A DNA stretch of 64,000 bases. Source: Clostridia bacterium. Its GTDB lineage: Bacteria; Bacillota; Peptococcia; Peptococcales; BICA1-8. Below, in pieces: positions 1 through 64,000 of this stretch; positions within the stretch are counted from its first letter, which is position 1, and each line of letters opens with the position of its first letter. Where the stretch lies: assembly GCA_012720075.1 (NCBI GenBank), contig JAAXZE010000007.1, positions 465 to 64,464 of the forward strand, in the 5' to 3' direction. Below the pieces are notes generated by a model. That model ran no database searches. It had not been told where the DNA came from and saw only the letters and a list, made by a program, of their open reading frames with translations. The position numbers were made by a program, and so were the translations under genes.

Positions 1-1503
1 GGGCTCCATCAGGCTATTGAGGCTAAGGAAGGGGTAAAAATTGAACGGGAAACCCAAACGTTAGCCCCCATTACTTTCCAGAATTATTTTAGAATGTATA
101 AAAAAATCAGCGGGATGACCGGTACCGCTAAAACAGAAGAAGAAGAATTTATAAAAATTTACGGGATGGATGTTGTTGTTATTCCCACCAATAAGCCTAT
201 GATCCGGGAGGACAAACCTGATGTGGTTTATCGAACGGAAATGGGAAAATTTAATGCTGTTGTCAATGAAATAGAAAGACTATATAAACGAGGACAGCCG
301 GTACTGGTAGGTACCGTTTCTATTGAAAAATCAGAGCTTCTGAGCGGCCTTTTGAAGAGAAAGGGTATTCCCCATCAAGTATTGAATGCCAAGTACCATG
401 AGCAGGAGGCCGAAATAGTAGCCCAAGCAGGACAAAAGGGCATGGTAACAATAGCGACTAACATGGCCGGCCGGGGTACAGATATTGTCCTGGGACCGGG
501 GGTTAAAGAGCTGGGCGGTTTGGCTATTATTGGTACGGAGCGCCATGAAGCCCGGCGGATCGATAACCAGCTCCGGGGTAGAAGCGGCCGGCAGGGAGAT
601 CCGGGAGTCACCCAGTTTTACATCTCACTGGAAGATGACTTAATGCGTCTTTTTGGCTCGGAAAATATTATGGGGCTTATGGATAAATTGGGTATGGATG
701 ATTCCGTGCCCATTGAAAACAGTATTATAACAAAAGGAATTGAAAATGCGCAGAAAAAGGTAGAAGCCCGTAATTTCGATATCAGAAAACATGTTTTGGA
801 ATACGATGATGTTATGAATCAACAGCGGGAAGTTATATATGGTCAGCGCCGTAAAGTTTTGATGGGTGAAAATCTAAAAGAAAGTATTTTGGATATGATT
901 GAAAAGGTTGTCAAGAGGACCATCGACAACTTTGCCGGCGAAATCCCCTATCCAGAAGAATGGGATCTGGCAGGACTTTTACATGCTGCCCGGCAAAGCT
1001 TCTTGCCCAATCATAATTTAACCGTAGAAAAGTTGGCCGCTATGGAGGCCGAGGAAATCAGGGAATTCCTCAAAGAGGAAGCCTTTAAAGCCTATGAAGC
1101 CCGGGAACAACAATTAGGCGAGGATACTTTGCGGGAGTTGGAACGGCTGGTACTTTTGAAAGTGGTGGATGCCAAATGGATGGATCACCTGGATGCCATG
1201 GATCAGCTGAGACAAGGGATTTATTTAAGGGCTTATGGCCAAAGGGATCCTTTAACGGAATATAAGTTTGAAGCATATGATATGTTCAATCAGATGATCG
1301 AAGAAATCCAGAATGAAACCGTTCGCTATATTTATCGGGTCAATGTAGTGGAAAGACCCGAAGAAAGAACCGATATGGTAGAAAATAAATATGCTGAAGA
1401 GAAAGCAAAGACGCCGATTAGGTCTGAAAAAATAGGCCGCAATGACCCCTGTCCCTGTGGCAGCGGCAAAAAGTACAAGAAGTGTTGTGGAAAAGAAGCA
1501 TAA
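1..1503 (+). CDS. secA: Preprotein translocase ATPase SecA, C-terminal ~500 aa (5' end lies outside the window)
   Basis: Frame 1 is open from nt 1 ([27 protein letters not shown]) and continues into listed ORF 94..1503. Ends with the SecA zinc-finger tail [17 protein letters not shown] at 1501-1503. Confidence 0.95.
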
Positions 1504-1507
1504 CATT

Positions 1508-1545
1508 AACGTGACATAGTGTCACAGTGCCATCGTGACATCGAA
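1508..1545 (+). repeat. Repeat module A (AACGTGACATnGTGTCACnGTGCCATCGTGACATCGA), copy 1
   Basis: Near-identical 37-38 nt copy at 11062-11098. Diverged copies at 2888-2923 and, inverted, at 25355-25390. Confidence 0.85.
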
Positions 1546-1550
1546 AGTTT

Positions 1551-1700
1551 TATTGATGCATCCGATGAAAGTTAAGCTTTGAAGATGCATCTGCTTTCAA
1601 GCAAAAAGCATGATGCATCCTTTAAGCTAGCTCAGGTGCAAGTGCGTCAAGACTGTTTCACATGCATGAGATGCAACCTAAACACTGGTTACTAGGTTAC
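1551..1700 (+). repeat. Word array: palindromic GATGCATC x3 at 28-29 nt spacing, then the RBS-proximal module CCTAAACACTGGTTACTAGGTTAC
   Basis: GATGCATC at 1555, 1584 and 1612. CATGCATGAGATGCAACC at 1661-1678. The terminal module aligns with the spacers upstream of cof, uvrA and the hydrogenase operon. Confidence 0.7.
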
Positions 1701-1724
1701 TATAAGATAATTGAGGTGATTGAC

Positions 1725-2829
1725 ATGGATTTTGAAATTAATCGGGAATTGGAAATAGCTGCCAAGCGTGTTAAAGATTTGAGGGATTCACTTTGACCTG
1801 CCTAGTAAATTAAGGCAGATTGAAGAATTGGAGCATAAAGTGGGTCTTCCTGATTTTTGGGATGACCCTGAAAAGGCCCAAAAAACTATGCAGGAGCTTA
1901 CAAAATTAAAGGATAAGGTGGAACAAATCAACAGGTTGGAGCGAAAGCTGGAGGATATAGAAGTTCTTTACCAATTAGGAAGGGAAGAAGGGGAGGAGGT
2001 AGTTGCCTCTGAAATTACTGAGGAACTTGAGGAATTAAACAATCTTTTGGAAAAAATGGAGTTAGAGACTCTCCTTAATGGTAAATATGATCGAAACAAT
2101 GCCATTTTAACTTTACATCCCGGAGCCGGAGGTACAGAGTCCCAGGATTGGACGGAGATGCTATATCGGATGTATACCCGGTGGGCTGAAAGTAAAGGCT
2201 ATCGGGTGGAAGTTTTGGACTATCTTCCGGGTGATGAAGCCGGTATAAAAAGCGTAACCATCTCTATTGAAGGAGAAAATGCTTACGGTTATCTGAAAGC
2301 CGAATAAGGGGTTCATCGATTAGTTAGGATTTCGTCCTTTGATGCTTCAGGTAGGAGACATACGTCTTTTTCGGCTGTGGAAGTTATGCCGGAAGTCAAT
2401 GACGAAACAACTATTGAAATTGACCCCAAGGATTTAAAAGTTGACACCTATCGTTCCAGTGGTGCCGGCGGACAGCATGTCAATAAGACCAGTTCGGCGG
2501 TTCGGATTACCCATATTCCCACAGGAATCGTTGTTCAATGTCAAAACGAACGGTCCCAGATAAGCAATCGGGCTACGGCAATGAAAATTTTGCGTTCCAA
2601 ACTGCTGGAATTACAAATGAAGGAAAAGGAAAAAGAATTGGCCCAACTTAAAGGAGAACAGCAGGAAATAGGCTGGGGCAGCCAGATTCGTTCCTATGTA
2701 TTCCATCCCTACAGTTTGGTTAAAGACCATCGTACCGGAGTGGAAAAGGGCAATGTCCATGCCGTTATGGACGGAGATTTAGATGATTTTATTACCGGAT
2801 ATTTAAAAATGCAGGCCTCTCAACAATGA
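1725..2829 (+). CDS. prfB: Peptide chain release factor 2 with the programmed +1 frameshift, but interrupted by an in-frame TAA (2305-2307). A pipeline would call this a pseudogene.
   Basis: ATG 1725 follows a GAGGTG SD. 22 codons are followed by CTT TGA C (1791-1797). The +1 frame then joins listed ORFs 1828..2307 and 2377..2829, which share one frame. GGQ motif [11 protein letters not shown] is present. TAA replaces the Lys of the conserved YLKAEKGVHRLVR, and ISSFD sits where RF2 has SPFD. Confidence 0.85.
1782..1797 (+). promoter_or_regulatory. prfB autoregulatory +1 frameshift site (SD-like AGGGA, then CTT TGA C)
   Basis: Sequence AGG GAT TCA CTT TGA C. The zero frame stops at TGA 1794-1796, and the +1 frame (GAC from 1795) is open and encodes RF2. 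Confidence 0.9.
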
Positions 2830-2846
2830 GAGATCCTGCTTTTTTT
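2811..2846 (+). terminator. Putative intrinsic terminator after prfB
   Basis: GCAGG..TCTCA / TGAGA..CCTGC imperfect hairpin overlapping the stop codon, followed by TTTTTTT. Confidence 0.55.
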
Positions 2847-2887
2847 ATAATATTGGTCATGTGTCCAATGGTCAGTGATTAATATTT

Positions 2888-2923
2888 AGTGTCATCGTGT
2901 CACCTTGACGCCGTGACATCGAA
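2888..2923 (+). repeat. Repeat module A, diverged copy, forming the first module of the composite element 2888-3043
   Basis: AGTGTCATCGTGTCACCTTGACGCCGTGACATCGAA aligns with the module A copies at 1508-1545 and 11062-11098 and, inverted, at 25355-25390. Confidence 0.75.
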
Positions 2924-3043
2924 AATTTATGAAAAATTGGAATGGTTGGCGTCATGTTAATGTTAACCTTAACTATAACTTCAGCCTCAATCTTTAACCT
3001 AGCAAAGCAAAACCTAAACTTTTTTTAAAACTGTAGCGCCGAC
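2888..3043 (+). repeat. Composite intergenic repeat, module order A-E-B-C
   Basis: Collinear over about 150 nt with the reverse complement of 25240-25392. Shared modules: GTGTCACC..GACGCCGTGACATCGAA, AAATTGGAATGGTTGG, and CTCAA.CTTTAA.CTAGCAA.GC. Confidence 0.85.
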
Positions 3044-3067
3044 ATGGGGAATAACTGAAGAGCAAAA

Positions 3068-3712
3068 TCAGTAAGCCGTTAATGGTATGTTACACAGTTC
3101 CACATGATATCGGCTGACTTTTTTCACGTATTTTTGGGGCAAGGATAAATCCTGGCGCAGTTTATTATCCACATAAGTTTCGCCGGCATTATAAGCGACA
3201 AGGACTTTTTCTAAATGGCCGTCGTAACGGTTGAGCAAACGTTTAAGAATATAGGTTCCCATTTGAATATTGGTATCGATATTAAATAGTTCTTCCCTGT
3301 TTTGGGGAGGATTTATGCCCATAAGCTTGGCCCAGTAGGGGGCATATTTATAGCGAATTTGCATAAGACCTGTATCATCAAGGGTACCTTTGCATAAGGG
3401 TTTAAATTGGCTTTCAGCGGCAATAACCGAAATAATCAGATTTTCCGGTACGTTGTACAAGGCGCTATATTTTTCAATGGCAGCAGCAATCAACTCAAAA
3501 GTTTCATCATCTAATTCGGGGTTTAATCTTTTTACCAAGGTCACAAATTCTTCATCGGACAAAAGTTTTGGTGGCTGCTTTTTGGGTGTCGGCTCGTGTT
3601 TGGGTAAGTGTAAGCTGTCATCGGCAACACCTTGGCTCGAACACCCGATGGAAGTAACCGCCAAAAGCAGCGATACCCCCACTGCCAAGGCCTTGCGTCT
3701 TTTTTTACACAT
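3068..3712 (-). CDS. Lytic transglycosylase (SLT domain) lipoprotein
   Basis: Lipobox LLLAVTSIGCSS. SLT catalytic region AAESQFKP..GLMQI..YNAG. ATG at 3712 lies 8 nt after a GGAGG SD; the listed ORF begins 2 codons earlier at a TTG. Confidence 0.85.
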   Translation of the reverse strand: MCKKRRKALAVGVSLLLAVTSIGCSSQGVADDSLHLPKHEPTPKKQPPKLLSDEEFVTLVKRLNPELDDETFELIAAAIEKYSALYNVPENLIISVIAAESQFKPLCKGTLDDTGLMQIRYKYAPYWAKLMGINPPQNREELFNIDTNIQMGTYILKRLLNRYDGHLEKVLVAYNAGETYVDNKLRQDLSLPQKYVKKVSRYHVELCNIPLTAY

Positions 3713-3888
3713 CCTCAATACCTCCTAATATTGGAGCAAATAGAAATGTTCCCCAAATTATTACTATTCATTATAGTCATAACCAAAATCCACCAAAAAT
3801 ATGCATTAAATGTAGCCTAAAAAAAATGATTTTGGCAAGGGTTGTTAATTCTAAAATTTAGAAATTAAGGAGTTAGAGGACGATTTAT

Positions 3889-4581
3889 ATGAAAATAATG
3901 TCGAAATTTCTCATTTTTGCTTTGATTTTCTCCCTGGTTATTATTGGTTTGGTATCATATTACCTCGAAAAAAGCATTAATAAAGAGGTTGAGAAGGCTA
4001 TTTTGCAAGGATACAGGGGTACGTCCAGCGTTCAGGCTCAATTAAAAATAAACTGGTTTAAAGGAGGCTTAAAGGGAAATATAGAAAGTTTTAAAATAAC
4101 CATAGATGATTGGACCCATAATAACTGGAAGATAAATAATTTTGAAGGCCATTTTAAGAACGTAAAAATTAATTGGGGGCAGCTTTATTCGAAAAAACGG
4201 CTGGTAATTGAGAAAATTGAGCAAGGCAATATTAAGATGGTTATTGATGAAAATAATTTGAATGATGCCCTAAGTCATTACTACCGGGGGTTTACCGTCA
4301 AACTCAATGAAAAAGGTATTTCCATTAATCTTCGAATAAATTTATTGGGATATGAATTTGCAACTTCGGTTCACGGACAATTGAAACCAGGACGAGGAGC
4401 GGAAATATATTTTGTTCCGGAAAAAATAGACATAGCCCAATCCTCCATTCCTGAGAGTTTTAGAAAAGAATTATTACAAAAAGTGAAAATTCCTCTGTCA
4501 TTGGAAAAAACTCCCTTCACTTTTCAAGTAACAACTGTTAAGATAATGCAGGATAAAATAATTATTACCGGGAAAGTGTAA
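3889..4581 (+). CDS. Membrane-anchored hypothetical protein (DUF2993/LmeA-like by recollection)
   Basis: 230-aa ORF with an N-terminal TM helix (FLIFALIFSLVIIGLVSYYL) and an AGAGGA SD. Family assignment is from memory only. Confidence 0.6.
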   Translation: MKIMSKFLIFALIFSLVIIGLVSYYLEKSINKEVEKAILQGYRGTSSVQAQLKINWFKGGLKGNIESFKITIDDWTHNNWKINNFEGHFKNVKINWGQLYSKKRLVIEKIEQGNIKMVIDENNLNDALSHYYRGFTVKLNEKGISINLRINLLGYEFATSVHGQLKPGRGAEIYFVPEKIDIAQSSIPESFRKELLQKVKIPLSLEKTPFTFQVTTVKIMQDKIIITGKV

Positions 4582-4665
4582 ACTAAAGAAAAATGAAGTT
4601 GGGCTGAATATTGATTATAAGCTTACAGGGAAAATAATATCCACTCAGTAAACGGGGGTAGGAAA

Positions 4666-5484
4666 ATGGATGAAAAAACTTTGGCTTTTTTGAAGGATAA
4701 AGCAAAGACAATTAGCAGGCATATTATAGAAATGACAGGGGCTGCCGGCTCCGGACATCCCGGGGGCTCCCTCTCAGCAGCAGATATCATTACTTATTTA
4801 TATTTTAAGGAACTGAAAATTGATCCCAACAACCCCGATTGGCCTGAAAGGGATCGGTTTGTTTTATCCAAAGGACATGCAGCGCCGGTACTTTATGCCG
4901 CTTTGGCCGAAAGGGGATTTTTCCCCGTCGAAGATTTGGTAACATTACGGAAAATTGACTCCTATCTACAGGGGCATCCCGATATGAAAAGGGTAAAAGG
5001 TGTGGAAATGACCACCGGTTCTTTAGGGACAGGCTTTTCTACTGCAGTAGGGATGGCTTTGGCTGCCAGGATGGATAAAAAGGACAATTTCATTTTCGTT
5101 TTGTTAGGCGACGGGGAAATACAGGAAGGACAAGTTTGGGAAGCTGCTATGGCGGCTGCTCATTATAAATTAGATAATATGATAGCCATCTTGGATTATA
5201 ACGGGTTACAAATAGACGGGCCTGTTTCTGAGGTATTATCTCCCGAACCGTTGCCTGATAAATGGCGGGCTTTTGGTTGGGAAGTCTTGGAGATAGACGG
5301 TCACGATTTTGATGCTATTGAAAAAGCCATTAACAAAGCCAAGGAAGTTAAAGGCAAACCGACAATGATAATCGCCAAGACCATAAAAGGAAAAGGTGTT
5401 TCCTTTATGGAGAATGAAGCGGGGTGGCATGGTTCCGCGCCCAACAAGGAACAGGTGGAAAAGGCCTTGGCTGAATTATCCTAA
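4666..5484 (+). CDS. Transketolase, N-terminal (ThDP-binding) subunit
   Basis: [15 protein letters not shown] and [14 protein letters not shown] motifs. 272 aa is typical of split transketolases. Confidence 0.95.
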
Positions 5485-5494
5485 TTACTTACGG

Positions 5495-5765
5495 GTAAAT
5501 TTATTGGGTCTGATAGTACTCAAGAGTTGAGATATTGCGTCTGACATCTCCTCAATGGTTATATTTTTGGTCTGACAATATTAATTGGTTAACATTTTGA
5601 CCTTTAAAATAGAACGATTTGTATATGTGTATAATTAAATTTTATCAGACGCAAAAGATTGCCTTTTAGAACTTTCTAACCCATGAGTTAGACATCCTGG
5701 CAATTGTCAGACGCAAAAGATAGGCTTGTAGACAAATTATCTGACCCGCAAGATAGACCCTTAAG
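5495..5765. repeat. Palindromic word-array element (GTCTGA / TCAGAC words) inserted between the two transketolase subunit genes
   Basis: GTCTGA at 5508, 5539 and 5570 (31-nt period). The inverse TCAGACGCAAAAGAT is at 5645 and 5707 (62 nt apart), around an AT-rich centre. The right end GACCCGCAAGATAGACCC matches the ends of the uvr spacer elements. Confidence 0.8.
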
Positions 5766-5790
5766 ATAAAAGAAACGGAGGTTTTAATAT

Positions 5791-6732
5791 ATGGAAAGTA
5801 TGGCAACCCGGGATGCCTATGGGAAGGCATTGGTGGAATTAGGTAGGATAAATAAAGATGTGGTAGTTTTAGATGCCGATTTATCCAAATCAACTAAAAC
5901 CGACGGCTTTCAAAAAGAGTTTCCGGAGAGGTTTTTTAACATCGGAATAGCTGAACAAAATTTGATAGGCTGTGCTGCAGGTTTTGCAACTTCGGGCAAA
6001 ATCCCCTTTGCCAGTTCCTTTGCTGTCTTTGCCACCGGCAGGGCCTACGACCAGATTAGAAATTCTGTAAGCTATTCCCACTTAAATGTCAAAATTGCCG
6101 CTTCCCATGCCGGTATCACCGTTGGCGAAGACGGCGGTTCCCACCAAATGCTGGAAGATATAGCGTTGATGCGGGCGGTGCCGGGCATGACTGTTATCGT
6201 ACCCGCTGATGGAGTTGAAACAAAAAAAGCCATATTTGCCGCTGCCCAATATGTGGGACCGGTTTATATAAGACTGGGCAGGCCTAAAGTACCTATCATT
6301 TTCGACGAAGATTATATATTTGCCATTGGTAAAGCAGCTGTCATCAAAGAAGGCTCCGATGTGGCCTTAATGGCTACCGGGATAATGGTCAGCGAGGCCC
6401 TAAAAGCGGCGGAGCTGTTACAAAATCAGGGATTTAGCGCCGCTGTGGTGAACATTAGTACTATTAAGCCCATCGATGCGGAAACTATTACCAAGGTAGC
6501 ACAAAAAACCAAGGCTGTAGTTACCTGTGAAGAGCATAATATTTACGGGGGATTAGGCAGCGCTGTGGCAGAGGTTTTAGTTGAAAATTGTCCTGTTCCC
6601 ATGGAAAGAATAGGTGTGAAAGATGTGTTCGGCCGGTCGGGCAAGCCCCAGGAGCTCATGGAGAAATACGGTTTGACAGCTAAGGATATTGTCGATGCCG
6701 CCTGTAAGGCTATGGCCAGGAAAACAAAGTAA
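5791..6732 (+). CDS. Transketolase, C-terminal (pyrimidine-binding) subunit
   Basis: FNIGIAEQN and EDGGSHQ motifs. 313 aa. GGAGG SD. Confidence 0.95.
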   Translation: MESMATRDAYGKALVELGRINKDVVVLDADLSKSTKTDGFQKEFPERFFNIGIAEQNLIGCAAGFATSGKIPFASSFAVFATGRAYDQIRNSVSYSHLNVKIAASHAGITVGEDGGSHQMLEDIALMRAVPGMTVIVPADGVETKKAIFAAAQYVGPVYIRLGRPKVPIIFDEDYIFAIGKAAVIKEGSDVALMATGIMVSEALKAAELLQNQGFSAAVVNISTIKPIDAETITKVAQKTKAVVTCEEHNIYGGLGSAVAEVLVENCPVPMERIGVKDVFGRSGKPQELMEKYGLTAKDIVDAACKAMARKTK

Positions 6733-6747
6733 TTTCATAAAAAAATA

Positions 6748-6775
6748 AGGGGGCCTGGGGCCCCTGTTTTTATTT
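6748..6775. terminator. Bidirectional intrinsic terminator between convergent genes
   Basis: GGGGC-CTGGG-GCCCC hairpin with an A-run upstream and a T-run downstream. Confidence 0.75.
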
Positions 6776-7629
6776 TATTTAATCAATTCTTCGATGGCTA
6801 CCTTAATATTTTCAATTTTTTCAGTTAAAACTTTTAAAGCATCTTTTTGTTCATCAGAGGTCTCATTATTATTTTCGATAATATTGATTAGATCCAAAAA
6901 CCTCTGACTAAATAGATTGCTCAGGTCGGTAATGTTATGGGAATAGGAAGAAGTCTCCTGGGCCAATTTTTTAATTTCGTTAGCCACAACGGCAAAGCTT
7001 CGGCCGTGTTCGCCGGCTCTGGCTGCTTCTATGCTGGCATTGAGAGCGATTAAGTTGGTCTGTTTGGCGATTTTCTCAATCAAACTCAGATTGTTTCTTA
7101 TATTGCTCAAAATAAGGTTGGCTTCGTTAAAGATATCTTTACTTTTGGCATTTATCTCAGAAATGGACTCTGCCGCGGCATAAAGCTCTTGGGAGGTAGC
7201 CGCTAAATCTGTAATGTTGTCGCTAATGTTGGTACTGGTATTTATTATATTTTCCTTTACCTTTAACTCGCCATATACCAATTCCACCATAAGCTTAACC
7301 ATATCGGCATAGGGTTTGGTTAAGGAGGGGTCTCCGGTAATTCCTATTGTGCCGATTCTCTCGTCATTATAAACAATTGGCATATGTACACCGAAGCGTA
7401 TATCTTGTCCTTTTTTTTGGTATTCTTCAGCCATTTCCGCAGAGATTATCAGTTCATCTATTTCACGGTTCAACATCTTTCTGGAAATGTTGTGTATTTT
7501 ACCCACTCGTCCGGAAACACTGGCTTCATAAATTTCTCCGCCTTCACCGCAAATGATAATAGGAAAAGGGATTAAAGTATGAACTTTTTGAAAAATGGTT
7601 TTAGCCAATTCCTTGGTAATCATTTTCAC
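6775..7629 (-). CDS. Soluble protein with an N-terminal sugar-diacid-recognition-like domain fused to a methyl-accepting chemotaxis signalling domain
   Basis: The N-terminus resembles CdaR Diacid_rec ([27 protein letters not shown]). The C-terminus has the MCP hairpin core [34 protein letters not shown]. No TM segments. Confidence 0.7.
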
Positions 7630-7924
7630 TACCCCCTTGGCTTGTACTCATGCCTTTATAATATAATATCATATAAAAAAGTTATATAAACCAGATATTT
7701 TTAAAAATACAAGATAATTTACAAAATGCTAAAATATTATAAAAAATATAAATATAATTATTTTTAAGTATTGTTTTCTTGATATTGTACCTGCAAGAAT
7801 TAAATGGATGAGACGAAATCCTCTAAATAGGGAGGAAATTATTTTTTACTGTCGAAAACTTTAAAAAAGTAATTTTAAACAAACTTAAGTACTAACCAAG
7901 GGTATATCAATATAAACCCATCGC

Positions 7925-7968
7925 TTCATATACTTACACACTTACTAGCTCTTGATTACCAGTACTAA
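7925..7968 (+). repeat. RBS-proximal repeat module upstream of ftsE (CTTACACACTTACTAGCTCTTGATTACCAG)
   Basis: Shares ACTAGCT..TTGATTAC.A with 23175-23194, and CTTACACAC words with 17631-17665 (reverse complement) and 25778-25895. Confidence 0.55.
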
Positions 7969-7984
7969 ATTTGAGGTGAAGTAA

Positions 7985-8674
7985 TTGATACAGTTTTTTA
8001 ATGTTACAAAAAAATACGATAACGGTACATTAGCCTTAGATAATGTCAGTGTTTCCATAGAAAGAGGGGAGTTTGTATTTTTAGTAGGGCCTAGCGGTGC
8101 CGGCAAATCAACTTTTACCCGCCTATTAATTCGGGAAGGGTTACCCACCAAAGGTCAGATAATGATAGAAGGCAAAAGCATTATTCGCATGAAATCCAAG
8201 GAAATTCCTTTGCTCAGGAGGAAAATTGGTTTCATTTTCCAAGACTTTCGCTTATTACAGGACAGAACTGTGTATGAAAATGTGGCCTTTGCTTTGGAAG
8301 CCGTAGGGACTCCTGTCAGTGAAGTAAAAAGAAAAGTTCCTAATGTTTTGAATATGGTAGGCATTGGCGACAAATATGCTTGTTTCCCCGATGAACTTTC
8401 CGGCGGTGAACAGCAGCGGGTTGCAATTGCCAGGGCCATTGTAAATAACCCCAGTATTCTTATTGCCGATGAGCCTACAGGGAATTTGGACCCCGAAAAT
8501 TCATTGGAAATCATGAAAATAATTAACGAGATAAACAAACGGGGAACAACCATAATCATGGCAACCCATGACAGTGAAATTGTTGATCGTATGCGTAAAA
8601 GGGTTATTGTTTTAAATAAAGGAAGAATCGTTAGGGACGATGTAAAAGGAGGGTACGATTATGGCCTTCAGTAG
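7985..8674 (+). CDS. ftsE: Cell division ABC ATPase FtsE
   Basis: Walker A GPSGAGKST, signature LSGGEQQR, Walker B ILIADEP. TTG start after a GAGGTG SD. Overlaps ftsX. Confidence 0.95.
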   Translation: MIQFFNVTKKYDNGTLALDNVSVSIERGEFVFLVGPSGAGKSTFTRLLIREGLPTKGQIMIEGKSIIRMKSKEIPLLRRKIGFIFQDFRLLQDRTVYENVAFALEAVGTPVSEVKRKVPNVLNMVGIGDKYACFPDELSGGEQQRVAIARAIVNNPSILIADEPTGNLDPENSLEIMKIINEINKRGTTIIMATHDSEIVDRMRKRVIVLNKGRIVRDDVKGGYDYGLQ

Positions 8675-9548
8675 TTTTCGCTATACCCTCCGGGATGCAT
8701 TTCGTTCTATACGGCGTCATAAAAGCATGGCTTTTGCCTCGGTGTTTACTATTGCCATTTCTTTATTTGTTTTAGGAAGTACTCTGCTGTTGGTTGTCAA
8801 CAGCCAAAACTTGGTTTCGGAAATGGAATCCCAGGTTGAAATAAGTGTTTTTTTACACTTGGATGTTGACCGTAAAGATGCCTTGGCTTTGCAGAAAGAT
8901 ATTGAAAAGCTTCCCGGCTTTGATTCTCTGGAATTTATTCCTAAAGAAAAAGCTCTGGCAAATATGCAAAATAGATTTGGCCAGGATACTGATTTATTAG
9001 GAGCATTAGGAGGGAATAACCCTTTGCCTGATTCCTACAGAATTAAAGCCCAAAGCTCCGACAAGGTAACCGCCTTGGCCAAAGAATTAGAAAAGTTTCC
9101 TGAAGTGGAAAGTATAAGTTATGGAAAAGAATGGGTTGATAAACTGGTATCTTTTACCGTTATGGTAAAAAACGTAGGACTGGCGGTAATACTGGGTATG
9201 TTGATTGCCGGTTTGTTCTTAATTACAACAACTATTCGCTTGACGGTATTTGCCCGGAAAAAAGAAATCGGCATTATGAAATACGTTGGTGCTACCAACT
9301 GGTTTATTCGTTTCCCCTTTTTTTTGGAAGGCATGCTGATTGGTTTCTTAGGGGCTGTAGCCGCCGGTATAGTAATATATTTTGGTTATGGTGCGGCTAT
9401 TAACTATTGTCTGAAAACCATACCTTTTATCCCGGTGGTTGCCGATTATGACCTGTTGTTCCGTATCGTAGGACTGTTAATTCTGGGAGGAACCGTTATT
9501 GGAGCAATGGGTAGCGTAATTGCGGTCCGCAAGTATTTAAAGGTATAA
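8661..9548 (+). CDS. ftsX: Cell division permease-like protein FtsX
   Basis: 295 aa, one N-terminal TM, an extracellular domain and 3 C-terminal TMs. Translationally coupled to ftsE. Confidence 0.9.
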   Translation: MAFSSFRYTLRDAFRSIRRHKSMAFASVFTIAISLFVLGSTLLLVVNSQNLVSEMESQVEISVFLHLDVDRKDALALQKDIEKLPGFDSLEFIPKEKALANMQNRFGQDTDLLGALGGNNPLPDSYRIKAQSSDKVTALAKELEKFPEVESISYGKEWVDKLVSFTVMVKNVGLAVILGMLIAGLFLITTTIRLTVFARKKEIGIMKYVGATNWFIRFPFFLEGMLIGFLGAVAAGIVIYFGYGAAINYCLKTIPFIPVVADYDLLFRIVGLLILGGTVIGAMGSVIAVRKYLKV

Positions 9549-9556
9549 ACCTATGG

Positions 9557-9584
9557 GACCATAAAAGCTAAAGTAGCTACAGGG
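9557..9584 (+). repeat. Isolated copy of the terminal repeat module (GACCATAAAAGCTAAAGTAGCTACAGGG)
   Basis: Aligns with 20260-20288 (GACCCTAAAAGATGACCCACTAGCTACAGG) and contains the GTAGCTAC palindrome. Confidence 0.55.
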
Positions 9585-9640
9585 CCAAAGTTCTGACTAA
9601 CAGCTTTTAGTTCAACGCTGATGAAACTTTGCCAGGATTA

Positions 9641-9665
9641 AAAAAGGCCGTGGGGCCTTTTTTTA
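9641..9665 (+). terminator. Intrinsic terminator after ftsX
   Basis: AAAAAGGCC-GTGG-GGCCTTTTTTT. Confidence 0.8.
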
Positions 9666-9803
9666 TTCCCATCAATTGGTTGTATTAGACCGGACAATGG
9701 GTTAGTATATATATTATTAAATTAATTATTTTGCTAACAATAGAAGATGGTTAGGGTTCCTGTTTTTCTCTTTTCTGACTTGATTTCTAAAAAGGATGGG
9801 TAG

Positions 9804-10976
9804 GTGGCAGGGTTGGATAATGGAAAAAAAAGAATTTGGCAATTTATTGTTACGGTTTTAATATTGATTAGCTTCACAGTAACCTCTTTAGTTGGATTTT
9901 TATTTATCACCAATTTTAAAAACATTGGTCAGCTTATTCAGGTAGGTGCCTTGATTAAAGCTAATTTTTTATGGCCTGTTTCAATAGATGACCTGATTGA
10001 AGGGGCTATTGAAGGAATGGTCAATTCACTGGGAGACAGCTATTCGGTCTACCTGGATCCCCAGGAATTTAAGCAGTTGCAGTCTCATATTCAAGGGGAA
10101 TTTGGCGGTATCGGCATCTATGTCGGCCTCCGGGACAATAAAATTACGGTGGTTGCTCCAATAGAGGGAACTCCCGGCGCTAAAGCCGGAATAAAATCGG
10201 GAGATATAATTGTAAAGATAAACGATAAACCAACGGAAAACATGGATGTTGATCAGGCCGTAGCCATAATGAAAGGTGAGCCGGGCACGGAAGTCAAATT
10301 GACTGTTTACAGGCCCGGGCAGAATGAATATTTGGACTTTAATATTATCAGAGAAATTATTAATGTTCCCACCGTTGAGGGAGATTTATTGGAGGAAAAT
10401 CCCGATATAGCTTATATTAAGATTTCGATGTTTACAACCAATACCGACGAAGACTTTGCGGAGGAACTGAAAAAACTATGGGATAGAGGCTTTAAGGCAT
10501 TGATTATCGATTTGCGTTACAACCCCGGCGGTGACCTTCAAACCGTTGTGAATGTTGCCGGGCAGCTAATTCCGGAAGGCCCTGTTGTCCATATTGTTTC
10601 CAATGATAATAAAACCCAAACTTTAACTGCTCCCGGAAACAATATTAAAGTACCTATGGTGGTATTAATAAATGAAGGCAGCGCCAGTGCTTCGGAAATT
10701 TTAGCCGGGGCCATCAAGGACACCGGTGTAGGCAAACTGGTAGGCACCACCACTTTTGGGAAGGGCATTGTTCAATCCATCTATTTCTTGAATGAAGGCG
10801 CGGGTTTAAAACTTACCACTGCCAAATATTTGACGCCTAATAAAAATGATATTCACGGTAAGGGCATTGAGCCTGATATAGTTGTTCAATTACCGGAATA
10901 TATTCCCGGCCGTGAGGAAGAATTTCAGGATACCCAATTGTTAAAGGCCATCCAAGTGCTGGAAGAGCAAATCTAA
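9804..10976 (+). CDS. ctpA: Carboxy-terminal processing protease (peptidase S41, PDZ domain)
   Basis: N-terminal TM, PDZ (GIKSGDIIVKIND), catalytic Ser region NEGSASASE and Lys region TFGKG. Confidence 0.9.
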   Translation: MAGLDNGKKRIWQFIVTVLILISFTVTSLVGFLFITNFKNIGQLIQVGALIKANFLWPVSIDDLIEGAIEGMVNSLGDSYSVYLDPQEFKQLQSHIQGEFGGIGIYVGLRDNKITVVAPIEGTPGAKAGIKSGDIIVKINDKPTENMDVDQAVAIMKGEPGTEVKLTVYRPGQNEYLDFNIIREIINVPTVEGDLLEENPDIAYIKISMFTTNTDEDFAEELKKLWDRGFKALIIDLRYNPGGDLQTVVNVAGQLIPEGPVVHIVSNDNKTQTLTAPGNNIKVPMVVLINEGSASASEILAGAIKDTGVGKLVGTTTFGKGIVQSIYFLNEGAGLKLTTAKYLTPNKNDIHGKGIEPDIVVQLPEYIPGREEEFQDTQLLKAIQVLEEQI

Positions 10977-10994
10977 TTTAAAGAGCTTCAAAAT

Positions 10995-11148
10995 CTGTAG
11001 CTACAGTTATTAAGGTTAAGGTTTCGCTGCGCTAGGTTAAAGGTTGAGGTTAGAATACAAAAACGTGACATTGTGTCACCGTGCCATCGTGACATCGATT
11101 TTCAGTTGGGAAAGTTGGAATGTAATTCTCAACTCTCCATTCTCAATT
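10995..11148. repeat. Composite intergenic repeat, module order C-B(rc)-A-E-D(rc)
   Basis: CTGTAGCTACAG palindrome at 10995-11006. B module at 11010-11052. A module at 11062-11098, nearly identical to 1508-1545. D module at 11125-11148 is the reverse complement of 17671-17699. Confidence 0.85.
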
Positions 11149-11193
11149 ATTTCTTCTATAGCCACCAGCCAATCCAGAAGGGGGAGCTCTTTA

Positions 11194-12435
11194 TTGGTTT
11201 TTTTAAAGCTTATCCCTATGATTTTTTATAATCTTATATCCCTTTTTGGCCAGCCTATTTTTTGGCTTGTTGTGTTTATTATTTGGTTTCAGTTTAGGCG
11301 AATGGCTAAAATGAAGAGTGAGTTTTTTAATGTGCCGGAAGAAAGTGTACTCCGCCCTACCATTATTGCCACTGCTTTTGGAATTCTTGGCGGAGTGATT
11401 GGGAGTTTTGTCCTGGTTTTTGTAGGGGTTTCCGTCTTAGAGGTAGGGATTCAGTATCTGTGGGTGTTGGCTATTCTTTTTATGCTTATTGATCAGAGGT
11501 TTATGTGTTTTGCATATGCAGGGGGCATGGCCTCCATAGTAAACTATTTTTTTGGTTATCCCAATATCAGCATTCCCCAGGTTATGGCTTTAGTAGCAGT
11601 TCTTCATTTAGTGGAAGCATTGCTCATATTGTTAAGCGGGCATTTGGGCGCGGTGCCCATTTATGCCAAAAGTAAAGACGGCAGGCTGGTAGGGGGCTTT
11701 AATCTACAAAAATTTTGGCCCTTGCCTATAGTTGCTATGGTGGCTGTAATAGTTCCTGAAACAAATATTTTTTCTGATGTGATTAAAATGCCGGAATGGT
11801 GGCCCTTGATCAAGTCCAATCTGCCTGCCGACAACGACAACCTGCTTTACATGATGGTTCCTGTTATTGCCGGCCTTGGTTATGGAGATATCACCCTGAC
11901 TACCCATCCCCGGGAAAAAAGCCGTTATTCTGCTTTTTTCCTGGCTGTGTTTAGTATTATTCTTTTAGGGCTGGCTGTACTTGCCGCTAATTATCCCCGG
12001 TTGGCCATTTTAGCCGCTCTATTTGGCCCATTAGGTCATGAATTGGTAATTTTTATTGGAAGATATCGAGAATTTTCCCGGGAGCCTAAATTTGTCAGTC
12101 CACCCCAAGGTATTATGGTTCTTGATGTCTTGACTTCTTCTCCCCTTAGTTCGGCCGGTATCGGACCAGGTGATATAATTTTGTCCATTAACGGGATGGA
12201 AGTAAATAACAGTAACGATCTGGAATATGCCCTCCTGTTTGCCGGAAGTACCATTGAAATCCAGTATTTTTCGGAGCAAAAGAAAGTACTAAAAACGAAA
12301 AACATTCAAGGCGTAATGCCCGGAAAACCTTTGGGTTTAATAATTGTTCCGGACAATTATGGTTTTTCTTATCTGGATATTTCCCGAGGAGAAGGATTTT
12401 TCAAAAGATTAATGAAAAAGTTAAAAGGCAAGTAA
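11194..12435 (+). CDS. Polytopic membrane protein with a C-terminal PDZ domain
   Basis: Multiple TM helices, then PDZ (GIGPGDIILSINGMEV). Listed ORF 11044 extends upstream across the repeat element. TTG 11194 lies 7 nt after GGGGGAG; ATG 11218 is an alternative start. Confidence 0.75.
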   Translation: MVFLKLIPMIFYNLISLFGQPIFWLVVFIIWFQFRRMAKMKSEFFNVPEESVLRPTIIATAFGILGGVIGSFVLVFVGVSVLEVGIQYLWVLAILFMLIDQRFMCFAYAGGMASIVNYFFGYPNISIPQVMALVAVLHLVEALLILLSGHLGAVPIYAKSKDGRLVGGFNLQKFWPLPIVAMVAVIVPETNIFSDVIKMPEWWPLIKSNLPADNDNLLYMMVPVIAGLGYGDITLTTHPREKSRYSAFFLAVFSIILLGLAVLAANYPRLAILAALFGPLGHELVIFIGRYREFSREPKFVSPPQGIMVLDVLTSSPLSSAGIGPGDIILSINGMEVNNSNDLEYALLFAGSTIEIQYFSEQKKVLKTKNIQGVMPGKPLGLIIVPDNYGFSYLDISRGEGFFKRLMKKLKGK

Positions 12436-12441
12436 AGCTGC

Positions 12442-12470
12442 AAAAAATCACCGGAAAGGTGATTTTTTTT
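12442..12470 (+). terminator. Intrinsic terminator
   Basis: AAAAAATCACC-GGAAA-GGTGATTTTTTTT. Confidence 0.85.
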
Positions 12471-12586
12471 GCACTTTTCACTTTAGTCCCAAATAGGATA
12501 TAAAGGAAAATTACTCTCAGGAACATGGATAATCCGATATCCTAAGCCAAGTAAAGCCTGAAGCAACGGGCTTGCCTGAAGTTTAG

Positions 12587-13639
12587 TTGACTTATCGGAA
12601 ATTAAAGGAAAAAGGGGTGAAAATATTGGCTTTGCTCGTAGGTCGAAAAATTGAGTATTTTCTTTCCAGCCATTCGGGTGGGGGGCTAGTTACCTTTATA
12701 AATGACATGTGGCGCTTCTGTCAAAAAAAAGTTTTACTCGCCGGTGGTACTGATCAGATTCGTTCCAGAATTATTCGGAATGTTATTATAGAACTTCAAG
12801 ACAGGGGATATGATGTTGAAATAATCCATGGAACCTTAAACCCCGATATCCTGGAGGGAATTATCGTTCCCAAACTGGACTTGGCTTTAATTAGCGACAA
12901 TCCTCATTGGGAAGTAAAACTTAAAGAGGGCATAATAAATCTGGACCAATATCGTGATAATGAGAAATATCAGATTTATAAAAGCAAAATTCATGACCTG
13001 TATGAGCAGATAAACATGAATTTGGAACTGGCTTGGGATCAGTTGCAGCAGTTGCAGCAAAAATTCAGGGAAAAGTGTGACCAAGGTTGGGAACCGGATG
13101 GCAGGCATGCATTATATGTGGCTGAAAAAATTTTAGAAGCCCTTTTTTCGGTGGACGAAGGAAGAATTAATCATCGTTTTGGGCAGATTTTAACCTGTCG
13201 GGGACTAACTTCTTATTATCCCCAACTCTTGGCCAATTGCTCAACCAAATATTACCTTAACGGGGTAAAATATTTTAGTGGCAGCGGAATATTAAAACTG
13301 GTTACCCGGGAAGCGGTTTTAAAGGGATTGACGGTTGATGTTTATCATAATTTTCTGGAACCGGAACTGGTGGAACTTATTATTTTGGCCGATGCCAATT
13401 TAGCCCTGGCCATTAGACCTTTTGAACAGGGTTTTCAGCCCCTTTTGAAATATGAAAATATTCCTACGGTTAGTGAATCTGATTATTATTTGCAAGAAGA
13501 AGATTTTCAAGGTGTGCTTAATTTATTGGCTGAAACAGAAGGACTTTATGATCAATGCGCTGTTTTTTACCACGAAACCCTTGATTTTAAAGAAATAAGT
13601 AATTTGGAGGAGGGGCTCAAAGGGGAAATACTTGCTTGA
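12587..13639 (+). CDS. Hypothetical protein resembling the duplicated-P-loop ATPase family of Firmicutes (PRK06851-like), but with both Walker A motifs degenerate
   Basis: GYDVEIIHGTLNPDILEGIIVPKLDLALISDNPH matches my memory of the family core (GYD.E..HC..DP.SLDG..IPEL). The positions expected to read GxxGxGKS read LAGGTDQIRS and NGVKYFSGSG. Start is uncertain (TTG 12587 or GTG 12617). Confidence 0.55.
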   Translation: MTYRKLKEKGVKILALLVGRKIEYFLSSHSGGGLVTFINDMWRFCQKKVLLAGGTDQIRSRIIRNVIIELQDRGYDVEIIHGTLNPDILEGIIVPKLDLALISDNPHWEVKLKEGIINLDQYRDNEKYQIYKSKIHDLYEQINMNLELAWDQLQQLQQKFREKCDQGWEPDGRHALYVAEKILEALFSVDEGRINHRFGQILTCRGLTSYYPQLLANCSTKYYLNGVKYFSGSGILKLVTREAVLKGLTVDVYHNFLEPELVELIILADANLALAIRPFEQGFQPLLKYENIPTVSESDYYLQEEDFQGVLNLLAETEGLYDQCAVFYHETLDFKEISNLEEGLKGEILA

Positions 13640-13738
13640 AAATAACTATATTTTTGTTATCAGGTTAAACTATAAAAAGCGGAGCTTAAAAAGGAGAAAT
13701 GGGTTTAGTACTTTGGACAAAAGGGATTGATAAGTGAA

Positions 13739-14179
13739 ATGGGAACACTTCTACTGGGTACCGGAAATGAAATATGCGGTGATGATGGAATAGCTGCGGC
13801 AATTATCAGGGAAATAACAAAAAATCCTTTGCCAAGAGATATAAGAATAACATTTATAGGTACCGATCCTTTCTCCGTCTTAAACCAGGAGTTAATGGAT
13901 TTCCGGCGGATAATTGTTATTGATGGCATAAATACCGGGGGATCATGTGGGGATTCATATTTTATCCCCGGTGAGAAACTAATGTTTAGAGAACGGCCTT
14001 ATTCGATCCATGATATAACCTGGTTGGAGGTGCTGGCAATGGCCGGAGTTTTGTCAAAAACCTGGCTGTTTGCTGTTGAAACCGATACTTTAAATTTCGG
14101 TGAAGGGCTGAGCCCTGTTTTGAGGGGAAAACTAAGTCTTTACGCAGCAAAACTACGTAGGCTTATATGCACTTTTTGA
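13739..14179 (+). CDS. [NiFe] hydrogenase maturation endopeptidase (HyaD/HybD family)
   Basis: MGTLLLGTGNEICGDDGIAAAI matches the family N-terminus (GxGNxxxxDDGxG). Listed ORF starts 4 codons earlier at TTG 13727. Confidence 0.8.
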   Translation: MGTLLLGTGNEICGDDGIAAAIIREITKNPLPRDIRITFIGTDPFSVLNQELMDFRRIIVIDGINTGGSCGDSYFIPGEKLMFRERPYSIHDITWLEVLAMAGVLSKTWLFAVETDTLNFGEGLSPVLRGKLSLYAAKLRRLICTF

Positions 14180-14211
14180 ATACCGTTGGCCCGGCCGGTT
14201 AGCCGCTGGAA

Positions 14212-14841
14212 TTATTTTCTGGCGTAACCGGTAAAAATACTCTGCAGTTTGGCGGGGTCTTCGGTAAGGGCAAGATAAACATGGATAGGAATTGAGGCGA
14301 TAAAGAGCCAGGTGATTAGATAATGAACCTGGCGAATTTTATTTAACCCTCCCCAGAGTTTGATTATTGCTCCAAAGGTATCAGGAAAAAACAATAATAA
14401 CCCGGTAAAAATCTGGAGCAGTATTAGTAAAAACCAGGTGGAAAAAACTGCTTTATGTCCGGGATTATATTTGCCATAATACCCGTGGTTTTTCTTCAAG
14501 AAAAAAATATACCTTAAAAAGTCGGGGATAAACCTGAGGTCCCTCCGGCCCAGTATTATTTCACGGTAATGTTCGGTCCTTAAGCTGTAATAAACGTAAA
14601 CCAAAGTGTTGGCTATTAGGAGAAAATTAAAGACACCTTTAATATTTTTTATTGTTGAAAAAGAGTGTTCCAAAAATCTGGGGTAATGGAGATACATTCC
14701 GCAAATAATTAAAATCATGATAATGAAAAACTGGGTCCAATGCAAGATTCTGACCGGTAATGGGTGAAGTTGAACAAGGGCAGTGTCTATTTGTGGACCG
14801 GTGGGCCGGTGAGCAAACATTCTTTTTGTGGTATCAGACAT
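14212..14841 (-). CDS. [NiFe] hydrogenase b-type cytochrome subunit
   Basis: RILHWTQFFIIMILIICGMYLH plus three further TM helices with conserved His residues. ATG 14841 follows GGAGGAG; the listed ORF 14212..14985 upstream extension is not credible. Confidence 0.8.
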   Translation of the reverse strand: MSDTTKRMFAHRPTGPQIDTALVQLHPLPVRILHWTQFFIIMILIICGMYLHYPRFLEHSFSTIKNIKGVFNFLLIANTLVYVYYSLRTEHYREIILGRRDLRFIPDFLRYIFFLKKNHGYYGKYNPGHKAVFSTWFLLILLQIFTGLLLFFPDTFGAIIKLWGGLNKIRQVHYLITWLFIASIPIHVYLALTEDPAKLQSIFTGYARK

Positions 14842-14914
14842 GTATTTCTCCTCCCCAAAAAAATCTGTAGATACTTTAGCACCAGTAGAACTGTAGGAGT
14901 TCTGCGGTAGTCGA

Positions 14915-16320
14915 CTAAATCCTGTATTTACCCAAAGTTCGGTCTCCTTTAACCACATGGACGGCGCAAGAAAAACAAGGGTCAAAGGAGCGAATTACCC
15001 GCCCCACTTCAATCAGGCTGTCCATATTATTTATCGGTGTACCTATTAATGCTTTTTCTACAGGACCAGGGTTATCTTTACCGTCCCTGGGGGAGAAATT
15101 CCAGGCGCTGGGAGTTACTACCTGGTAATGGGCAATCCGGCCGTTTTTTATTTTTACCCAATGGCCTAAAGGCCCCCGCATGGAATCAATTAATCCTGTA
15201 CCTTCGGTCTCAGACAAAGGTTCATATTTTTTTAGTGAACCTTGGTTTATGTTTAGGTCTTCCAGCCAGGTAAACATGCCTTTTACAATTTCCCTTAGCT
15301 CTAGAGCCCGGGCAATGTTCCGGTCATTGACAGATACTCCCCTTCGATATATACCGTTAATCCAGAGACGGGCCAAGGGCCCTCCCTCAAATGGCTTATC
15401 CTGATAACGGGGGGCTTTAATCCAGGAATAAGCTCCCGGTTTTTGGTCGTCGGGGATGGTTTTTTCCTCATATGGATGACGGCCTGTATCCACTTCTTGA
15501 TAAAAGGAATTTGTTACTTCTTCGGTTATAAGTTTTGGCTCAATGCTTTTAGCTTCCTGAGAAAAATTTTCCGCAAAACCCGGTTTAAGCAAAGGTGATT
15601 TGTTATCGGTCAGGGGAAACATGCCATAGGTTATTAGGTTGCCGTAACCTTTGCCGATTTCATAATAATCGGGGTAATATTGGGCTACTGTATAGACGTC
15701 AGGAATATATTTTTCTTCCACAAAGGTTTGGATTTCTTTAAGGATGGAGAAAAACATATTTATTTTTTCAGCATTAGGTTTTTCCGCTATTCCGCCGGGC
15801 AAAATGGTTTGCTGATGGGGGCTTTGGCTCCCCAGATGGCCACCAACTGGTGGGCCTTGGCGCTTAAATGGATGGCAAGCCAGTAATTTTCGAACAGTGT
15901 TTTTTCAATATTGGGAGGAATTCGATAATCACCGGGCATTAACGGACGAAAAGGCGATGTTTCCGGACCCCGGGCATAATCGGGTAAAGTCAAGATATAA
16001 AACTGGCGCAGATGATTCTGGATAAAATCCGCCCCTACTATCAGGTTGCGAAGGAGGTAACCGTTATGGGCCGGGCTTATCCGGTATGCATCTTCTAAAG
16101 CTAAGGTACTGGCAAGGGCATGGGCAGTGGAACAAATACCGCATATTCTCTGAGAATAAAGGGGAGCATCCAAGGGGTGACGGTTTTCAAGCATTAGTTC
16201 AAATCCCCGGAATAAAGGGCTGTTAACCCAGGCATCGGTAATCACACCGTTATATACTTCTACTTCAACTTCCAAAGGTTCGTGGATTCTGGTTAGAGGA
16301 AAAACCTTTTTTTTCACCAC
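14915..16320 (-). pseudogene. [NiFe] hydrogenase large subunit, split by a 1-nt frameshift in a C5 (plus-strand G5) run at 15817-15821
   Basis: ORF 15787..16320 carries the N-terminal ligand motif RICGICSTAH. ORF 14915..15802 carries the C-terminal DPCFSCAVH plus a cleavable tail. The conserved GAKAPHQQTILPGG is recovered only by shifting -1 after GCC CCC. Confidence 0.8.
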
Positions 16321-17604
16321 TTATTTCTCAGTCCTTTTTCTTTTCCAAAATTTCAATTTGTACAACAAGGAATTATTCCTTTTGGCTAATACTTTGTTTA
16401 AATCTTTTTGCAGGGTTTTTTGGGTATGCAGTATCTCCTCCAGTTTATCCATTACTAATTCCTGGCTGACTTCATTTTTTAACTCGGAAGTCTTTGAAGT
16501 TAGAGAATGAAGAATAATTTCTTCTACAGTAACCTTTTCGCCGGGGCCGGGCTCCTGCAATTGGGTGCCTTTAATTAAATTTCTACCCAATCTTCCGGTA
16601 ACAACGGAGCCGATGGCGTGGGCCGTGATACCCAAGGCTGCCATACCTCCAATGGCGGCCCCTACCTTTTCCACATGGGTTTTGCCCCAAGGTAAATAGG
16701 TATCCGGTAAATGTTTGAAATAGGGCATCATACCATCGGGGAAATGAGGACTGGCACAACCAATGCAGGGAACTCCCGCTTCAACGGGCCAGTTAACATG
16801 GTTGTTCCACTGGCGGATGGGGCAATCGGCATAAGTGACCGGTCCTTTGCAGCCGATTTTATAGAAACAGCCTTCATCCCCAGGATATTGGGCAAATTTT
16901 CCATCATTAAAATCGGAACGCCTGTTGCACAGGTCGTGGATGGTTTTGCCGAAAAACATGGTCGGGGAATTATAATCGTTTAATTCAGGCTCACCGTACA
17001 TTATAAGGTGGGCCAGAGTACCGATCATCCAATCGGGATGGGAGGGACAGCCCGGGATGTTAATAACTTTGCGGTCCAGTACTTCGGAAACGGCAACGGC
17101 TTTGGAAGGGTTGGGGTAAGCAGCACCCGGTCCGCCAAAGGCGGCACAATCACCTACGGCCATGACATATTTGGCATGGGGAGCCAGCTCTTTTAAAAGT
17201 TCGATGCCCGGTATCAGACGGCCTTTTCGTTCCATTACCAAGTTGTATCTTCCTTTATCTCGGGTAACTACGGAACCTTCTATTATTAAAATGAACCGGC
17301 CGGAGTCATTTTCCACTGTTCTTTGCAAATTCTCAATGGCCAAGTCCCCTTGGGACTGCATAAATAACCAGTGGTAGCGAAGGTCGATCATTTCTAAAAG
17401 CAGTTTTTTTAAGTCCGGGTCGAAAGTATTATCCAGTGAGATGGTTTCTCCGGTACAAGAGCCCAATTCAAGCCAGATCACCGGTGTTCGGTCTATTTCC
17501 CCTTGGGCTAAGGCCGCAAAAACCGGTGACTTTAAAAGACCGGCCAAACTTATCCCCATAGTGGTTTGCATACATAGTTTTATAAATTCTCTTCTACTTA
17601 GCAC
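16321..17604 (-). CDS. [NiFe] hydrogenase small subunit, Tat-exported, with an unusually long C-terminal tail
   Basis: Twin-arginine signal MLSRREFIK. FeS cysteine clusters (GSCTGE, GDCAAFGG, CPIRQW..CIGC). TM anchor GAAIGGMAALGITAHAIGSVV, then about 85 charged residues. GTG start after GGGGAG. Confidence 0.9.
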   Translation of the reverse strand: MLSRREFIKLCMQTTMGISLAGLLKSPVFAALAQGEIDRTPVIWLELGSCTGETISLDNTFDPDLKKLLLEMIDLRYHWLFMQSQGDLAIENLQRTVENDSGRFILIIEGSVVTRDKGRYNLVMERKGRLIPGIELLKELAPHAKYVMAVGDCAAFGGPGAAYPNPSKAVAVSEVLDRKVINIPGCPSHPDWMIGTLAHLIMYGEPELNDYNSPTMFFGKTIHDLCNRRSDFNDGKFAQYPGDEGCFYKIGCKGPVTYADCPIRQWNNHVNWPVEAGVPCIGCASPHFPDGMMPYFKHLPDTYLPWGKTHVEKVGAAIGGMAALGITAHAIGSVVTGRLGRNLIKGTQLQEPGPGEKVTVEEIILHSLTSKTSELKNEVSQELVMDKLEEILHTQKTLQKDLNKVLAKRNNSLLYKLKFWKRKRTEK

Positions 17605-17630
17605 AATTTATTTCTCCCCGCCTAAAATAT

Positions 17631-17799
17631 TAGTGTTTTAGTGTGTGAGTGTGAAAGTGTGTAAGATTAGTTGAGAATTGAGAATGAGAGTTGAGAATGT
17701 TCCTTTCCACTTCTTCCAACAATCCATTTTTTCAGCTAAATATATTAACCTTAACCTAGTGAAGCGCAACCTTAACCTTAAAAAACTGTAGAACTGCAG
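17631..17799. repeat. Composite intergenic repeat, module order F-D-E-B-C, in the leader of the hydrogenase operon
   Basis: F GTGTGTGAGTGTGAAAGTGTGTAAG. D TTGAGAATTGAGAATGAGAGTTGAGAATG. B TTAACCTTAACCTAGTGAAGCGCAACCTTAACCTTA. C AAAAACTGTAGAACTGCAG. Collinear with the reverse complement of 10995-11148 apart from the missing A module. Confidence 0.85.
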
Positions 17800-17970
17800 C
17801 CTCGGAAAAGCTGTGCTTTGAAAATAATTCAAAGCTAGACTTTTTCTAATTGGTATCTTCTCCAATATTTACATGTAATATTTATTTTTTTCGATTGAGG
17901 TTTCAAAGAAACGGGTAATAAATTATGATATAATCACAACTTAGAAGAAGATAAGCGGTGGTGGAAACTT

Positions 17971-19953
17971 ATGACAGACAAGTTTAAATTGGTATCTGAT
18001 TTCAGGCCCCGGGGCGATCAGCCCAAAGCCATTGCCCAATTGGTGGACGGATTATATAGAGGCTTGCCCAAGCAAACCCTTTTAGGTGTAACAGGTTCGG
18101 GCAAAACTTATACTATGGCCAATGTCATTGCTGAGGTTAACCGGCCTACCCTGGTAATTGCCCATAATAAGACTTTGGCGGCTCAGCTTTGCAGTGAGTT
18201 CAAGGAATTTTTCCCTGAAAACGCCGTGGAGTATTTTGTCAGCTATTATGACTATTACCAGCCGGAGGCATACATTCCCTATACCGATACTTATATTGAA
18301 AAGGATGCGCAAATTAATGAAGAAATTGAAAAGTTGAGACACTCGGCTACCTCGGCTCTTTTTGAAAGACGGGATGTAATTATTGTGGCCAGTGTTTCTT
18401 GCATATATGGTTTAGGTTCCCCCGAGGATTATAAAAACCAAACCTTATCCCTTAGGGTAGGGCAGGAATACGATAGGGATAAGATTTTAAGAAAACTGGT
18501 GGATATTCAATATGAACGGAATGACGTTAACTTTGTGAGGGGTACTTTCCGGGTGAGGGGCGATGTCATCGAGGTATTGCCGGCTTCGCTGACGGAAAAG
18601 GCTTTAAGAATTGAAATGTTTGGCGATGAGATAGAGCGGATTTTGGAGATTGATACAGTTACCGGCGAGATAATAGGTCAGCGCCAACATGTAAGTATTT
18701 TCCCGGCAACCCATTATATTACCGCTCCTGAATATTTAGAAACCGCTATCCAAAATATCGAAAAGGAATTGGAAGAAAGTCTTCAGGAACTGCGCAGCCA
18801 GAATAAGCTCCTGGAGGCCCAAAGGCTGGAACAGAGGACCCGTTATGACCTGGAAATGATCCGAGAGGTAGGTTTTTGTACCGGGATAGAAAACTATTCC
18901 CGCCATTTAACGGGAAGAAAACCGGGGGAACCCCCCTATACTCTTTTGGACTATTTTCCTGAGGATTATTTGATAATGATTGATGAATCCCATGTTACCA
19001 TTCCACAAATAGGCGGGATGTATGAAGGAGACCGGTCCCGCAAAACCAATTTGGTAGAGTACGGTTTTAGGCTGCCCTCGGCCTTGGATAACAGACCTTT
19101 AAAATTCCATGAATTCGAAGAAAAAATCGGGCAGACAATTTTTGTTTCCGCAACTCCCGGTCCTTATGAGCTAAAACACAGCAGCCAGATTGTGGAACAA
19201 ATTATCAGGCCTACCGGTTTGGTTGACCCTGAAGTAGAGGTTAGACCGGTCAAAGGTCAGATTGATGACCTCTTTGACGAAATAAAGAACAGAGTGGAAC
19301 GGGGCGAAAGGGTGCTTATTACTACCCTTACTAAAAAAATGGCTGAGGACCTGACTGATTATTTTAAAGAGGCCGGTCTTAAGGTTCGCTATCTTCACTC
19401 AGAAATAAAAACCATTGAAAGAATGGAAATTTTAAGAGATTTGCGCCTGGGCGTTTTTGATGTTTTAGTAGGAATAAACCTATTGCGGGAAGGGTTGGAT
19501 TTACCGGAGGTCTCCTTGGTGGCTATTTTGGATGCCGATAAAGAAGGCTTTCTCCGCTCGGACCGTTCATTAATCCAGACTATCGGTCGGGCTGCCCGAA
19601 ATGTTAACGGCAAGGTTATCATGTATGCCGATAAAATCACCGGCTCCATGGAGCGAGCCATCAATGAGACTAACCGGAGGCGAGCTTTACAAATAGCTTT
19701 TAATAAGGAGCATAATATTACTCCCCAATCCGTTAAAAAATCGGTGCGGGATATTATCGAAGCCACTAAAGTGGCTGAAAAAGAACCTGAATATAAGCTA
19801 TCCCAGCAAAATGTGGATAAGATGTCTAAGGATCAATTAAAGAAAATGATCAAGGATCTGGAAAAGGAAATGCAGGAAGCGGCCCGGGCTTTGGAATTCG
19901 AACGAGCCGCTTTGATCAGGGATTTGATTATCGAACTCAAAGGGAAACTATAG
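17971..19953 (+). CDS. uvrB: Excinuclease ABC subunit B
   Basis: [12 protein letters not shown], helicase motifs and a C-terminal UVR domain ([11 protein letters not shown]). Confidence 0.97.
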
Positions 19954-19954
19954 G

Positions 19955-20290
19955 CTTTGGGGCTATTTTTGGGGTCGGCATGACGGCGTGACGTCTTTGG
20001 GGTTACAATGCACGTCAGTATGACGTCTTACAGGTTATGTCACAGGTCCGCATGACGGCCTACAGGTTATATTTTAGGTCCGCATAATGGTTTAGGTGAT
20101 AATTTACAGAAAATATTTATATTTTGCTGACCCATGATATTGGCTTGGTAGACGTCATGCTGACCAAAAAGTAGCGGAGGAGCCGTCATGCCGTCCCAAA
20201 ATGTTGCCTGTTAGCCGTCATGCAGACCCTAGAGTTTAACCCGTTAGCTGTAATGCTTGACCCTAAAAGATGACCCACTAGCTACAGGAG
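19955..20290. repeat. Imperfect palindrome of about 335 nt built from four degenerate ~32-nt units per arm (core GCATGACG / CGTCATGC)
   Basis: Left-arm cores at 19978, 20018, 20050 and 20082. Right-arm inverse cores at 20153, 20184, 20216 and 20249. Symmetry centre near 20120. Confidence 0.85.
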
Positions 20291-20299
20291 GGAATAGAC

Positions 20300-23128
20300 A
20301 TGGCCAAAGATAAAATCATAATCAAAGGAGCGAGGGTAAATAACCTTAAAAACATAGATATTGAAATACCCAGGGATAAATTTGTAGTAATAACCGGTCT
20401 CAGCGGCTCGGGAAAGTCTTCTTTAGCTTTTGATACCATTTATGCTGAAGGACAGCGCAGATATGTGGAATCTTTATCTGCCTATGCCCGGCAGTTTTTG
20501 GGCCAGATGGATAAGCCTGACGTTGATTATATCGAGGGCTTATCACCGGCCATATCCATTGACCAGAAAACTACCAACCGTAATCCCCGGTCAACGGTGG
20601 GCACGGTAACGGAAATCTACGATTATCTTCGGTTGTTATTTGCCCGGATTGGAGTACCCCACTGTTATAAATGCGGCACGCCCATAGCCCAGCAAACCGT
20701 CCAGCAGATGGTAGACCAACTGATGAGCTATCCTGAAAGAACCAAATTGCAGATTTTAGCGCCGGTTATCCGGGGACGAAAAGGTGAGCACAGGAAAGTA
20801 CTGGAGGATTTAAAAAAAAGCGGTTATGTGCGGGTTATGGTAAATGGAGAGTTGAGGGAATTAAGTGAAGAAATCATCTTGGATAAAAATAAAAAGCATA
20901 ACATTGAGGTGGTGGTTGACCGGGTAATTATCAAGGAAGGTGTGGAAAGCCGGTTGGCAGATTCGCTGGAAACGGCCTTAAATTTATCGGAAGGCGTAGT
21001 CAATGTGGATATTATTGACGGGGAAAGGCTGGTTTTTAGCCAGAATTTTGCCTGTGTTGACTGCGGTATCAGTTTTCCGGAGATTACCCCTCGAATGTTT
21101 TCCTTTAACAGTCCTTATGGGGCCTGCCCCGAATGTGACGGTTTAGGAACAAAACTGGAAATAGAGCCGGATTTGGTTATACCGGACTGGACTTTGTCCC
21201 TGGCTGAAGGAGCCATAGCCCCCTGGAGTAAAAATACCAACGGTTATTATCAGCAAATTTTGGCGGCGGTGGGTAAGCATTATGGTTTCAGCATGCATAC
21301 TCCTGTCGGCAAATTGCAGCCGGAACATATTCATGTTATTTTATATGGCTCCGGCAATGAAAAAATTAGAATAAAATATACCAATATGTATAATGAAACC
21401 CGGGTTTATGACTCTGTCTTTGAAGGGGTCATCCCCAATCTCTACCGGCGGTATCTGGAGACCCAGTCCGAGTTGTCTAAGGCCGAGACGGAACAGTATA
21501 TGACCAATAAACCCTGTCCCCGATGCAAAGGCGCTCGGCTGAAACCTGAGGTTTTGGCGGTAAAAATCGCCGGAAAAAATATTTCGGAAGTTACGGATAT
21601 GACGGTTTCAGAAATTAAGAATTTCTTTGATAATTTAAAGCTTACGGAGAGAGAGTTACTTATTGGCCGTCAGGTTCTGAAAGAAATTAAGGAAAGGTTG
21701 AACTTTCTGGTCACGGTAGGTTTGGATTATTTGACCTTAAGCAGGACTGCCGCTACATTGTCCGGAGGTGAAGCCCAGCGGATCAGACTGGCGACCCAGA
21801 TAGGGTCAGGGTTGGTCGGTGTTCTTTATATCCTGGACGAGCCCAGCATCGGTTTGCATCAACGGGATAATGACCGTTTGATTGAGGCTTTAAAACATTT
21901 GCGGGATATCGGCAATACTTTAATCGTTGTGGAACATGACGAAGACACTATGCTGGCCGCCGATCATATCATAGATATAGGTCCGGGGGCCGGAGCCCAT
22001 GGCGGGAAGGTAGTAGCCCAGGGTACCATCGAAGAAATCAAGGCGGTTAAAGAATCCATTACCGGCCAATATCTATCCGGTGCCAAGAAAATTCCCGTTC
22101 CGTTAATCAGGCGCCCTCCCAATGGCAAATGGATAAGGGTCAAAGGCGCCACTGAAAACAATCTGAAAAATCTGGATGTCGCTTTTCCTTTAGGGGTTTT
22201 CACCTGTGTCACCGGGGTTTCAGGTTCCGGCAAAAGTACCCTGGTCAATGAAATCCTTTATAAAGGCCTTATAAGGAAACTGTATAAAAACTCCAAAGTG
22301 GAACCCGGTCAACATATTTCCATAGAAGGTGCGGAGCACCTGGATAAAATAATCGACATAGACCAGTCCCCCATCGGCCGGACGCCCCGGTCTAATCCGG
22401 CTACCTATACATCGGTTTTTGATGCCATCAGGGAGATTTTTGCCCAAACTCCTGAGGCCCGGATGCGGGGCTATAAACCCGGTCGCTTTAGTTTTAACGT
22501 AAAAGGGGGCCGCTGTGAGGCATGCCGGGGAGATGGAATAATTAAAATTGAGATGCATTTTCTGCCTGACGTTTATGTGCCTTGTGAAGTATGTAAGGGT
22601 CAGCGCTATAATCGGGAAACCCTGGAGATTAAATATAAAGGGAAAAATATTGCCCAAGTTTTGGATATGACGGTAGATGAGGCTGTTGAATTTTTCCAAA
22701 ACCTGCCTAAAATCTATCGCAAGCTGAAAACTCTACAGGATGTGGGGTTGGGTTATATCCGCCTGGGTCAGCCGGCTACCACTTTATCGGGCGGTGAAGC
22801 CCAAAGGGTTAAGTTGGCTACCGAACTTTCTCGCCGTAGTAATGGTAAAACCCTGTATATTCTGGATGAGCCTACAACGGGCCTGCATATAGCCGATATT
22901 CATAAACTTTTGGGGGTATTGGCCCGTTTAGTTGACGCCGGAGATACGGTAGTAGTTATCGAGCATAATTTGGATGTAATAAAATGTGCCGACTATGTCA
23001 TTGATTTAGGACCGGAAGGTGGCAATAAAGGGGGACAAATCATTGCTATCGGAACACCCGAAGAGATAGCCGGTGTAGAGGAGTCTTATACGGGACAATT
23101 CTTGCGCAAAGTGCTGAGCAAGGGATGA
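20300..23128 (+). CDS. uvrA: Excinuclease ABC subunit A
   Basis: Two ABC modules ([18 protein letters not shown]; two LSGGEAQR signatures) and zinc-finger cysteines. Confidence 0.97.
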
Positions 23129-23365
23129 GCATGACGGCTCTAAAGCTATTCTGCACGTCAGTATTAAAACAATAACTAGCTTGATTACTACAGGCAGCTT
23201 GCGCAAAAAGTATTATAAAAAAACCGACCTAATATTTTACTTGGTAGACGTCACACCGACCCAATGTTTAACTCCGGTGACGTCACTCCGGCCTTATATC
23301 TAAACCCGTGAGCCGTCATGCTGACCCGAAAGATTGCAAAGCAGCCATCATGCCACCCAAGGGAG
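23129..23365. repeat. Second member of the GCATGACG/CGTCATGC element family, in the uvrA-uvrC spacer
   Basis: GCATGACGGC starts immediately after the uvrA stop. CTTGGTAGACGTCA (23240) is shared with 20144. GCCGTCATGCTGACCCGAAAGAT lies at 23302-23324. An internal ACTAGCTTGATTACTACAGG module lies at 23175-23194. Confidence 0.8.
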
Positions 23366-23374
23366 GTGACTTTC

Positions 23375-25234
23375 TTGTTGCAAGACAAAATTAACGCTTT
23401 ACCCGCGAAACCCGGAGTGTATCTAATGAAAAATGCCGAAGGGGAGATCATTTATGTGGGTAAAGCCGTTTCGCTGAAAAACAGGGTTAAATCCTATTTT
23501 CAAAGTAAAAGGCATGATTCGGCCAAAACCAGGGCTTTAGTTAAAAATATCGCCGATTTGGAATACATTATTACCGATAATGAACTGGAAGCCTTAATCT
23601 TGGAATGCAATTTGATTAAGAAACACAGGCCGAAATATAACATTAGCCTTAAAGATGATAAAACTTACCCTTATCTTAAGATAACCGCCGAAGAATTTCC
23701 CCGGGTTATTGTAACCCGTAAGGTTTATAAAGACGGAGCAAAATATTTCGGCCCCTATACCAGTGCCACAAGCCTCAGGGAAACCGTTGAATTATTAAAA
23801 AAGCTGTTTCCTTTCCGCAGTTGCAATCAAAAGGTATTTTCCAATGAGAGGCCTTGTCTGAACGCCTATATCAAAAGATGTCTGGCCCCCTGTCAGGGGG
23901 GTATTACCAGGGAACAGTACGGTGAAATCATTAAACAGGTTGAACTTTTTTTGGAAGGCAAACAAGAGGCTTTGATAATAAAGCTGGAAAATGAAATGGA
24001 ACAGGCGGCATTGAACCTGGAGTTTGAGCGGGCGGCCCAATTAAGGGACCAGATAATTAGTATTAAACAGGTTATAGAAAAACAGAAAATTGTTTCCGCC
24101 GGTGATGAAGACCAGGATGTTATGGCTATGGCCAGAGGTTTTAACGAAGTTTGTGTCCAGGTTTTTTTCATCAGAGGTGGAAAACTGATTGGCCGGGAGA
24201 ATTTCTTTTTAAAAGGGACCGATGATATGGAGCGTTCCGAAGTGCTGGAAGCTTTTATAAAGCAATACTACATTCAGCAGGATTTTGTACCCAAGGAAAT
24301 ACTGGTAGAAACCGAATTACCTGAAGTAAAGGTTCTGGAACAATGGCTTTCAGAAAAGAAGGGACAACGGGTATATATCAAGGTCCCCAAAAAAGGAGAA
24401 AGAAAGGAACTCTTGGAACTGGTAGCCAAAAATGCCTTAGAGGCTATGGAAAAAGCGGACCTGGAAAGAGAGCAGAAGAAAAGTATGACTGAAGGAGCTT
24501 TATTGGAATTGCAAAAAGAACTGGCTTTGCCCAAGCTGCCCCTTCGTATTGAATGTTATGATATATCCAATACCCAAGGAACGGAAACTGTAGCTTCAAT
24601 GGTAGTCTTTGAAGGCGGTAAGCCTAAAAAGGACCAATACCGCAGGTTCAGGATAAAAACGGTGGAAGGCCCTAATGACTTTGCCAGTATGTACGAGGTA
24701 ATAACCCGCAGATTTCGTAACGCCAGGGAAGAAAACAACTCCGGCGACCAAGGGAAATTTTCATCTTTGCCCGATTTGGTCATTATTGACGGTGGTAAAG
24801 GACAATTGCAGTCTGCCAGGAAAGCCATGGAGGAGCAGGGGTATGCTTATATCCCCACCTATGGCCTGGCCAAGCGGGAGGAATGGCTTTTTTTCGAAGA
24901 GGAATCGGAGCCCATTATCCTACCCCGTTCTTCCAAGGCCCTCTTTCTTCTGCAGCGGATCAGAGACGAAGCTCACCGTTTTGCTATAACTTATCACAGA
25001 AGCTTACGGGGTAAAAGGAACTTGGCTTCCATCCTGGATGATATCCATGGTATTGGGGAGAAAAGAAAGAAAAAACTCCTGCAGCATTTCGGCTCTTTTA
25101 AAAAAATTCAATCGGCAAGTATTGAAGAGCTTCAAGAGGTAGAAGGAATTAACCGCAAAGTTGCCGAAGCAGTATACGATTACCTTCGCACTCACCAGGA
25201 TTTATTGCTTAGAACTAGAAATAGTGAGGATTAA
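23375..25234 (+). CDS. uvrC: Excinuclease ABC subunit C
   Basis: GIY-YIG (GVYLMKNAEGEIIYVGKA), UVR domain, endonuclease and HhH2 C-terminus. TTG 23375 lies 8 nt after GGAGG; the listed ORF start 23318 lies inside the repeat. Confidence 0.93.
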   Translation: MLQDKINALPAKPGVYLMKNAEGEIIYVGKAVSLKNRVKSYFQSKRHDSAKTRALVKNIADLEYIITDNELEALILECNLIKKHRPKYNISLKDDKTYPYLKITAEEFPRVIVTRKVYKDGAKYFGPYTSATSLRETVELLKKLFPFRSCNQKVFSNERPCLNAYIKRCLAPCQGGITREQYGEIIKQVELFLEGKQEALIIKLENEMEQAALNLEFERAAQLRDQIISIKQVIEKQKIVSAGDEDQDVMAMARGFNEVCVQVFFIRGGKLIGRENFFLKGTDDMERSEVLEAFIKQYYIQQDFVPKEILVETELPEVKVLEQWLSEKKGQRVYIKVPKKGERKELLELVAKNALEAMEKADLEREQKKSMTEGALLELQKELALPKLPLRIECYDISNTQGTETVASMVVFEGGKPKKDQYRRFRIKTVEGPNDFASMYEVITRRFRNAREENNSGDQGKFSSLPDLVIIDGGKGQLQSARKAMEEQGYAYIPTYGLAKREEWLFFEEESEPIILPRSSKALFLLQRIRDEAHRFAITYHRSLRGKRNLASILDDIHGIGEKRKKKLLQHFGSFKKIQSASIEELQEVEGINRKVAEAVYDYLRTHQDLLLRTRNSED

Positions 25235-25239
25235 ATTAA

Positions 25240-25392
25240 AGATTACGCCAACATTGTTGGCTATCTTACGCCTTGCTAGATTAAAGGTTGAGGTTAAGGT
25301 TAAAGGGTATTAACGTGACATCATGATACCAACCATTTCAATTTTTTTTAAGCTTTCGATGTCACGGCGTCACGGTGACACGATGTCACAAA
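25240..25392. repeat. Composite intergenic repeat, module order B(rc)-E(rc)-A(rc)
   Basis: Reverse complement is collinear with 2888-3043. Contains the palindrome GCCAACATTGTTGGC and a duplicated TTACGCC. Confidence 0.85.
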
Positions 25393-25432
25393 ATCTTTGT
25401 CATCAGTAACTATTTATAAGGGGGTGTGTGGA

Positions 25433-25774
25433 ATGAGAGGGTGGGTTGTTCGTTGGATTCTTAACGGAGTGGCTTTACTGCTTACTTCCGCTCTGATATC
25501 AGGTATCGAAGTCAATGGCATCCTGGCGGCTTTATTTGCAGCCCTGATATTAGGTATTGTAAATGCCGTTATTCGACCCATCATTTTACTTCTTACCTTG
25601 CCAATTAATTTACTTACTTTGGGCTTGTTTACTTTAGCGATTAACGGGTTTATGCTGAAGATTACCAGCATTGTGATAAACGGTTTTGAAGTCGGAGGTT
25701 TTTGGGCTGCTACAATTGGAGCTTTAGTGTTATCCATTATCAGTTCCATTTTGAATGCCCTTGTTATCGACTAA
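25433..25774 (+). CDS. Small 4-TM membrane protein (phage holin family 4 / DUF360-like)
   Basis: MRGWVVRWILNGVALLLTS.. with four hydrophobic helices. ATG 25433 follows GGGGG; the listed ORF begins earlier inside the repeat. Confidence 0.7.
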   Translation: MRGWVVRWILNGVALLLTSALISGIEVNGILAALFAALILGIVNAVIRPIILLLTLPINLLTLGLFTLAINGFMLKITSIVINGFEVGGFWAATIGALVLSIISSILNALVID

Positions 25775-25777
25775 AAA

Positions 25778-25895
25778 TCAGTGTGTAAGTATGACATCTT
25801 AAATTTTATTCTGATTTTCAGTGTGTTTGTGAGTAAGAGATTTTTTAATACTATAGCACTAACCCACTTAAACACTTATGCACTCACTAGCAACT
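25778..25895. repeat. Palindromic word element (GTGTGTAAG/GTGAGTAAG left, CACTTAAACAC/CACTCAC right) ending at the cof RBS
   Basis: Left CAGTGTGTAAG (25780) and CAGTGTGTTTGTGAGTAAG (25820). Right ACCCACTTAAACACTTATGCACTCACTAGCAAC (25862-25894). Confidence 0.7.
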
Positions 25896-25910
25896 TACGA
25901 GGAGGATTAT

Positions 25911-26699
25911 ATGACTTACAAGTTGATTGCCGTTGACTTAGATGATACTCTTTTACGAAATGACTTAACCATTTCCGATAGGGCAAAAAGAGCCATCCAA
26001 GCTGCTATGGACAAAGGGACCCTTGTCACCTTTGCAACCGGCAGGATGTATCGTTCGGCTTTGCCCTATGCTCTTGCTCTTGGTTTGGACTTGCCGCTAA
26101 TAACCTATCAAGGTGCTCTGGTAAAATACGCCGACGGCCGGCAGGTGTACCATCGGCCCATTGACTTATCAATAGCACGAGAGATTATAAATTTAGGTAA
26201 GCAATGGGGTATTCATATTAATGTTTATATCAATGATGAATTATATATGGAGACCGAAACCCAATGGGGGAAGGATTATGCTGCCAAAGTAAGAGTTCCT
26301 GTCAACTTATTGGATTTACCTTTGGGCTTAAACCAAAACCCTACCAAAATACTTTTTCTTGATGAACCGGAAGTATTGGATATGGCAGCTCAAAAGCTGG
26401 CGGAACGATTTAAAGATGCAATTAATTTAACCAAATCCAAGAATACCTATTTAGAAATTTCCCACCCTAAAGCCACCAAGGGCAATGCCTTGAAGGAATT
26501 GGCTCAATCTCTGCAAATAAGGCGGGAAGAAGTTATGGCCATAGGTGATAATTTAAATGATTTAGATATGATTAATTATGCAGGTTGCGGCGTAGCTGTG
26601 GGAAATGCTGTCCAAGCTTTAAAAGAAGCCGCTGATTTTATAACCGGTACTAATGATGATGATGGTGTAGCAGAGGCCATTGAAAAACTGGTATTATAA
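25911..26699 (+). CDS. Cof-type HAD-IIB phosphatase
   Basis: Motif I AVDLDDTLL. C-terminal GDNLNDLDM. GAGGAGG SD upstream of ATG 25911. Confidence 0.85.
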   Translation: MTYKLIAVDLDDTLLRNDLTISDRAKRAIQAAMDKGTLVTFATGRMYRSALPYALALGLDLPLITYQGALVKYADGRQVYHRPIDLSIAREIINLGKQWGIHINVYINDELYMETETQWGKDYAAKVRVPVNLLDLPLGLNQNPTKILFLDEPEVLDMAAQKLAERFKDAINLTKSKNTYLEISHPKATKGNALKELAQSLQIRREEVMAIGDNLNDLDMINYAGCGVAVGNAVQALKEAADFITGTNDDDGVAEAIEKLVL

Positions 26700-26816
26700 T
26701 TGGAGGATTTATACAATTTTACCGAAATTATTAATTTTTTATAATTATATGCAGGAATTGAAAAATATACGTCGAAATATTTATAAAAATGGATATCTGT
26801 GGAGGTAATCAAAATA

Positions 26817-27011
26817 ATGAATAGTGCCTCTGAAAAGCTTTTACAAAGGGAAATGGAAAAAGCAAGGCGCCGCCTGCATGCTTATGTTAATGGTGATATA
26901 AGCCTCTTGTTAAATGAGGAAACCTACCGGCTTAGTACGGAGCTGGACCGGCTTATTGTCAATTTAATGAAAAAAAGCCAAAGAAATAAAATGCAAAAAA
27001 CTCAACTTTAA
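26817..27011 (+). CDS. Spo0E-family aspartyl-phosphate phosphatase-like small protein
   Basis: 64 aa, helical, with STELDRLIVNLMKK matching the Spo0E SxxLDxLI signature. GGAGG SD. Confidence 0.6.
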   Translation: MNSASEKLLQREMEKARRRLHAYVNGDISLLLNEETYRLSTELDRLIVNLMKKSQRNKMQKTQL

Positions 27012-27034
27012 TTAAGTTGGGTTATTTTTTTTCT
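27001..27034 (+). terminator. Intrinsic terminator
   Basis: CTCAACTT-TAATT-AAGTTGGG hairpin followed by TTATTTTTTTT. Confidence 0.7.
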
Positions 27035-27121
27035 AAACTAATACTAAAAAAAAGGGTAAAATAGTATTTAAGAAAATTTATAGTTTATAAGGAATAAGTA
27101 AAGTAAAGATGGAGGAGTAGT

Positions 27122-27868
27122 ATGGAACTGAAGATAGATTTACATACCCATACCATAGCCAGTGGGCATGCCTACAGTACGTTGCTGGAAAATTTACAAG
27201 AAGCTAAGGCCAAGGGCTTGAAAATGTTGGCTCTAACCGATCACGGGCCACAACTAGCCGGTGGGCCCCAGTTATTTTATTTCGGTAACTTAAGAGTTTT
27301 GCCCCGGGAATATTTAGGAATAGAATTATTGCGGGGAGTGGAAGCCAATATTTTAGACTGTGAAGGCACCTTAGACTTGCCTGACAGATACCTGGCAAAA
27401 TTGGATATTGTTTTGGCGGGTTTTCACCCCGGATGTTACGTTAGCAAAGACGTGGAGGAGAATACACGGGCCCTTATTAAAGCCATGCAACATCCCTATG
27501 TTGATGTCATTACCCATCCGGGAAATCCCGAATATCCCATTGACCAGGAAAAACTGGTGGAAGCCTCCAAGGAGTTAGGAGTAGCCCTGGAGATTAACAA
27601 CAGTTCTTTAGTGGGAAGTCGCAAGGGAAGTCTGGAAAATTGTCGGAAGATTGCGGGATTGGCTGCTGAAAAAAGTTCCTTAATTGCCGTTGGCAGTGAT
27701 GCCCATTGGGCACCGGCTGTGGGGGAATTGTCGAAAGCCATAGAATTAATTACTGAGTTCGGCATAAAAGAGGAACAAATATTAAATAGCAGTCCAGACA
27801 AAGTGCGAAATTATTTAGCCAGGAAAAAAGGACCCAATCCTATTCATGTAGCTTCCCCACAGGTTTAG
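27122..27868 (+). CDS. PHP-domain phosphoesterase (YcdX-like)
   Basis: DLHTHTIASGHA, LTDHGP and GSDAH metal-ligand motifs. Confidence 0.8.
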   Translation: MELKIDLHTHTIASGHAYSTLLENLQEAKAKGLKMLALTDHGPQLAGGPQLFYFGNLRVLPREYLGIELLRGVEANILDCEGTLDLPDRYLAKLDIVLAGFHPGCYVSKDVEENTRALIKAMQHPYVDVITHPGNPEYPIDQEKLVEASKELGVALEINNSSLVGSRKGSLENCRKIAGLAAEKSSLIAVGSDAHWAPAVGELSKAIELITEFGIKEEQILNSSPDKVRNYLARKKGPNPIHVASPQV

Positions 27869-27922
27869 AGGCCGGATAAAAGGATACACTATACCAAAGA
27901 ATTTTATAAGGGGTATCCTAAA

Positions 27923-28657
27923 GTGGACTTTTATGGGGATTATCATGTCCATACCCAATACAGCGACGGACGGGCTTCCGTTATTGAAATGGTTGAGGCG
28001 GCCCGTTTAAAAGGGCTGAAGGAAGTTGGTATTGCCGATCATGGGCCTGCCAATATCGGAACCGGAGTAAAAACCGCTGAAACTTATTTAAAGATAAAGG
28101 ATGAGGTTCAAAAATTGTCGGATACTTTTCCCGGGCTCAAAATACTGGTAGGAGCCGAGGCCAACATAGTTGGTTTAGCCGGTGAACTGGATATTAATAA
28201 TAGGGTAATCAAAGAATTGGATTACCTTCTGGTTGGCCTTCACCCTTATGTTAAGCCTGATGATCTAAAAACGGCCTGGAATTATGTCTTGAGAAATCAG
28301 CTGGTAAAAATTTATAAAGGACTCAAAGAAAAAGTAAAGAATATAAATACAAAGACTTTAATAGATAGTTTATATAAGTATAATGTTCTGGCTGTTACCC
28401 ATCCGGGGTTAAAAATGGATGTCGACTATCAGGAATTGACCCGGGCTTGTATTAAGACCAATACTGCCTTAGAAATAAATACCGGTCATTATTTCCCCGG
28501 AATAAGTGAACTATTAGCCATTGCCGACAGCGGAGTTAATTTTATCGTAAATAGTGATGCCCATTTCCCGGAAACGGTAGGGGAATTTGATTATGGAAGT
28601 TATATCTTAACCAAGGTCGGTATACCGGAGGAGAGGGTTCTAAATTCGGTCAGATAG
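27923..28657 (+). CDS. PHP-domain phosphatase (histidinol-phosphatase family)
   Basis: DYHVHTQYSDG, IADHGP and NSDAH motifs. GTG start. Confidence 0.8.
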   Translation: MDFYGDYHVHTQYSDGRASVIEMVEAARLKGLKEVGIADHGPANIGTGVKTAETYLKIKDEVQKLSDTFPGLKILVGAEANIVGLAGELDINNRVIKELDYLLVGLHPYVKPDDLKTAWNYVLRNQLVKIYKGLKEKVKNINTKTLIDSLYKYNVLAVTHPGLKMDVDYQELTRACIKTNTALEINTGHYFPGISELLAIADSGVNFIVNSDAHFPETVGEFDYGSYILTKVGIPEERVLNSVR

Positions 28658-28701
28658 AGGCCCTGGTGAACGGTAGCTCAAAATAGAAAGGTTGTTTTTT
28701 T

Positions 28702-29583
28702 ATGGCGGAGATAAGTTTTCTGATTATAACCGGCATGTCAGGGGCCGGAAAAACTCAAGCGGTGAGGAGTTTAGAAGATTTAGGCTATTTTTGTGTAGAC
28801 AATCTTCCCCCGTCCTTGATTCCCAAATTTGCCGAATTGTGTCTGCAGTCCAAAGGAAAAGTTAATAAAGTTGCCCTGGTGATCGATATCAGGGGAGGTC
28901 AATTTTTTGACAATCTTTTCCAGGCCTTGGAAGATTTGAAAGCCATGGGAATATATTATGAAATTCTCTTTTTGGAAGCTAATAATGAGACTCTGGTAAA
29001 TAGGTTTAAGGAAACCCGAAGGCGCCATCCCCTTTCGGCCGAAAGCGGAGGAGTTATGGAAGGCATTAAGCTGGAACGGGAGCTTTTGCAGGATTTAAGG
29101 GGAAGGGCCAATAAAATAATAGATACGTCCACCTTAAAGCCCAGTCAGTTGAAAGAGGAGATTCAGCAGCTTTGGGGCAAAAACGGCAAAGGAAAAATTT
29201 TGTCCATTACCGTAATGTCCTTTGGATATAAGTACGGAATTCCCTTGGATACTGACCTTTTGATAGACGTAAGATTCTTGCCAAATCCCTATTATGTGCC
29301 CGAATTGCGTGATTTGACCGGCTGTGACCGGGCAGTGCAGGATTATGTATTCAAATCGGCCATCAGTCGGGAATTTGTCGATAAATACTACAGTTTATTA
29401 AACTTTTTAATTCCTCATTATATTACAGAAGGCAAAACCCATCTGGTTATAGCTATCGGCTGTACCGGAGGTCGTCACCGGTCGGTGGCTTTAGCCAATT
29501 GTCTGGGAACCCTTTTGGAAAATGATAAGTATCAGGTTACTATTAAACACAGGGATATTGATAAGCAAGGAGCAAAGGGCTAA
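28702..29583 (+). CDS. rapZ: RNase adapter / nucleotide-binding protein RapZ (YvcJ)
   Basis: Walker A GMSGAGKT and C-terminal [10 protein letters not shown]. Confidence 0.93.
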
Positions 29584-30932
29584 TGGATTTTATAAAATGG
29601 CTTTATCCGGGATTAGGTATTAAGCGTTGGCTGACCCTTGGAGTAATCGGCTTTGTCATGGTCAGTGTGGGAATGACTATTATTAGCGATATGCCTTTAC
29701 TGGGGATAATCGAGCAAAGAATACATGTACTGGTCAGCAATCTTTTGGGTGAGGCCCAAATTTGGGGAGGCGCCTTAATTTTTGTTCTGGGTGTTTTTTT
29801 TCTAATAGTAAGCTTTAGAGAAGTAGTAAGGGCTTTTATTAAGGCGGTATTCCCCGAGTTTGCCAGAAGTCAGGTCCGGCCTATTTATCAGGAAAGGTTT
29901 TTAAAACGGGGACCTAAGATTGTTGTAATAGGTGGAGGCACGGGTCTTTCTGTTCTTTTGCGGGGGCTAAAAAATTTTACCAGCAATATTACGGCAATAG
30001 TTTCGGTGGCCGATGACGGAGGCAGTTCCGGGCGTTTAAGGGATCAACTGGGCATTTTGCCTCCCGGTGATATACGAAACTGTATGATCGCTTTGGCTGA
30101 TAAAGAAGCTATAATGGAGAAAACCCTGAATTATAGATTCAAAAACGGTGACGAGCTGGCCGGCCACAATTTGGGAAATCTTTTTTTGGCGGCCTTGACC
30201 GACATGTACGGTAATTTTGAAGACGCTGTAAGGCAGATGAGCAAGGTTTTGGCCATTAGGGGTAAAGTAATACCATGCACATTAGAGCATGTTATTTTAA
30301 AGGCGGAACTAACAGACGGTACCAGCGTAAAAGGTGAAAGCAATATTGGCAAGGTTCAGGCTCCTATTAGAAAAGTGACCATCGAACCAAGGGAAGCTGA
30401 GCCTTTGGATGAAGCCTTGGAGGCCATAAATGACGCCGACGCCATAATTTTAGGGCCCGGCAGTTTATACACCAGTGTTATCCCCAATTTGCTGGTTTCC
30501 GGTATCCCCGAGGCGATAAAAGCCAGTGAAGCTCTAAAAATATATGTCTGCAATATTATGACTCAGCCCAATGAAACCTTACAATATTCGGCCGCCGATC
30601 ATTTGGAGGCCATCTACCGGCATGGCGGCTATGGTTTGGTGGATTATGTCATTGTTAATGATCAGCCCATTTCTGACAGGAACCTTCTGGAAAAATACCT
30701 TATGGACGGAGCAGAACAGGTGGATATTGATCTGCCTAGATTAAGCGGTCTGGGGGTCCGTGTTTTAACCTATCCTTTGTTAGATGAGACTCAGTGGGTT
30801 AGACATAATTCCAATAGTTTGGCCAGAGTAATCCTGGAACTGATTTTAAACAATAAAAAATCAAAAGTTCAGATGAACTTTTTTGATAGATTAATATTAT
30901 TAGAAAAAATAAAGAATCAAAGCGGGAGATAG
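29583..30932 (+). CDS. yvcK: Gluconeogenesis factor YvcK (CofD-like) with an N-terminal membrane extension
   Basis: VVIGGGTGLS, ADDGGSSG and GPGSLYTS motifs. Two N-terminal TM helices. TAATG overlap with rapZ. Confidence 0.9.
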   Translation: MDFIKWLYPGLGIKRWLTLGVIGFVMVSVGMTIISDMPLLGIIEQRIHVLVSNLLGEAQIWGGALIFVLGVFFLIVSFREVVRAFIKAVFPEFARSQVRPIYQERFLKRGPKIVVIGGGTGLSVLLRGLKNFTSNITAIVSVADDGGSSGRLRDQLGILPPGDIRNCMIALADKEAIMEKTLNYRFKNGDELAGHNLGNLFLAALTDMYGNFEDAVRQMSKVLAIRGKVIPCTLEHVILKAELTDGTSVKGESNIGKVQAPIRKVTIEPREAEPLDEALEAINDADAIILGPGSLYTSVIPNLLVSGIPEAIKASEALKIYVCNIMTQPNETLQYSAADHLEAIYRHGGYGLVDYVIVNDQPISDRNLLEKYLMDGAEQVDIDLPRLSGLGVRVLTYPLLDETQWVRHNSNSLARVILELILNNKKSKVQMNFFDRLILLEKIKNQSGR

Positions 30933-30934
30933 AA

Positions 30935-31885
30935 ATGTCATTTTCAGAAAAAACCAAAAATGAATTGGCCCATGTAATACCCCGGCAGCGCTGTTGTCAG
31001 ATGGCGGAGTTGGCAGGTTTGGTGCGGGTTGACGGAACAATTTTAATAAGTGCCCATAATCAAATAGGCTTAGAACTGGCCACGGAAAATGCGGCGGTAG
31101 CCCGGAAAGGTTTACGGCTGGCTAAACTGGTTTTTAATGTAGATACCGAACTTAGAATTCAGAGGAAAAAACGCCTAAAGAAGAATAATATTTATTTAGT
31201 CAAAATACCGCCTCATAATAACGTTGCGGAGATTTTAAGAACTTTAGGCATTACTAAAGAAGGCTTTTTAATTAATCCCGAGGTCAGCAGCACCGTCACC
31301 AAAAAGAAATGCTGTCGGAGAAGCTATTTGCGGGGAGTTTTTTTAGGAGCAGGTTCCGTAAACGACCCTGAAAGCACTTACCATTTGGAAATAATGGTTA
31401 CTTCGGAGGATTATGCCCGGTCATTAGTGGCGCTTATTAATAAATTTGGTTTGGAGCCTAAAATAAGCAGTAGGAAGAATTCTTATATTGTATATCTCAA
31501 AGAAAGCGAACAGATCGTTACCTTTTTAAATATTATTGAGGCCCACACGGCATTGTTGAATTTTGAAAGCACCAGAATTCAAAAAGAAATGCGCAACCAG
31601 GTCAATCGGCTGGTTAATTGTGAGACCGCCAACTTGAACAAAATAATTGATGCTGCTTTTCGACAAAAGGAAAATATCGAATTAATTGAAAAAACATTGG
31701 GTATTGATAAACTTCCTCCGGCATTAAAACAGGTTGCGGAGCTCCGGTTGGAACATCCCCATATAAGCCTTAAAGAGCTGGGAGAAATGATGGACCCCCC
31801 TTTAGGCAAATCAGGTATAAATCATCGAATGAGAAAACTGGAGAAAATTGCCGAAAATATTCGCAATCAGAACATAAAAAAGTAA
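30935..31885 (+). CDS. whiA: Sporulation/cell-division regulator WhiA
   Basis: LAGLVRVDG, degenerate LAGLIDADG-type repeats and a C-terminal HTH (GKSGINHRMRKL). Confidence 0.93.
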   Translation: MSFSEKTKNELAHVIPRQRCCQMAELAGLVRVDGTILISAHNQIGLELATENAAVARKGLRLAKLVFNVDTELRIQRKKRLKKNNIYLVKIPPHNNVAEILRTLGITKEGFLINPEVSSTVTKKKCCRRSYLRGVFLGAGSVNDPESTYHLEIMVTSEDYARSLVALINKFGLEPKISSRKNSYIVYLKESEQIVTFLNIIEAHTALLNFESTRIQKEMRNQVNRLVNCETANLNKIIDAAFRQKENIELIEKTLGIDKLPPALKQVAELRLEHPHISLKELGEMMDPPLGKSGINHRMRKLEKIAENIRNQNIKK

Positions 31886-31955
31886 ATCAATTTAAAAGGA
31901 GTTTTTCTATCGGTGTAGAAATACTTACCATCTAAAATTTTGGGGAGGTGTCAAA

Positions 31956-32123
31956 ATGGCTCATAGAATAACGGATGAGTGTTTAGCCTGTGGAACATGT
32001 ATTGATGAATGCCCTGTAGGTGCAATCAGTGAAGGTGATATTTATGAAATAGATCCCGAACTTTGCACAGATTGCGGTGCCTGTGCTGAAGCTTGCCCAA
32101 CAGGAGCAATTGTTGAAGAATAA
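31956..32123 (+). CDS. 2x[4Fe-4S] ferredoxin (55 aa; below the ORF-track cutoff)
   Basis: My translation is [43 protein letters not shown], with two CxxCxxCxxxCP motifs. GGGGAGG SD. Confidence 0.9.
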
Positions 32124-32133
32124 AACCAATAGT

Positions 32134-32167
32134 AAATGCCACGCCTATTAGCGTGGCATTTATTTTC
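32134..32167 (+). terminator. Intrinsic terminator after the ferredoxin gene
   Basis: AAATGCCACGC-CTATTA-GCGTGGCATTT followed by ATTTTCT. Confidence 0.85.
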
Positions 32168-32341
32168 TGGTGCAATAGCTAATAAACCATTGTCGGCAGA
32201 GATGTTGGGCCAGTAAAAAATTCCTTTAAATACCATGGAATGGGGACTGGTAATATCAGAATAGAATTGTATCAGGAGGAGTTAAATAAAAAGCAGCGAA
32301 TTTAACCAATAGAGATGGTAACTGGTTTTAGGGGGGATAAC

Positions 32342-33715
32342 GTGAAAATAGGTTATCAGTTAAACATGCTGCAAACCCAAAAGTTAATAATGACTCCCGA
32401 ACTACGTCAAGCCATCAACATTTTGCAATTAACAGCTTTGGAATTGAATAATTATATTCAGGAGCAGCTGTTAGAGAATCCGCTTTTAGAGATAGTAGAT
32501 GGGAATTTTGCAGCCGGTAGTGAACCCCTGGAAGAAGGAGAAAAAATGGAGCCTGAATGGAAGGAGTATTTCAGTGATGCCAGTGATTTGGGTTATCCGT
32601 GGGAAAAGAGGGAATACCTGCCTTTTGAGCAATTTATTTCCCGAACACCAAGCCTAGAGGACTTTCTGGAAGAACAACTGCGTTTTTTTAAGCTCAGTGA
32701 AGAAGAATTGACTTTGGCCCGTTTTGTCATTGGCAATTTGGACAATTGTGGTTATTTTCCCTTTTCTATCGAGGAAACGGCTTTAGTCTTGGAAGTAAGT
32801 CCTGATAAATTGAGAAGGATAGTAGAATTTATTCAAACTTTGGAACCCGATGGAATTGGAGCCAAGGATCTGCCTGAATGTCTTATTATTCAATTGAGAA
32901 AGAAAAATTTATTAACGCCTTTGTTAGAAGAACTCATTACTAAATATTTGAAGGATATTGGACAAGGCAAATTATCGAAAATTGCCAACAGTCTAAATGT
33001 TTCAATTGAAGAAATTCAAAAAAACGTTGATATTTTAAAAACTTTAAATCCTAAACCGGCTTCCGGCTTTGGCTCAAATCAGGAAACCCGATTTATAGTA
33101 CCGGATTTATTGATTGAAAAGATTGATAATGAATATATAGTTTTAGTTAACGACAACTATATTCCTCGGCTGACTGTCAGCAATGCTTATAAAGAATTAA
33201 TCAATAATTCTCAATCCGATGAGCTTACCAGGGCTTTTATTGAACGAAAGCTGCACAGTGCCCATTGGATCATTAAAAGTATCGAACAGCGAAGAATTAC
33301 CCTCTACAAAATTGCCAATGTTTTGGTTGAGCTGCAGCGGGATTTTCTGGATAAAGGCAAGGCTTATCTTTTACCTCTCAATTTAAAGGATGTAGCTCAA
33401 AAGCTGGAGGTTCATGAATCAACGGTAAGCAGAGCCATTGCCAATAAGTATATTCAAACTCCCAGAGGACTTTTTCCGTTAAAATATTTCTTTTCCAGCG
33501 GCATTAACAATAAAGCAGGTCAGAAAGTGTCCTCTGAAGTTGTAAAAAAAGCGATTAAAGATATAATTGCCGCCGAAGACCCTAAAGAGCCCTATTCCGA
33601 TCAAATGTTATGTAACCTTTTACAACAAAAGGGCTTAAAAATAGCCCGACGTACAGTAAGTAAATATCGGGAGAAAATGGGTATTCTGTCCTCTTCTCAG
33701 CGAAAAAGATATTAA
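32342..33715 (+). CDS. rpoN: RNA polymerase sigma-54
   Basis: N-terminal LQTQKLIMTPELRQAINILQL, HTH ESTVSRA and RpoN box ARRTVSKYRE. GTG 32342 follows GGGGGG. Confidence 0.93.
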   Translation: MKIGYQLNMLQTQKLIMTPELRQAINILQLTALELNNYIQEQLLENPLLEIVDGNFAAGSEPLEEGEKMEPEWKEYFSDASDLGYPWEKREYLPFEQFISRTPSLEDFLEEQLRFFKLSEEELTLARFVIGNLDNCGYFPFSIEETALVLEVSPDKLRRIVEFIQTLEPDGIGAKDLPECLIIQLRKKNLLTPLLEELITKYLKDIGQGKLSKIANSLNVSIEEIQKNVDILKTLNPKPASGFGSNQETRFIVPDLLIEKIDNEYIVLVNDNYIPRLTVSNAYKELINNSQSDELTRAFIERKLHSAHWIIKSIEQRRITLYKIANVLVELQRDFLDKGKAYLLPLNLKDVAQKLEVHESTVSRAIANKYIQTPRGLFPLKYFFSSGINNKAGQKVSSEVVKKAIKDIIAAEDPKEPYSDQMLCNLLQQKGLKIARRTVSKYREKMGILSSSQRKRY

Positions 33716-33741
33716 ATCCGGCTGTGCCGGATTTAGTTTTT
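33714..33741 (+). terminator. Intrinsic terminator after rpoN
   Basis: AAATCCGG-CTGTG-CCGGATTT followed by AGTTTTT. Confidence 0.8.
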
Positions 33742-33805
33742 ATGTATTGGGTTGAAAGGGCAGACCTGTGGGGCTATTTTAGAAAAAATTTATTTTCCGG
33801 GTTAC

Positions 33806-33834
33806 TTGAAACAGTTTACTGGCAGTGCTATAAT
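33806..33834 (+). promoter_or_regulatory. Sigma-A-type promoter of the cggR-gap operon
   Basis: TTGAAA (33806-33811), a 17-nt spacer, then TATAAT (33829-33834). Confidence 0.75.
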
Positions 33835-33842
33835 GTCTTTAG

Positions 33843-33877
33843 TGGGACCAATATTGCCACGGCGGGACAAAAACGTC
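33843..33877 (+). promoter_or_regulatory. Candidate CggR operator (tandem GGGAC-N6-TGnC half sites, 20-nt period)
   Basis: TGGGACcaatatTGCCacggCGGGACaaaaacGTC fits the B. subtilis CggR operator pattern CGGGAC-N6-TGTC-N4-CGGGAC-N6-TGTC. It lies just downstream of the -10 box. Confidence 0.7.
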
Positions 33878-33891
33878 AAAGGAGGTAGGAA

Positions 33892-34935
33892 ATGGCAGAG
33901 AAAGCATTTTTTCTGGGTAAATTGGCGCCGGAACTGATTGATGTGGTTCAAAGGAGATATAATATCCTGCGAACCATTGGTTATATGCAGCCCGTTGGAC
34001 GGAGAATCTTGGCGGAAAGGTTGGAATTGCCCGAAAGGACTGTCCGCAATGATGTGGAGACTCTTCGTCAACAGGAGTTAATTGCCGCCGAATCTAAAGG
34101 AATGAGTATTACTCCTTTAGGGGAAAGGCTTTTGGAAGAATTAAGCGTTTTAGTCCATGGCTTAAAGGGCTTGGATAGCTTAGAAAAAATATTGAGCGCA
34201 AAGCTGGGGGTTCGAAAAGTAATCATCGTACCCGGTGATATTGATTCCGAATCTTTAGCTAAAAAGGAACTGGGAAGAGTAGCGGCTTTTTACTTTAATG
34301 AAGTAATTAAAAAGGCGCGAACCATTGCCGTTGCCGGTGGTACCACCTTGGCTGAGATGGCTAAGCATATTATTCCTCAAAATCGAGAAGATTTATTAGT
34401 GCTTCCTGCTCGGGGCGGATTGGGCGAACAAGTGGAAATGCAGGCCAATACCATTGCAGCCAAAATCGCTACCAGTTTAGGAGCCGGTTATCGCTTGCTT
34501 CACGTCCCGGATTACATGAGCAAAACCTCTGCCGAGCAATTGGTTAATGACCCCTACATAGCACCCATATTACAAATGATGCGTTCTGTGGATGTATTGG
34601 TTCATGGTATTGGGGACGCTTTGGAAATGGCAAAAAGACGGGGGTTAAGCTGGGAAGAAGTGGAGATTCTTAAAAAAACCCAAGCTAAAGGTGAAGCTTT
34701 TGGTTATTATTTTGATGAGCATGGTTCCATTGTTTATTCTACACCCAGTATAGGTTTGAAACTGGATGACTTGGGTAAAATAGAAACAGTTTTAGCCATA
34801 GCCGGCGGTAAAGGTAAAGCTTCCGCTATTCAGGCGGTAACCAAAGCAGGTTACATTGATTGGCTGATAACTGATGAAGGCGCGGCTTGGCAGATAGCCA
34901 AGGATTTGAAATTGGAAAACAGGGTACTGGGATAG
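33892..34935 (+). CDS. cggR: Central glycolytic genes regulator (SorC family)
   Basis: N-terminal wHTH plus a SorC sugar-binding domain. Sits immediately upstream of gap-pgk-tpiA-gpmI-eno. Confidence 0.88.
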   Translation: MAEKAFFLGKLAPELIDVVQRRYNILRTIGYMQPVGRRILAERLELPERTVRNDVETLRQQELIAAESKGMSITPLGERLLEELSVLVHGLKGLDSLEKILSAKLGVRKVIIVPGDIDSESLAKKELGRVAAFYFNEVIKKARTIAVAGGTTLAEMAKHIIPQNREDLLVLPARGGLGEQVEMQANTIAAKIATSLGAGYRLLHVPDYMSKTSAEQLVNDPYIAPILQMMRSVDVLVHGIGDALEMAKRRGLSWEEVEILKKTQAKGEAFGYYFDEHGSIVYSTPSIGLKLDDLGKIETVLAIAGGKGKASAIQAVTKAGYIDWLITDEGAAWQIAKDLKLENRVLG

Positions 34936-35087
34936 AAAATAAGTTGGAAAATTGTAATGTTGACATTAAGGAATTTGCAATGTGTAACATGATAATTTTT
35001 TCTGGGCACTGTTCGCTGGATACAGGTTCCGTGTCCCGGAAAAATTATTTATTAATAGAATAAAACCTGTTATTAGTTACAAGATAA

Positions 35088-36110
<1,023 letters not shown>

Positions 36111-36194
36111 ATCCAATTTAATTCAGCGGGAAAGGTGTATTTTTTTCCATGGAATTTGAATTCCATCGGAAGTACATTTCCTTTATAATATTAA

Positions 36195-36222
36195 GTAAGC
36201 CATCGGGTATCCGATGGCTTAC
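36195..36222 (+). other. 12-bp stem-loop in the gap-pgk spacer
   Basis: GTAAGCCATCGG-GTA-TCCGATGGCTTAC. No U-run follows, so a processing or stability element is more likely than a terminator. Confidence 0.5.
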
Positions 36223-36302
36223 AAAAAGTTATTGGGCCGTAAGTTTTTATATAATGTTTTTTATCTAGCGGAGAAGGAACTATAAAAAGGGGGGCTTTTT
36301 CA

Positions 36303-37484
36303 ATGAACAAAAAAACTATTAGAGATGTTGAGTTGGAGAACAAAAGGGTTTTGGTTCGGGTAGATTTCAATGTACCCAGGGATAAAGAAGGCAATGTTAC
36401 CGATGATACCAGAATTAGAGCTGCTTTGCCAACTATCAAATACCTTTTGGACCATAAAGCAAAAGTCATTTTAACTTCCCATCTTGGTCGACCCAAAGGA
36501 GAAGTGGATAATAAATACCGTCTTGACCAGGTGGCCCAAAAGCTTTCGGAGCTGTTGGGTCAAAGGGTTATTAAAACCGATACTACCGTTGGCCCCGATG
36601 CCCAAGAAGCGGTAGAAGGTTTAAAATCCGGAGATGTTTTGCTTTTGGAAAATGTCCGCTTTAATCCCGGAGAGACTAAAAATGACCCTGAATTTGCAAA
36701 AAAATTGGCGTCTTTTGCCGATTTGTATGTCAATGATGCCTTTGGGGCAGCCCATAGAGCCCACGCGTCAACGACAGGGGTAGCCCAATATCTGCCGGCG
36801 GTAGCGGGATTTTTGATGGAAAAAGAGTTAAAGGCTTTAAGCGGTGCCTTAAATAATCCTGAAAGACCCTTTGTAGCCATTATCGGCGGTGCAAAAGTAT
36901 CGGACAAGATAGGTGTTATTGAAAACCTCTTACATAAAGTTGATGCTTTGATAATCGGCGGTGGTATGGCCAATACTTTCTTAAAGGCCAAAGGTTATGA
37001 AATGGGCAAGTCTTTGGTTGAAGAAGATAAAATAGAAGTGGCGAAAAATTTAATGGATACTGCCCGCTGTAAAGGGGTTAAACTTTTGTTGCCTGTTGAT
37101 TTGGTTGTAGCCGATTCCATAGAAAACCCCGGAGAAATCAAAACAGTAGAGGCAGATGCCGTTCCTCAGGATAAAATGGCTTTAGATATTGGCCCATCTT
37201 CTGTACAATTATTCCGGGATACTATTAAGGACGCCAAAACCATTGTCTGGAACGGGCCAATGGGTGTCTTTGAAGTAGATGCTTTTAGTACGGGAACCAA
37301 TCAAATAGCCCAAGCGGTGGCCCAGTCAAATGCCAACTCCATTGTTGGCGGTGGTGATTCGGTGGCTGCCATTGAAAAAGCCGGCTTGGCGGATAAAATC
37401 AGTCATATTTCCACCGGCGGCGGGGCATCCCTGGAGTTCTTAGAAGGAAAAGAATTGCCGGGTGTAGTTGCTTTAAATGATTGA
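36303..37484 (+). CDS. pgk: Phosphoglycerate kinase
   Basis: 393 aa with [15 protein letters not shown] and GGGDS motifs. Confidence 0.97.
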
Positions 37485-37502
37485 AAATTGGAGGTAAAGA
37501 TT

Positions 37503-38258
37503 TTGCGAAAACCAATAATTGCTGCTAACTGGAAGATGCATAAAACCGTTAAGGAAGCCAATGATTTTCTGCAGGAATTTATACCTTTGGTAGAAGGGAA
37601 TAATGATGTTGACATAGTTTTGTGTGTGCCCTTTACAGTTTTAGATGCAGTTAGTAAAAAAATAGCGGACACTAATATAACTTTGGGCGCCCAAAACGTG
37701 TATTGCCAGGACAAAGGTGCCTTTACCGGAGAAGTGGCTCCTCAAATGCTTTTAGAATTTGGCACCAAGTATGTTATTATCGGCCATTCCGAAAGACGGG
37801 CTGTTTTTGGTGAAACCGATGAGCTGATTAAGGAAAAGGTTAATAAAGCCTTACAATCAGGTCTAATTCCCATCCTGTGTGTAGGTGAAACCTTGGAGGA
37901 AAGGGAGAAAGGTTTTACCGAAGCCAAATGCCGCAAACAGATCGAAGCGGTTTTTCATGGTTTGACTAAAGACCAAGCTGCCCAAATTGTTATAGCCTAT
38001 GAACCTATTTGGGCTATTGGAACAGGCAAAACCGCTTCCAGCAGTGATGCCGAACAGACCATTTCCTATATCCGCAGCCTTTTGTCCGGTATCTTTGACG
38101 AAGATACCGCTCTGAAAGTGCGAATTCAATATGGCGGAAGTGTAAAGCCGGAAAATGTGCAAGACCTTATGGCTCAACCTAATATTGACGGCGCTTTGGT
38201 GGGCGGAGCCAGCTTGGATCCGCAGTCTTTCGCAAAAATTGTAAACTACAAGGAGTAA
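37503..38258 (+). CDS. tpiA: Triosephosphate isomerase
   Basis: [12 protein letters not shown] and [14 protein letters not shown] 37503 lies 8 nt after GGAGG; the listed ORF starts 5 codons earlier. Confidence 0.95.
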
Positions 38259-38263
38259 GAAAA

Positions 38264-39799
38264 ATGGCAAATCCGACAGTTTTAGTAATTTTAGATGGCT
38301 GGGGTTTGGGACAGCCGGTTAAAAGCAATGCTATTTATGCTGCCCACAAACCAAATTATGATTATTTTTTAGCCAATTATCCCTGGACAACTCTCCAAAC
38401 CTCCGGTGAAGATGTTGGTTTACCGGAAGGACAGATGGGAAATTCGGAGGTAGGACATTTAAATATAGGCTCCGGCCGTATTGTTTATCAGGAATTGACC
38501 AGAATAAATAAAGCTATAAGGGAAGGAACCATTAAAAGCAATCCTGCCCTCTTGGAAGCTATGGAGTATGCCAGGGAGCACAATAAATCCCTGCATCTTA
38601 TGGGACTGTTATCCGATGGCGGTGTTCACAGCCACATAACCCATTTGGAGGCCTTGGTGGAAATGGCCAAGGAACTGGGTTTGGACAAGGTTTATATTCA
38701 TGCTTTTCTGGACGGCCGCGATGTACCGCCTCAAAGTGCCTTGGATTACATACTGGCTTTGGAAAAGAAACTGGAAGAATTACAGCTGGGTAAAATTGCT
38801 ACCGTCAGCGGCCGTTATTATGCCATGGATAGAGATAAGCGGTGGGAGAGGACTGCACTGGCTTATAAGGCCATGGTGGACGGAGAAGGGGTTAAGGCTA
38901 CTATGGCCAGGGTGGCCGTTGAACAGTCTTATGACCTGAGGGTGACCGATGAGTTTGTAGAGCCCACCGTTATTGTTGACAAATCGGGTAATCCTGTAGG
39001 TAAGATTGAGCCCGGAGATGCGATTATTTTTTACAACTTCCGTGCCGACAGGGCAAGGCAGATTACCCGGGCCTTTGTCGATGAAGATTTTCCGGGTTTT
39101 GTACGGGAAAAAGGGTATCTTAAGGTGCGTTTTGTCTGCATGACCCAATATGATGCTGAAATCCAGGCACCGGTAGCTTTTCCGCCCCAGAACCTTGAAA
39201 ATACCTTGGGCGAGGTCTTAAGCAATGCCGGCAAAAAACAGCTGCGCATAGCTGAAACGGAAAAATATGCCCATGTTACCTTTTTCTTTAACGGTGGTGT
39301 GGAAGAAGCCAATGAGGGAGAAGAGAGGATCCTTATACCCTCGCCTAAAGTGGCTACATATAACCTGAAGCCGGAAATGAGCGCTTACGAGGTTACGGAA
39401 ACGGTAGTTGAAAAGATATTAAGCAAAAAATATGATTTTGTTCTCATTAACTATGCTAACCCCGATATGATTGGCCATACCGGCTTTTTGGATGCAGCGG
39501 TCAAAGCTGTAGAAGTAGTTGATGAATGTCTGGGCAAAGTTTATCATGCTGTTAGAGAGGTGGGAGGCAGTTTGATAATTACCGCTGACCATGGCAACGC
39601 CGAAATCATGGAAGATGATGAGGGTAAACCTCATACTGCCCATTCCTGTAACTTGGTACCTTTGATCTTGATTGATGATAATTTAAAAACCGCTCAATTA
39701 AAGTCAAAGGGTTCCTTAAGAGACATTGCTCCCACAGTTTTGGCCCTGCTAGGCATGGAAAAGCCGGAAGAAATGACAGGAGATAACCTTATCCTGTAG
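38264..39799 (+). CDS. gpmI: 2,3-bisphosphoglycerate-independent phosphoglycerate mutase
   Basis: 511 aa with [14 protein letters not shown] and ADHGNAE motifs. Confidence 0.97.
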
Positions 39800-39807
39800 G
39801 ATGATGA

Positions 39808-39867
39808 GGTTAAGGTTAAGGCTAAGGTTAAGGCTAAGGTTAAGGTTAAGGCTAAGGTTAAGGTTAA
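39808..39867 (+). repeat. Hexanucleotide tandem repeat GG(T/C)TAA x10
   Basis: Ten contiguous units starting 9 nt after the gpmI stop. The unit is the reverse-complement word of repeat module B (AACCTTAACC). Confidence 0.95.
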
Positions 39868-39959
39868 GGTTTTACTTAGGTATAAAAGATATATTTTCAT
39901 TAGGTTTAGCTTTTTTGGATTATAGGTAAGCAAACATAGGGGTATAGTAAGCTAATAAA

Positions 39960-41382
<1,423 letters not shown>

Positions 41383-41389
41383 TTTTTAC

Positions 41390-41431
41390 GGTTTAGGATA
41401 GATACTATCCTAAACCTTTGTTTTGTTTTTT
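41390..41431 (+). terminator. Intrinsic terminator after eno
   Basis: GGTTTAGGATAG-ATA-CTATCCTAAACC followed by TTTGTTTTGTTTTTT. Confidence 0.9.
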
Positions 41432-41504
41432 GATTAATTATTTGATACACCAGGCTAAGTTTTCATCTTGTTTACCACTGGATATTTTGTTAAAATACTT
41501 ATTA

Positions 41505-41600
41505 TGGACATTAGGCATTAGTATCTGTGGTCATTTGTGATTAGATTAATTTAAAATTAATACTAGTCACCATTTACCAGTCACTAAAGACGAGGGAGGT
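41505..41600. repeat. Imperfect palindrome ending at the secG RBS
   Basis: GTGATTAGATTAATT (41537-41551) versus the reverse complement of AATTAATACTAGTCAC (41555-41570). The arms extend with GTGGTCATTTG / CATTTACCAGTCAC. Confidence 0.65.
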
Positions 41601-41607
41601 GTAATGC

Positions 41608-41829
41608 TTGAAAATTCTCTTGATTATTCTTCAAATTATTGCGTCCATAGGCGTTATTGCTACAGTTTTACTGCAGTCTGGGAAAAGTGCCGGTTTATCC
41701 GGAACAATAGCTGGCGGTGCAGAGACTTTTTTTGGTAAAAAGAAAGGTATGGATAGCTTTCTAGGAAGATTATCCACTATTTTTGCAATTGCTTTTATGC
41801 TTTTAACTTTGCTTCTTTCTTTGCTTTAA
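41608..41829 (+). CDS. secG: Preprotein translocase subunit SecG
   Basis: 73 aa, two TM helices, LLQSGKSAGLSG signature. TTG start after GGGAGG. Confidence 0.9.
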   Translation: MKILLIILQIIASIGVIATVLLQSGKSAGLSGTIAGGAETFFGKKKGMDSFLGRLSTIFAIAFMLLTLLLSLL

Positions 41830-41883
41830 TTTGGTTATAATATGGGGAGATTTGAAAAGGGTTGAAGGAGGATGAATTAAATA

Positions 41884-43893
41884 ATGAATTTTACAGTTTG
41901 GGCACCTCTTGCAGGAATTTTAGCGTTATTATTTGCCTTTTATTTAATTACAAAAATCAACAGGGTGAGTCCAGGAAATAAAACAATGCAAGAAATTGCT
42001 GCGGCCATCCATGAAGGTGCCATGGCCTTTTTGTTTAGAGAATACAAAACCCTGGTAGTTTTTGTCGTTGTTTTAGCTGCAATAATTTTCGCCGCGGGCG
42101 CAATGACAGAAGGCCAAGACAGTTTGCAACCGGAAACCGCTATTGCCTTTATTATCGGAGCTATATGTTCTACACTGGCCGGTTATATAGGAATGACCAG
42201 TGCCACCAAGGCTAATGTCCGGACTGCCAATGCGGCCCAAACCAGTGCCAACAGTGCTTTAAGCGTTGCTTTTTCCGGTGGAGCGGTAATGGGTATGTCC
42301 GTTGTTGGTTTAGGATTATTAGGTTTAGGGATAGTTACGTTTTTATTTGATAATCCCAGTACAATTAACGGTTTTGCCTTGGGTGCCAGTTCAATTGCCT
42401 TATTTGCTCGGGTAGGCGGTGGTATTTATACAAAAGCTGCCGACGTAGGGGCTGACCTGGTCGGTAAGGTAGAAGCCGGTATTCCTGAGGATGACCCCCG
42501 TCACCCGGCTGTTATTGCTGATAACGTAGGTGATAATGTCGGTGACGTGGCCGGTATGGGTGCTGACTTGTTTGAATCTTATGTTGGTTCAATAATTTCC
42601 GGGATGGCTCTGGCTGTAGCTTTAAATTTAGGAGTAGGAGCTGTCCAGTTGCCTTTGCTGATTGCCGCTGCAGGTATAGTTTGTTCCATAATTGGTTCTT
42701 TCTTTGTAAGAACGGGTGAAGGAGCCAATGCTGCCAAAGCATTAAATATGGGTGAATTTGTTTCCATGATTCTGACCTTGGTAGCCACTTACTTTTTGTG
42801 TACAAGCTTGTTGCCTTCAGAAGGGAATGTAACCGGCATGGGCGTATTTATTTCTTCTATTGCCGGATTATTGGCCGGTTTCCTTATCGGTAAGGTGACA
42901 GAGTACTATACTTCAGGAGATTATCAGCCTGTTAAAGATATTGCCAAGGCGTCCCAAACAGGTTCAGCAACAAATATTATTGCCGGTATTGGCGTCGGAA
43001 TGTTAAGTACCATGATCCCCATAATTATTATTGTTGTTGCAATATTATTGGCATATAAATTTTCCGGGCTGTATGGAATAGCTTTAGCCGCTGTCGGTAT
43101 GCTTTCCACTACCGGAATGGTAGTAGCCGTTGATGCTTACGGACCCATTTCCGACAATGCCGGAGGGATTGCGGAAATGTCCCATTTGGATCCAAAGGTT
43201 CGGAAAATCACCGATAGCTTGGATGCAGTCGGTAATACTACAGCAGCTATCGGCAAAGGTTTTGCTATTGGTTCCGCTGCTTTGACTGCCCTAGCTTTGT
43301 TCAGTTCATATACGCAAGCTGCCAATGTTGCTTCGATAGATATCATGAATCCTAAAGTTGTTGTAGGATTGTTTATAGGTGGTATGTTGCCGTTCTTATT
43401 CTCTGCTTTGACCATGAATGCGGTGGGCAGAGCTGCTGGGGATATGATCGAGGAAGTAAGACGTCAGTTCAGAGAAATTCCCGGCCTTATGGAAGGCAAA
43501 GCTAAGCCCGAATATGCTAGGTGTGTTAGTATTAGTACAGCCGCTGCCTTAAGGGAAATGATTGTACCTGGTCTTTTGGCTGTTGTGGTACCTATTGCAG
43601 TTGGTCTACTCCCTGGTTTGGGTAAAGAGGCATTGGGCGGATTGTTAGCTGGTTCTTTGGTTACCGGTTTCTTGTTGGCCATTATGATGGCTAATGCCGG
43701 TGGTGCCTGGGATAATGCTAAAAAATATATCGAAGGTGGAGAATACGGTGGCAAAGGCTCGGACGCTCACGCCGCAGCTGTAACCGGTGATACCGTAGGT
43801 GATCCCTTTAAAGATACCTCCGGTCCTTCTCTCAACATTTTAATCAAGTTAATGACCATCGTATCATTGGTCTTTGCGCCACTGTTTATGTAA
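41884..43893 (+). CDS. hppA: Membrane-bound ion-translocating pyrophosphatase (K+-dependent type by the A/K signature)
   Basis: [34 protein letters not shown] and [16 protein letters not shown] (Ala rather than Lys after GNTT). Confidence 0.93.
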
Positions 43894-43905
43894 TTAAACA
43901 TATTG

Positions 43906-43943
43906 AAAAAGCAGCTGTCTTTATCAGTCAGCTGCTTTTTTTG
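43906..43943. terminator. Bidirectional intrinsic terminator (hppA, and the convergent gntR-family gene)
   Basis: AAAAAGCAGCTG-loop-CAGCTGCTTTTTTT. Confidence 0.85.
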
Positions 43944-43991
43944 TTTGTATTTGAGGTTTAGTAGAATTAACTAGAAGGAATTAAAAGCACT

Positions 43992-44714
43992 TCATACGAT
44001 TTTTCGTGTTGAATTAATTCGAAAGGCGTACATATCAGAACGAAAAATACTTTTTTCATATTCTATGGGATTATCATTAATATCGGAAATAAATTTTTCT
44101 GTAGTTAAAACACACATTTGTCCGGGCAACTGCAATATTTCTGTTTCTTCGGGAGTTGCCATTGAGCAAGTAATAATTTCCTGGCATTTCCAGAGATTAA
44201 TCCCTAAAGATTTTTCAAGAATATCATAGATAGCGGCATTATTCAAATCAAATTTAGCAAGTTCGTAACCAATCTCCAAGGGATAATATTGTTTTTCTAT
44301 TGCTATAGGAATATCATCGGCATAGCGAATTCTTTCAAAAAAATAGAGCTCATTAAGTCCCAGAGTTGTAGTAGCATCTTCAGGAGTATCGGTTATCCCT
44401 TGATTTATAATTTTTGTGCTGGGTTTCATACCCATTTCCCTGACAATATCATTGAAACTAGTAATATTACCCAACCATTCTTCTATTGGACGAAAAGAAA
44501 TAAATGTGCCCCTTCCGTGAATCTTTTCTAATACTCCTTCGTGGACTAAAGCAAGGACAGCCTGTCTTACCGTAGACCTGCTCACGGAGAATTTCTCCAT
44601 CAATTCTCTTTCACTAGGGATTTTTTCTTCATAGCAGCCTGATAGTATCTCTTCCTTAAGGATTTGTTTCAACTGTTCATGGAGAGGAAGAGGGTTTTTG
44701 CTATCGAGACCCAA
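43992..44714 (-). CDS. GntR-family (HutC subfamily, UTRA domain) transcriptional regulator
   Basis: wHTH SERELMEKFSVSRSTVRQAV plus a C-terminal UTRA-like domain. TTG start after an AAAGGAGGAG SD. Divergent from the ABC/taurine genes. Confidence 0.85.
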   Translation of the reverse strand: MGLDSKNPLPLHEQLKQILKEEILSGCYEEKIPSERELMEKFSVSRSTVRQAVLALVHEGVLEKIHGRGTFISFRPIEEWLGNITSFNDIVREMGMKPSTKIINQGITDTPEDATTTLGLNELYFFERIRYADDIPIAIEKQYYPLEIGYELAKFDLNNAAIYDILEKSLGINLWKCQEIITCSMATPEETEILQLPGQMCVLTTEKFISDINDNPIEYEKSIFRSDMYAFRINSTRKIV

Positions 44715-44750
44715 CTCAAACTCCTCCTTTATTTTTATTGCAAAATTATA

Positions 44751-44766
44751 ACGTCTGTACCAGTTC
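44751..44766 (-). promoter_or_regulatory. Candidate operator copy 1 (reverse complement GAACTGGTACAGACGT)
   Basis: One of three copies of ACTGGTAC(A/G)(G/A)ACGT, all in promoter regions of this gene cluster. Confidence 0.5.
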
Positions 44767-44912
44767 TATTATAAGCATATATACAAATTTTAGCAAATAT
44801 AAAAACAAAAACAATTAAAACAAAACTGAATATAACGAAAAATTATAATATTTATAAATTATTAACAAATATAAATAATAAAAATTTTTTTAAAAAAAGG
44901 AGGAAATTTGCA

Positions 44913-45032
44913 TTGAGCGTCAAATATTTAAATCAAAAGAACTGGTACGAACGTGGTGATGTCATACCCTTTTTTGACAAATTATATTATTTTTGTCGAA
45001 AAAACAAGAAAGGGATTGGCACAATCTTGTAA
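44913..45032 (+). CDS. Possible 39-codon upstream ORF (MSVKYLNQKNWYERGDVIPFFDKLYYFCRKNKKGIGTIL)
   Basis: TTG 44913 lies 9 nt after a strong AAAGGAGGAAA SD, and TAA 45030-45032 lies 6 nt before the ABC ATPase start. No homology recognised, so it may be non-coding leader. Confidence 0.25.
   Translation: MSVKYLNQKNWYERGDVIPFFDKLYYFCRKNKKGIGTIL
44939..44954 (+). promoter_or_regulatory. Candidate operator copy 2 (GAACTGGTACGAACGT)
   Basis: Lies in the leader of the ABC transporter operon, about 85 nt upstream of its start. Confidence 0.5.
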
Positions 45033-45038
45033 AGCGAG

Positions 45039-45803
45039 GTGTTGATTTTGCAGGCATGTATCCAAAAAGAACCCAAAGTTACGGTAAATAATTTAACAAA
45101 AAGATTTGGTAATTTACTGGTATTAGACAATATTAATTTTCACGTCGGTAACGGAGAGTTTTTATGTATTGTTGGCCCTACCGGATGTGGAAAAACAACT
45201 TTCTTAAATTTGCTGTCAAAACTAATACCGCCGACCAAAGGCAATATTTGTATTGATAATGTAGAAGCAGATCCTAAAAAACATAATATTTCATTTGTAT
45301 TCCAGGAACCATCCTGTCTGCCTTTTAGAACAGTAAAAGAAAATATCGCTTATGGGATGCAAGTGAAGAAATTCCCAAAACAACTTATGGAAGAACGTTT
45401 ACAAAAAACTATGGAATTGGTTGGGTTAACCGACTGCGCCGATTTATACCCCAGTCAAATTTCTTCCAGTATGGAACAAAGAGTAGCCATAGCCCGTGCT
45501 TTTGCTGTTAATCCCGATTTGCTTTTAATGGATGAACCTTATGGACAATTGGATGTTAAACTTCGTTATTATTTAGAAGATGAACTTATACGTATTTGGG
45601 AAGAATTTAAAACCACCGTAATTTTTGTAACTCATAATATCGAAGAAGCTGTTTACCTTGCTGAAAGAATTTTAGTTTTAAGTAATAAACCTACTACTAT
45701 AAAAGCAGAAGTTAAAGTTGATTTGCCTCGGCCCCGTAAATTTACAGACCCGAAGTTTATAGAAATTAGAAAACATGTAACGGAATTAATTAAATGGTGG
45801 TAG
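45039..45803 (+). CDS. ABC transporter ATP-binding protein (NitT/TauT family), copy 1
   Basis: Walker A GPTGCGKTT, Walker B LLLMDEP, degenerate signature SSSMEQR. Start ambiguous (GTG 45039, TTG 45042 or TTG 45048). Confidence 0.88.
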   Translation: MLILQACIQKEPKVTVNNLTKRFGNLLVLDNINFHVGNGEFLCIVGPTGCGKTTFLNLLSKLIPPTKGNICIDNVEADPKKHNISFVFQEPSCLPFRTVKENIAYGMQVKKFPKQLMEERLQKTMELVGLTDCADLYPSQISSSMEQRVAIARAFAVNPDLLLMDEPYGQLDVKLRYYLEDELIRIWEEFKTTVIFVTHNIEEAVYLAERILVLSNKPTTIKAEVKVDLPRPRKFTDPKFIEIRKHVTELIKWW

Positions 45804-45890
45804 GTATTAGAAACAAGAAGAAAAAGGGGGGAAGGAAATTTTATTTTTTTAAAGTTTAAGCCTAATTATAAGATAAAGGGGGTTAGTTAA

Positions 45891-47021
45891 ATGAAAAAGA
45901 GTAGTAAGATTTTTGCAATTACAACATTACTATTATTCTTAATTTCTATATTAGCGGGGTGTGGTGGCTCGGCAACTTCACCGGGATCCCAATCAGAAGG
46001 AAAAAGCCAGGGTGCTCAGGAAAAATTGACGAAAATAAGAGTAAGCCATCAGCCGGAATTTGAAACTTTTTTAACCTATAGAGCTATGCAGGAAGGCCTG
46101 GATAAAGCAAATGGAGTGGAATTTGAATTAGTATTCTTTGACTCCGGGATGCCCCAAATTGAAGCCCTTCCAGCTAATCAATGGGATGTAGGCGGAACAG
46201 GTGGGGTGCCTGCACTAATGGCAGCACTGCGGTACAATGCATATGTTATCGGAATCTGTGATGATGAGTCTTTTGCCAATGTTGTCATGGCTAGAGCCGA
46301 TGACCCCATTATGTCAGTCAAAGGGGCAATTCCGCAATATCCCGATATCTACGGCTCTCCTGAACAACTTAAAGGAAAAAATATTCTCTGCACAACAGTA
46401 TCCAGCGGACATTATGGTTTATCCAACTATTTGCAGGCTTTAGGTTTAAGCGATTCTGATGTGAAAATAATGAACTTAGAACAAGCTCAAGCAGTTGCCG
46501 CCTTTGATTCCGGGCAAGGTGACTTAGTAGCTTTGTGGGCACCGTTTTATTACACAGGATTACAAAAAGGTTGGAAGGTTGTGGCTGACGGGGATGCCGT
46601 TAATGCCAAGATACCGTTAGTTTTAATTGCAAATAAAAAGTTTGCCGATGAAAACCCTGAATTAGTGGTTAAATTTTTAGACGTTTATTTCCAGAAAATA
46701 GATGAAATTAAAGAAAAAGGCACTGCTTTGGCTGGAGATTATAAAAAGTTCTTAATGGATTGGGCAGCAATGGATATTAGCTTGGAAGACGCAGTTTTAG
46801 ATATCGAAAAACACCCTGTATATGATTTGAAAGAACAACTGGCTTTGATGGATAATTCCAATGGCCCAAGCGAAGTAGAAAAATGGATGCAAGGAATCGC
46901 AGATTTCTTTACCGCTCAGGGTACATTTACCAAAGAAGAACGAGATAAGGTTTTAAACAGCGGTTTCGTTACCGATAAGTTTTTGAAAATGCTGGCCAAA
47001 GAAAAAGGTTTAATCCCGTAA
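45891..47021 (+). CDS. ABC transporter substrate-binding lipoprotein (NMT1/TauA-like)
   Basis: Lipobox LAGCGG. The periplasmic binding fold resembles aliphatic sulfonate/taurine/nitrate binding proteins. Confidence 0.8.
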   Translation: MKKSSKIFAITTLLLFLISILAGCGGSATSPGSQSEGKSQGAQEKLTKIRVSHQPEFETFLTYRAMQEGLDKANGVEFELVFFDSGMPQIEALPANQWDVGGTGGVPALMAALRYNAYVIGICDDESFANVVMARADDPIMSVKGAIPQYPDIYGSPEQLKGKNILCTTVSSGHYGLSNYLQALGLSDSDVKIMNLEQAQAVAAFDSGQGDLVALWAPFYYTGLQKGWKVVADGDAVNAKIPLVLIANKKFADENPELVVKFLDVYFQKIDEIKEKGTALAGDYKKFLMDWAAMDISLEDAVLDIEKHPVYDLKEQLALMDNSNGPSEVEKWMQGIADFFTAQGTFTKEERDKVLNSGFVTDKFLKMLAKEKGLIP

Positions 47022-47031
47022 TAATTTCCTT

Positions 47032-47066
47032 GGTGGGTGGGGATGGGGTATCTTCCCCTCCCCCAC
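47032..47066 (+). other. GC-rich intercistronic stem-loop after the binding-protein gene
   Basis: GTGGGGATGGGG-TATCTT-CCCCTCCCCCAC. No U-run follows. This is a typical position for a differential mRNA-stability hairpin in ABC operons. Confidence 0.55.
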
Positions 47067-47104
47067 AACTAGGAAGCCTGTGCAGTAAAGAAAGGAGATA
47101 AACT

Positions 47105-47887
47105 ATGGGGGAAAATAAAAAAAATATGTTCTTAAAAGTTTTGTCGGTCGTAAGTATAGTGGCTCTATTTTTAGGCTGGCAGTTAGTTGTTGACTTCGGA
47201 ATTGTGCCCAATACCCTACTGGCTTCCCCTAAGCAAGTAATAGAGATGTTTATCTATAAAATATCTAATGCTAATCCTGATGGAGCTGTGTTATGGGTTC
47301 ATGTCATGACCAGTTTGCAGGAGGCTCTGACCGGTTATTTATTGGCTTTAGTAATAGGTATACCGCTAGGTTTAGCTATGGGATGGTTCGTAGTAGTAGA
47401 GGGTTTGGCACGGCCAATTTTTGAAATGATTAGACCTATTCCTCCTGTTGCCTGGATCCCCTTAGCAATTTTTTGGTTCGGCATTGGCCTGGCGGGGAAA
47501 GTCTTTATAATTTGGGCTTCAGGGCTGGTTCCTTGTGTTATAAACTCTTTTGTGGGTGTAAAAATGACCAATCCTGTATTTATAAAAATGGCCAAAACTT
47601 ATGGGGCAACGGACTGGGAAATTTTCAAAGATATCTGTATTCCTTCAGCCCTTCCTATGGTATTTGGGGGTCTCCAGGTAGCTTTGGCAGCATCTTGGAC
47701 AGCACTGGTAGCAGCAGAACTAATTGCCGCTGATACAGGTTTAGGTTTTTTGATTACGATGGGGAGAAGGTTATTGAAACCGGATATGATTATTCTGGGT
47801 ATGATGATGGTAGGATTAACCGGTGTTATCATTGGAATTATCATTGATAAAATTGAAAAACGCTTGGTCGCGGGGGTGAACAAATGA
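47105..47887 (+). CDS. ABC transporter permease 1 (BPD_transp_1, TauC-like)
   Basis: 6 TM helices with EAA-loop region TYGATDWEIFKDICIPSALP. Confidence 0.88.
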   Translation: MGENKKNMFLKVLSVVSIVALFLGWQLVVDFGIVPNTLLASPKQVIEMFIYKISNANPDGAVLWVHVMTSLQEALTGYLLALVIGIPLGLAMGWFVVVEGLARPIFEMIRPIPPVAWIPLAIFWFGIGLAGKVFIIWASGLVPCVINSFVGVKMTNPVFIKMAKTYGATDWEIFKDICIPSALPMVFGGLQVALAASWTALVAAELIAADTGLGFLITMGRRLLKPDMIILGMMMVGLTGVIIGIIIDKIEKRLVAGVNK

Positions 47888-48735
47888 GTAAAATACTGGA
47901 GGCAAATCCCAATACCGAGGTATTAGAGGGAGCTAGGTCTTCATTTTCAATCAAAAAAATATTATATAACAAATATGTCTTGTATGTAATCTCTATTTGC
48001 TTATTTTTGATAGTTTTGGATTTATTTGCTGTTTTGCAGGTTTTCGGAAATTTCATGCCCCGACCAATTGAGGTTTTAACCACACTAATAAATATGACGG
48101 TTACTCCTTTAGCCGGGAAAACATTGCCAATGCATTTATGGGCAAGCTTAAGAAGAGTATTGATTGCCTTTGCAATAGCAGTATTTATCGGTGTGCCTGT
48201 TGGCGTATTGATGGGCTTCAGTTCTGTTGCTAATGCTATCATCAGTCCTATTTTTCATTTATTCAAGCCTATGCCGCCCATTGCCTGGATTTCTTTGGCG
48301 ATTTTATGGCTGGGGATTGGTGAAGCTTCTAAGGTTTTTATAATTGTCATAGGTGCTATAGTACCTTGTATTTTAAACTCTTATAACGGTATAAGGCTTG
48401 TAGATGAATCCTTGAAAGACGCCTTGCGTATGTTGGGTGGAAATCGCCGCCAGGAAATTATTGAGGTCATTTTTCCTGCATCTTTTCCTGCCATTTTTGC
48501 CGGATTGCAAATTTCCTTAAGTATGGCGTGGACCACAGTGCTGGCTGCCGAATTAGTAGGGGCAAGGGAAGGCATGGGGTTTATAATTGTCATGGGGATG
48601 AACCTTTCTAAGCCGTCAATGATTATTGCAGGCATGATTGTTATTGCTTTAACGGCATTTATGATCTCCATGGCTGTAAATTATCTGGAAAGGTGGGTCT
48701 GCCCTTGGAAAACAGAATTGGAAACGACGGAATAA
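47884..48735 (+). CDS. ABC transporter permease 2
   Basis: Paralogous to permease 1 (MLGGNRRQEIIEVIFPASFP EAA loop). ATGA overlap with the upstream gene. Confidence 0.88.
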   Translation: MSKILEANPNTEVLEGARSSFSIKKILYNKYVLYVISICLFLIVLDLFAVLQVFGNFMPRPIEVLTTLINMTVTPLAGKTLPMHLWASLRRVLIAFAIAVFIGVPVGVLMGFSSVANAIISPIFHLFKPMPPIAWISLAILWLGIGEASKVFIIVIGAIVPCILNSYNGIRLVDESLKDALRMLGGNRRQEIIEVIFPASFPAIFAGLQISLSMAWTTVLAAELVGAREGMGFIIVMGMNLSKPSMIIAGMIVIALTAFMISMAVNYLERWVCPWKTELETTE

Positions 48736-49487
48736 AAAACGTAATTGAATGTAAAGGGATAAGTAAATACTTTGGAGAGGGCGCAAATAAAAAGGAAGTA
48801 CTTTCTACCATGGACCTTAGTGTAAAGGAGAATGAATTTGTAGTTATCCTAGGACCGGGGCAATCGGGCAAATCTACTTTATTTAGAATGATTGCCGGTT
48901 TGGAAAAACCCAGTACAGGGCACATCTATGTTAATGGTAAAGAAGTTACCGGACCAAATCCGGTCATTGGTTATGTCTTTCAGAGATATACTCTGTTTCC
49001 ATGGAAAACGGTTATGGAAAATGTTGAGATGGGACCAAAATTGAAGGGAGTAGGGAAAAAGGAAAGAAGGGAAAAGGCCCAATATTTTATTAATTTAGTA
49101 GGTCTGAATGGTTTCGAAGATGCTTATCCTCATCAACTGAGCGGCGGTATGAAACAAAGGGTAGGTATTGCCAGAGCTTATGCCAATGATCCTGAGATAA
49201 TGCTTTTAGATGAACCTTTTGGTCAATTGGATGCACAAACCAGGATTTTAATGGAACAGGAAATACTGAGAATCTGGGAAAAAGAAAAAAGAACGGTGTG
49301 CTTTGTTACCAATAATATTGATGAGGCAATATTTCTGGGGGACCGGATAGTAATGCTGGAAGGTAAATTGCCCAGTAAAATGAAGAAAATTTATAACGTT
49401 GATCTCCCAAGACCTAGGGATTTTACAGATTTAGCATTCCTTGAGCTACGGGAAGAAATAACAGGCGAAACAGAGTTAGCTCTATAA
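48693..49487 (+). CDS. ABC transporter ATP-binding protein, copy 2
   Basis: Walker A GPGQSGKST, signature LSGGMKQR, Walker B MLLDEP. Start uncertain; it overlaps the end of permease 2. Confidence 0.88.
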   Translation: MGLPLENRIGNDGIKNVIECKGISKYFGEGANKKEVLSTMDLSVKENEFVVILGPGQSGKSTLFRMIAGLEKPSTGHIYVNGKEVTGPNPVIGYVFQRYTLFPWKTVMENVEMGPKLKGVGKKERREKAQYFINLVGLNGFEDAYPHQLSGGMKQRVGIARAYANDPEIMLLDEPFGQLDAQTRILMEQEILRIWEKEKRTVCFVTNNIDEAIFLGDRIVMLEGKLPSKMKKIYNVDLPRPRDFTDLAFLELREEITGETELAL

Positions 49488-49790
49488 ATTTTTTTGGATA
49501 ATGAAGGTACGGATGTCTGTACCTAAATAATAAATATAACTATAAAAATATATGTGGGAGGTAATTTTTATGTAGGAAAAATAATTAACTACTGCAGGTC
49601 CGAAAACATTTTATATTCCTACTTAATAATCACCTGTTTTTAGGTAATACGGTTGATTGTCAAGGTTTGGCACTGGAGGGCTTTAAAACAGTAATACTAA
49701 CGGAATAATGGGATTTACTTGCAGAATTAAATAAAACTGCAAATTTGTATCTGCAAAGGCTTATAATGAATAAGCCTAAAAAAATAGAAG

Positions 49791-49805
49791 CACTGGTACG
49801 AACGT
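49791..49805 (+). promoter_or_regulatory. Candidate operator copy 3 (CACTGGTACGAACGT)
   Basis: Lies about 50 nt upstream of the aminotransferase start and about 25 nt downstream of a TATAAT at 49762-49767. Confidence 0.5.
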
Positions 49806-49854
49806 CATAATAAGAGATTGGAATTTAAAAATTAAAAATTAAGGGGGTATAAAA

Positions 49855-51264
49855 ATGGCACTTAATCTGAGGAATGACAATGAGGATTTATTATGCAGCT
49901 ATGGACCTGCTGAAATGATTAAAATGGACAAAGAAAATTTATGGCATCATTTAACACAGCATAAAGTTTTTGAAACAGCAGACCCGCTTATTGTTGTGGA
50001 AGGAGAAGGCTTACGGATCAAAGATATTAAAGGCCGGGAATATATTGACGCTGTTTCCGGGGGAGTCTGGTGTGTCAATGTCGGCTATGGCAGAGAAAGC
50101 ATTGCTGAGGAGGTTTATAACCAATTAAGGGTAATGCCTTATTATGCAGGCAGTGCCGGTAATATTCCTGCTATAAAATTTGCCAAAAAGCTGACATCCT
50201 TATTGCCGCGCCTCCAAAAAGTGTATTATTCCAATAGTGGCTCTGAAGCCAATGAAAAAGCCTTTAAGATGGTCAGACAGTCTTTTAGACTTAAATATCC
50301 AGATAAAGAAAAAATTAAAATTCTTTATCGCAATAGGGATTATCATGGCACGACCATAGGGGCACTAAGCGCGACAGGGCAAGAGGAAAGAAAAGAAGAG
50401 TATGGACCTTTTGTCCCGGGATTTGTTGAATTTCCTCATGCTTGTTGCTATAGGTGTCATTTTGGTAAGACCTACCCCGCTTGTGATATAGATTGTGCCC
50501 GAGTAGTGGAAGATATCATCCTTAAGGAAGGACCCGACACCGTTGGAGCAATAATAGTAGAACCCATTACAGCCGGAGGCGGTATAATTCCTCCTGTTAA
50601 AGAATACTACCCAATTCTACAGGAAATTTGTAAAAAGTACGAAGTTCTAATGATTATGGATGAAGTTGTATGCGGTTTTGGCAGGACAGGTAAGATGTTT
50701 GGTCATGAACATTATGATGTTGATCCTGATATAGTTACTATGGCCAAAGGTACGGCAAGCTCCTATATGCCTCTTTCGGTTACTATGGCCAAAGCGGAAC
50801 TCTTTGATGTTTTCAAAAGCAATCCGGAAGATAAACTGGCTTATTTCAGGGATATCAGTACATTTGGCGGTTGTGCGGGTGCTTTTGCTGCCGGGTTAGA
50901 AAACATAAGGATAATTGAAGAAGAAAAGCTTTTTGAAAACAGTGCCAATATGGGGCGTTATATGCTGGAAGGTTTAAAAGAATTTACATCTTTCCCAATT
51001 GTCGGAGATGTAAGGGGGATAGGCTTATTTGCGGGAATAGAACTTGTTGAGGATAAAGAAACAAAGGTTCCTGTTAGTGAAGAATTTATTGGAAAGATAA
51101 TTGCGGATATTTCGGCTCAAGGAGTTCTGGTCGGCAGAACCAATAGAAGCTTCAAAAATCAGAATAACATTATTAATTTAGCCCCGGCTCTTATTGCTAC
51201 AAAGGATGATATTGATCAAATACTTCAGGCAATTAAGAATTCCTTAGAAAAGTTTAGCAAATAA
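49855..51264 (+). CDS. tpa: Class-III (omega) aminotransferase, probable taurine:pyruvate aminotransferase
   Basis: PLP fold-type I class III motifs (DEVVCGFGRTGKMFG; Schiff-base Lys in VTMAKG). The specific function is inferred from its position immediately upstream of an Xsc-like gene and in the same cluster as ald. Confidence 0.7.
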   Translation: MALNLRNDNEDLLCSYGPAEMIKMDKENLWHHLTQHKVFETADPLIVVEGEGLRIKDIKGREYIDAVSGGVWCVNVGYGRESIAEEVYNQLRVMPYYAGSAGNIPAIKFAKKLTSLLPRLQKVYYSNSGSEANEKAFKMVRQSFRLKYPDKEKIKILYRNRDYHGTTIGALSATGQEERKEEYGPFVPGFVEFPHACCYRCHFGKTYPACDIDCARVVEDIILKEGPDTVGAIIVEPITAGGGIIPPVKEYYPILQEICKKYEVLMIMDEVVCGFGRTGKMFGHEHYDVDPDIVTMAKGTASSYMPLSVTMAKAELFDVFKSNPEDKLAYFRDISTFGGCAGAFAAGLENIRIIEEEKLFENSANMGRYMLEGLKEFTSFPIVGDVRGIGLFAGIELVEDKETKVPVSEEFIGKIIADISAQGVLVGRTNRSFKNQNNIINLAPALIATKDDIDQILQAIKNSLEKFSK

Positions 51265-51294
51265 AACAGATATAAAATTAAGGAGGTTTTAAAA

Positions 51295-53040
51295 ATGGCA
51301 AAAGTAAAAATGACACCCAGTGAGGCTATGACCGAAGTATTATTACAGGAAGGAGTGGATCATGTAACAGGGATAGTAGGTTCTGCATTTATGGATATGC
51401 TGGATTTATGGCCCACAGCAGGTATAAAATTCATTCCTGTTCGTCATGAACAAACTGCAGCCCATATGGAAGATGCTTATGGACGGATTACCGGCAAAGC
51501 AGGGGTCTGTATTGGGCAAAACGGTCCAGGTATGACCAACATGGTAACCAGCGTGGCAGCAGCCAATATGGCTCATACTCCTATGGTTGTTATCGGTCCT
51601 TCAGCGGGAACTCCAACTGTTGGCTGGGACGGTTTCCAGGAAGCTGACCAGGTATCTATCTTTAGACCCATTACCAAAGCTGCTTTAAGGGTACCCCATC
51701 CCAGCCGGGCCGGTGATGTATTAAGGACTGCATTCCGTATTGCCTATGCCGAAAGAGGACCGGTCTATGTGGACGTACCCCGGGATTATTTCTACGGGGA
51801 AGTAAATGAAGAAATATTGCCGCCTTATAGATACCGGGCTATAAATAACCGTGTAGCGGGAGATCCGGAGGAATTAAAAAGAGCTGCCGAACTATTGGCT
51901 CAAGCCAAAAATCCCGTTATTATTTCCGGCAGAGGTGTAGTTGATGCCGATGCTTATGATGAAGTCAAAGAAATTGCCGAGCTGTTAACGGCACCGGTTG
52001 CCATGTCATATTTGCACAATGATGCTTTCCCGGCGAATCATGAGTTATGGATTGGCCCCATAGGTTATATGGGTTCCAGGCAAGCCATGTTAACCTTAAA
52101 AGATGCCGATGTCATTTTGGCTATTGGTTCGAGGCTATCAGTATTTGGTACAACACCTCAGTATGACATAAATTATTTCCCCGAAAATGCCAAAATAATT
52201 CAAATAGATGTCAATCCCAAACAAATTGGCCGCAAACACCCGGTAGAAGTTGCGATTATTGGCGATGCCAAGTTGGCTACAGCAGAGCTGATTAAATTAT
52301 TAAAAGCAAAAGGCGGTTTCCAACCCAATGAAGCCCGTTTAGCTGAAATCAAAGAGCGAAGGGCTGCCTGGGAAAAAGAAATCAGGGAATTGGCAATGGT
52401 CGAAGGCAATCCCATTAATCCTCGGAGGGTATTACTGGAATTAAGTGAAATGATGCCGGAAAATGCCATTGTCTGCACCGATATCGGGAATGTATCTTCG
52501 ACAGCCAATAGTTATTTGAAATTCACCAAACCTCGTCGCCATATCGCGGCGTTAACCTTTGGCAATACCGGTTTTGCTTACCCCGCCGGATTAGGTGCCC
52601 AATTGGCAGAACCGGAAAGCCCGGTAGTATGTATTATCGGTGATGGTGCTTGGGGTATGAGTGTCCATGAGGTTAGCACAGCCGTAGAACATAACCTGCC
52701 GGTAATAGCTTGTGTATTCAGGAATATGGCTTGGTGCGCTGAAAAGAAAAACCAGGTAGATTTTTATAACAGTCGTTTTGTCGGTGTAGATATTCCTAAT
52801 CCCATAAGCTTTGTTCCCGTTGCCGAAGCCTTTGGTGCAAAAGGTATCAGGGTTGAAAAGGCCAGTGACATTAAAGCTGCTTTCCAAGAAGCTTTAGAAG
52901 CCAGAAAACCAACGGTCTTAGAGTTCTGTGTGGACGGCACCCAGTTGGCACCGCCATTCCGAAAAGATGCTTTGGCTTTACCTACCCGTTATCTGTCCAA
53001 GTATGAACATTTAGACTACAGAAGATGGTTTGAAGATTAA
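51295..53040 (+). CDS. xsc: ThDP-dependent sulfoacetaldehyde acetyltransferase-like enzyme
   Basis: 581 aa. The N-terminus [36 protein letters not shown] resembles Xsc as I recall it rather than acetolactate synthase. ThDP motif GDGAWGM..N. Confidence 0.7.
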
Positions 53041-53074
53041 AAATATACTGCCTTTACAGGACAAAGGATTGTTC

Positions 53075-53110
53075 AATCAAGAGGATGTCATTATTGACAT
53101 CCTCTTGATT
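53075..53110 (+). other. Perfect 16-bp stem-loop between xsc and the MFS gene
   Basis: AATCAAGAGGATGTCA-TTAT-TGACATCCTCTTGATT followed by an A-run (no U-run on either strand). Confidence 0.7.
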
Positions 53111-53128
53111 AAAAAAACGAGGAATAAA

Positions 53129-54361
53129 ATGGAAAATAAACAATTAGTAGTAATAAAAGACCAAACTGTAGTTTTGATTTCGATAATAACAGCAGTTTGT
53201 TTATTGGGTAATTCTATGCTTTATGTTACTTTACCCATTTATTTTCAGGAAGTGGGTTTAAAATCATTATGGGAAGTAGGACTGCTGTTATCAGTAAATC
53301 GTTTTGTAAGACTGCCTCTTAATGCTATAATTGGCTGGTTATATAGTAAAACTACCATACGCTTTGGTTTTATTTTGGCGGTATCTTTTGCGGCAATTGC
53401 TACTTTGGGTTATGGGATATTTACTGGTTTTTGGATGTGGTTATTGCTCAGAATTTTTTGGGGAGCGGCATGGTCATTATTAAAATTAGGAGGATTTCTT
53501 ACGGTTTTAGTGGAGGCAGAGAAAGACCAGAGAGGTCACCTGATGGGAAAATATAACGGGTTACATCGTTTAGGCGACTTTTTTGGTATGTTAATGGGGG
53601 GTATTCTAGCAGGTTTATTAGGCTTTAGACAAACTTTATTTATTTTTGGATTAATTATAGCTTTGACAATACCTATCGCAATTATTTTTGTTCCTAATTA
53701 TTCTGCATCCCACCATGCTAAAACTGAATCTCAAGAACTCAAAAATATACACTTTTCTTTTTCCATTACACGGGTAATATTAGGCGGTCTGGTTATTTCA
53801 ATGCTTTTTGAGGGCGTAATGGCCTCCACTCTTAGTTTATTATTAAATGAAAGGTATCAGGAAGGAATCTGGATTTTTAATTTTACTATAACCGTTGCAG
53901 CTATGTCCGGCTTTCTTCAAGGAATTAGATGGTTATGGGAACCCTTTCTGGCACCTTTTATAGGGCGCCGCTCGGATAAAATGGCAAGCAGACAGATGCT
54001 CTTTATTCCGTTTTTAATTCTTGGAGCATTAGGTTTCTTTATTGTTCCTTTAAAGCTTCCTTTATTTCTATTGATAGTAGTGATACTTATCCTTATGCTT
54101 ACCGCAACAGCTTTGGTCACATTAAGCGATTCTTTGGCTTCCGATATAGCCAGACAATCTTCGTCGGTTAGGATCATGACAATATACACTATTGCTTTAG
54201 ACTTTGGTGCTGCCTTAGGCCCGGTCATCGGATATCAATTGGTAATTTTGTCATCCGGCTTATTATATACTTATCTGTTAGGTTCCATTCTATTATTTAT
54301 AGTGTTGCTGTTATGGGCAGTACCATTAATAAATAAAAAAAGTCTTCCGTTTAATGTGTAA
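53129..54361 (+). CDS. MFS transporter (12 TM)
   Basis: Hydrophobic profile. ATG 53129 follows GAGGA; the listed ORF 53030 start reads through the hairpin and overlaps xsc. Confidence 0.8.
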   Translation: MENKQLVVIKDQTVVLISIITAVCLLGNSMLYVTLPIYFQEVGLKSLWEVGLLLSVNRFVRLPLNAIIGWLYSKTTIRFGFILAVSFAAIATLGYGIFTGFWMWLLLRIFWGAAWSLLKLGGFLTVLVEAEKDQRGHLMGKYNGLHRLGDFFGMLMGGILAGLLGFRQTLFIFGLIIALTIPIAIIFVPNYSASHHAKTESQELKNIHFSFSITRVILGGLVISMLFEGVMASTLSLLLNERYQEGIWIFNFTITVAAMSGFLQGIRWLWEPFLAPFIGRRSDKMASRQMLFIPFLILGALGFFIVPLKLPLFLLIVVILILMLTATALVTLSDSLASDIARQSSSVRIMTIYTIALDFGAALGPVIGYQLVILSSGLLYTYLLGSILLFIVLLLWAVPLINKKSLPFNV

Positions 54362-54477
54362 AAATATTCTAGGGTTTAGCGAAAATCAGCCATTGGGTAC
54401 ATTACTGATGCAATAAATCCTATAACCTTGCAAAATGTAGAAAAGTGATAACAAGAAATTTATAAGGAGGTTTTTTC

Positions 54478-55593
54478 ATGATTATAGGTGTACCTAAAGA
54501 AATAAAAAATAATGAAAATCGCGTAGCAATTACACCTGCCGGGGTGAAAAGTTTTGTCAAAGCCGGTCACAAGGTAGTTATAGAAAAATCGGCGGGATTA
54601 GGAAGTGGTATTAGTGACGATGCTTATCGGGAGGCAGGAGCGGAAATATTAGCTGATGCCCAAACGGTTTATGCCCAAGCTGATATGATAATTAAGGTCA
54701 AAGAACCCCTGCCTGCTGAATATCCTTTATTTAAAGAAGGGCAGATTTTATTTACCTATCTTCATTTAGCTGCCGAGCCGGAATTAACCAAGTTATTAAT
54801 GGAAAAAAAGATTGTATCTATAGCCTATGAAACGGTACAACTAAATAACGGCAGTCTACCTCTGTTGACACCGATGAGCGAAGTAGCCGGAAGAATGTCA
54901 GTCCAGATTGGTGCCCAATTTTTAGAAAAACATTATGGAGGAAAAGGAGTACTTATCGGTGGAGTTCCCGGAGTTTTACCGGCAAAGGTAGTAATTCTCG
55001 GCGGAGGAACAGTGGGAATTAACGCCGCAAAGATGGCGTGTGGTTTAGGGGCCGATGTAACCATAATTGAAAAAAGCAGTGAGAGAATGAGATATTTGGA
55101 TGATGTATTTGCCAATAAAATCAAAACTTTAATGTCTAATCCTTTTAATATAGCCGAACAGGTAAAGGATGCCGATTTAGTGATCGGTGCCGTTTTAATT
55201 CCGGGAGCAAAAGCGCCTTGTTTAGTCACCGAAGAAATGGTTAAAACTATGCAACCTGGTTCTGTCATTGTCGATGTAGCCATTGACCAAGGCGGTAGTG
55301 TTGAAACCATAGACAGAGTTACCACCCATAGTGACCCGGTCTTTGAAAAATATGGAGTGCTTCACTATGCAGTAGCAAATATTCCTGGTGCGGTTGCTCG
55401 TACCTCTACCTTTGCTTTGACAAATGTAACCCTTCCTTATGCTTTGGATATTGCTAACAAAGGTTGGGAAAAGGCCGTAAGAGAAGACCAAGCATTAGCT
55501 AAAGGTGTGAATGTCGTAAATGGGTATATTACCTGCCAAGGTGTGGCAGAAGCCCATGGTTTGGAATATATTCCTTTGGAAGAAGTTTTATAG
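54478..55593 (+). CDS. ald: Alanine dehydrogenase
   Basis: [23 protein letters not shown] and NAD fold [14 protein letters not shown]. 371 aa. Confidence 0.95.
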
Positions 55594-55617
55594 GGCGCCA
55601 AATGGTGCCCCTTTTTT
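55593..55617 (+). terminator. Intrinsic terminator after ald
   Basis: GGGCGCC-AAAT-GGTGCCC followed by CTTTTTT. Confidence 0.85.
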
Positions 55618-55813
55618 ATATGAGGGAGTTGCCTGTATATTCTCCGATTATCAGTTTTCCTTCGGCTCTAATATCCTACTAGGTTCTAACTGTTGTTCTA
55701 CTTTTTATATCCTGTGAATGAACTTTCTAAAATATCCAACGCTGAATATGTAAAAATATCCAAGTTTTTATGGTAGAATAAATATTAGTAAAAAAGGAAA
55801 TGGAGGTAATGCC

Positions 55814-56692
55814 ATGTCTTTATCAAAAGAAAATATTATTATCGGTTTTATTGGAACCGGGGTAATGGGCCGAGGGATGGTCAATAATTTACTGAAAGCA
55901 GGTTATAAGGTAAATGTATTTAATCGGACAAAGGCCAAGGAGGAAGAGTTAATTAATAACGGTGCCCAGTGGATGGATACCGTAGCCGACATAGCCAAAA
56001 ACTCCAATGTTATTATTACAATCGTAGGTTATCCTAAAGATGTGGAAGAAGTATACTTGGGCGAGAACGGAATATTAAATAATGCAGCCAAAGGTACATA
56101 TGTAATCGATATGACCACTTCATCACCCATGTTGGCGAAAAGAATCTACCAAGAAGCTTTGGAAAAAGGCATTTTTGCTCTGGATGCCCCTGTTTCTGGC
56201 GGGGATATCGGTGCCAGGGAAGGTCGGCTGTCTATAATGGTTGGCGGGGACAGCCAGGCTTTTGAAGAAGTTAAACCCATCTTTGAAGCAATGGGCAAGA
56301 ATATAGTTTTACAGGGGGGAGCCGGTGCCGGTCAACATACCAAGATGTGCAACCAGATTGCCATTGCTTCCAACATGATAGGGGTCTGTGAAGCCATAGC
56401 TTATGCGAAAAAAGCCGGACTTGACCCTACTACTGTTCTTAAAAGCATTGAGACAGGAGCCGCCGGCAGTTGGTCATTAAGTAATTTAGCCCCCAGGATG
56501 ATTGCCGGAAACTTTGCGCCAGGTTTTTATGTCAAGCATTTTATTAAAGATATGAATATAGCGTTAGAATCGGCCAAGGAAATGGGCTTATGGACACCGG
56601 GGTTAGAACTGGCCAAATCCCTTTATGAAAAATTAGCCGCTTTAGGTGAGGAGGACAGCGGAACACAGGCATTGTATAAGTTATTTGTTTAA
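55814..56692 (+). CDS. NAD(P)-dependent beta-hydroxyacid dehydrogenase (3-hydroxyisobutyrate dehydrogenase family)
   Basis: GFIGTGVMGRGM Rossmann motif, DAPVSGG and a catalytic Lys region. Substrate unknown. Confidence 0.85.
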   Translation: MSLSKENIIIGFIGTGVMGRGMVNNLLKAGYKVNVFNRTKAKEEELINNGAQWMDTVADIAKNSNVIITIVGYPKDVEEVYLGENGILNNAAKGTYVIDMTTSSPMLAKRIYQEALEKGIFALDAPVSGGDIGAREGRLSIMVGGDSQAFEEVKPIFEAMGKNIVLQGGAGAGQHTKMCNQIAIASNMIGVCEAIAYAKKAGLDPTTVLKSIETGAAGSWSLSNLAPRMIAGNFAPGFYVKHFIKDMNIALESAKEMGLWTPGLELAKSLYEKLAALGEEDSGTQALYKLFV

Positions 56693-56907
56693 TAATCTGC
56701 AGCCATTAGCATATTTGCTAATGGTTGCTAATTTTAATTTATAGAATAGGAAAGGGTAATAAATTATTATTTCCAATTAGTCCATTAATTGAAATAATTG
56801 GAGTGCCTTAAGAAATAATTATGAAGCTTGGCAAAGAGGTTAAACTTTTTTAACCCTGATCAGCATAATAAAGCTGGAAAAAAACTTGGTAAGAAGTGGT
56901 GCATAAG

Positions 56908-57663
56908 ATGCAATTTCGTCAGCGAGAAAAAGAGCCTTTTGATTATCCTGGCAACAAAACCGGTTGTTTATTGATCCATGGTTTTACCGGTTCACCGGGA
57001 GAAATGCGGCCTTTAGGCGATTATTTACGGGAAAAAGGATATACGGTAAAAGGAGTGCTTTTGCCTGGTCATGGGACAAGGGTTGAAGACTTGGCCGAGA
57101 CCGGTTGGGAAAATTGGTATAATGAAGTTGTCAAAGCTTACCGTGATTTGGAAACCAGATGTGATAAAATTTTTGTCATAGGATTGTCCATGGGAGGTGC
57201 TTTAGCTTTACATTTAGCGGCTAATGAAAATATTTCAGGGGGCATTGTTTCCATCTGCTCCCCCATATTTTTGACAAATAAAAAGGCTTACTTGGCTCCA
57301 TTAATCCGGTATTTTGTAAAGTATTCCAAAAAGAAAAAAACCAAAAGCAATTTCCACTCCTTTTGGTATGACCGCTATCCAACCGGGGCTGTTGCCCAAT
57401 TGGTCAAGGGCATTACGGTTATTAAACGGGAGTTAAAAAACATTAAAAATCCTGCCCTCATTATCCAATCAACCTTGGACAAAACAGTGAACCCTGCAAG
57501 TGCTCAATATATTTATGACCATATAAGCAGTACCAAAAAGAAATTATTTTGGCTGCACAAATCAGGCCATATCGCTACTTTGGACATAGAAAGAGGACAG
57601 GTTTTCCTTTGGGTTGAAGAGTTTATTGAAGAGGTTTTAAAAGAAAAAACCGTTGATATTTGA
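56908..57663 (+). CDS. est: Carboxylesterase (alpha/beta hydrolase, Est/YvaK-like)
   Basis: HGFTGSP and nucleophile elbow GLSMGG. Occupies the position of B. subtilis yvaK upstream of rnr. Confidence 0.85.
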   Translation: MQFRQREKEPFDYPGNKTGCLLIHGFTGSPGEMRPLGDYLREKGYTVKGVLLPGHGTRVEDLAETGWENWYNEVVKAYRDLETRCDKIFVIGLSMGGALALHLAANENISGGIVSICSPIFLTNKKAYLAPLIRYFVKYSKKKKTKSNFHSFWYDRYPTGAVAQLVKGITVIKRELKNIKNPALIIQSTLDKTVNPASAQYIYDHISSTKKKLFWLHKSGHIATLDIERGQVFLWVEEFIEEVLKEKTVDI

Positions 57664-57732
57664 AATTGTAATTAGGAATGGAAAGCTGGAATAATTTATT
57701 ATTGTTTTACTATTTTTGGGGAGGTTATGGTC

Positions 57733-58158
57733 ATGGAGTTCTATTATGATCATATGTGTTTTGCCTGCGGAGAGAGAAATGCCAAGGGATTGCATTTAAA
57801 ATTTGATATTGACGGTGACAAAGTTCGTACAGTCTTTATACCTCAGAAAGAGCACGAAGGTTATCCCGGTCTGATGCATGGCGGACTGATTACGACCATA
57901 TTAGATGAAGTTATGGCTAGAAGCGTAAATCTATTAGGACTGCATGGCGTAACTGCCCGTTTGGAGGTTAGATTTAGAGAACCGGTACCTATCGGAAAGG
58001 AAATTACTTTCGAATCTATTATTGTTAATTCCAGGCACAAGGTTGTTGATTTAGAAAGCAAAGCCTTTTTGCCCGACGGAAAGCTAGCGGCCCAGGCCCA
58101 GGCCAGATTTATGGTAATAGGGGAAATGAAAGAGGGTAAAAGGATTCATGAGGAATAA
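57733..58158 (+). CDS. Hotdog-fold thioesterase (PaaI family)
   Basis: CFACGERN..GLHL N-terminus and GYPGLMHGGLITTILDEVM core. Confidence 0.75.
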   Translation: MEFYYDHMCFACGERNAKGLHLKFDIDGDKVRTVFIPQKEHEGYPGLMHGGLITTILDEVMARSVNLLGLHGVTARLEVRFREPVPIGKEITFESIIVNSRHKVVDLESKAFLPDGKLAAQAQARFMVIGEMKEGKRIHEE

Positions 58159-58166
58159 GAAATTCT

Positions 58167-58279
58167 GAGGTTTAGGCTAAGGTTAAGGTTATATTGTATT
58201 TAATATAATAGCTTTATTCCTTTCTCAACCTTAACCTAGCGTAGCGAAACCTTGATCTTAATTTGTTTTAAACTGTCAC
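58167..58279. repeat. Repeat family copy (hairpin of B-module words, then modules B and C)
   Basis: TAGGCTAAGGTTAAGGTT (58173-58190) is inverted relative to AACCTTAACCTAGCGTA (58227-58243). CTCAACCTTAACCTAGCGTAGCGAAACCTTGATCTTA matches 17746-17780. Confidence 0.8.
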
Positions 58280-58348
58280 ATTAACGGGTAGACTAATGAT
58301 TAGATTGGTCTGCCCTTTTAAAGTTTTTAAAAGTATTGGAGGAATAAC

Positions 58349-60481
58349 ATGGACAAGCGCCAAATGATTTTAGATTTTATGGCTACCAAAGCCTATCGGC
58401 CTTTAACTTTAGAGGAACTGATTGCCCATTTTGAGATAAAAGAAGTTGAAGAAATAAAAGAGTTTACCCAATTATTAAGGGATATGGAAGAAAAGGGTCA
58501 GGTTATTCTAACCAGGAAAAATCGTTATGGTTTGCCCCAACAGATGAATTTAGTTGTAGGCCGGGTTCAAAGGCATGCCAAAGGCTTTGCCTTTTTAATT
58601 CCCGATGACCCAACCGTCCGGGATGTTTATATTAAAAGCGATGACCTAAATGGGGCCATGCATAATGACCGGGTGGTTGTTAGGCTGCACAAACCTTTAG
58701 ACATTAAGAAAAAGCAAGAAGGGGAAGTAATCCGAATTCTAGTCAGGGCCAATCAAACCGTTGTGGGCACCTTTGAAGGAAGCCGCAATTTCGGCTTTGT
58801 TATCCCTGATGATTCCAGGATTGGTCAGGACTTTTTTATAAGCAAAGAAGATTTTAACGGAGCCAAAACCGGGGAAAAAGTTGTAATCCAAGTGACCCGC
58901 TGGCCGGAGAAAAGGCGCAGTCCTGAAGGCAAGGTTATTGAGGTGCTTGGCAAAAAGGGCGATCCGGGAGTAGATGTGGTTTCTATTGTGCGAAAATATC
59001 AGCTGCCTGAAGATTTCCCCAGGGAAGTTTTGGCTGCTGCTGAGAAAATCCCGTTAACCATTTCGCCGGAAGAAATTAAAGGAAGAAGGGATTTGCGGTC
59101 CCTGCCCATGGTCACTATTGACGGCGAAGACGCCAAGGATTTGGATGATGCCGTTTCTCTGGAAATTTTGGATAATGGCCTGTACAGGTTAGGGGTACAC
59201 ATTGCCGATGTTGGTCATTATGTTCCCGAAGGTTCCATCTTGGACCAGGAAGCATTTAAACGGGCAACCAGTGTTTATTTGGTAGACAGGGTAATACCCA
59301 TGCTTCCCCAGCGGCTTTCTAACGGAATATGCAGTTTGAATGCCGGTGAGGACAGGCTTGCCCTGACCTGTTTTATGGATATTAATAGTAAAGGCATAGT
59401 GGAGAATCATGAAATCTGTGAATCAATTATTCATGTCAACGAGCGGATGACTTATAAAAATGTTACTAAAATATTAGTGGAAGAAGATAAGGAGCTTATT
59501 GAAAGGTATCGAGACTATGTAGAAATGTTTAAATATATGAGTGACTTATGTTTTATCCTGAAAAACAAAAGACTCCAAAGAGGTGCCATAGATTTTGATT
59601 TTCCTGAAAGTAAAGTCATCCTGGATGAACAGGGTAAACCTGTTGAAATAGCTTGGCGGGAGAGAACTTTGGCCGACCAGATAATTGAGGAATTTATGAT
59701 TTGTGCCAACGAAACTGTGGCCGAGCATTTCTATTGGCTGGACATTCCCTTTTTATACCGGGTCCATGAGGAACCTGATTTGGAAGACGTTGAAGAACTA
59801 AATAATTTTTTAAGTATTTTTGGCTTATATATCAAAGGAATCGGTGACCAGGTTCACCCTAAAGCCTATCAAACGGTAGTGGAAAAGGTCTTGGGCCGGC
59901 CGGAGGAAAGGGCCATTACTACAGTAATGCTCAGGTCCATGAAGCATGCCCGGTATGCCCCTGAAGCTTTGGGCCACTTTGGGCTGGCTTCTAAATATTA
60001 CTCCCATTTCACTTCACCTATAAGACGTTATCCCGACCTGGTCATTCATAGGATAATAAAAGAGGTGCTAAAAAAGGGTGGAAAATTAAATAGTGAAAGA
60101 TTAGAAAAACTAAGATTAAAAATGGCGGAGTATGCCGAACAATCCTCTCTGCAGGAAAGAATTGCCGAAGATGCTGAGCGGGAAAGCGTTGATTTGAAAA
60201 AGGTTGAATACATGAAACAGTTTGAAGGGCAGGTCTTTGACGGCGTAATCAGCAGTGTTACCTCCTTTGGGCTCTTTGTGGAATTAGAAAATTCGGCGGA
60301 AGGCTTGGTCCATGTCTCAACCATGACCGATGATTTTTATCACTTTGTCGAAAAAAACTTGACCCTTTTAGGAGAGCATACCAAAAAAGCATATCAATTA
60401 GGACAGAGGGTAAAGGTATTAATAACCAGGGTAAATATTGAAGACCGACAGATTGACATGGAATTGGTTGAGGAAGACTAA
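58349..60481 (+). CDS. rnr: Ribonuclease R
   Basis: 710 aa with cold-shock-like domains, an RNB domain (DGEDAKDLDDAV, YRVHE) and a C-terminal S1 domain. Confidence 0.95.
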   Translation: MDKRQMILDFMATKAYRPLTLEELIAHFEIKEVEEIKEFTQLLRDMEEKGQVILTRKNRYGLPQQMNLVVGRVQRHAKGFAFLIPDDPTVRDVYIKSDDLNGAMHNDRVVVRLHKPLDIKKKQEGEVIRILVRANQTVVGTFEGSRNFGFVIPDDSRIGQDFFISKEDFNGAKTGEKVVIQVTRWPEKRRSPEGKVIEVLGKKGDPGVDVVSIVRKYQLPEDFPREVLAAAEKIPLTISPEEIKGRRDLRSLPMVTIDGEDAKDLDDAVSLEILDNGLYRLGVHIADVGHYVPEGSILDQEAFKRATSVYLVDRVIPMLPQRLSNGICSLNAGEDRLALTCFMDINSKGIVENHEICESIIHVNERMTYKNVTKILVEEDKELIERYRDYVEMFKYMSDLCFILKNKRLQRGAIDFDFPESKVILDEQGKPVEIAWRERTLADQIIEEFMICANETVAEHFYWLDIPFLYRVHEEPDLEDVEELNNFLSIFGLYIKGIGDQVHPKAYQTVVEKVLGRPEERAITTVMLRSMKHARYAPEALGHFGLASKYYSHFTSPIRRYPDLVIHRIIKEVLKKGGKLNSERLEKLRLKMAEYAEQSSLQERIAEDAERESVDLKKVEYMKQFEGQVFDGVISSVTSFGLFVELENSAEGLVHVSTMTDDFYHFVEKNLTLLGEHTKKAYQLGQRVKVLITRVNIEDRQIDMELVEED

Positions 60482-60513
60482 ATACGTCGGCATGCCCAGT
60501 GCCGCCTTTAGCC

Positions 60514-60541
60514 TTGACTTATATAATAATTCTGTTATAAT
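60514..60541 (+). promoter_or_regulatory. Sigma-A-type promoter in the rnr-smpB spacer
   Basis: TTGACT (60514-60519), a 16-nt spacer, then TATAAT (60536-60541). Confidence 0.6.
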
Positions 60542-60669
60542 TGATATACACATAAAATTACTTGCAATATCTAGGTGTTTTGTGTTACAATTATACCCTG
60601 ACTTTTTTAAGACCCAGGGTTTTGTTTTGCCCTGTTTGGCCTTAAGCATGTTAAAGTGTGGTGTCGCAG

Positions 60670-61131
60670 ATGGAGAATGTCAAAGTTGTCACAGAAAACC
60701 GAAAAGCTAGGCATGATTATCATATCCTTGAAACCTTTGAAGCCGGGATGGAACTAAAAGGTACGGAGGTTAAATCTCTCCGCTCCGGTAAAGCCAACTT
60801 AAAGGATAGTTATGCCCAGGTGGAAAATGGAGAAATTTTTATCTTTAACATGCACATTAGCCCCTATGAACAGGGAAACCGCTTTAATGTTGACCCATTA
60901 AGGCCCCGCAAGCTCTTAATGCATAAGAAGGAGATTTTGCGCCTCTGGGGTAAAACCAGGGAAAAAGGGCTTACTTTGATTCCGTTAAAGGTGTATTTTG
61001 TCCGGGGCAAAGCCAAAGTTGAGTAGGCACTGGCCCAGGGTAAGAAACTTTATGACAAACGGGAGGCTGCCGCAGAAAAATCAGCCAAACGGGACATCGA
61101 AAAAGCCATGAAAGAAAAAATGCGTTTTTAA
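60670..61131 (+). CDS. smpB: SsrA-binding protein SmpB, interrupted by an in-frame TAG (61024-61026)
   Basis: [29 protein letters not shown] core. After [11 protein letters not shown] the same frame continues [37 protein letters not shown], which is the conserved SmpB C-terminal tail. An alternative start is GTG 60658. Confidence 0.85.
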
Positions 61132-61195
61132 AAAAGAGATAAATTAATAAATAAATATCTGACTTCCGACTTCTGATTTCAGACATCTATTTCAT

Positions 61196-61550
61196 GGGGG
61201 TGTAATGGTTTCGACGGGGGAATTCGGTGGCTTGAGAAGCGAGTCGAGGTCGCACTGGCTCGTTAAACGTTGCACAAAAAATAAACGCTAAAAACAATAA
61301 CTTAGCTTTAGCTGCTTAATTGCAGTCTAACCTCCTACTTGCCTTTGCCTGTGGGGCGAGCAAGGGGGTCACATTAGCAGGCTACTCTTAAGTAACCGCC
61401 TTGTAGCTTAAGGGGAAACTTACAGGGCTGGCCGATGGAAATCCTGTTTGTGGGAGTTCCTGAGGCGAGATGCCAAAACACAAACTACGCTCGTAGATGC
61501 TCAGGTGGTCGATCTTCCGGACAGGGGTTCGACTCCCCTCACCTCCACCA
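61196..61550 (+). ncRNA. ssrA: tmRNA (SsrA), predicted tag reading frame GCT AAA AAC AAT AAC TTA GCT TTA GCT GCT TAA (AKNNNLALAA)
   Basis: The 5' GGGGGTG pairs with the 3' CACCTCCACCA acceptor stem, including G3:U. T-arm GGGGTTCGACTCCCC. The tag ORF ends ..LALAA-TAA. Located directly after smpB. Confidence 0.93.
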
Positions 61551-63022
61551 GCAAAGGTCACAATCGTGTCTATGTCGATTGTGTTTTCATAGACGATTAC
61601 TTTTTTAACATAAGCTTGGATGATGCGTTTTTGCTCTTCCGGGCTTTTATTTTTTATATCAGCGTCTTTTTGAAGATACTTCCGTATCATATCTTCTGTA
61701 GGTGCATGCATTTGAGCCTGTAGTTTTGCTTCCTCAAGTTTTATTGTGAGATTGGCCTTTTTAGTTTCCAACTCGTCCATTTTCTCTTTCATGGACTGAT
61801 GGAACATCCCAGCAGCTATAGCGTTCACAATATTGTTGATCTCCGTTTGCACTCCGGCCAATTGATCGGTAAACAACTTTATATCCCGATTAATCTCCTT
61901 GCTTTGAGAGGCGGCATATTCAGATATTTTCACCACCAGTCTTTCTATAGCTTCCGGGGAAAAAACATTTTCTTCAAGGTGTTTAATAACAATATTTTCC
62001 ACATAGTTTTTGTTTATCGCTTTCATATCGCAAGCCTTAGTTCTTTTCCTAGTGGAGCACTCATAACTCACATACAGGTCCTTATTTCTGCCAGCGAACT
62101 TCCTTGTCCCTGTCATGACACCACCGCATTTACCGCAGAAAATTAATCCAGATAAAAGATATATTTCTTTTGCTGAATTTGCACCCTTCTTATTCTTTTC
62201 CATACGTTTTTGCACCGCCTCCCATATTTCATCTGATATTATTCTGGGTATACCGCCCTCAATTCTGATGATTTCATCCTCGTTTTTGCTCTTGTGGTGA
62301 TTGCGCTTACCGTTAATCTTGCTGGCTGAACGATTAAATATATAAACCCCCCGGTATTTTTCGTTCTTAAGTATGTCGTGAATGCTATTTTTACCGAATG
62401 GTCTGCCGGTTTGGGTTTTATATCCTTGGCTATTTAGGACATGAATTATTTCACTGTAACCTTTTCCAGCAGCATACATTTCAAATATAGTCCGTACAAT
62501 ACGAGCTTCATGCTCATTGATTATGTACGTTTTGTCATTGGCAACATCGTATCCCAGCGGTGGCCTTCCACCAGTATGTTTGCATTGTAGGGCTGTTTCC
62601 TTCATGCCTTTCATGACTTCCCGCGCAAGGTTGCGGCTGTAATATTCGGCCATACCTTCCAAGACAGATTCCAGAATGATGCTTTCTGGACTGTCATCAA
62701 GGTGTTCAAGAACCGATATGAGACGCACGCTATTCTTTTTGAGCTGCCTTTTGTAGAAGGCTGAATCATATCTATCCCGAGAAAACCGATCTAGTTTATG
62801 CACAATCACAACGTCAAACAGGCCCAATGCGCTGTCTCGTATCATTTGAAGAAAACCAGGCCTGTCATCCGTTGTGGCTGATTTGGCTTCATCGGTATAT
62901 ATTTTTACTATTTGCATATTATTTCGATTACAATACTCTTTTATAGCCCGAAGCTGGGCTTCAATACTTTCCTCTCGCTGATTGTCACTAGAATATCTTG
63001 CGTATGCTGCAGCTTTAAACAT
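61388..63022 (-). CDS. Large serine recombinase; its last ~55 codons are antisense to the 3' part of ssrA
   Basis: Catalytic region AAAYARYSSDNQ, resolvase domain, recombinase domain, zinc ribbon CGKCGG..YECSTRKRTKAC and a coiled-coil. ATG 63022 follows GGGAGGGG. The ORF has no stop until 61388, 163 nt into the tmRNA gene. Confidence 0.85.
   Translation of the reverse strand: MFKAAAYARYSSDNQREESIEAQLRAIKEYCNRNNMQIVKIYTDEAKSATTDDRPGFLQMIRDSALGLFDVVIVHKLDRFSRDRYDSAFYKRQLKKNSVRLISVLEHLDDSPESIILESVLEGMAEYYSRNLAREVMKGMKETALQCKHTGGRPPLGYDVANDKTYIINEHEARIVRTIFEMYAAGKGYSEIIHVLNSQGYKTQTGRPFGKNSIHDILKNEKYRGVYIFNRSASKINGKRNHHKSKNEDEIIRIEGGIPRIISDEIWEAVQKRMEKNKKGANSAKEIYLLSGLIFCGKCGGVMTGTRKFAGRNKDLYVSYECSTRKRTKACDMKAINKNYVENIVIKHLEENVFSPEAIERLVVKISEYAASQSKEINRDIKLFTDQLAGVQTEINNIVNAIAAGMFHQSMKEKMDELETKKANLTIKLEEAKLQAQMHAPTEDMIRKYLQKDADIKNKSPEEQKRIIQAYVKKVIVYENTIDIDTIVTFAGGGEGSRTPVRKIDHLSIYERSLCFGISPQELPQTGFPSASPVSFPLSYKAVT
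61559..61588 (+). terminator. Probable ssrA terminator hairpin (also a candidate recombination-site dyad)
   Basis: CACAATCG-TGTCTATGT-CGATTGTG followed by TTTTC, 8 nt after the CCA end. It lies inside the antisense recombinase ORF. Confidence 0.6.
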
Positions 63023-63065
63023 GATTTTCCCCTCCCAAAACCAGAACTGATGTTCGTATACATGG

Positions 63066-63533
63066 TTAAAAAAAATTATCAATGTTTTCTATAATTCCTA
63101 ATGGATCAAAACAAATCCAGTATTCTCCCACACGGCAGTAGATGCCGTATTTTTCTTTGTAATATTTCACAGCATCACATAGAAACCTTTCTGTTACACC
63201 TAGGTACTCTGCTAGTTCGTGTTTAGTTCTGATGCCGGCTTTGTATGCTTCCACTAGCTTGTCCAAAGGAACAAGTTTCTGGTAGGCCAAGGTTCTTGCT
63301 CTACGCTCCTGCTTACGATTCTCTATTTTTGATTGGTCTAGGATATTGCCAGCAGTAGTGTAATAATGGCCGAGTTCTTCGGCGAGAACACAGCATTTCT
63401 CTGCAGTGGTCTCTAAGTTTTTGTTTAGACCAATCACCTTATCATAATACAAACCCTTTATCTTTCCTTTCAATGGAAGGTAAACAACTTCTATGCATTC
63501 CTTTTCTGCTTCAATGAGTAAGGTTTCATGCAT
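63066..63533 (-). CDS. ImmA/IrrE-like (DUF955) protein with variant EELGH motif and a C-terminal HTH-like segment
   Basis: CCVLAEELGHYYT sits where the family normally has HExxH. TKHELAEYLGVTERFL resembles an HTH. Family assignment is from memory of similar clostridial mobile-element proteins. Confidence 0.5.
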   Translation of the reverse strand: MHETLLIEAEKECIEVVYLPLKGKIKGLYYDKVIGLNKNLETTAEKCCVLAEELGHYYTTAGNILDQSKIENRKQERRARTLAYQKLVPLDKLVEAYKAGIRTKHELAEYLGVTERFLCDAVKYYKEKYGIYCRVGEYWICFDPLGIIENIDNFF

Positions 63534-63652
63534 TTTGCGTCCTCACCAATCTGAAAATTTTATTAGGCACAAAAAAATGAACTATCCACAAGGTAAAGTT
63601 TTGACTATTATAGAATTAGAAGTATATGAATTTAACAAAGGCGGTGTGATTA

Positions 63653-64000
63653 ATGTTTAGATTAGCTAGAATATTGAATAGAAAAACTGTACTTATATTT
63701 GTGGTAATTATTGTGGCATTAATCACAACAATCGTTATAAAGTATTGGGATTGGGCACTGGCTAATTTAGGAATAATAAGTTATATTTTCACTGGTTTTA
63801 TAATACTAGCTACTTTATGCGTTAAGTATCCTAACGTTTATATGTATGGGGTATATCTTAAAGCAATTTTATTCGGAGTAGAAACGCTCTGGAATTTATC
63901 TGCCCGTTATATTGGAACCATTTCCCAATTAGAATTCAAACAATTGTGTAATGAATTAGAAAAAATGAGCGAAAGGGTTTCTGTCCATATTCAAAATGAC
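63653..64000 (+). CDS. Partial ORF (116 codons, open to the window edge) encoding a small membrane protein
   Basis: My translation is MFRLARILNRKTVLIFVVIIVALITTIVIKYWDWALANLGIISYIFTGFIILATLC.. with no stop before nt 64000. Weak SD. Absent from the ORF track, presumably because it is unterminated. Confidence 0.4.
   Translation, partial: MFRLARILNRKTVLIFVVIIVALITTIVIKYWDWALANLGIISYIFTGFIILATLCVKYPNVYMYGVYLKAILFGVETLWNLSARYIGTISQLEFKQLCNELEKMSERVSVHIQND

What the first reader, a model, noticed from the sequence alone, without database searches (positions are those of the whole stretch)
19954..20299. The whole uvrB-uvrA spacer is a 346-nt foldback: two inverted arms, each made of four ~32-nt tandem units
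uvrB and uvrA are normally closely spaced; here they are 346 nt apart.

Seen directly:
- GCATGACG-type cores lie at 19978, 20018, 20050 and 20082.
- Their exact inverse CGTCATGC lies at 20153, 20184 and 20216, with a decayed TGTAATGC at 20249. Spacing in the right arm is 31, 32 and 33 nt.
- Three of the four core pairs share one symmetry centre at about 20120.5, inside an AT palindrome; the outermost pair is offset by about 3 nt.
- Each core sits in a degenerate unit GCCGTCATGCnGACCnnAAAA..TTAGCC.
- 20045-20066 matches the reverse complement of 20207-20228 at 19 of 22 positions.

The ~31.5-nt period equals three helical turns, which places the cores on one face of the DNA. As RNA, the region could fold into a hairpin with arms of about 150 nt.

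Long inverted arms composed of short tandem repeats are the hallmark of eukaryotic foldback transposons. I know of no described bacterial equivalent with this architecture.
Basis: seen in the sequence. Interest (0 to 1): 0.75.

Follow-up and report, generated by a model that had tools for sequence, protein, structure and literature searches.

The report
Dispersed intergenic foldback repeat arrays
The long uvrB-uvrA spacer is a real hairpin-shaped array of 32-base units, but it is one copy of a previously undescribed family of non-coding repeats that fills gaps between genes in a small group of uncultured Peptococcaceae-like bacteria, not something special to DNA repair.

Summary
Window 19954-20299 holds four forward and four inverted ~32-nt units around an AT-rich centre, far above chance.

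It is not specific to uvr genes. The same window holds three more such arrays:
- uvrA-uvrC spacer, 23124-23375.
- Between the two split transketolase genes, 5485-5790, with a sister core GCGTCTGACA.
- secA-prfB spacer, 1504-1736, with core GATGCATC.

Ten related lineages (UvrA 78-100% identical) carry arrays or relics in the uvr spacers. Arrays also lie at PHP-rapZ, after atpC and next to pilus genes. None was found in 1.55 Mb of other Firmicutes uvr loci, in viral contigs, plasmids, phages or Rfam.

Unit number varies from 0 to 8 per arm. Core subfamilies swap between species. One site is empty in one species and filled in others.

Unit sequences stay alignable where synonymous sites are saturated. 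Single units are not stem-loops, and no transposase or target duplication was seen.

Best reading: a new BIME/BOX/MITE-like interspersed mosaic repeat, co-transcribed inside operons and tolerated because it folds back. Its mechanism of spread and any host function remain inferred.

The parts
19954..20299 (+). Foldback array E1 (subfamily A), the whole uvrB-uvrA spacer
   Evidence: identical in a second assembly of the same strain (L008)
19964..20099 (+). E1 left arm. Four units in forward orientation (consensus ttTTnGGGTCnGCATGACGGCTnACnGGnTAA). Cores at 19978, 20018, 20050 and 20082, plus an 8-nt-offset extra core at 19986.
   Evidence: lag-32 identity 0.60
20100..20142 (.). E1 AT-rich centre, including the small palindrome CAGAAAATAT-T-TATATTTTGCTG (20107-20129). 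No promoter or terminator signal above chance.
20143..20288 (-). E1 right arm. Four inverted units (cores CGTCATGC at 20153, 20184 and 20216; TGTAATGC at 20249) plus a partial fifth unit. The last ~70 nt can be aligned in seven species.
20287..20302 (+). uvrA ribosome-binding site GGAGGG and ATG, left unpaired just 3' of the base of the predicted hairpin
23124..23375 (+). Foldback array E2 (subfamily A) in the uvrA-uvrC spacer. One to two left units (the first overlaps the uvrA stop codon) and about 4.5 inverted units (cores at 23249, 23281, 23314, 23346). It ends at the uvrC ribosome-binding site; the uvrC start is TTG 23376.
5485..5790 (+). Foldback array of sister subfamily B (core TTGCGTCTGACA / TGTCAGACGCAA), between the transketolase N-terminal and C-terminal subunit genes
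   Evidence: (self-reverse-complement z = 5.8)
1504..1736 (+). Small foldback array of subfamily C (palindromic core GATGCATC, same linker CCTTTAAGCTAG), preceded by (CGTGACAT)n, in the secA-prfB spacer
17971..19953 (+). uvrB (flanking gene)
20300..23128 (+). uvrA (flanking gene)
23376..25234 (+). uvrC (flanking gene; start placed by homology)

Best explanation
SHOWN
- The spacer is one copy of a lineage-restricted superfamily of non-coding interspersed repeats.
- Each copy has a run of ~32-bp units in one orientation, a short AT-rich centre, then a run of the same units inverted.
- A unit is a near-palindromic core plus a shared linker (..AAGCTAGACCC.TAAG..). Subfamily A has core GTC-nGCAT-GAC-GGC, B has GCGTCTGACA and C has GATGCATC.
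- Copies sit in short transcribed gaps. They usually run from the stop codon of one gene to the ribosome-binding site of the next gene in the same orientation.
- They stay at the same positions in species whose synonymous sites are saturated.
- Unit number, and even the core subfamily, change between species.

INFERRED
- These are BIME/BOX/MITE-like selfish-but-tolerated repeats.
- The near-palindromic core, repeated every three helical turns, is probably a recognition site for a protein that seeds or exchanges copies between loci. That protein could be an unidentified transposase or recombinase, or a host DNA-binding protein.
- Arrays then grow and shrink by slippage or unequal recombination.
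- Because they are transcribed inside operons, the two arms pair into a long imperfect hairpin. The hairpin loops the insert out, places the upstream stop codon next to the free downstream ribosome-binding site, and carries no terminator. Operon expression therefore survives.
- Any host effect is most likely on mRNA processing or stability, or on the relative dosage of the cistrons.
For: Dispersal:
- Subfamily A units occur in window E1 and E2, in L005, L092, L382 and L381, after atpC in L191, and as a half-array downstream of a degU-like response-regulator gene in L111.
- Subfamily B units occur at window 5485-5790 between the split transketolase genes, in the uvrA-uvrC spacer of L001 and L090 (L002 holds a degenerate version seen by eye), in the PHP-rapZ spacer of L002 and L089, and next to Flp-pilus genes in L111.
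- No unit hit better than E = 0.4 in 1.55 Mb of uvr loci from 80 other Firmicutes, and none in 1.38 Mb of viral contigs.

Turnover and filled versus empty sites:
- uvrB-uvrA spacers measure 60-457 nt and uvrA-uvrC spacers 75-509 nt.
- The PHP-rapZ spacer is 15 nt (only a ribosome-binding site) in L090, 178 nt (2+2 units) in L089 and 387 nt (7+4 units) in L002.
- The uvrA-uvrC spacer holds subfamily A in the window, L092, L382 and L381 but subfamily B in L001 and L090.
- Within one species, differences cluster in an array: 7-8 of 21-41 differences over 22.8 kb.
- Two independent assemblies break at the same base inside an array, and L381 has a scaffold gap there.

Persistence:
- Window versus L005: identity at four-fold degenerate sites is 0.55-0.56, but E1 is 0.85-0.93 identical.
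- Window versus L092: four-fold identity is 0.34 (saturated), yet 332 columns align at 66%.
- Orthologous right arms (87%) are more alike than paralogous ones within the window (~68%).

Foldback:
- 11 of 17 arrays fold with z of -2.5 or lower, and the outermost pair encloses nearly the whole spacer and leaves the ribosome-binding site free.
- The sense strand is more stable than the antisense strand in 13 of 17 arrays.
- Among arm mismatches, G:U outnumbers A:C 80 to 51.
- No promoter or terminator signal above chance was found.
Against: - No target-site duplication, no transposase and no copy with a gene between the arms was seen, so mobility is inferred only from dispersal.
- Positional conservation over deep divergence, and sequence conservation well above synonymous sites, are unusual for purely selfish DNA in bacteria. 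They point towards a host function.
- The arms are often very unequal (8 vs 5, 2 vs 4, 5 vs 1-2 units) and half-arrays exist. This weakens any model in which the hairpin itself is what is maintained.
- The G:U excess and the sense-strand stability bias are modest. Transcription-associated mutation bias could produce them.
- Only about 300 kb from this clade could be examined, so genome-wide copy number is extrapolated.
Confidence: 0.55

Rival explanations
1. Host-selected RNA element. The arrays are kept because the long hairpin in the polycistronic mRNA is used. It could act as an RNase III or RNase Y processing site or as a stabiliser that uncouples the levels of neighbouring cistrons. It could also act as a structural bridge that keeps translational coupling across the spacer.
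For: - The arrays lie in transcribed spacers, and the hairpin base spans from the stop codon to just before a free ribosome-binding site.
- The sense fold is more stable than the antisense fold in 13 of 17 arrays, and G:U outnumbers A:C 80 to 51.
- Sequence is conserved well above four-fold degenerate sites.
- From general knowledge, ERIC and Correia elements are processed in this way.
Against: - Arm sizes are unbalanced and half-arrays exist.
- There is no partner-specific complementarity between mirror units.
- Left arms are gained and lost while right arms persist.
- Relics of 60-69 nt in L002 and L090 show the hairpin is dispensable at uvrB-uvrA.
- Near-palindromic cores have no obvious RNA rationale.
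Confidence: 0.2
2. Host-selected DNA element. The units are phased binding sites (one per three helical turns) for a dimeric DNA-binding or nucleoid-associated protein, or for a topoisomerase. This would be analogous to gyrase or IHF binding at E. coli BIMEs. The two convergent runs would then assemble a nucleoprotein complex in operon spacers.
For: - The cores of all three subfamilies are palindromic or nearly so: GnCGnCATGnCGnC, GTCTGAC and GATGCATC.
- The period is 31-33 with mode 32 in both arms.
- The unit consensus is conserved where neutral sites are saturated.
- Function at the level of single units would explain unequal arms and half-arrays.
Against: - No candidate protein is known.
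- Three different cores would need three specificities or a loose one.
- Array length varies from 0 to more than 13 units at one locus with no visible consequence.
Confidence: 0.15
3. No mobility and no function. These genomes are simply prone to tandem-repeat expansion in intergenic DNA, and each array arose locally by slippage and inverted duplication.
For: - Many unrelated short tandem-repeat modules fill intergenic regions of the window and its relatives.
- Unit number is highly variable.
Against: - The same unit consensus and linker recur at unrelated loci and in ten lineages.
- The U->...<-U architecture and the stop-to-RBS placement recur at each locus.
- Subfamilies are exchanged at one locus between species.
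- Local origin cannot explain shared sequence between loci.
Confidence: 0.07
4. A uvr-specific regulatory region, such as an SOS or other operator array or an internal promoter controlling uvrA and uvrC.
For: - Arrays or relics are present in the uvr spacers of all ten lineages examined.
- The right arm next to uvrA is the best conserved part.
Against: - The same family fills spacers of unrelated genes (transketolase, secA-prfB, PHP-rapZ, atpC, pilus genes).
- By eye, no GAAC-N4-GTTC LexA box is present in the spacer.
- Promoter-like hits are not above chance.
- uvrB-uvrA arrays collapse to 60-69 nt in two species.
Confidence: 0.03

Closest known systems
BIMEs / REP clusters of enterobacteria and pseudomonads (including REPINs)
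   Same: - Short non-coding repeats clustered into mosaic arrays in transcribed extragenic gaps, at 3' ends of genes or between genes of an operon.
- Copy number per cluster varies between strains.
- Species-specific sequence variants.
- Form hairpins in mRNA.
- Candidate protein-binding sites.
   Different: - REP units are themselves 20-40-nt stem-loops and alternate in orientation within a cluster.
- Here single units do not fold better than shuffled sequence. They are head-to-tail within an arm, with a single inversion point.
- No RAYT gene is known for this family.
- The survey of tagged REPs that was consulted (PMC3733652) nowhere mentions Firmicutes or Clostridia.
Pneumococcal BOX elements (boxA-boxB(n)-boxC)
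   Same: - A Firmicute intergenic modular repeat with a variable number of tandem internal units and overall hairpin potential.
- Dispersed, with no known transposase.
   Different: - BOX has distinct terminal modules A and C and one direct run of 45-nt boxB.
- Here both arms are runs of the same 32-nt unit in opposite orientation, with no separate end modules.
- There is no sequence similarity.
MITEs with hairpin RNA (Correia/NEMIS, ERIC, RUP, bcr1)
   Same: - Small, non-coding and dispersed.
- Inverted ends.
- Co-transcribed with neighbouring genes and folding into long hairpins that can be processed.
   Different: - Those are single units with simple terminal inverted repeats and defined target duplications (e.g. 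TA).
- Here the inverted parts are tandem arrays of variable length, and no target duplication or parent insertion sequence was found.
Eukaryotic foldback (FB) transposons
   Same: Long inverted arms built from short tandem subrepeats, a variable number of subrepeats, and a short non-repeated centre.
   Different: - There is no evidence of common ancestry.
- FB elements make 9-bp target duplications, and some carry coding inserts; neither was seen here.
- The arms here are 10- to 100-fold shorter.
Ends of Tn7-like or Mu-like transposons (several transposase-binding sites per end, inverted between ends)
   Same: Direct repeats of a ~20-30-bp site within each end, the two ends inverted, and phased spacing.
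   Different: - The termini are GCT... or CTTA..., not TG...CA.
- No 5-bp duplication and no transposase genes were seen.
- No match in viral contigs.

Membership tests
REP / BIME | Each unit is an imperfect palindrome that forms its own 20-40-nt stem-loop | tested here: not met
   Mean single-unit fold energy is -4.9 kcal/mol for subfamily A and -2.5 for B. Shuffled units give -4.7 and -3.4.
REP / BIME | Units alternate in orientation within a cluster | tested here: not met
   Units are head-to-tail within each arm, with one inversion point per array.
REP / BIME | Extragenic, in transcribed gaps at gene 3' ends or inside operons | tested here: met
   Nearly all distinct sites lie between co-oriented genes, one lies between convergent genes (after atpC in L191) and none between divergent genes.
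REP / BIME | GTAG or CGTC tag next to the stem, and association with a RAYT transposase gene | tested here: inconclusive
   Some right-arm units read GTAG-ACGTC, but there is no stem-loop beside the tag. No RAYT gene lies in the regions examined. Whole genomes could not be searched.
MITE | Terminal inverted repeats, small size, no coding capacity, multiple dispersed copies | tested here: met
   Inverted arms of 100-250 nt; total length 160-500 nt; four copies in this 64-kb window and further copies in eleven other contigs.
MITE | Target-site duplication at the insertion boundaries | tested here: inconclusive
   The filled versus empty PHP-rapZ comparison (L089 and L002 versus L090) places the insert between the stop codon and the ribosome-binding site. 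The flanks are too diverged to reveal a duplication.
MITE | A parent insertion sequence or transposon sharing the ends | tested here: not met
   No transposase lies near any copy. The far side of the half-array in L111 holds only a terminator-like hairpin and a degU-like response-regulator gene. There is no match in viral contigs, plasmids or phages. The search was limited to about 300 kb of the clade.
Eukaryotic-type foldback transposon | Long inverted arms composed of tandem subrepeats | tested here: met
Eukaryotic-type foldback transposon | Evidence of transposition (target duplication, transposase-bearing copies, insertion polymorphism within a species) | tested here: not met
   None was seen. 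Strains of the same species (window versus L008; L002, L003 and L004; L005 and L006) have the same arrays. Only differences between species were found.
Pneumococcal BOX | Distinct boxA and boxC end modules flanking a direct run of boxB | tested here: not met
   Both arms are built from the same unit. The ends are simply the outermost units.
Described structured RNA (Rfam) | Match to a curated covariance model | tested here: not met
   There were no hits at E <= 1 in 19000-21000. Across the whole window at gathering scores, only the tmRNA matched.
Tn7/Mu-type transposon ends (mini-element) | 5'-TG...CA-3' termini, 5-bp duplication, cognate transposase | tested here: not met
   The termini read GCTTTGGGG... 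or CTTACGGG.... No duplication or transposase was found.

The most novel reading that the evidence does not exclude
The arrays may not be passengers. They may be a new class of host-maintained cis element. In that reading, phased (three-turn) runs of palindromic protein-binding sites in convergent orientation have been kept in the spacers of housekeeping operons since before synonymous sites saturated. They would act either as a nucleoprotein or topological device, or as an RNA scaffold that bridges stop codon and ribosome-binding site. Alternatively, they are the first bacterial foldback-type transposons whose arms are arrays of transposase-binding sites, with an autonomous partner still to be found.
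Probability: 0.25. Interest if true: 0.75.

Novelty: new variant of a known kind. Interest (0 to 1): 0.5.

Why it matters
Interspersed intergenic repeats (REP/BIME, BOX, ERIC, Correia) are known mainly from Proteobacteria and a few pathogens, and their function is still debated.

This family comes from an uncultured subsurface Firmicute lineage and has a different build: tandem 32-bp units in two convergent runs. Three features make it useful:
- It keeps orthologous positions while synonymous sites saturate.
- It is clearly dispensable at individual loci.
- It sits inside tight operons, even between the two halves of one enzyme.

This combination gives a natural series of 0 to more than 13 units at one locus. 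That series can be used to test whether such repeats act on DNA or RNA, and how operons tolerate 300-500 nt of insert between coupled genes.

Practically, the arrays break metagenome assemblies and mislead start-codon calls; the longest uvrC ORF starts inside E2.

Tried and rejected
1. uvr-specific or SOS operator: rejected because copies occur outside the uvr genes and, by eye, no LexA box is present.
2. Known RNA family: none found.
3. Internal promoter or terminator: hits are not above chance.
4. REP-like units: single units do not fold better than shuffled sequence.
5. Recent inverted duplication of one arm: there is no mirror-partner similarity.
6. Relay of translationally coupled mini-ORFs.
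   - Subfamily A left-arm units read as 11-codon ORFs chained by ATGA/GTGA overlaps, because 32 = 33 - 1.
   - The spacing distributions of left and right arms do not differ (32 nt in 17 of 26 versus 14 of 26).
   - I therefore treat this as a by-product.
7. Phage or plasmid origin: no matches.
8. The genome-contig scan with UvrA returned only relatives at 76% identity or less.
10. G:U versus A:C counts and sense versus antisense stability point weakly to RNA-level selection, but they are confounded by mutation bias.
11. Literature searches for a described equivalent found none.

Full report
OBSERVATION

The region 19954-20299 lies between uvrB (17971-19953) and uvrA (20300-23128); uvrC follows from 23376 (Pfam; homology).
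- Forward cores lie at 19978, 20018, 20050 and 20082.
- Inverted cores lie at 20153, 20184, 20216 and 20249, with spacing 31, 32 and 33 nt.
- The core pairs share a symmetry centre near 20120.5.
- 20045-20066 matches the reverse complement of 20207-20228 at 19 of 22 positions.

The pattern is far above chance.
- A 15-mer unit pattern hits the window 13 times against 1.8 expected.
- Self-reverse-complement alignment gives z = 10.2, and left-arm lag-32 identity is 0.60 against at most 0.40 in shuffles.
- The RNA fold is -127 kcal/mol with z = -5.1, the strongest of all intergenic regions in the window.
- In about 60 other Firmicutes most uvrB-uvrA gaps are under 25 nt, and 5-7 nt is the commonest value.

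IT IS NOT ALONE AND NOT SPECIFIC TO UVR GENES

The same unit pattern appears in the uvrA-uvrC gap, 23124-23375. Profiles built from the units and repeat scans show two more foldback arrays in the window.
- 5485-5790 lies between the N- and C-terminal subunit genes of a split transketolase. It carries a sister core, TTGCGTCTGACA.
- 1504-1736 lies between secA and prfB. It carries the core GATGCATC and the same linker.

All three subfamilies share three things: a ~32-nt period, the linker (..AAGCTAGACCC.TAAG..) and the layout units-forward / AT-rich centre / units-inverted. All three cores are palindromic or nearly so.

RELATIVES

The organism is an uncultured Peptococcaceae-like bacterium. UvrA homologues at 78-100% identity come from MAGs and metagenomes, including Peptococcaceae bacterium BICA1-8. 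I fetched ten such lineages. All carry arrays or recognisable relics in the uvr gaps.
- uvrB-uvrA gaps measure 60-457 nt; uvrA-uvrC gaps measure 75-509 nt.
- The number of units per arm runs from 0 to 8. The left arm in BICA1-8 grows by 64-nt double units.
- The uvrA-uvrC gap holds subfamily A in the window, L092, L382 and L381, but subfamily B in L001 and L090 (degenerate in L002).
- The last ~70 nt before the uvrA ribosome-binding site can be aligned in seven species, including those with only 60-69 nt left.

Arrays also occur at other loci.
- The PHP-rapZ gap is 387 nt in L002, 178 nt in L089 and 15 nt in L090, where it is empty apart from a ribosome-binding site.
- One array follows atpC in L191.
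- L111 has one array beside Flp-pilus genes and a half-array downstream of a degU-like response-regulator gene.

No unit hit better than E = 0.4 in 1.55 Mb of uvr loci from 80 other Firmicutes. None was found in viral contigs, plasmids or phages or Rfam.

EVOLUTIONARY BEHAVIOUR

- Between the window and its closest distinct relative (L005, UvrA 91%), four-fold degenerate sites are only 55-56% identical. E1 is 85-93% identical, and unit-specific features are kept. This is as conserved as the uvrB promoter region.
- For most other pairs four-fold sites are saturated at about 0.3-0.4. The arrays still align: window versus L092 gives 332 columns at 66%. Some neighbouring gaps without arrays do not align at all.
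- Orthologous arms (87%) are more alike than paralogous arms in one genome (~68%). So the arrays are inherited vertically rather than constantly homogenised.
- Against that, left arms are gained and lost, subfamilies are swapped at one locus, and within one species differences pile up in an array.
- Independent assemblies break inside arrays.

STRUCTURE

- Eleven of 17 arrays fold with z of -2.5 or lower. The outermost pair usually encloses the gap from just after the stop codon to just before a free ribosome-binding site.
- The sense strand is more stable than the antisense strand in 13 of 17 arrays. G:U outnumbers A:C among arm mismatches 80 to 51. This is suggestive, but mutation bias is a confounder.
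- Single units are not stem-loops.
- Mirror units are no more complementary than any other pair.
- The period is 31-33 with mode 32 in both arms.
- There is no promoter or terminator signal above chance.

INTERPRETATION

What is shown: a dispersed, lineage-restricted, non-coding repeat superfamily with a foldback-of-tandem-units architecture. It sits in transcribed gaps, is positionally persistent but structurally fluid, and is unrelated to any curated family.

What is inferred: it behaves like BIME/BOX/MITE-type repeats.
- It would be seeded or exchanged between loci by an unidentified enzyme or by ectopic recombination.
- It would expand and contract by slippage.
- It would be tolerated inside operons because the transcript folds back and leaves the next ribosome-binding site free.

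The near-palindromic cores at three-turn spacing make a DNA-binding protein partner plausible. The conservation above neutral sites leaves real room for a host function at the RNA or DNA level. A role specific to uvr genes is rejected.

COMPARISON WITH KNOWN KINDS

The family shares genomic niche and behaviour with REP/BIME clusters, but it fails their two structural definitions: stem-loop units and alternating orientation. It shares modular tandem units with pneumococcal BOX but lacks distinct end modules. It shares inverted ends and hairpin RNA with Correia and ERIC elements, but its arms are arrays. It shares architecture with eukaryotic foldback elements, but there is no evidence of transposition. 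I therefore class it as a new variant of a known kind (bacterial interspersed intergenic repeats), not as a member of any named family.

LIMITS

- Only about 300 kb of this clade could be read.
- Genome-wide copy number is therefore extrapolated: about one array per 10-16 kb in the sampled regions.
- No transcript or binding data exist.

Noticed in passing
window 14915-16320 (- strand): The NiFe hydrogenase large-subunit gene reads open for about 175 codons and then falls out of frame. Relatives have an intact gene of 468-470 aa. This is a frameshift, a pseudogene or an assembly error.
   Followed up: partly
window 1737-1830: prfB starts after the secA-prfB array and carries the classical RF2 +1 frameshift site CTT TGA C at about 1791-1797.
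   Followed up: no
window 61196-61550 (+): A tmRNA gene, matching Rfam RF00023 at 224.8 bits.
   Followed up: no
window 39807-39871, 58168-58191, 11000-11100, 17630-17791, 25270-25402, 2876-3037, 40046-40075; L089 17700-17960; L001 9780-9900: Intergenic regions are packed with other short tandem-repeat modules: (AGGTTA)n, (CGTGACAT)n, (TTGAGAA)n, (TTAGTGTG)n, (CACAAGT)n and (GGGCACA/GATTACA)n. These recur as mosaic blocks, in both orientations, at several loci. They form a second layer of dispersed repeats, reminiscent of cyanobacterial STRR heptamers.
   Followed up: partly
window 19980-20095 (E1 left arm); L001 12840-13080: Left-arm units read as a chain of 11-codon mini-ORFs whose stops overlap the next start (ATGA, GTGA, TAATG), because the period is 33 - 1 nt. 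Spacing statistics do not distinguish left from right arms, so this is probably incidental.
   Followed up: partly
window 20174-20205; L005 2349-2380; L092 9847-9878: One right-arm unit carries a strong Shine-Dalgarno-like GGAGGAG 5 nt upstream of the core ATG. This is conserved in three species and is followed by an ORF of 8 codons plus a stop.
   Followed up: no
window 23318-23375: The longest uvrC ORF starts at ATG 23318, inside array E2. Homology puts the real start at TTG 23376, after GGGAGGTG. Arrays can therefore mislead start-codon calls.
   Followed up: yes
L002/L003/L004 17574-17640: Differences within one species cluster in the left arm of the PHP-rapZ array: 7-8 of 21-41 differences over 22.8 kb. 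They occur in short tracts, which suggests unit-to-unit conversion or assembly ambiguity.
   Followed up: partly
L007 1874-6520: A 1548-aa UvrA-like protein with duplicated UvrA_inter and UvrA_DNA-bind domains, found next to a DUF4132 protein in an unrelated metagenome contig.
   Followed up: no
L382 4530-4560: The centre of a subfamily A array (uvrA-uvrC gap) contains three copies of the subfamily C core (GATGCATGATGCATCCGATGCATG). Modules of different subfamilies can therefore be combined in one element.
   Followed up: no

Follow-up and report, generated by a model that had tools for sequence, protein, structure and literature searches.

The uvrA-uvrC spacer of a Clostridia bacterium holds a degenerate member of a non-coding foldback-array family that extends across the clade

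Two repeat elements flank uvrA in the uvrB-uvrA-uvrC operon of a Clostridia bacterium, which raises the question of whether the element between uvrA and uvrC belongs to the same family as the one between uvrB and uvrA, and whether such elements have anything to do with the repair genes beside which they lie. The window, which is the whole 64,000-nucleotide stretch of DNA analysed here, has a G+C content of 41%, and the three genes lie downstream of a divergently oriented NiFe-hydrogenase cluster. No LexA box (Cheo-type CGAACNNNNGTTCG, up to two mismatches) was found upstream of uvrB (17605-17970) or near the uvr genes. Far from the operon, on the - strand, are a large serine recombinase ORF (61388-63082, with Resolvase, Recombinase and Zn_ribbon_recom domains) and an M78/IrrE-type peptidase ORF (63066-63533); the two ORFs abut or overlap the 3' end of the tmRNA gene (61196-61550), and the region (61196-63533) looks like an integrated element at ssrA. 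The elements in the uvrB-uvrA and uvrA-uvrC spacers are referred to as E1 and E2 respectively, and the operon is organised as follows.

17971-19953, + strand: uvrB
19954-20299: E1, in the uvrB-uvrA spacer
20300-23128, + strand: uvrA, with stop codon TGA at 23126-23128
23129-23374: uvrA-uvrC spacer of 246 bases, of which 23129-23360 is E2
23361-23366, + strand: uvrC ribosome-binding site GGGAGG
23375-23377, + strand: uvrC start codon TTG (MLQDKINALPAKPGVY), 8 nt 3' of GGGAGG
23375-25234, + strand: uvrC, placed by the N-termini of eight orthologous UvrC proteins (listed as 23318-25234)

The listed start of uvrC at ATG 23318 falls within a repeat core of E2. UvrC homologues start with M(S/T/L)LQDK, and since the N-termini of the eight orthologous proteins match at TTG 23375, this is the true start; the earlier note had thus rightly called 23318 an artefact.

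E2 itself has an unequal pair of arms around an AT-rich centre. Units in the left and right orientations are termed L-type and R-type.

23129-23164, + strand: left-arm remnant, one L-type unit with core GCATGACGGC at 23129-23138
23165-23218: AT-rich centre without any unit-HMM match, replacing the further left units and the loop of complete elements
23219-23358, + strand: right arm, a ...CCGACC remnant at about 23219-23229 followed by four inverse R-type units
23247-23261, 23279-23293, 23312-23326 and 23344-23358: cores of the R-type units, spaced 32, 33 and 32 nt
23123-23140 and 23310-23327 (+ strand): inverted pair I7, GGATGAGCATGACGGCTC (which contains the uvrA stop) and GAGCCGTCATGCTGACCC

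The boundaries are those given in the earlier note: the left core GCATGACGGC begins at the first base past the uvrA TGA, and the last core ends at 23358, with GGGAGG beginning at 23361. Units were identified with a 32-nt profile HMM trained on units of Peptococcaceae bacterium BICA1-8 alone, without window sequence; BICA1-8 is the closest named relative, with a UvrA identity of 84%. Matches in E2 are at 23302-23327 (E=1e-4), 23234-23263 (3e-4) and 23331-23354 (0.18), and the left unit matches on the opposite strand at 23129-23151 (5e-3). Taken alone, the GTGACGTCAC unit at 23267-23286 lacks significance (E=9), yet it is in phase, and Tandem Repeats Finder (TRF) reports a period of 32 across 23223-23290. 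The four inverse units described earlier are therefore of unequal standing, with two well preserved, one marginal and one recognisable by position only. All of the strings quoted for them are present, although four coordinates were off by 1-10 nt: GACGTCACACCGACCC is at 23247 as given, GTGACGTCACTCCGGCC at 23277 (not 23276), GCCGTCATGCTGACCC at 23312 (not 23302) and GCCATCATGCCACCC at 23344 (not 23343). Among the strings said to be shared with E1, CTTGGTAGACGTCA is present at 20144 and 23240, GACCCGAAAGAT is at 23323, and GACCCTAAAAGAT is at 20259 rather than 20260.

The I7 pair (18 nt, 89% complementary, 169 nt apart) is the sole long inverted repeat remaining in E2 and forms the base of its predicted RNA fold, which is marginal (-60.7 kcal/mol, z=-2.4) and better on the antisense strand. 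No promoter-like or terminator-like sites are reported in E2. With only one clear left unit, one inverted pair and a weak fold, E2 is a decayed and not a complete member of its family.

E1 is nearly complete: four direct units lead into an AT-rich centre, beyond which lie four to five inverse units.

19954-20091, + strand: left arm, L-type cores at 19973-19987, 20013-20027, 20045-20059 and 20077-20091
20092-20125: AT-rich centre, the loop of the foldback
20126-20285, + strand: right arm, R-type cores at 20151-20165, 20182-20196, 20214-20228 and 20246-20262

TRF finds a period of 32 across 20020-20085 in the left arm, the right arm stops about 10 nt short of the ribosome-binding site AGGAGGG of uvrA (20286-20292), and the entire element is predicted to form one long hairpin (-127.3 kcal/mol, z=-5.1). 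The relationship to E2 is evident in several ways. The best local alignment of the two scores 43, against 17.6±2.3 (maximum 29) in 500 dinucleotide shuffles, and is not chance similarity; the 13 best matches of the unit HMM in the window all lie inside E1 and E2; and GCATGACGGC at one mismatch or fewer occurs 10 times in 64 kb, against 1.74 expected, with 8 of the 10 in the two uvr spacers. The left remnant of E2 (23129-23164) is 72% identical to 19986-20021 of E1 (repeat family D2), and the two share GCACGTCAGTAT exactly (23152-23163 and 20009-20020). Consistent with the earlier proposal, the alignment, the independent HMM matches and the common 32-nt phase make E2 a second member of the family of E1, and we conclude with high confidence that E2 (23129-23360) is a degenerate member of a family of non-coding foldback arrays that extends across the clade. 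E1 and E2 share no exact match longer than 14 nt. RecA needs roughly 20-30 nt of identity for efficient homologous recombination; as the match falls short of this, loss or inversion of uvrA by recombination of E1 with E2 is not expected, and nothing points to such an event.

The family is defined by its unit and by its phase. The type A unit has the consensus TTAGGTCGGCATGACGGCTAATGGGTTAAATT and consists of a 15-nt core (GGTCnGCATGACGKC) and a variable 17-nt remainder; within the core G9 is conserved at 100% and T12 and A14 at 97%, while the 17-nt inter-core segments are highly diverged. Across all loci 53 of 55 adjacent units are spaced by 31-33 nt. A complete copy is 200-450 nt long, with 3-7 direct units (32-33 nt), a short AT-rich centre and 3-6 inverse units, the outer L and R units being inverse complements. 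Copies either run from a stop codon to about 10-20 nt before the next ribosome-binding site or sit 3' of a gene, the first left unit beginning 0-20 nt past the stop codon; in relative L145 the stop codon is within the first core. The elements are GC-richer than their surroundings (0.45-0.47 versus 0.41). One-arm arrays are common, and the numbers of units in the two arms are unbalanced (7 versus 4 in BICA1-8 E1, L129; about 2 versus 5 in L146). Single units, whether consensus or real, fold no better than shuffles (-0.4 to -4.3 kcal/mol, z +0.4 to -1.8).

A sister subfamily, type B, has a unit of about GGGTGAACATATTGCGTCTGACACTTACTTCT; types A and B have in common a GGGT...TGAC framing and the 32-nt phase, and they occur together on contig L138 and in the window. 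The window copy of type B fills the spacer between two transketolase subunit genes (4666-5484 and 5791-6732):

5485-5780, + strand: type B foldback array, core TTGCGTCTGACA / TGTCAGACGC, with about 3-4 L and then 4 R units

It has a predicted RNA fold of -74.4 kcal/mol (z=-3.9) and a 31-nt periodicity over 5483-5579, and the orthologous spacer in BICA1-8 (L035 4724-4771) is 48 nt only. Units of about 30 nt with a GATGCATC core (window 1554-1680, L139 150-200, L143 7960-8030, L142 10240-10260) often adjoin type A arrays and may be a third unit class of the superfamily.

At the two uvr spacers the arrays are widely shared among relatives. An exact look-up of the window's UvrA gave no match, but a homology search returned a 100%-identical UvrA protein (P0002), and the window's own species is present in one Logan run (99.95% identity) with E1 and E2 unchanged. 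The top-scoring match to the window's UvrA is another protein, P0001 (1548 aa, L121 1874-6520), which has duplicated UvrA_inter / UvrA_DNA-bind domains and a different neighbourhood; it was left out for its different gene arrangement. Relatives at 78-91% UvrA identity mostly have arrays in the same two spacers, even though 4-fold sites in uvrA are saturated between the genomes examined (0.32-0.38 identity), and the order uvrB-uvrA-uvrC is kept in every relative examined, including those without one of the two elements. The two spacers range from 60 to about 480 nt, as follows (uvrB-uvrA / uvrA-uvrC, in nt).

Window: 346 / 246
L129: 443 / 360
L122: 241 / 484
L123: 69 / 285
L126: 69 / 139
L131: 457 / 75
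L148: 60 / 231
L151: 294 / 397

Type A arrays are at the same uvr positions in BICA1-8, L142/L140, L146 and L151. In the uvrA-uvrC spacer the array is of type A in the window, L129, L142 and L151 and of type B in L122, L123 and L148. Some relatives lack one of the arrays flanking uvrA, the spacer having shrunk to 60-75 nt with one unit-like remnant; this is so at the E1 site of L123 and L148 and at the E2 site of L131. E1 of the window and E1 of BICA1-8 align colinearly with a score of 105, and the two BICA1-8 elements score 128 against each other, which is higher than either against its window ortholog (105 and 34).

The family has no particular tie to uvr genes or to DNA repair, and its presence beside uvrA is incidental. 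The window has three arrays and BICA1-8 at least three (two in L129, one in L035), including type A units 3' of a transketolase gene (L035). A specific two-unit pattern matched eight metagenome contigs, all of low G+C, with six non-uvr loci; several metagenome contigs have two arrays at non-uvr sites, and the neighbours of metagenome copies include genes for a response regulator, FBP aldolase, LysO, YpeB and tetrapyrrole methylase, as well as holB and genes for DUF327, radical-SAM and ZIP transporter proteins. The PHP-rapZ spacer is 44 nt in the window and 15 nt in L148, and contains type B arrays in L123 and L131. In all, about 450 kb of sequence from the clade was examined. A scan of a genome collection with the looser pattern GCCGTCATGC N18-26 GCCRTCATGC gave more than 119 stretches, and among the matches listed all but L035 are high-GC noise. 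The proposal that uvrA is bracketed by related elements thus stands insofar as E1 and E2 are related and their right arms have the same + strand orientation, but the same family also lies beside many unrelated genes. Several contigs end in arrays (L140 at its end, L144 at its start, L146/L147 at their end, 32 nt past the uvrA stop), and L150 has a run of N at 9842-9941, an assembly gap within an array; such breaks fit a repeat family abundant enough to disrupt assembly.

Other short repeats are also present in these genomes. Tandem arrays of the hexamer AGGTTA / TAACCT (up to 10.8 copies) are in window spacers at 39807-39871, 11030-11058, 25284-25303 and 58168-58191, with inverse copies at 17755-17790 and 58228-58262, some of the arrays forming inverse pairs; the class is also found in relatives (L138 1150-1260, L139 90-115). 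Further short tandem repeats are in window spacers at 1510-1543, 11064-11097, 25313-25395, 40046-40075 and 17630-17699. An octamer like CGTGACAT, repeated four times, has two near-identical copies and an inverse set 3' of uvrC, and the window spacers also hold fourfold repeats of the heptamer CACAAGT/CACTAGT, of TTAGTGTG and of TTGAGAA. Dozens of tandem CAGGGCA/CAGATTA-type heptamers occupy L131 17700-17960, with similar arrays in relatives. The spacer heptamer arrays recall the intergenic heptamer repeats of cyanobacteria and Beggiatoaceae (PMC4679880).

Comparison of near-identical strains shows that the arrays differ where the flanking genes are unchanged. L140 and L142 (99.4-99.7% identical) differ by a 98-nt deletion of exactly three units between ATGCTGACC repeats. 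Relative to L123, with which its uvrA is 100% identical, L126 has lost a 178-nt inner hairpin, bounded in L123 by TTGTCAG...CTGACAA, and has gained one unit. In L127 the inner ~200 nt of the PHP-rapZ array are replaced, with no difference in the outer units. In E1 of BICA1-8 (L129) the left arm is built from three copies of a 64-nt double unit that the right arm lacks, showing that the arms expand independently. Only internal changes were seen between near-identical strains, with no insertion polymorphism of a whole element. No target-site duplication could be defined at four sites (the transketolase 3' end, tktN-tktC, uvrB-uvrA and PHP-rapZ), there being no clean insertion junction because neighbours differ or unit-like remnants persist in the short spacers. 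Neither a transposase nor another candidate mobilising gene was found among the ORFs adjoining any copy, and so none of these ORFs is a RAYT, the IS200/IS605-type tyrosine transposase that accompanies REP sequences.

These changes leave the question of what is conserved. When arms of different elements were paired as chimeras, native partners ranked from 1st to 8th of 8; native arms pair no better than foreign ones, so that compensation specific to an element is unsupported. Of 10 elements, 8 show better folding and a higher number of G·U pairs on the sense than on the antisense strand. No RNA covariation was found, and promoter-like and terminator-like sites are no commoner in 17500-25900 than in shuffles. 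Because single units are unfolded and native arms are unprivileged, the conserved feature is the unit and its spacing rather than an element-specific structure; this fits ongoing spread or homogenisation from a shared pool, and it also fits a trans-acting factor.

The foldback-array family is apparently undescribed. Rfam covariance models gave no match in the window region at E<=10 or in five related loci at E<=0.1, plasmid and phage BLAST searches gave no match, and six matches among viral contigs are all unrelated. In the literature, the core strings are in no paper found, BICA1-8 is named in none, and nothing was found on REP-like repeats in Peptococcaceae. Two conventional classes were considered and rejected. 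The arrays are not CRISPRs, as their inter-core segments are homologous from unit to unit, the whole unit is 32 nt and the arms are inverted; nor are they intrinsic terminators, as neither E1 nor E2 contains a terminator-like site.

The BOX elements of Streptococcus pneumoniae and S. suis (boxA-boxBn-boxC) are composite, hairpin-forming intergenic repeats of Bacillota with variable tandem internal modules, the length in each strain tracking module number, and they are often co-transcribed with their neighbours and have no transposase of their own (PMC3049150); in all of these respects the arrays are similar. In BOX, however, it is the distinct terminal A and C modules that pair, and the tandem boxB modules are central with little role in the stem (PMC3049150), whereas the arrays, compared by description, lack terminal modules and have the tandem units as both of their arms (L^n ... 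R^n). The host clades also differ. MITEs such as Correia, ERIC, RUP and Nezha are likewise small, non-coding, multi-copy and strongly base-paired, with inverted termini, and are inserted in intergenic regions and operons (PMC3049150). The arrays share with them terminal inverted repeats, small size and many copies at unrelated loci, but MITEs are of defined length, end in simple terminal inverted repeats and are flanked by target-site duplications, whereas the termini of the arrays are whole phased subrepeat arrays, and the elements are highly variable in length and GC-richer than the surroundings.

REP, BIME and REPIN sequences, in a survey of REPs that reported no Bacillota (PMC3733652), are short conserved clade-specific intergenic units with several families per genome, are clustered, often as inverse pairs able to form larger hairpins, lie between co-directional or convergent genes and persist vertically for long periods, all of which is true of the arrays. 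REP units, however, each form a stem-loop of 20-40 nt that carries GTAG or CGTC as an unpaired tag (PMC3733652), and the array units do not fold; BIME clusters alternate in orientation and the arrays are nested, with all direct and then all inverse units. Membership of the REP/REPIN class was rejected, as single units are not palindromes and do not fold (z about 0), and although CGTC is present inside the array core (GCCGTCATGC, GACGTC) there is no stem-loop for it to tag.

Two further systems have arms or repeats of a similar form. Eukaryotic Foldback (FB) transposons have long inverted arms of tandem short subrepeats, with variable arms and an unstable centre. The arrays resemble them in form only, FB elements being eukaryotic, kilobase-sized and in some cases equipped with coding sequence, and no homology is implied; we know of no described bacterial counterpart. 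Plasmid iterons and the ends of Tn7 and Mu are repeated 15-22 bp protein-binding sites, helically phased and sometimes in inverse sets. Those sites are found at origins of replication or at the termini of large coding elements, unlike the arrays, which have nothing between their arms and are dispersed in housekeeping operons.

The reading we favour, with a probability of about 0.55, is that the family is a selfish, non-autonomous repeat whose presence in operon spacers is tolerated, rather than a regulator of the uvr genes. We infer with moderate confidence that copies would reach unrelated spacers by mobilisation in trans, by ectopic gene conversion or by both, processes that would also keep the unit consensus uniform. 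A resident array would then grow and shrink by slippage or unequal exchange between units, its foldback centre could be lost or swapped via hairpin-provoked rearrangements, and one arm may decay, as the left arm of E2 appears to have done. A complete copy on mRNA could fold into one long hairpin without occluding the ribosome-binding site, and any influence on uvr expression, for instance through cleavage by RNase III or a block to exonucleases, would be incidental. The element would be tolerated in the uvrB-uvrA-uvrC operon because coding sequence and ribosome-binding sites are untouched. Persistence in the same spacers, the conserved core and the strict phase are equally compatible with recognition of the units by a host factor.

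Such a factor is central to the first alternative, which we regard as unlikely, that the units are binding sites of a lineage-specific DNA-binding protein (a nucleoid or chromosome-organising factor, or a dedicated recombinase or transposase) and the arrays cooperative binding platforms. The 32-33 bp phase corresponds to three helical turns, which would place all cores on one face of the DNA; the phase is held in 53 of 55 spacings although the inter-core segments are highly diverged, and it is the core sequence itself, not just complementarity, that is conserved despite saturated synonymous sites. One-arm arrays incapable of forming a hairpin, units without structure of their own and foreign arms that pair as well as native ones are all as expected of binding sites. 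Simple tandem duplication also yields a strict phase, however, two subfamilies with different cores coexist in one genome, many copies are decaying, with the array lost at uvr spacers of L123 (69 nt), L148 (60 nt) and L131 (75 nt), and no candidate protein was identified.

It is similarly doubtful that the elements are a selected RNA structure of the uvrBAC transcript, a long intercistronic hairpin that would stabilise or process the mRNA, or would place the upstream stop codon beside the downstream start and thereby keep translation coupled over a long spacer. The placement would suit such a role, the left arm lying 0-20 nt past the stop and the right arm ending 10-20 nt before the ribosome-binding site, and complete copies fold far better than shuffles (z=-5.1 and -3.9). 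There are no internal terminators, so the element is probably co-transcribed, and effects on mRNA fate are known for REP, ERIC, BOX and Correia elements (PMC3049150). The sense-strand folding and G·U excess in 8 of 10 elements is weak evidence in the same direction, and this strand asymmetry could stem from compositional skew. Under a purely structural role the core sequence would not be conserved, nor does such a role accord with the marginal fold of E2 and its preference for the antisense strand, the unbalanced arms, the existence of one-arm arrays or the failure of the chimeric-arm comparison to show element-specific compensation.

It is very improbable that uvrA is a cassette, mobile or active in recombination, whose deletion, inversion or exchange is promoted by E1 and E2 as flanking direct repeats. 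The elements do share an orientation and flank uvrA exactly, and in BICA1-8 E1 and E2 are more alike than orthologs, so that some exchange between them is possible. Against this, synteny of uvrB-uvrA-uvrC is kept in all relatives with or without the elements, no uvrA-less arrangement was seen among them, the same elements lie beside many unrelated genes, and the longest exact match of E1 and E2 is only 14 nt. Chance likeness of short GC-rich motifs can be dismissed almost entirely, for although the cores are short and the loose two-core pattern matched more than 119 unrelated high-GC loci among the matches listed, the alignment score lies 11 standard deviations above shuffles, matches of the independent model are confined to E1 and E2, the 32-nt phase holds, and orthologous copies are colinear in other genomes.

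Whether selfish or not, the family has a distinct architecture for bacterial interspersed repeats, with nested phased arrays of 32-nt units as both foldback arms, in a poorly studied clade of subsurface or bioreactor Bacillota (Peptococcaceae-like). Near-identical strains show unit slippage, loss of the hairpin centre and its replacement side by side. For annotation, the arrays create false start codons such as that of uvrC at 23318, inflate intergenic space within operons and break short-read assemblies; what is understood of nucleotide excision repair is unchanged by them. The contrast between decaying copies and a long-conserved core and phase points to a putative trans-acting partner, and a tentative extension of this is that the arrays are cis sites of a putative dedicated enzyme or binding protein reading 15-bp cores three helical turns apart. 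If so, this would explain the survival of the core and the 32-33 nt phase despite saturated synonymous sites, the partner would co-evolve with the subfamily (type A versus type B), and the family would be either the bacterial equivalent of foldback transposons or a domesticated Bacillota system akin to REP/RAYT.

Follow-up and report, generated by a model that had tools for sequence, protein, structure and literature searches.

The TAG codon that interrupts smpB in the 64,000-nucleotide stretch of DNA analyzed here (the window) is ordinary in kind: it is a private point lesion in a MAG and not programmed biology. With somewhat better than even confidence, we attribute it to a consensus or assembly error, or to a low-frequency defective variant that was taken up by the assembler. 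As judged from the other sampled alleles, the species has an smpB gene that is predicted to be normal.

An in-frame TAG separates the body of SmpB from its tail

The presence of an in-frame TAG at 61024–61026, within smpB (60670–61131, forward strand), was confirmed in the sequence. The gene and its upstream neighbor are laid out as follows.

58349–60481, forward strand: rnr (RNase R), the usual upstream neighbor of smpB, carrying a window-derived H396Y change at 59534
60670–61023, forward strand: smpB codons 1–118, the beta-barrel body, identical to residues 1–118 of P0001
61024–61026, forward strand: in-frame TAG, with A at 61025 where 4/4 same-species contigs have T (TTG, Leu119)
61027–61131, forward strand: SmpB C-terminal tail, 34 codons (ALAQGKK..DKR..) plus TAA; DNA identical to the wild-type alleles

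After the TAG, the same frame runs on for 34 sense codons to the TAA at 61129–61131. The ATG at 60670 is the start used by the intact orthologue P0001, and an alternative in-frame GTG lies at 60658. The truncated product would have 118 residues from the ATG or 122 from the GTG, and the full-length protein would have 153. When Leu is placed at the TAG, the translation is 100% identical over 153 residues to P0001, a metagenome protein with a precomputed PF01668 assignment, and it matches the SmpB family (PF01668) in both body and tail; the matches that rank after P0001 are 85–91% identical and are annotated as SsrA-binding protein. The usual partners of the gene are also in place, with rnr upstream (58349–60481) and ssrA downstream (61196–61550), and the order rnr–smpB–ssrA is the usual arrangement (PMC4131195).

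The sequence-only reading had placed the TAG just before the tail, at the Leu/Ile position of the KVE(L/I)ALAxGKK block. Reading of the frame bears out both statements, the position being one of Leu, Ile or Val. The stop precedes the GKK motif by four codons (ALAQGKK in the window, KGKK in E. coli). The GKK and DKR motifs of the tail are still encoded, but the TAG cuts them off from the SmpB body in the window contig, which supports the further claim that the truncated product would be without the essential tail. If the allele is real, the SmpB that is made would lack the KGKK/DKR tail, and SmpB that has lost its C-terminal tail no longer supports tmRNA activity in vivo, although it still binds tmRNA and the ribosome (PMC4151336).

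Same-species alleles carry a leucine codon at this position

Could the TAG be a property of the species? Four contigs, each from a different sample, encode P0001 (Logan SRR31940690, SRR18360461 and SRR18360460; JGI 3300012949), and their DNA is 99.5–99.8% identical to that of the window. All four have TTG where the window has TAG, and in all four the tail is uninterrupted and in frame with the body. The smpB lesion is a single T>A at 61025 that is private to the window contig; elsewhere in the gene there is one further variable site, which is synonymous and occurs in one contig. The proposal that TTG became TAG by one substitution is, therefore, exact. On the other hand, the suggestion that the downstream frame is under continuing constraint is not supported: because smpB is one base away from the same-species wild type, there has been no time for decay, and the intact tail reflects recency rather than constraint.

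The comparison with orthologues that had been suggested as a check was also run, and no stop was found at this codon in the same-species alleles or in the parsed orthologues. In 58 parsed related genome loci, the residue at the TAG codon is Val in 26, Leu in 24, Ile in 7 and Met in 1, with a stop at the equivalent codon in none of the 58. The best 120 protein matches to SmpB are all 150–179 residues long, and the 118-residue and 122-residue products are absent among ~15 billion catalogued proteins. The recovery of a sense codon on resequencing, which had been named as the outcome that would overturn the interruption, has been reached in spirit only, in that TTG stands in four independent assemblies from four other samples. 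A 25-nt stretch spanning the TAG, with N at 61025, had 0 exact matches in a metagenome contig collection; since a JGI contig has this same sequence, the collection appears to be without this species.

A search of genome contigs with SmpB returned 80 relatives, of which the best are Peptococcaceae UBA3933 and BICA1-8 (85–86%), and the SmpB of Desulfonispora thiosulfatigenes (79%) is among the nearest named relatives. As a separate observation, positions 43992–55593 of the window hold a taurine/sulfoacetaldehyde-type cluster consisting of a GntR regulator, an ABC transporter, a class-III aminotransferase, sulfoacetaldehyde acetyltransferase (NLT94064), an MFS transporter and alanine dehydrogenase. 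Such a cluster fits relatedness to the taurine fermenter Desulfonispora.

The window carries further lesions in prfB and in a hydrogenase gene

It had been pointed out that prfB, like smpB, carries an internal stop. This is true, and the gene in fact holds two, one of which is programmed.

1726–2829, forward strand: prfB (RF2), with the PCRF and RF-1 domains in the +1 frame after the frameshift site
14915–16320, reverse strand: NiFe hydrogenase large subunit, frameshifted where a G run has lost 1 nt, with G5 (15817–15821) versus G6 in contigs L091 and L096

The programmed +1 site of prfB reads ...TTGAGGGATTCA CTT TGA C at 1780–1797 (CTT TGA C at 1791–1797) and is preceded by a Shine-Dalgarno-like GAGGGA, as expected of a programmed frameshift. 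This canonical CTT TGA C explains one of the two internal stops. The other, a TAA at 2305–2307 between the PCRF and RF-1 domains, lies outside that mechanism and is private to the window contig; the codon is AAA (Lys) in 3/3 other contigs. A second private change alters SPF, the tripeptide that recognizes the stop codon, to SSF at 2335 (CCC>TCC, with CCC for Pro in the three other contigs). RF2 is the only factor that reads UGA. Since TGA ends 9 of the 53 long open reading frames (ORFs) in the window, a TAA that cuts RF2 short before its SPF and GGQ motifs should not be compatible with life.

The hydrogenase large subunit is similarly broken, being split into ORFs of 177 and 295 residues where L091 and L096 have an intact gene of 468 residues. 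It also carries a private G>V change at 15492.

Private changes form a contig-wide class that looks unselected

We compared 16 same-species contigs, which together cover ~30 kb of the window. Changes were assigned to a lineage by at least two other contigs or by outgroup proteins. Contigs encoding the exact RNase R or hydrogenase small subunit of the window were not recorded, and these regions were reached through cluster members. The window itself is a MAG contig, in which the hydrolase, thioesterase and RNase R are NLT94068.1–NLT94070.1 and cggR has the locus tag GXW85_00660. The changes were distributed as follows.

Synonymous: 9 window-derived, 23 in the other contigs
Missense: 9 window-derived, 4 in the other contigs
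Nonsense: 2 window-derived (prfB 2305, smpB 61025), 1 in the other contigs
Frameshift: 1 window-derived, 0 in the other contigs
Non-coding: 2 window-derived (61181; 61270), 4 in the other contigs (33861 and 58255, intergenic; 61318 and 61533, ssrA)

The ratio of synonymous to non-synonymous changes was 9:11 in the window and 23:5 in the other contigs (Fisher p = 0.012). The nine missense changes of the window comprise prfB P>S, cytochrome b Q>H, hydrogenase G>V, uvrB R>S and M>I, rpoN E>K, rnr H>Y, and two in PDZ and hypothetical genes. Two private clusters (11649–13145 and 56074–56107), with seven synonymous and two conservative missense changes, look like ordinary divergence. When both clusters are set aside, the scattered singletons give 2:9 versus 23:5 (p = 0.0004). 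The window-derived changes are, furthermore, biased toward transversions, with a transition to transversion ratio of 6:16 as compared with 21:11 for the other contigs (p = 0.012). The context check revealed no shared sequence motif around the private changes. Window proteins that contain a window-derived amino-acid change were found in NCBI only, and never in Logan, JGI or ENA assemblies.

These results indicate that the private changes are a contig-wide class with an unselected look, of which the smpB TAG is one member. The double hit on prfB and smpB consequently needs no special explanation. Two nonsense changes among 20 random coding substitutions are unremarkable (p = 0.19–0.41). The sequence-only reading had left the prfB–smpB pair as coincidence, error or biology; coincidence or error is favored and biology is not, as the damage extends to unrelated genes. 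Targeted hits on termination genes were likewise rejected as the main reading: the hydrogenase, cytochrome b, uvrB, rnr, rpoN and two further genes are also damaged, and 2 nonsense changes in 20 are within chance.

The adjoining ssrA gene and an inserted element

The region downstream of smpB contains the tmRNA gene, two private changes and an inserted element.

61181, forward strand: C>A private to the window, lying 15 nt before the tmRNA begins; C in 4/4 other contigs
61196–61550, forward strand: ssrA (tmRNA), complete, tag AKNNNLALAA; called by ARAGORN, and by Rfam RF00023 with 224.8 bits over model positions 1–374 of 374
61270, forward strand: window-private G>T in ssrA, turning the pair C61255–G61270 into a C.U mismatch in the first hairpin after the tRNA-like domain
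61551–64000, reverse strand: mobile element inserted directly after the 3' CCA of ssrA, with the two genes listed next
63082–61388, reverse strand: large serine recombinase ORF, its first 510 codons (63082–61551) in the element and its last 54 (61388–61550) antisense to ssrA
63533–63066, reverse strand: IrrE/M78 peptidase gene, in the inserted element

With the change at 61270 in place, ssrA still scores 224.8 bits over the full RF00023 model, and smpB has no change beyond the TAG. As a side observation, the recombinase ORF of the element has no stop codon of its own, and its final 54 residues are read antisense through ssrA, so that integration changes the C-terminus of the recombinase. In the uninterrupted allele on contig L002 (JGI 3300012949), ssrA is followed by tRNA-Cys and pyruvate formate-lyase genes. 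The L002 allele has a lesion of a different kind. At position 841 of the contig, equivalent to 61318 in the window, the stop of the tmRNA tag is changed from TAA to TCA, which would make the tag 24 residues longer and take away its C-terminal LAA; in L002, no tmRNA is called by ARAGORN any more.

Could RF2 and trans-translation be undergoing a linked loss?

The same JGI assembly contains another prfB lesion. In contig L089 (JGI 3300012949), a different nonsense change, GAA>TAA at the window equivalent of 2050, splits the gene calls into 70 and 257 residues. Could the lesions in prfB and in the rescue genes then mean that, in natural populations, RF2 and trans-translation tagging are being lost together under selection, perhaps as an early step toward UGA reassignment? 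The logic would be that failed UGA termination floods tmRNA tagging and thereby favors second-site mutations that remove SmpB or the degradation tag. Independent prfB nonsense codons occur in 2 of 4 assemblies (2305 in the window and 2050 in L089), and both assemblies also have a rescue lesion, namely the smpB TAG and the ssrA change at 61270 in the window and the TAA>TCA tag stop in the JGI contig L002. Across all contigs, prfB has 4 non-synonymous variants to 1 synonymous, versus 12:31 for the other compared genes. In addition, loss of prfB accompanies the reassignment of UGA to Trp in other bacteria (PMC13462651, PMC10540940).

We nevertheless regard this scenario as very improbable. The comparison is post hoc, and the contigs were retrieved with these very genes. 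The damaging changes of the window are scattered across many unrelated genes, TGA acts as a stop in nine window genes and interrupts a gene only at the programmed prfB site, and RF2 and SmpB are 85–92% conserved in sister species. The JGI contigs also carry two other missense changes. There is similarly only a faint likelihood that natural populations of this uncultured species repeatedly inactivate RF2, in which case the loss of RF2 or the reassignment of UGA would have been caught early, while still polymorphic, together with its interplay with ribosome rescue.

Stop-codon usage argues against decoding of the TAG

Could the TAG instead be decoded? UAG is read as pyrrolysine in some Firmicutes, and pyrrolysine users occur among related Peptococcaceae-type Firmicutes. 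In such a case, pyrrolysine machinery or an amber or ochre suppressor tRNA would allow full-length SmpB to be made despite the stop. The position tolerates Leu, Ile, Val or Met, the frame 3' of the TAG is intact, and an ochre suppressor would also rescue the prfB TAA. As a likeness to known pyrrolysine decoding, the window has an in-frame TAG in a Peptococcaceae-like Firmicute.

Several observations count against decoding. The 53 long ORFs of the window end in TAA (32), TAG (12) and TGA (9). It had been claimed that TAG is a frequent genuine stop here, and this stands: 10 of the 12 are clearly genuine, including those of uvrB, cggR, gpmI, a CofD/yvcK-like gene and ald, and the TAG-ended uvrB and cggR have the same length as their homologues from other species. 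Hence, TAG is not avoided as an ordinary terminator, as it would be under pyrrolysine recoding, and global reassignment of TAG, already thought unlikely in the sequence-only reading, was rejected on stop-codon usage. Nor is the TAG conserved at the same codon in orthologues; as no stop occurs there in the four same-species alleles or in any parsed orthologue, nothing has evolved around it, and the DNA 3' of the TAG is the same as in alleles without any stop to recode. ARAGORN found no tRNA genes within the 64-kb window, including none with a CUA or UUA anticodon, and none of the 40 window ORFs scanned with Pfam belongs to a Pyl-related family. The ten other window genes that end in TAG do so at lengths matching their homologues, and an efficient ochre suppressor would come at a cost, since more genes end in TAA than in any other stop. 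Known pyrrolysine decoding also differs in its protein context, SmpB being no methylamine methyltransferase. Decoding of the TAG is, in our view, extremely improbable. TGA-interrupted genes were likewise absent from the window apart from the programmed prfB site, with TGA serving as the stop in nine genes.

Two same-frame gene pairs in the window are worth recording in their own right. The PHP-domain genes at 27122–27868 and 27923–28657 are adjacent and share one reading frame, in which a TAG and 18 stop-free codons lie between them; they look like putative tandem paralogues, each with an N-terminal PHP match, and not like one interrupted gene. At 36303–38258, pgk (TGA-ended) and tpi share a frame with one codon between the pgk stop and the tpi ATG, and they are most likely ordinary adjacent genes, as both have full-length Pfam matches.

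Comparison with known smpB lesions

Strain-specific defective smpB genes (Hudson, Lau and Williams 2014, PMC4131195) resemble the window allele in that a single lesion is absent from close relatives and that ssrA and rnr are adjacent. An inactivating lesion that close relatives do not have is one mark of a strain-specific pseudogene, and the smpB TAG is such a lesion. The authors of PMC4131195 themselves noted that single lesions of this kind "could instead be sequencing errors". Their free-living cases differ in being frameshifts in finished isolate genomes, whereas here a nonsense codon lies in a MAG contig with other private breaks.

Engineered SmpB tail truncations and KGKK/DKR mutants (Sundermeier 2005; Jacob 2005; reviewed in PMC4151336) are similar in that the entire tail is lost. 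They are, however, laboratory constructs with measured phenotypes, whereas the window allele is known from its sequence alone and may not exist in cells. Reduced endosymbionts offer a third parallel, with a missing tail or premature smpB stops in Carsonella and in Hodgkinia TETUND1, the latter with two TAA stops (PMC4131195). In the endosymbionts, such losses come with long-term genome reduction and are shared by a lineage or fixed; in the present case, on the other hand, the sister alleles encode an uninterrupted SmpB, and outside the TAG the gene has kept its sequence.

Error, transient variant or null allele?

How, then, might the TAG have arisen? It is not a programmed feature of the organism but a single contig-specific T>A, and all other genomes sampled from the species have TTG (Leu119) there. 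It belongs with the scattered private changes that show no trace of filtering by selection (2 nonsense, 1 frameshift, ~9 missense and 1 ssrA pair break). If it is an error or an unfixed variant, the organism would make an ordinary SmpB of 153 residues. The prfB TAA provides the link: as about a sixth of the genes end in TGA, this codon should be lethal, so that the private class, the smpB TAG included, would consist mostly of errors or unfixed variants. We infer a technical cause rather than a living lineage from the assembled contigs, not from reads.

Several observations run against error. A 66-kb contig implies reasonable coverage, and a short-read consensus with ~5 errors per 10 kb would be unusual. 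Of the 20 private coding changes, nine are synonymous, a larger share than errors striking at random would produce by themselves; this excess suggests that some of the private changes (the clusters at 56074–56107 and 11649–13145) are genuine divergence and that the strain is really distinct. Pure error would, moreover, require a second coincidence, in that JGI 3300012949 has its own prfB nonsense change and a lost tmRNA tag stop.

The principal alternative is a real strain-specific null allele, smpB(Leu119>amber). The strain would make a tailless SmpB of 118 residues and would have lost trans-translation, with an ArfB- or BrfA-like factor as backup and with relaxed selection or a mutator behind the other changes. 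smpB and ssrA are dispensable in several Firmicutes, which counts in its favor. The strain does look truly distinct, with its private synonymous clusters and an ssrA island that L002 is without, and further private changes lie in or near ssrA at 61181 and 61270, the second of which breaks a helix pair. Inactivated strain-specific smpB genes have been catalogued in complete genomes (PMC4131195), and the loss of the tail would be expected to kill tmRNA activity yet spare tmRNA and ribosome binding (PMC4151336). On the other hand, the same contig carries the nonsense codon in prfB, a gene that the organism should not be able to do without as long as 9 of 53 ORFs end in TGA. Unselected changes run at ~14 per 30 kb, which, when extrapolated, means hundreds of broken genes per genome, and the variant proteins have not been seen again in any other assembly. 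A null allele is, consequently, a possibility that we take seriously but consider doubtful, and error or a low-frequency variant is the reading we prefer.

Implications

Two consequences follow for the reading of such contigs and for the biology of the organism. This MAG contig has ~1 unselected private change per 2 kb, and at such a rate internal stops should not be equated with recoding unless they have read-level support. Taken at face value, the TAG would mean that a free-living Firmicute has lost trans-translation or that it decodes UAG in a housekeeping gene; neither is needed to explain the sequence.

Follow-up and report, generated by a model that had tools for sequence, protein, structure and literature searches.

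The last 12 nt of a tmRNA gene (ssrA), at 61539-61550 of the 64,000-nt stretch of DNA analysed here (the window), are very probably the attL core of an integrated element, either a prophage or prophage-like, which runs to the right past the end of the window. With the same high confidence, which covers both statements jointly, we hold that the exchange took place inside these 12 nt and swapped the C-terminus of the element's large serine recombinase (Int). The evidence comes from a three-way comparison of the window (attL) with a phage-form relative (L087, attP) and an element-free ssrA locus (L089, attB), the latter in a relative with an 87%-identical RNase R.

The junction at the 3' end of ssrA

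ARAGORN and Rfam identify a complete tmRNA gene on the plus strand (61196..61550; tag AKNNNLALAA), which matches RF00023 over its full length (model 1-374, 224.8 bits). Beside it, smpB contains a nonsense codon at 61024-26. Converging on ssrA, a large serine recombinase ORF of 544 aa runs along the minus strand from 63022 to 61388 (probable start ATG 63022, with GGGAGGGG ahead of it) and shares 163 nt (61388-61550) with the tmRNA gene. As the earlier note had read from the bare sequence, the frame has no stop of its own and continues antisense through the tmRNA to a TAA at 61388-61390; ARAGORN, Rfam and the ORF translation agree. A convergent tmRNA gene abuts or overlaps the 3' end of int in 33 of 80 related genome loci, and other related loci of this integrase clade have tRNA genes as their targets.

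Int has the Pfam domains Resolvase, Recombinase and Zn_ribbon_recom: an N-terminal resolvase catalytic domain (PF00239, 1.9e-29, residues 4-145) with the catalytic-serine motif YARYSSDNQ, followed by a recombinase domain (PF07508, 2.8e-26) and a zinc ribbon (PF13408, 5.2e-15). A PDB sequence search with P0006, a relative 90% identical to the window integrase, recovers the catalytic domains of TP901-1 and TnpX; its matches are confined to the N-terminal catalytic domain, with nothing on the tail. In the AlphaFold model of P0006 the zinc ribbon is followed by long helices (355-436), in keeping with an inserted coiled coil. An exact-sequence look-up of the window integrase gives no match. The next prophage gene encodes an ImmA/IrrE-type M78 peptidase (63066..63533, minus strand; PF06114, 6.7e-14), and the order int-ImmA-XRE is also found in the phage-form relatives L084 and L086. 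The element runs past 64000, with 2.4 kb of it inside the window.

The 12-nt core TCACCTCCACCA is common to attL, attP and attB; in the tmRNA it corresponds to the acceptor-stem 3' strand followed by ACCA. Left of the core the window agrees with attB at 59 of 69 positions and with attP at 12; right of it the agreement is 22 of 90 with attB and 86 of 90 (~96%) with attP. The window thus matches the empty ssrA locus from 61550 leftwards and attP through the flanking DNA up to 61551, and this switch of identity at the core places the exchange within 61539-61550. A comparison with element-free ssrA loci, which the earlier note had proposed, therefore locates the junction in the core. Breakpoint alignment assigns 61196-61538 to the host and the final 10-12 nt of the tmRNA gene, which are common to attP, to the phage; the gene is of full length with acceptor pairing and CCA, as expected of an element that restores its target.

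Crossover had instead been proposed within a dyad at 61559-61583, read as an attL/attR-type site. The dyad exists, 8 nt past the CCA end (arms CACAATCG at 61559-61566 and CGATTGTG at 61576-61583), and its proximal arm overlaps an outer attP half-site motif, GGTCACAATC, which itself recurs as an inverted repeat in attP. However, the near-identity to the L087 attP runs from 61551 rightwards and takes in the whole dyad, while the window and attB hardly agree there and host identity begins only at 61550, leftwards. The three-way alignment refutes this crossover, since the dyad is wholly phage-side, and we give it next to no probability.

Within the core, the position of the crossover is predicted from the symmetry of attP. 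The phage-side half-site of attL (P arm, 61541..61566) is identical in the attP of L087. It takes in ACCTCCACCA (61541-61550), with which the phage duplicates the end of the tmRNA, as well as the outer motif (61556-61565), and it makes an inverted repeat with the CACAAT-containing P' arms of attP forms. The host-side half-site (61519..61538), the tmRNA T-arm (GACAGGGGTTCGACTCCCC), is identical to L089; its extent is approximate, the length being that of serine-integrase attB sites in general. In L084, L086, L087 and other attP forms, 9-14-nt inverted arms are separated by ~24 nt around a GA or GG centre, giving a short attP (about 50 bp) with inverted half-sites and a non-palindromic central dinucleotide from which the crossover is predicted. 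The symmetry centre coincides with core positions 11-12 in nine phage-form relatives, which in the window corresponds to TC on the plus strand (GA on the int strand) at 61539..61540. The base at core position 10, T or C, agrees with that in the acceptor stem of the host, and attP/attB identity stretches solely on the side needed for rebuilding the tmRNA and ends exactly at 61539-61540. From arm symmetry and general knowledge of serine integrases we lean towards an exchange at this dinucleotide, the comparison alone limiting it to 61539-61550.

The same anatomy recurs among relatives. The attL set comprises the window and 33 related genome loci, and the attP loci are L084/L085, L086 and L087. 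In L084, convergent phage genes including Amidase_3 follow int, indicating joined phage ends. Two relatives, L174 and L175, provide attR, with host flank, core, P' arm and an orphan ...PYQ.K.T....YRH* remnant, and a direct repeat of the 3' fragment of the target at the distal end; in L174, phage lysis and baseplate genes next to attR identify a prophage end (Pfam). A tblastx comparison of L174 (attR) with L084 (attP) finds no cargo in common. Scanning for the core plus P' arm, with an exact match required, gives only two hits in viral contigs, and the metagenome pattern scan gives one, the attR locus L175. No attR-like site or second core copy occurs within the 64,000-nt window, and none of 38 related loci has a second core copy within 10 kb upstream of int; these elements are therefore longer than the flanks.

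Two ends for one integrase

The phage-encoded part of the window integrase, residues 1-495 (61538..63022, minus strand), is delimited by its Pfam domains and by homologue alignment. It contains the catalytic domain, the recombinase domain, the zinc ribbon with its coiled coil and a last beta-hairpin, ...VIVYENTIDIDTIVTFAGGGE, and closes with Glu495 (codon 61538-61540). Homologues align to about residue 495 and no further, which is where the alignment suggested by the earlier note finds the end of homology. Beyond lies a host-encoded read-through tail, GSRTPVRKIDHLSIYERSL...SYKAVT then TAA (61388..61537, minus strand), antisense to the tmRNA 3' domain; it has 49 residues (codons 61391-61537), fewer than the 55 or so first estimated. 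A run of 49 stop-free codons has a chance of (61/64)^49 ~ 0.1 and is not improbable. Read-through tails among relatives range from 2 to >120 residues with no conservation, so the length of the read-through is accidental, while the junction is not. A sequence-specific role for the 49-residue tail was considered and dropped.

Phage-form relatives finish in ...GGGE-PYQFKSTININQYRHKILKK*, integrated forms in ...GGGE-GSRTPVRK..., and the prediction that the recombinase gene contains attP at its 3' end, with integration swapping the C-terminus and the excised form ending differently, is thereby borne out. Variant subfamilies, in which the core lies in another reading frame or is inverted, undergo the same swap. 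The viral tail (~20 aa) carries a conserved motif, K-x-T-I-x-I-x-x-Y-R-H. The codons for YRH show synonymous variation, with Arg changing even from CGN to AGR, and ...TI.I..YRH persists in subfamilies whose reading frame, core orientation and spacing are not the same, which together argue that the viral tail is selected as protein. The extreme ends of viral tails vary (…KILKK, …RTTA, …HNK), and no conserved degradation-tag-like C-terminus is seen among them. AlphaFold draws a third beta-strand in the viral tail of a phage-form relative (498-503); with a pLDDT of about 45-65, low to moderate, this strand is left out as structural evidence.

There are several readings of what the swap does, if anything. 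Our working guess, to which we give a low probability, is that it makes the integrase of the lysogen less active, or changes how it acts, with excision still possible; were the viral tail essential for all activity, the prophage would be unable to excise. That the swap is a built-in integration-state sensor for the serine integrase we consider unlikely. If it were one, only the circular genome would encode the conserved YRH tail, on which integrative recombination or normal stability would depend, and the prophage integrase would be silenced, truncated or even tmRNA-tagged, locking lysogeny until induction. A neutral by-product is quite conceivable, though we would not bet on it: attP would overlap the 3' end of int through genome compaction, and both enzyme forms would be equally functional. 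The unconserved integrated tails fit this as well as they fit a regulatory switch; homology with other recombinases stops near residue 495, AlphaFold models the viral tail with low confidence, and McMurdie et al. likewise held the ssrA-encoded part to be non-functional (PMC3146451). The persistence of the viral motif in subfamilies built on different frames, orientations and spacings speaks against neutrality, as do its synonymous changes, which point to selection on a peptide that is lost at integration.

That conservation might itself reflect a constraint on DNA alone, imposed by the P' half-site within attP or by some signal close to it, in place of a functional peptide. The K-[VS]-T-I codons do fall on the outer motif of P' (GGTCACAAT / TCCACAAT), and their changes go together with those of the P arm (KV with TIVTF, KS with TIVD[LM]). 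YRH, however, sits ~12-20 nt beyond the outer motif, outlasts the turnover of its codons and, in the frame-2 subfamily, lies ~11 codons farther from the core, which makes a purely DNA-level account improbable. We regard as more doubtful still the idea that an integrase with a junk tail is the fossil of a decayed element and regulates nothing. Just 2.4 kb of the element is visible, and the nonsense codon in neighbouring smpB suggests that the assembly or strain may have defects; yet the ORF of int is undamaged and retains the three domains and the catalytic motif, the enzyme is 90% identical to the integrase of a phage-form relative, and the attL flank is nearly identical to the attP of that same relative.

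Candidate replacement terminators and a proposed model of integration

The dyad that does not serve for crossover is one of two candidate terminators for ssrA, the other role that had been suggested for it. Candidate A (61559..61587, plus strand) consists of the dyad CACAATCG-N9-CGATTGTG followed by TTTT; it is phage DNA inside int codons (TIDIDTIV), and in L001 and L004, too, no other terminator-like feature scores above this dyad. Candidate B (61562..61606, plus strand; RNAfold -8.8 kcal/mol) is an alternative hairpin in which 61562-61574 pairs with 61588-98, followed by a T6 at 61601-61606 that corresponds to Int Lys-Lys codons. Equivalents of B occur in L002, L005, L006, L008 and L016. A terminator-like hairpin plus T-run follows the CCA in 21 of 38 attL loci and in 1 of 38 controls, while ~45% of attL loci are without a recognisable terminator in the first 80 nt. 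As judged from this enrichment across relatives, the phage probably brings a replacement ssrA terminator, written on the opposite strand of int codons.

In the model we propose, the element would have been inserted into the 3' end of ssrA by its own large serine recombinase. On the circular phage genome, as the comparison shows, attP lies within the last ~25 int codons, its inverted arms (…ATTGTGACC… / …CCACAAT…) flanking a core in which the final 12 nt of the tmRNA are repeated, and exchange would most likely occur at TC, the centre of the arms. Integration leaves the tmRNA gene intact, its body from the host and its last 10 nt from the phage, and would carry the native ~20 last int codons and their stop to the far junction, attR. 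Full-length integrase would come from the circular genome only. The integrated gene runs through antisense tmRNA for 49 arbitrary codons, and the prophage would make a tail-swapped enzyme from an mRNA whose 3' end is complementary to the abundant tmRNA. The expected attR on the plus strand reads …ATTAATTGTGGATTTAAACTGATACGGT-TCACCTCCACCA, then host sequence resembling AAATATAAACACTT… and tRNA-Cys, as in L089, and an orphan …PYQFK.TI.I..YRH* frame would be expected on the minus strand at the far end of the element. Excision would be expected to regenerate an attP of …CTGATACGGTTCACCTCCACCAGCAAAGGTCACAATCG… and a repaired attB of …GACTCCCCTCACCTCCACCAAAAT….

Relation to known systems and significance

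The overlap arrangement is not unprecedented. In the ssrA islands of Dehalococcoides, the DsiB gene adjoins ssrA at attL, always overlaps attL at its 3' end and finds a stop codon only inside ssrA or a neighbouring island; it was proposed to be perhaps fully functional on the circular element only (McMurdie 2011, BMC Genomics, PMC3146451). The window int likewise overlaps attL and reads into ssrA without a stop of its own. Compared by description, the two differ in several respects. The Dehalococcoides islands have a 20-bp direct repeat and an inferred insertion in the T-loop (ssrA 333/334), whereas the window has a 12-nt core at the acceptor stem and CCA end. DsiB is accompanied by DsiA, which is a small serine recombinase, and by a RecF/ParB/Mom module, whereas the window has a single recombinase followed by the M78 peptidase. 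The former are non-phage islands of Chloroflexi; the latter has a phage context, belongs to Firmicutes and has a conserved viral-tail motif. We regard the window element as a member of a separate phage family of Firmicutes that crosses over at another site.

Classical tRNA/tmRNA islands and prophages (Williams 2002; Islander, PMC4383910) share with the window family insertion at the 3' end, a replacement 3' copy and a short distal repeat. They use a tyrosine integrase, whereas the sole recombinase at the window junction is a serine recombinase, and in the window family the repeat is just 12 nt with identity on one crossover side only. The Islander paper states that serine integrases are not known to target tDNAs (PMC4383910). 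A literature search on serine integrases at Firmicute tmRNA genes yields nothing beyond DsiB, tycheposons and general statements; the Prochlorococcus study reports tycheposons that bear a large serine recombinase, and its islands adjoin tRNA/tmRNA genes. Tyrosine integrases are indeed classical at tmRNA genes, but to call a serine recombinase there unusual, as the earlier note did, is overstated given DsiB (PMC3146451) and a clade that commonly targets tmRNA and tRNA genes.

Further parallels to the rewritten coding end come from phages. Serine recombinases 41% identical to the window integrase are encoded by the Clostridium tetani phages phiCT453B, phiCT19406B and phiCTC2B (GenBank KM983328 and others), where the recombinase CDS is annotated across the attL/attR join of the circular record. 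Their core resembles a tRNA 3' end (…GGCACCA) and runs in the same sense as int, which is also the case in the inverted-core subfamily of the window relatives; the searchable literature contains no accompanying description. In mycobacteriophages, as Broussard et al. are said to have described in 2013, attP reportedly lies inside a repressor gene, the integrase is a tyrosine integrase and the viral C-terminus is a degradation tag. The likeness to such integration-dependent immunity, drawn in the earlier note, is conceptual: attP lies in coding sequence, and the viral and prophage proteins differ at the C-terminus. It does not extend to the gene that is split, which is the serine integrase itself and not a repressor, or to a degradation-tag-like end. 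SSV-type archaeal integrases are tyrosine recombinases with attP inside int, and their integration alters the gene; it splits int into two large fragments, whereas the window family swaps a short tail.

A common, phylogenetically broad clade of Firmicute serine integrases targets the near-universal tmRNA 3' end and sometimes tRNA genes, targets long thought reserved to tyrosine integrases. Such integrases, whose natural attB is part of a conserved RNA gene present in single copy, are attractive for engineering non-model Firmicutes. The same ~60 bp encode the integrase C-terminus, form the 3' end of the tmRNA gene, contain a predicted site for integrase binding and probably also provide the terminator of ssrA. 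As integration rewrites that C-terminus, the system could reveal whether the activity or directionality of a serine integrase is coupled to its integration state.

Anatomy of the junction

A complete tmRNA gene (ssrA) occupies 61196-61550 on the plus strand and is called by both ARAGORN and Rfam (224.8 bits, model positions 1-374); its tag peptide is AKNNNLALAA. The longest start of the minus-strand recombinase ORF (int) is at 63082; a more plausible start is ATG 63022, just preceded by GGGAGGGG. From there int encodes 544 residues with Resolvase, Recombinase and Zn_ribbon_recom domains, identifying a large serine recombinase. Both gene callers and the ORF end at TAA 61388-61390 confirm what an earlier note had read from the sequence: the frame runs antisense into the tmRNA gene, overlapping it by 163 nt, and a dyad lies beyond it, with arms CACAATCG (61559-61566) and CGATTGTG (61576-61583).

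In the same region, smpB (60670-61131, plus strand) carries an in-frame TAG at 61024-61026 that is TTG (Leu) in L088, a 99.7%-identical contig from a different sample. With this TAG, SmpB, the protein partner of tmRNA, loses its final 34 residues out of 153. The codon is either a real nonsense mutation or an assembly error; if real, trans-translation would be impaired.

The junction was placed by aligning two references onto the window. The attP reference, L087, carries P0006, the closest phage-form relative (90% protein identity); the attB reference, L089, is an element-free ssrA locus from a relative (RNase R 87% identical), where the tmRNA has its own hairpin downstream, then tRNA-Cys. Left of 61539, the window matches attB at 59/69 positions and attP at 12/69, whereas right of 61550 it matches attB at 22/90 and attP at 86/90. 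All three share TCACCTCCACCA exactly at 61539-61550. This identity switch around a shared 12 nt makes it highly probable that the window holds an attL junction with exchange inside 61539-61550 and a swapped C-terminus. The element-free comparison advised by the earlier note thereby confines the junction to these 12 nt and shifts the predicted crossover to the tmRNA acceptor end, away from the dyad (61559-61583) where that note had put it; the dyad falls entirely on the phage side. In the relatives L090-L092 (Clostridiaceae bacterium BRH_c20a, 82%-identical RNase R), the interval from smpB to tRNA-Pro/tRNA-Cys yields no tmRNA call with ARAGORN and is closely followed downstream by a LAGLIDADG-type ORF and a Y1 transposase; ssrA there may be divergent, interrupted or elsewhere.

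Serine integrases such as those of phiC31, Bxb1, TP901-1 and A118 cut at a 2-nt overlap in the centre of symmetric half-sites. The symmetry centre lies at the same position in nine phage-form loci (L084, L086, L087, L098, L130, L110, L113, L118, L139), namely core nucleotides 11-12 from the CCA end, whose int-strand sequence is GA, or GG where the hosts of a lineage have …GGCGG. The symmetry scan did not resolve the attP arms of the KKNKKTAS-insert subfamily. Symmetry and general serine-integrase behaviour somewhat favour TC at 61539-61540, the acceptor/T stem junction, as the window crossover. Such a position accounts for the one-sided attP/attB identity: the two sites diverge immediately past the dinucleotide on the tmRNA-body side, and on the other side the phage retains 10 nt (ACCTCCACCA) from which the 3' end of tmRNA is restored. 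At core position 10 the base agrees with the host acceptor-stem pair: the window and L087 have T, whereas L084 and L086 have C.

Phage form and the exchanged C-terminus

Tails were classified in the best 120 cluster representatives of recombinase homologues, which diverge only beyond a common ...GGGE. Antisense tmRNA/tRNA reading continues in 45/120 (G[SN]RTPVRK..., or VEARGVEPLS in a second frame), 36/120 have a short conserved tail (PYQFKSTINIxxYRH..), 16/120 stop at the junction (early stop or contig end) and 23/120 are mixed. Short-tailed recombinases represent the phage (attP) form, with P0033 encoded by contigs L084 and L085 and P0012 by L086. In L084, ImmA and XRE genes precede the recombinase and convergent genes follow, including an actin-like ALP_N protein and an Amidase_3 enzyme, so here the genome of a temperate phage is joined end to end. 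The L084 attP sequence, GATTGTGACCTTTG-C-TGGTGGAGGCGA-ACCGTACCAGA-CAAAGGTCACAATC, has two 14-nt arms in perfect inverted repeat with 24 nt between them and, at the centre, TGGTGGAGGCGA, the reverse complement of a tmRNA 3' end; this layout reads as a textbook serine-integrase attP. Phage forms thus carry attP arms and the tmRNA-end core within the int 3' end, as had been proposed. Phage forms (L084/L087) contain three copies of the motif CACAATC/GATTGTG, of which two make up the attP arms and one is located 9 nt upstream. This third copy sits in int codons TIDIDT and forms the dyad of the window; it may bind integrase as an additional site or serve solely as one arm of a terminator.

The window recombinase aligns with most homologues across only ~91% of its length, so homology stops near residue 495, and integrated tails are unconserved. 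Residues 1-495 are phage-encoded, the Glu495 codon (61538-61540) spanning the crossover if TC is correctly assigned, which is rather likely. Antisense tmRNA encodes the 49 residues that follow (61391-61537), up to a stop that is there by chance. A host-encoded tail therefore exists, shorter than the roughly 55 residues first suggested; in relatives it ranges from 2 to >120 residues. Integration exchanges the phage-form tail for this antisense tail.

The viral tail retains [KQ]-x-T-I-x-[IL]-x-x-Y-R-[HR] in subfamilies differing by frame, orientation and spacing, and its codons vary synonymously (Tyr TAT/TAC; His CAT/CAC; Arg CGT/CGG/CGC/CGA/AGA/AGG). This combination points to selection on the peptide in addition to the constraint that the P' arm puts on the DNA. 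AlphaFold weakly suggests for P0006 (54 sequences) a third strand at residues 498-503, after 471-476 and 480-485 (pLDDT 45-65). Any functional meaning of the tail swap is hypothetical.

Natural variants support the model of attP within int and an exchanged tail. In an other-frame subfamily, …LLVEA is followed by RGVEPLS when integrated and by NRDPSS…ISI..GYRHR and a stop in the phage form. A subfamily that likewise reads the core in a different frame (LLVEA|…), represented by L013, L108, L114, L115, L125 and L127 (P0067, P0089, P0093, P0112, P0116, P0120), carries a low-complexity insert (…KKNKKTAS…) of 50-70 residues ahead of the core; its phage forms keep the terminal …ISI..GYRH. In an inverted subfamily (L094, L095, L107; P0017, P0083, P0084, P0085) the central attP region is flipped relative to int, which places int at the junction distant from the tmRNA gene. 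The …SPPP stretch of its integrase comes from TCGCCTCCACCA, a sense-orientation reading of the tmRNA 3' end; in the integrated state the frame continues into the host's native terminator downstream of ssrA. Recombinase coding sequences are likewise annotated across attL/attR in C. tetani phage records.

Probable terminator and far junction

A hairpin closing beside a T-run within 80 nt after CCA on the tmRNA strand is present in 21/38 attL loci, against 1/38 for the following 80 nt; the phage thus probably supplies the ssrA terminator within int codons. The hairpins of several lineages, including Ruminococcus and Paenibacillus, qualify as strong, canonical terminators. In the window, two candidates on the tmRNA strand exclude each other: the dyad followed by TTTT (61559-61587), and a longer hairpin in which 61562-74 pairs with 61588-98, with T6 (61601-06) behind it, the Lys-Lys codons of …YVKKVIVYEN….

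Two loci in relatives match the predicted attR. L174 runs from an IS3 fragment and host hairpin through TGGTGGAGGCGA to ACCGTACCAG…, with an orphan frame (GGGEPYQSKITTNISYYRHMI, then stop) lacking an integrase upstream, followed by Dam methylase, Amidase_2 and Baseplate_J genes. L175 has the P' arm, TCACCTCCACCA and a canonical host terminator, CCGCCGGAATCCCAATCCGGCGGTTTTT. The 64-kb window contains no attR-like site, as expected if the element runs past 64000.

Spread and precedent

Among 80 related loci on one-genome-per-species contigs, ARAGORN finds 35 tmRNA genes; a convergent tmRNA 3' end abuts or overlaps the recombinase 3' end in 33/80, and tRNA-Ala(GGC) or tRNA-Gly(CCC) takes its place in 4 more. 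Hosts include Clostridia, Paenibacillus, Ruminococcus, Acetobacterium and Vallitalea, and IMG/VR relatives add tRNA-Glu, tRNA-Leu and tRNA-Arg as targets. Antisense reading into tRNA genes is seen in L005, L006, L024 and L026 (genomes) and L123, L141, L146, L158 and L171 (IMG/VR). The acceptor end CUCCACCA is common to tRNA-Ala and tmRNA, which suggests that changing from one target to the other is easy.

In the GenBank entry for Moorella phage MCACPph1, a 48%-identical integrase likewise runs into antisense tmRNA. Publicly deposited records of a "complete phage genome" or a provirus from this clade (OR602863.1, L081; IMG/VR L099-L106) are cut inside the tmRNA gene and annotate the read-through integrase as native, so database integrases of this clade often carry host-derived tails.

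A Dehalococcoides serine recombinase overlapping ssrA is a published precedent (McMurdie et al., PMC3146451), although that system differs in its 20-bp repeat, T-loop insertion, partner recombinase DsiA and lack of phage context. Serine integrases were stated to be unknown at tDNAs (Islander paper, 2015, PMC4383910), and a Prochlorococcus study describes tycheposons, islands beside tRNA/tmRNA genes, a few with large serine recombinases. The precedent and the abundance of the clade temper the view that a serine recombinase at ssrA is unusual. No account of this Firmicute phage family turned up in the literature searched, itself of incomplete coverage. The finding holds up, and the idea at its core, attP in int with an exchanged C-terminus, is right. 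As far as can be told, what is new is the precise site anatomy, the selection on the viral tail, the probable terminator embedded in int, and the breadth of tDNA targeting in this serine-integrase clade.
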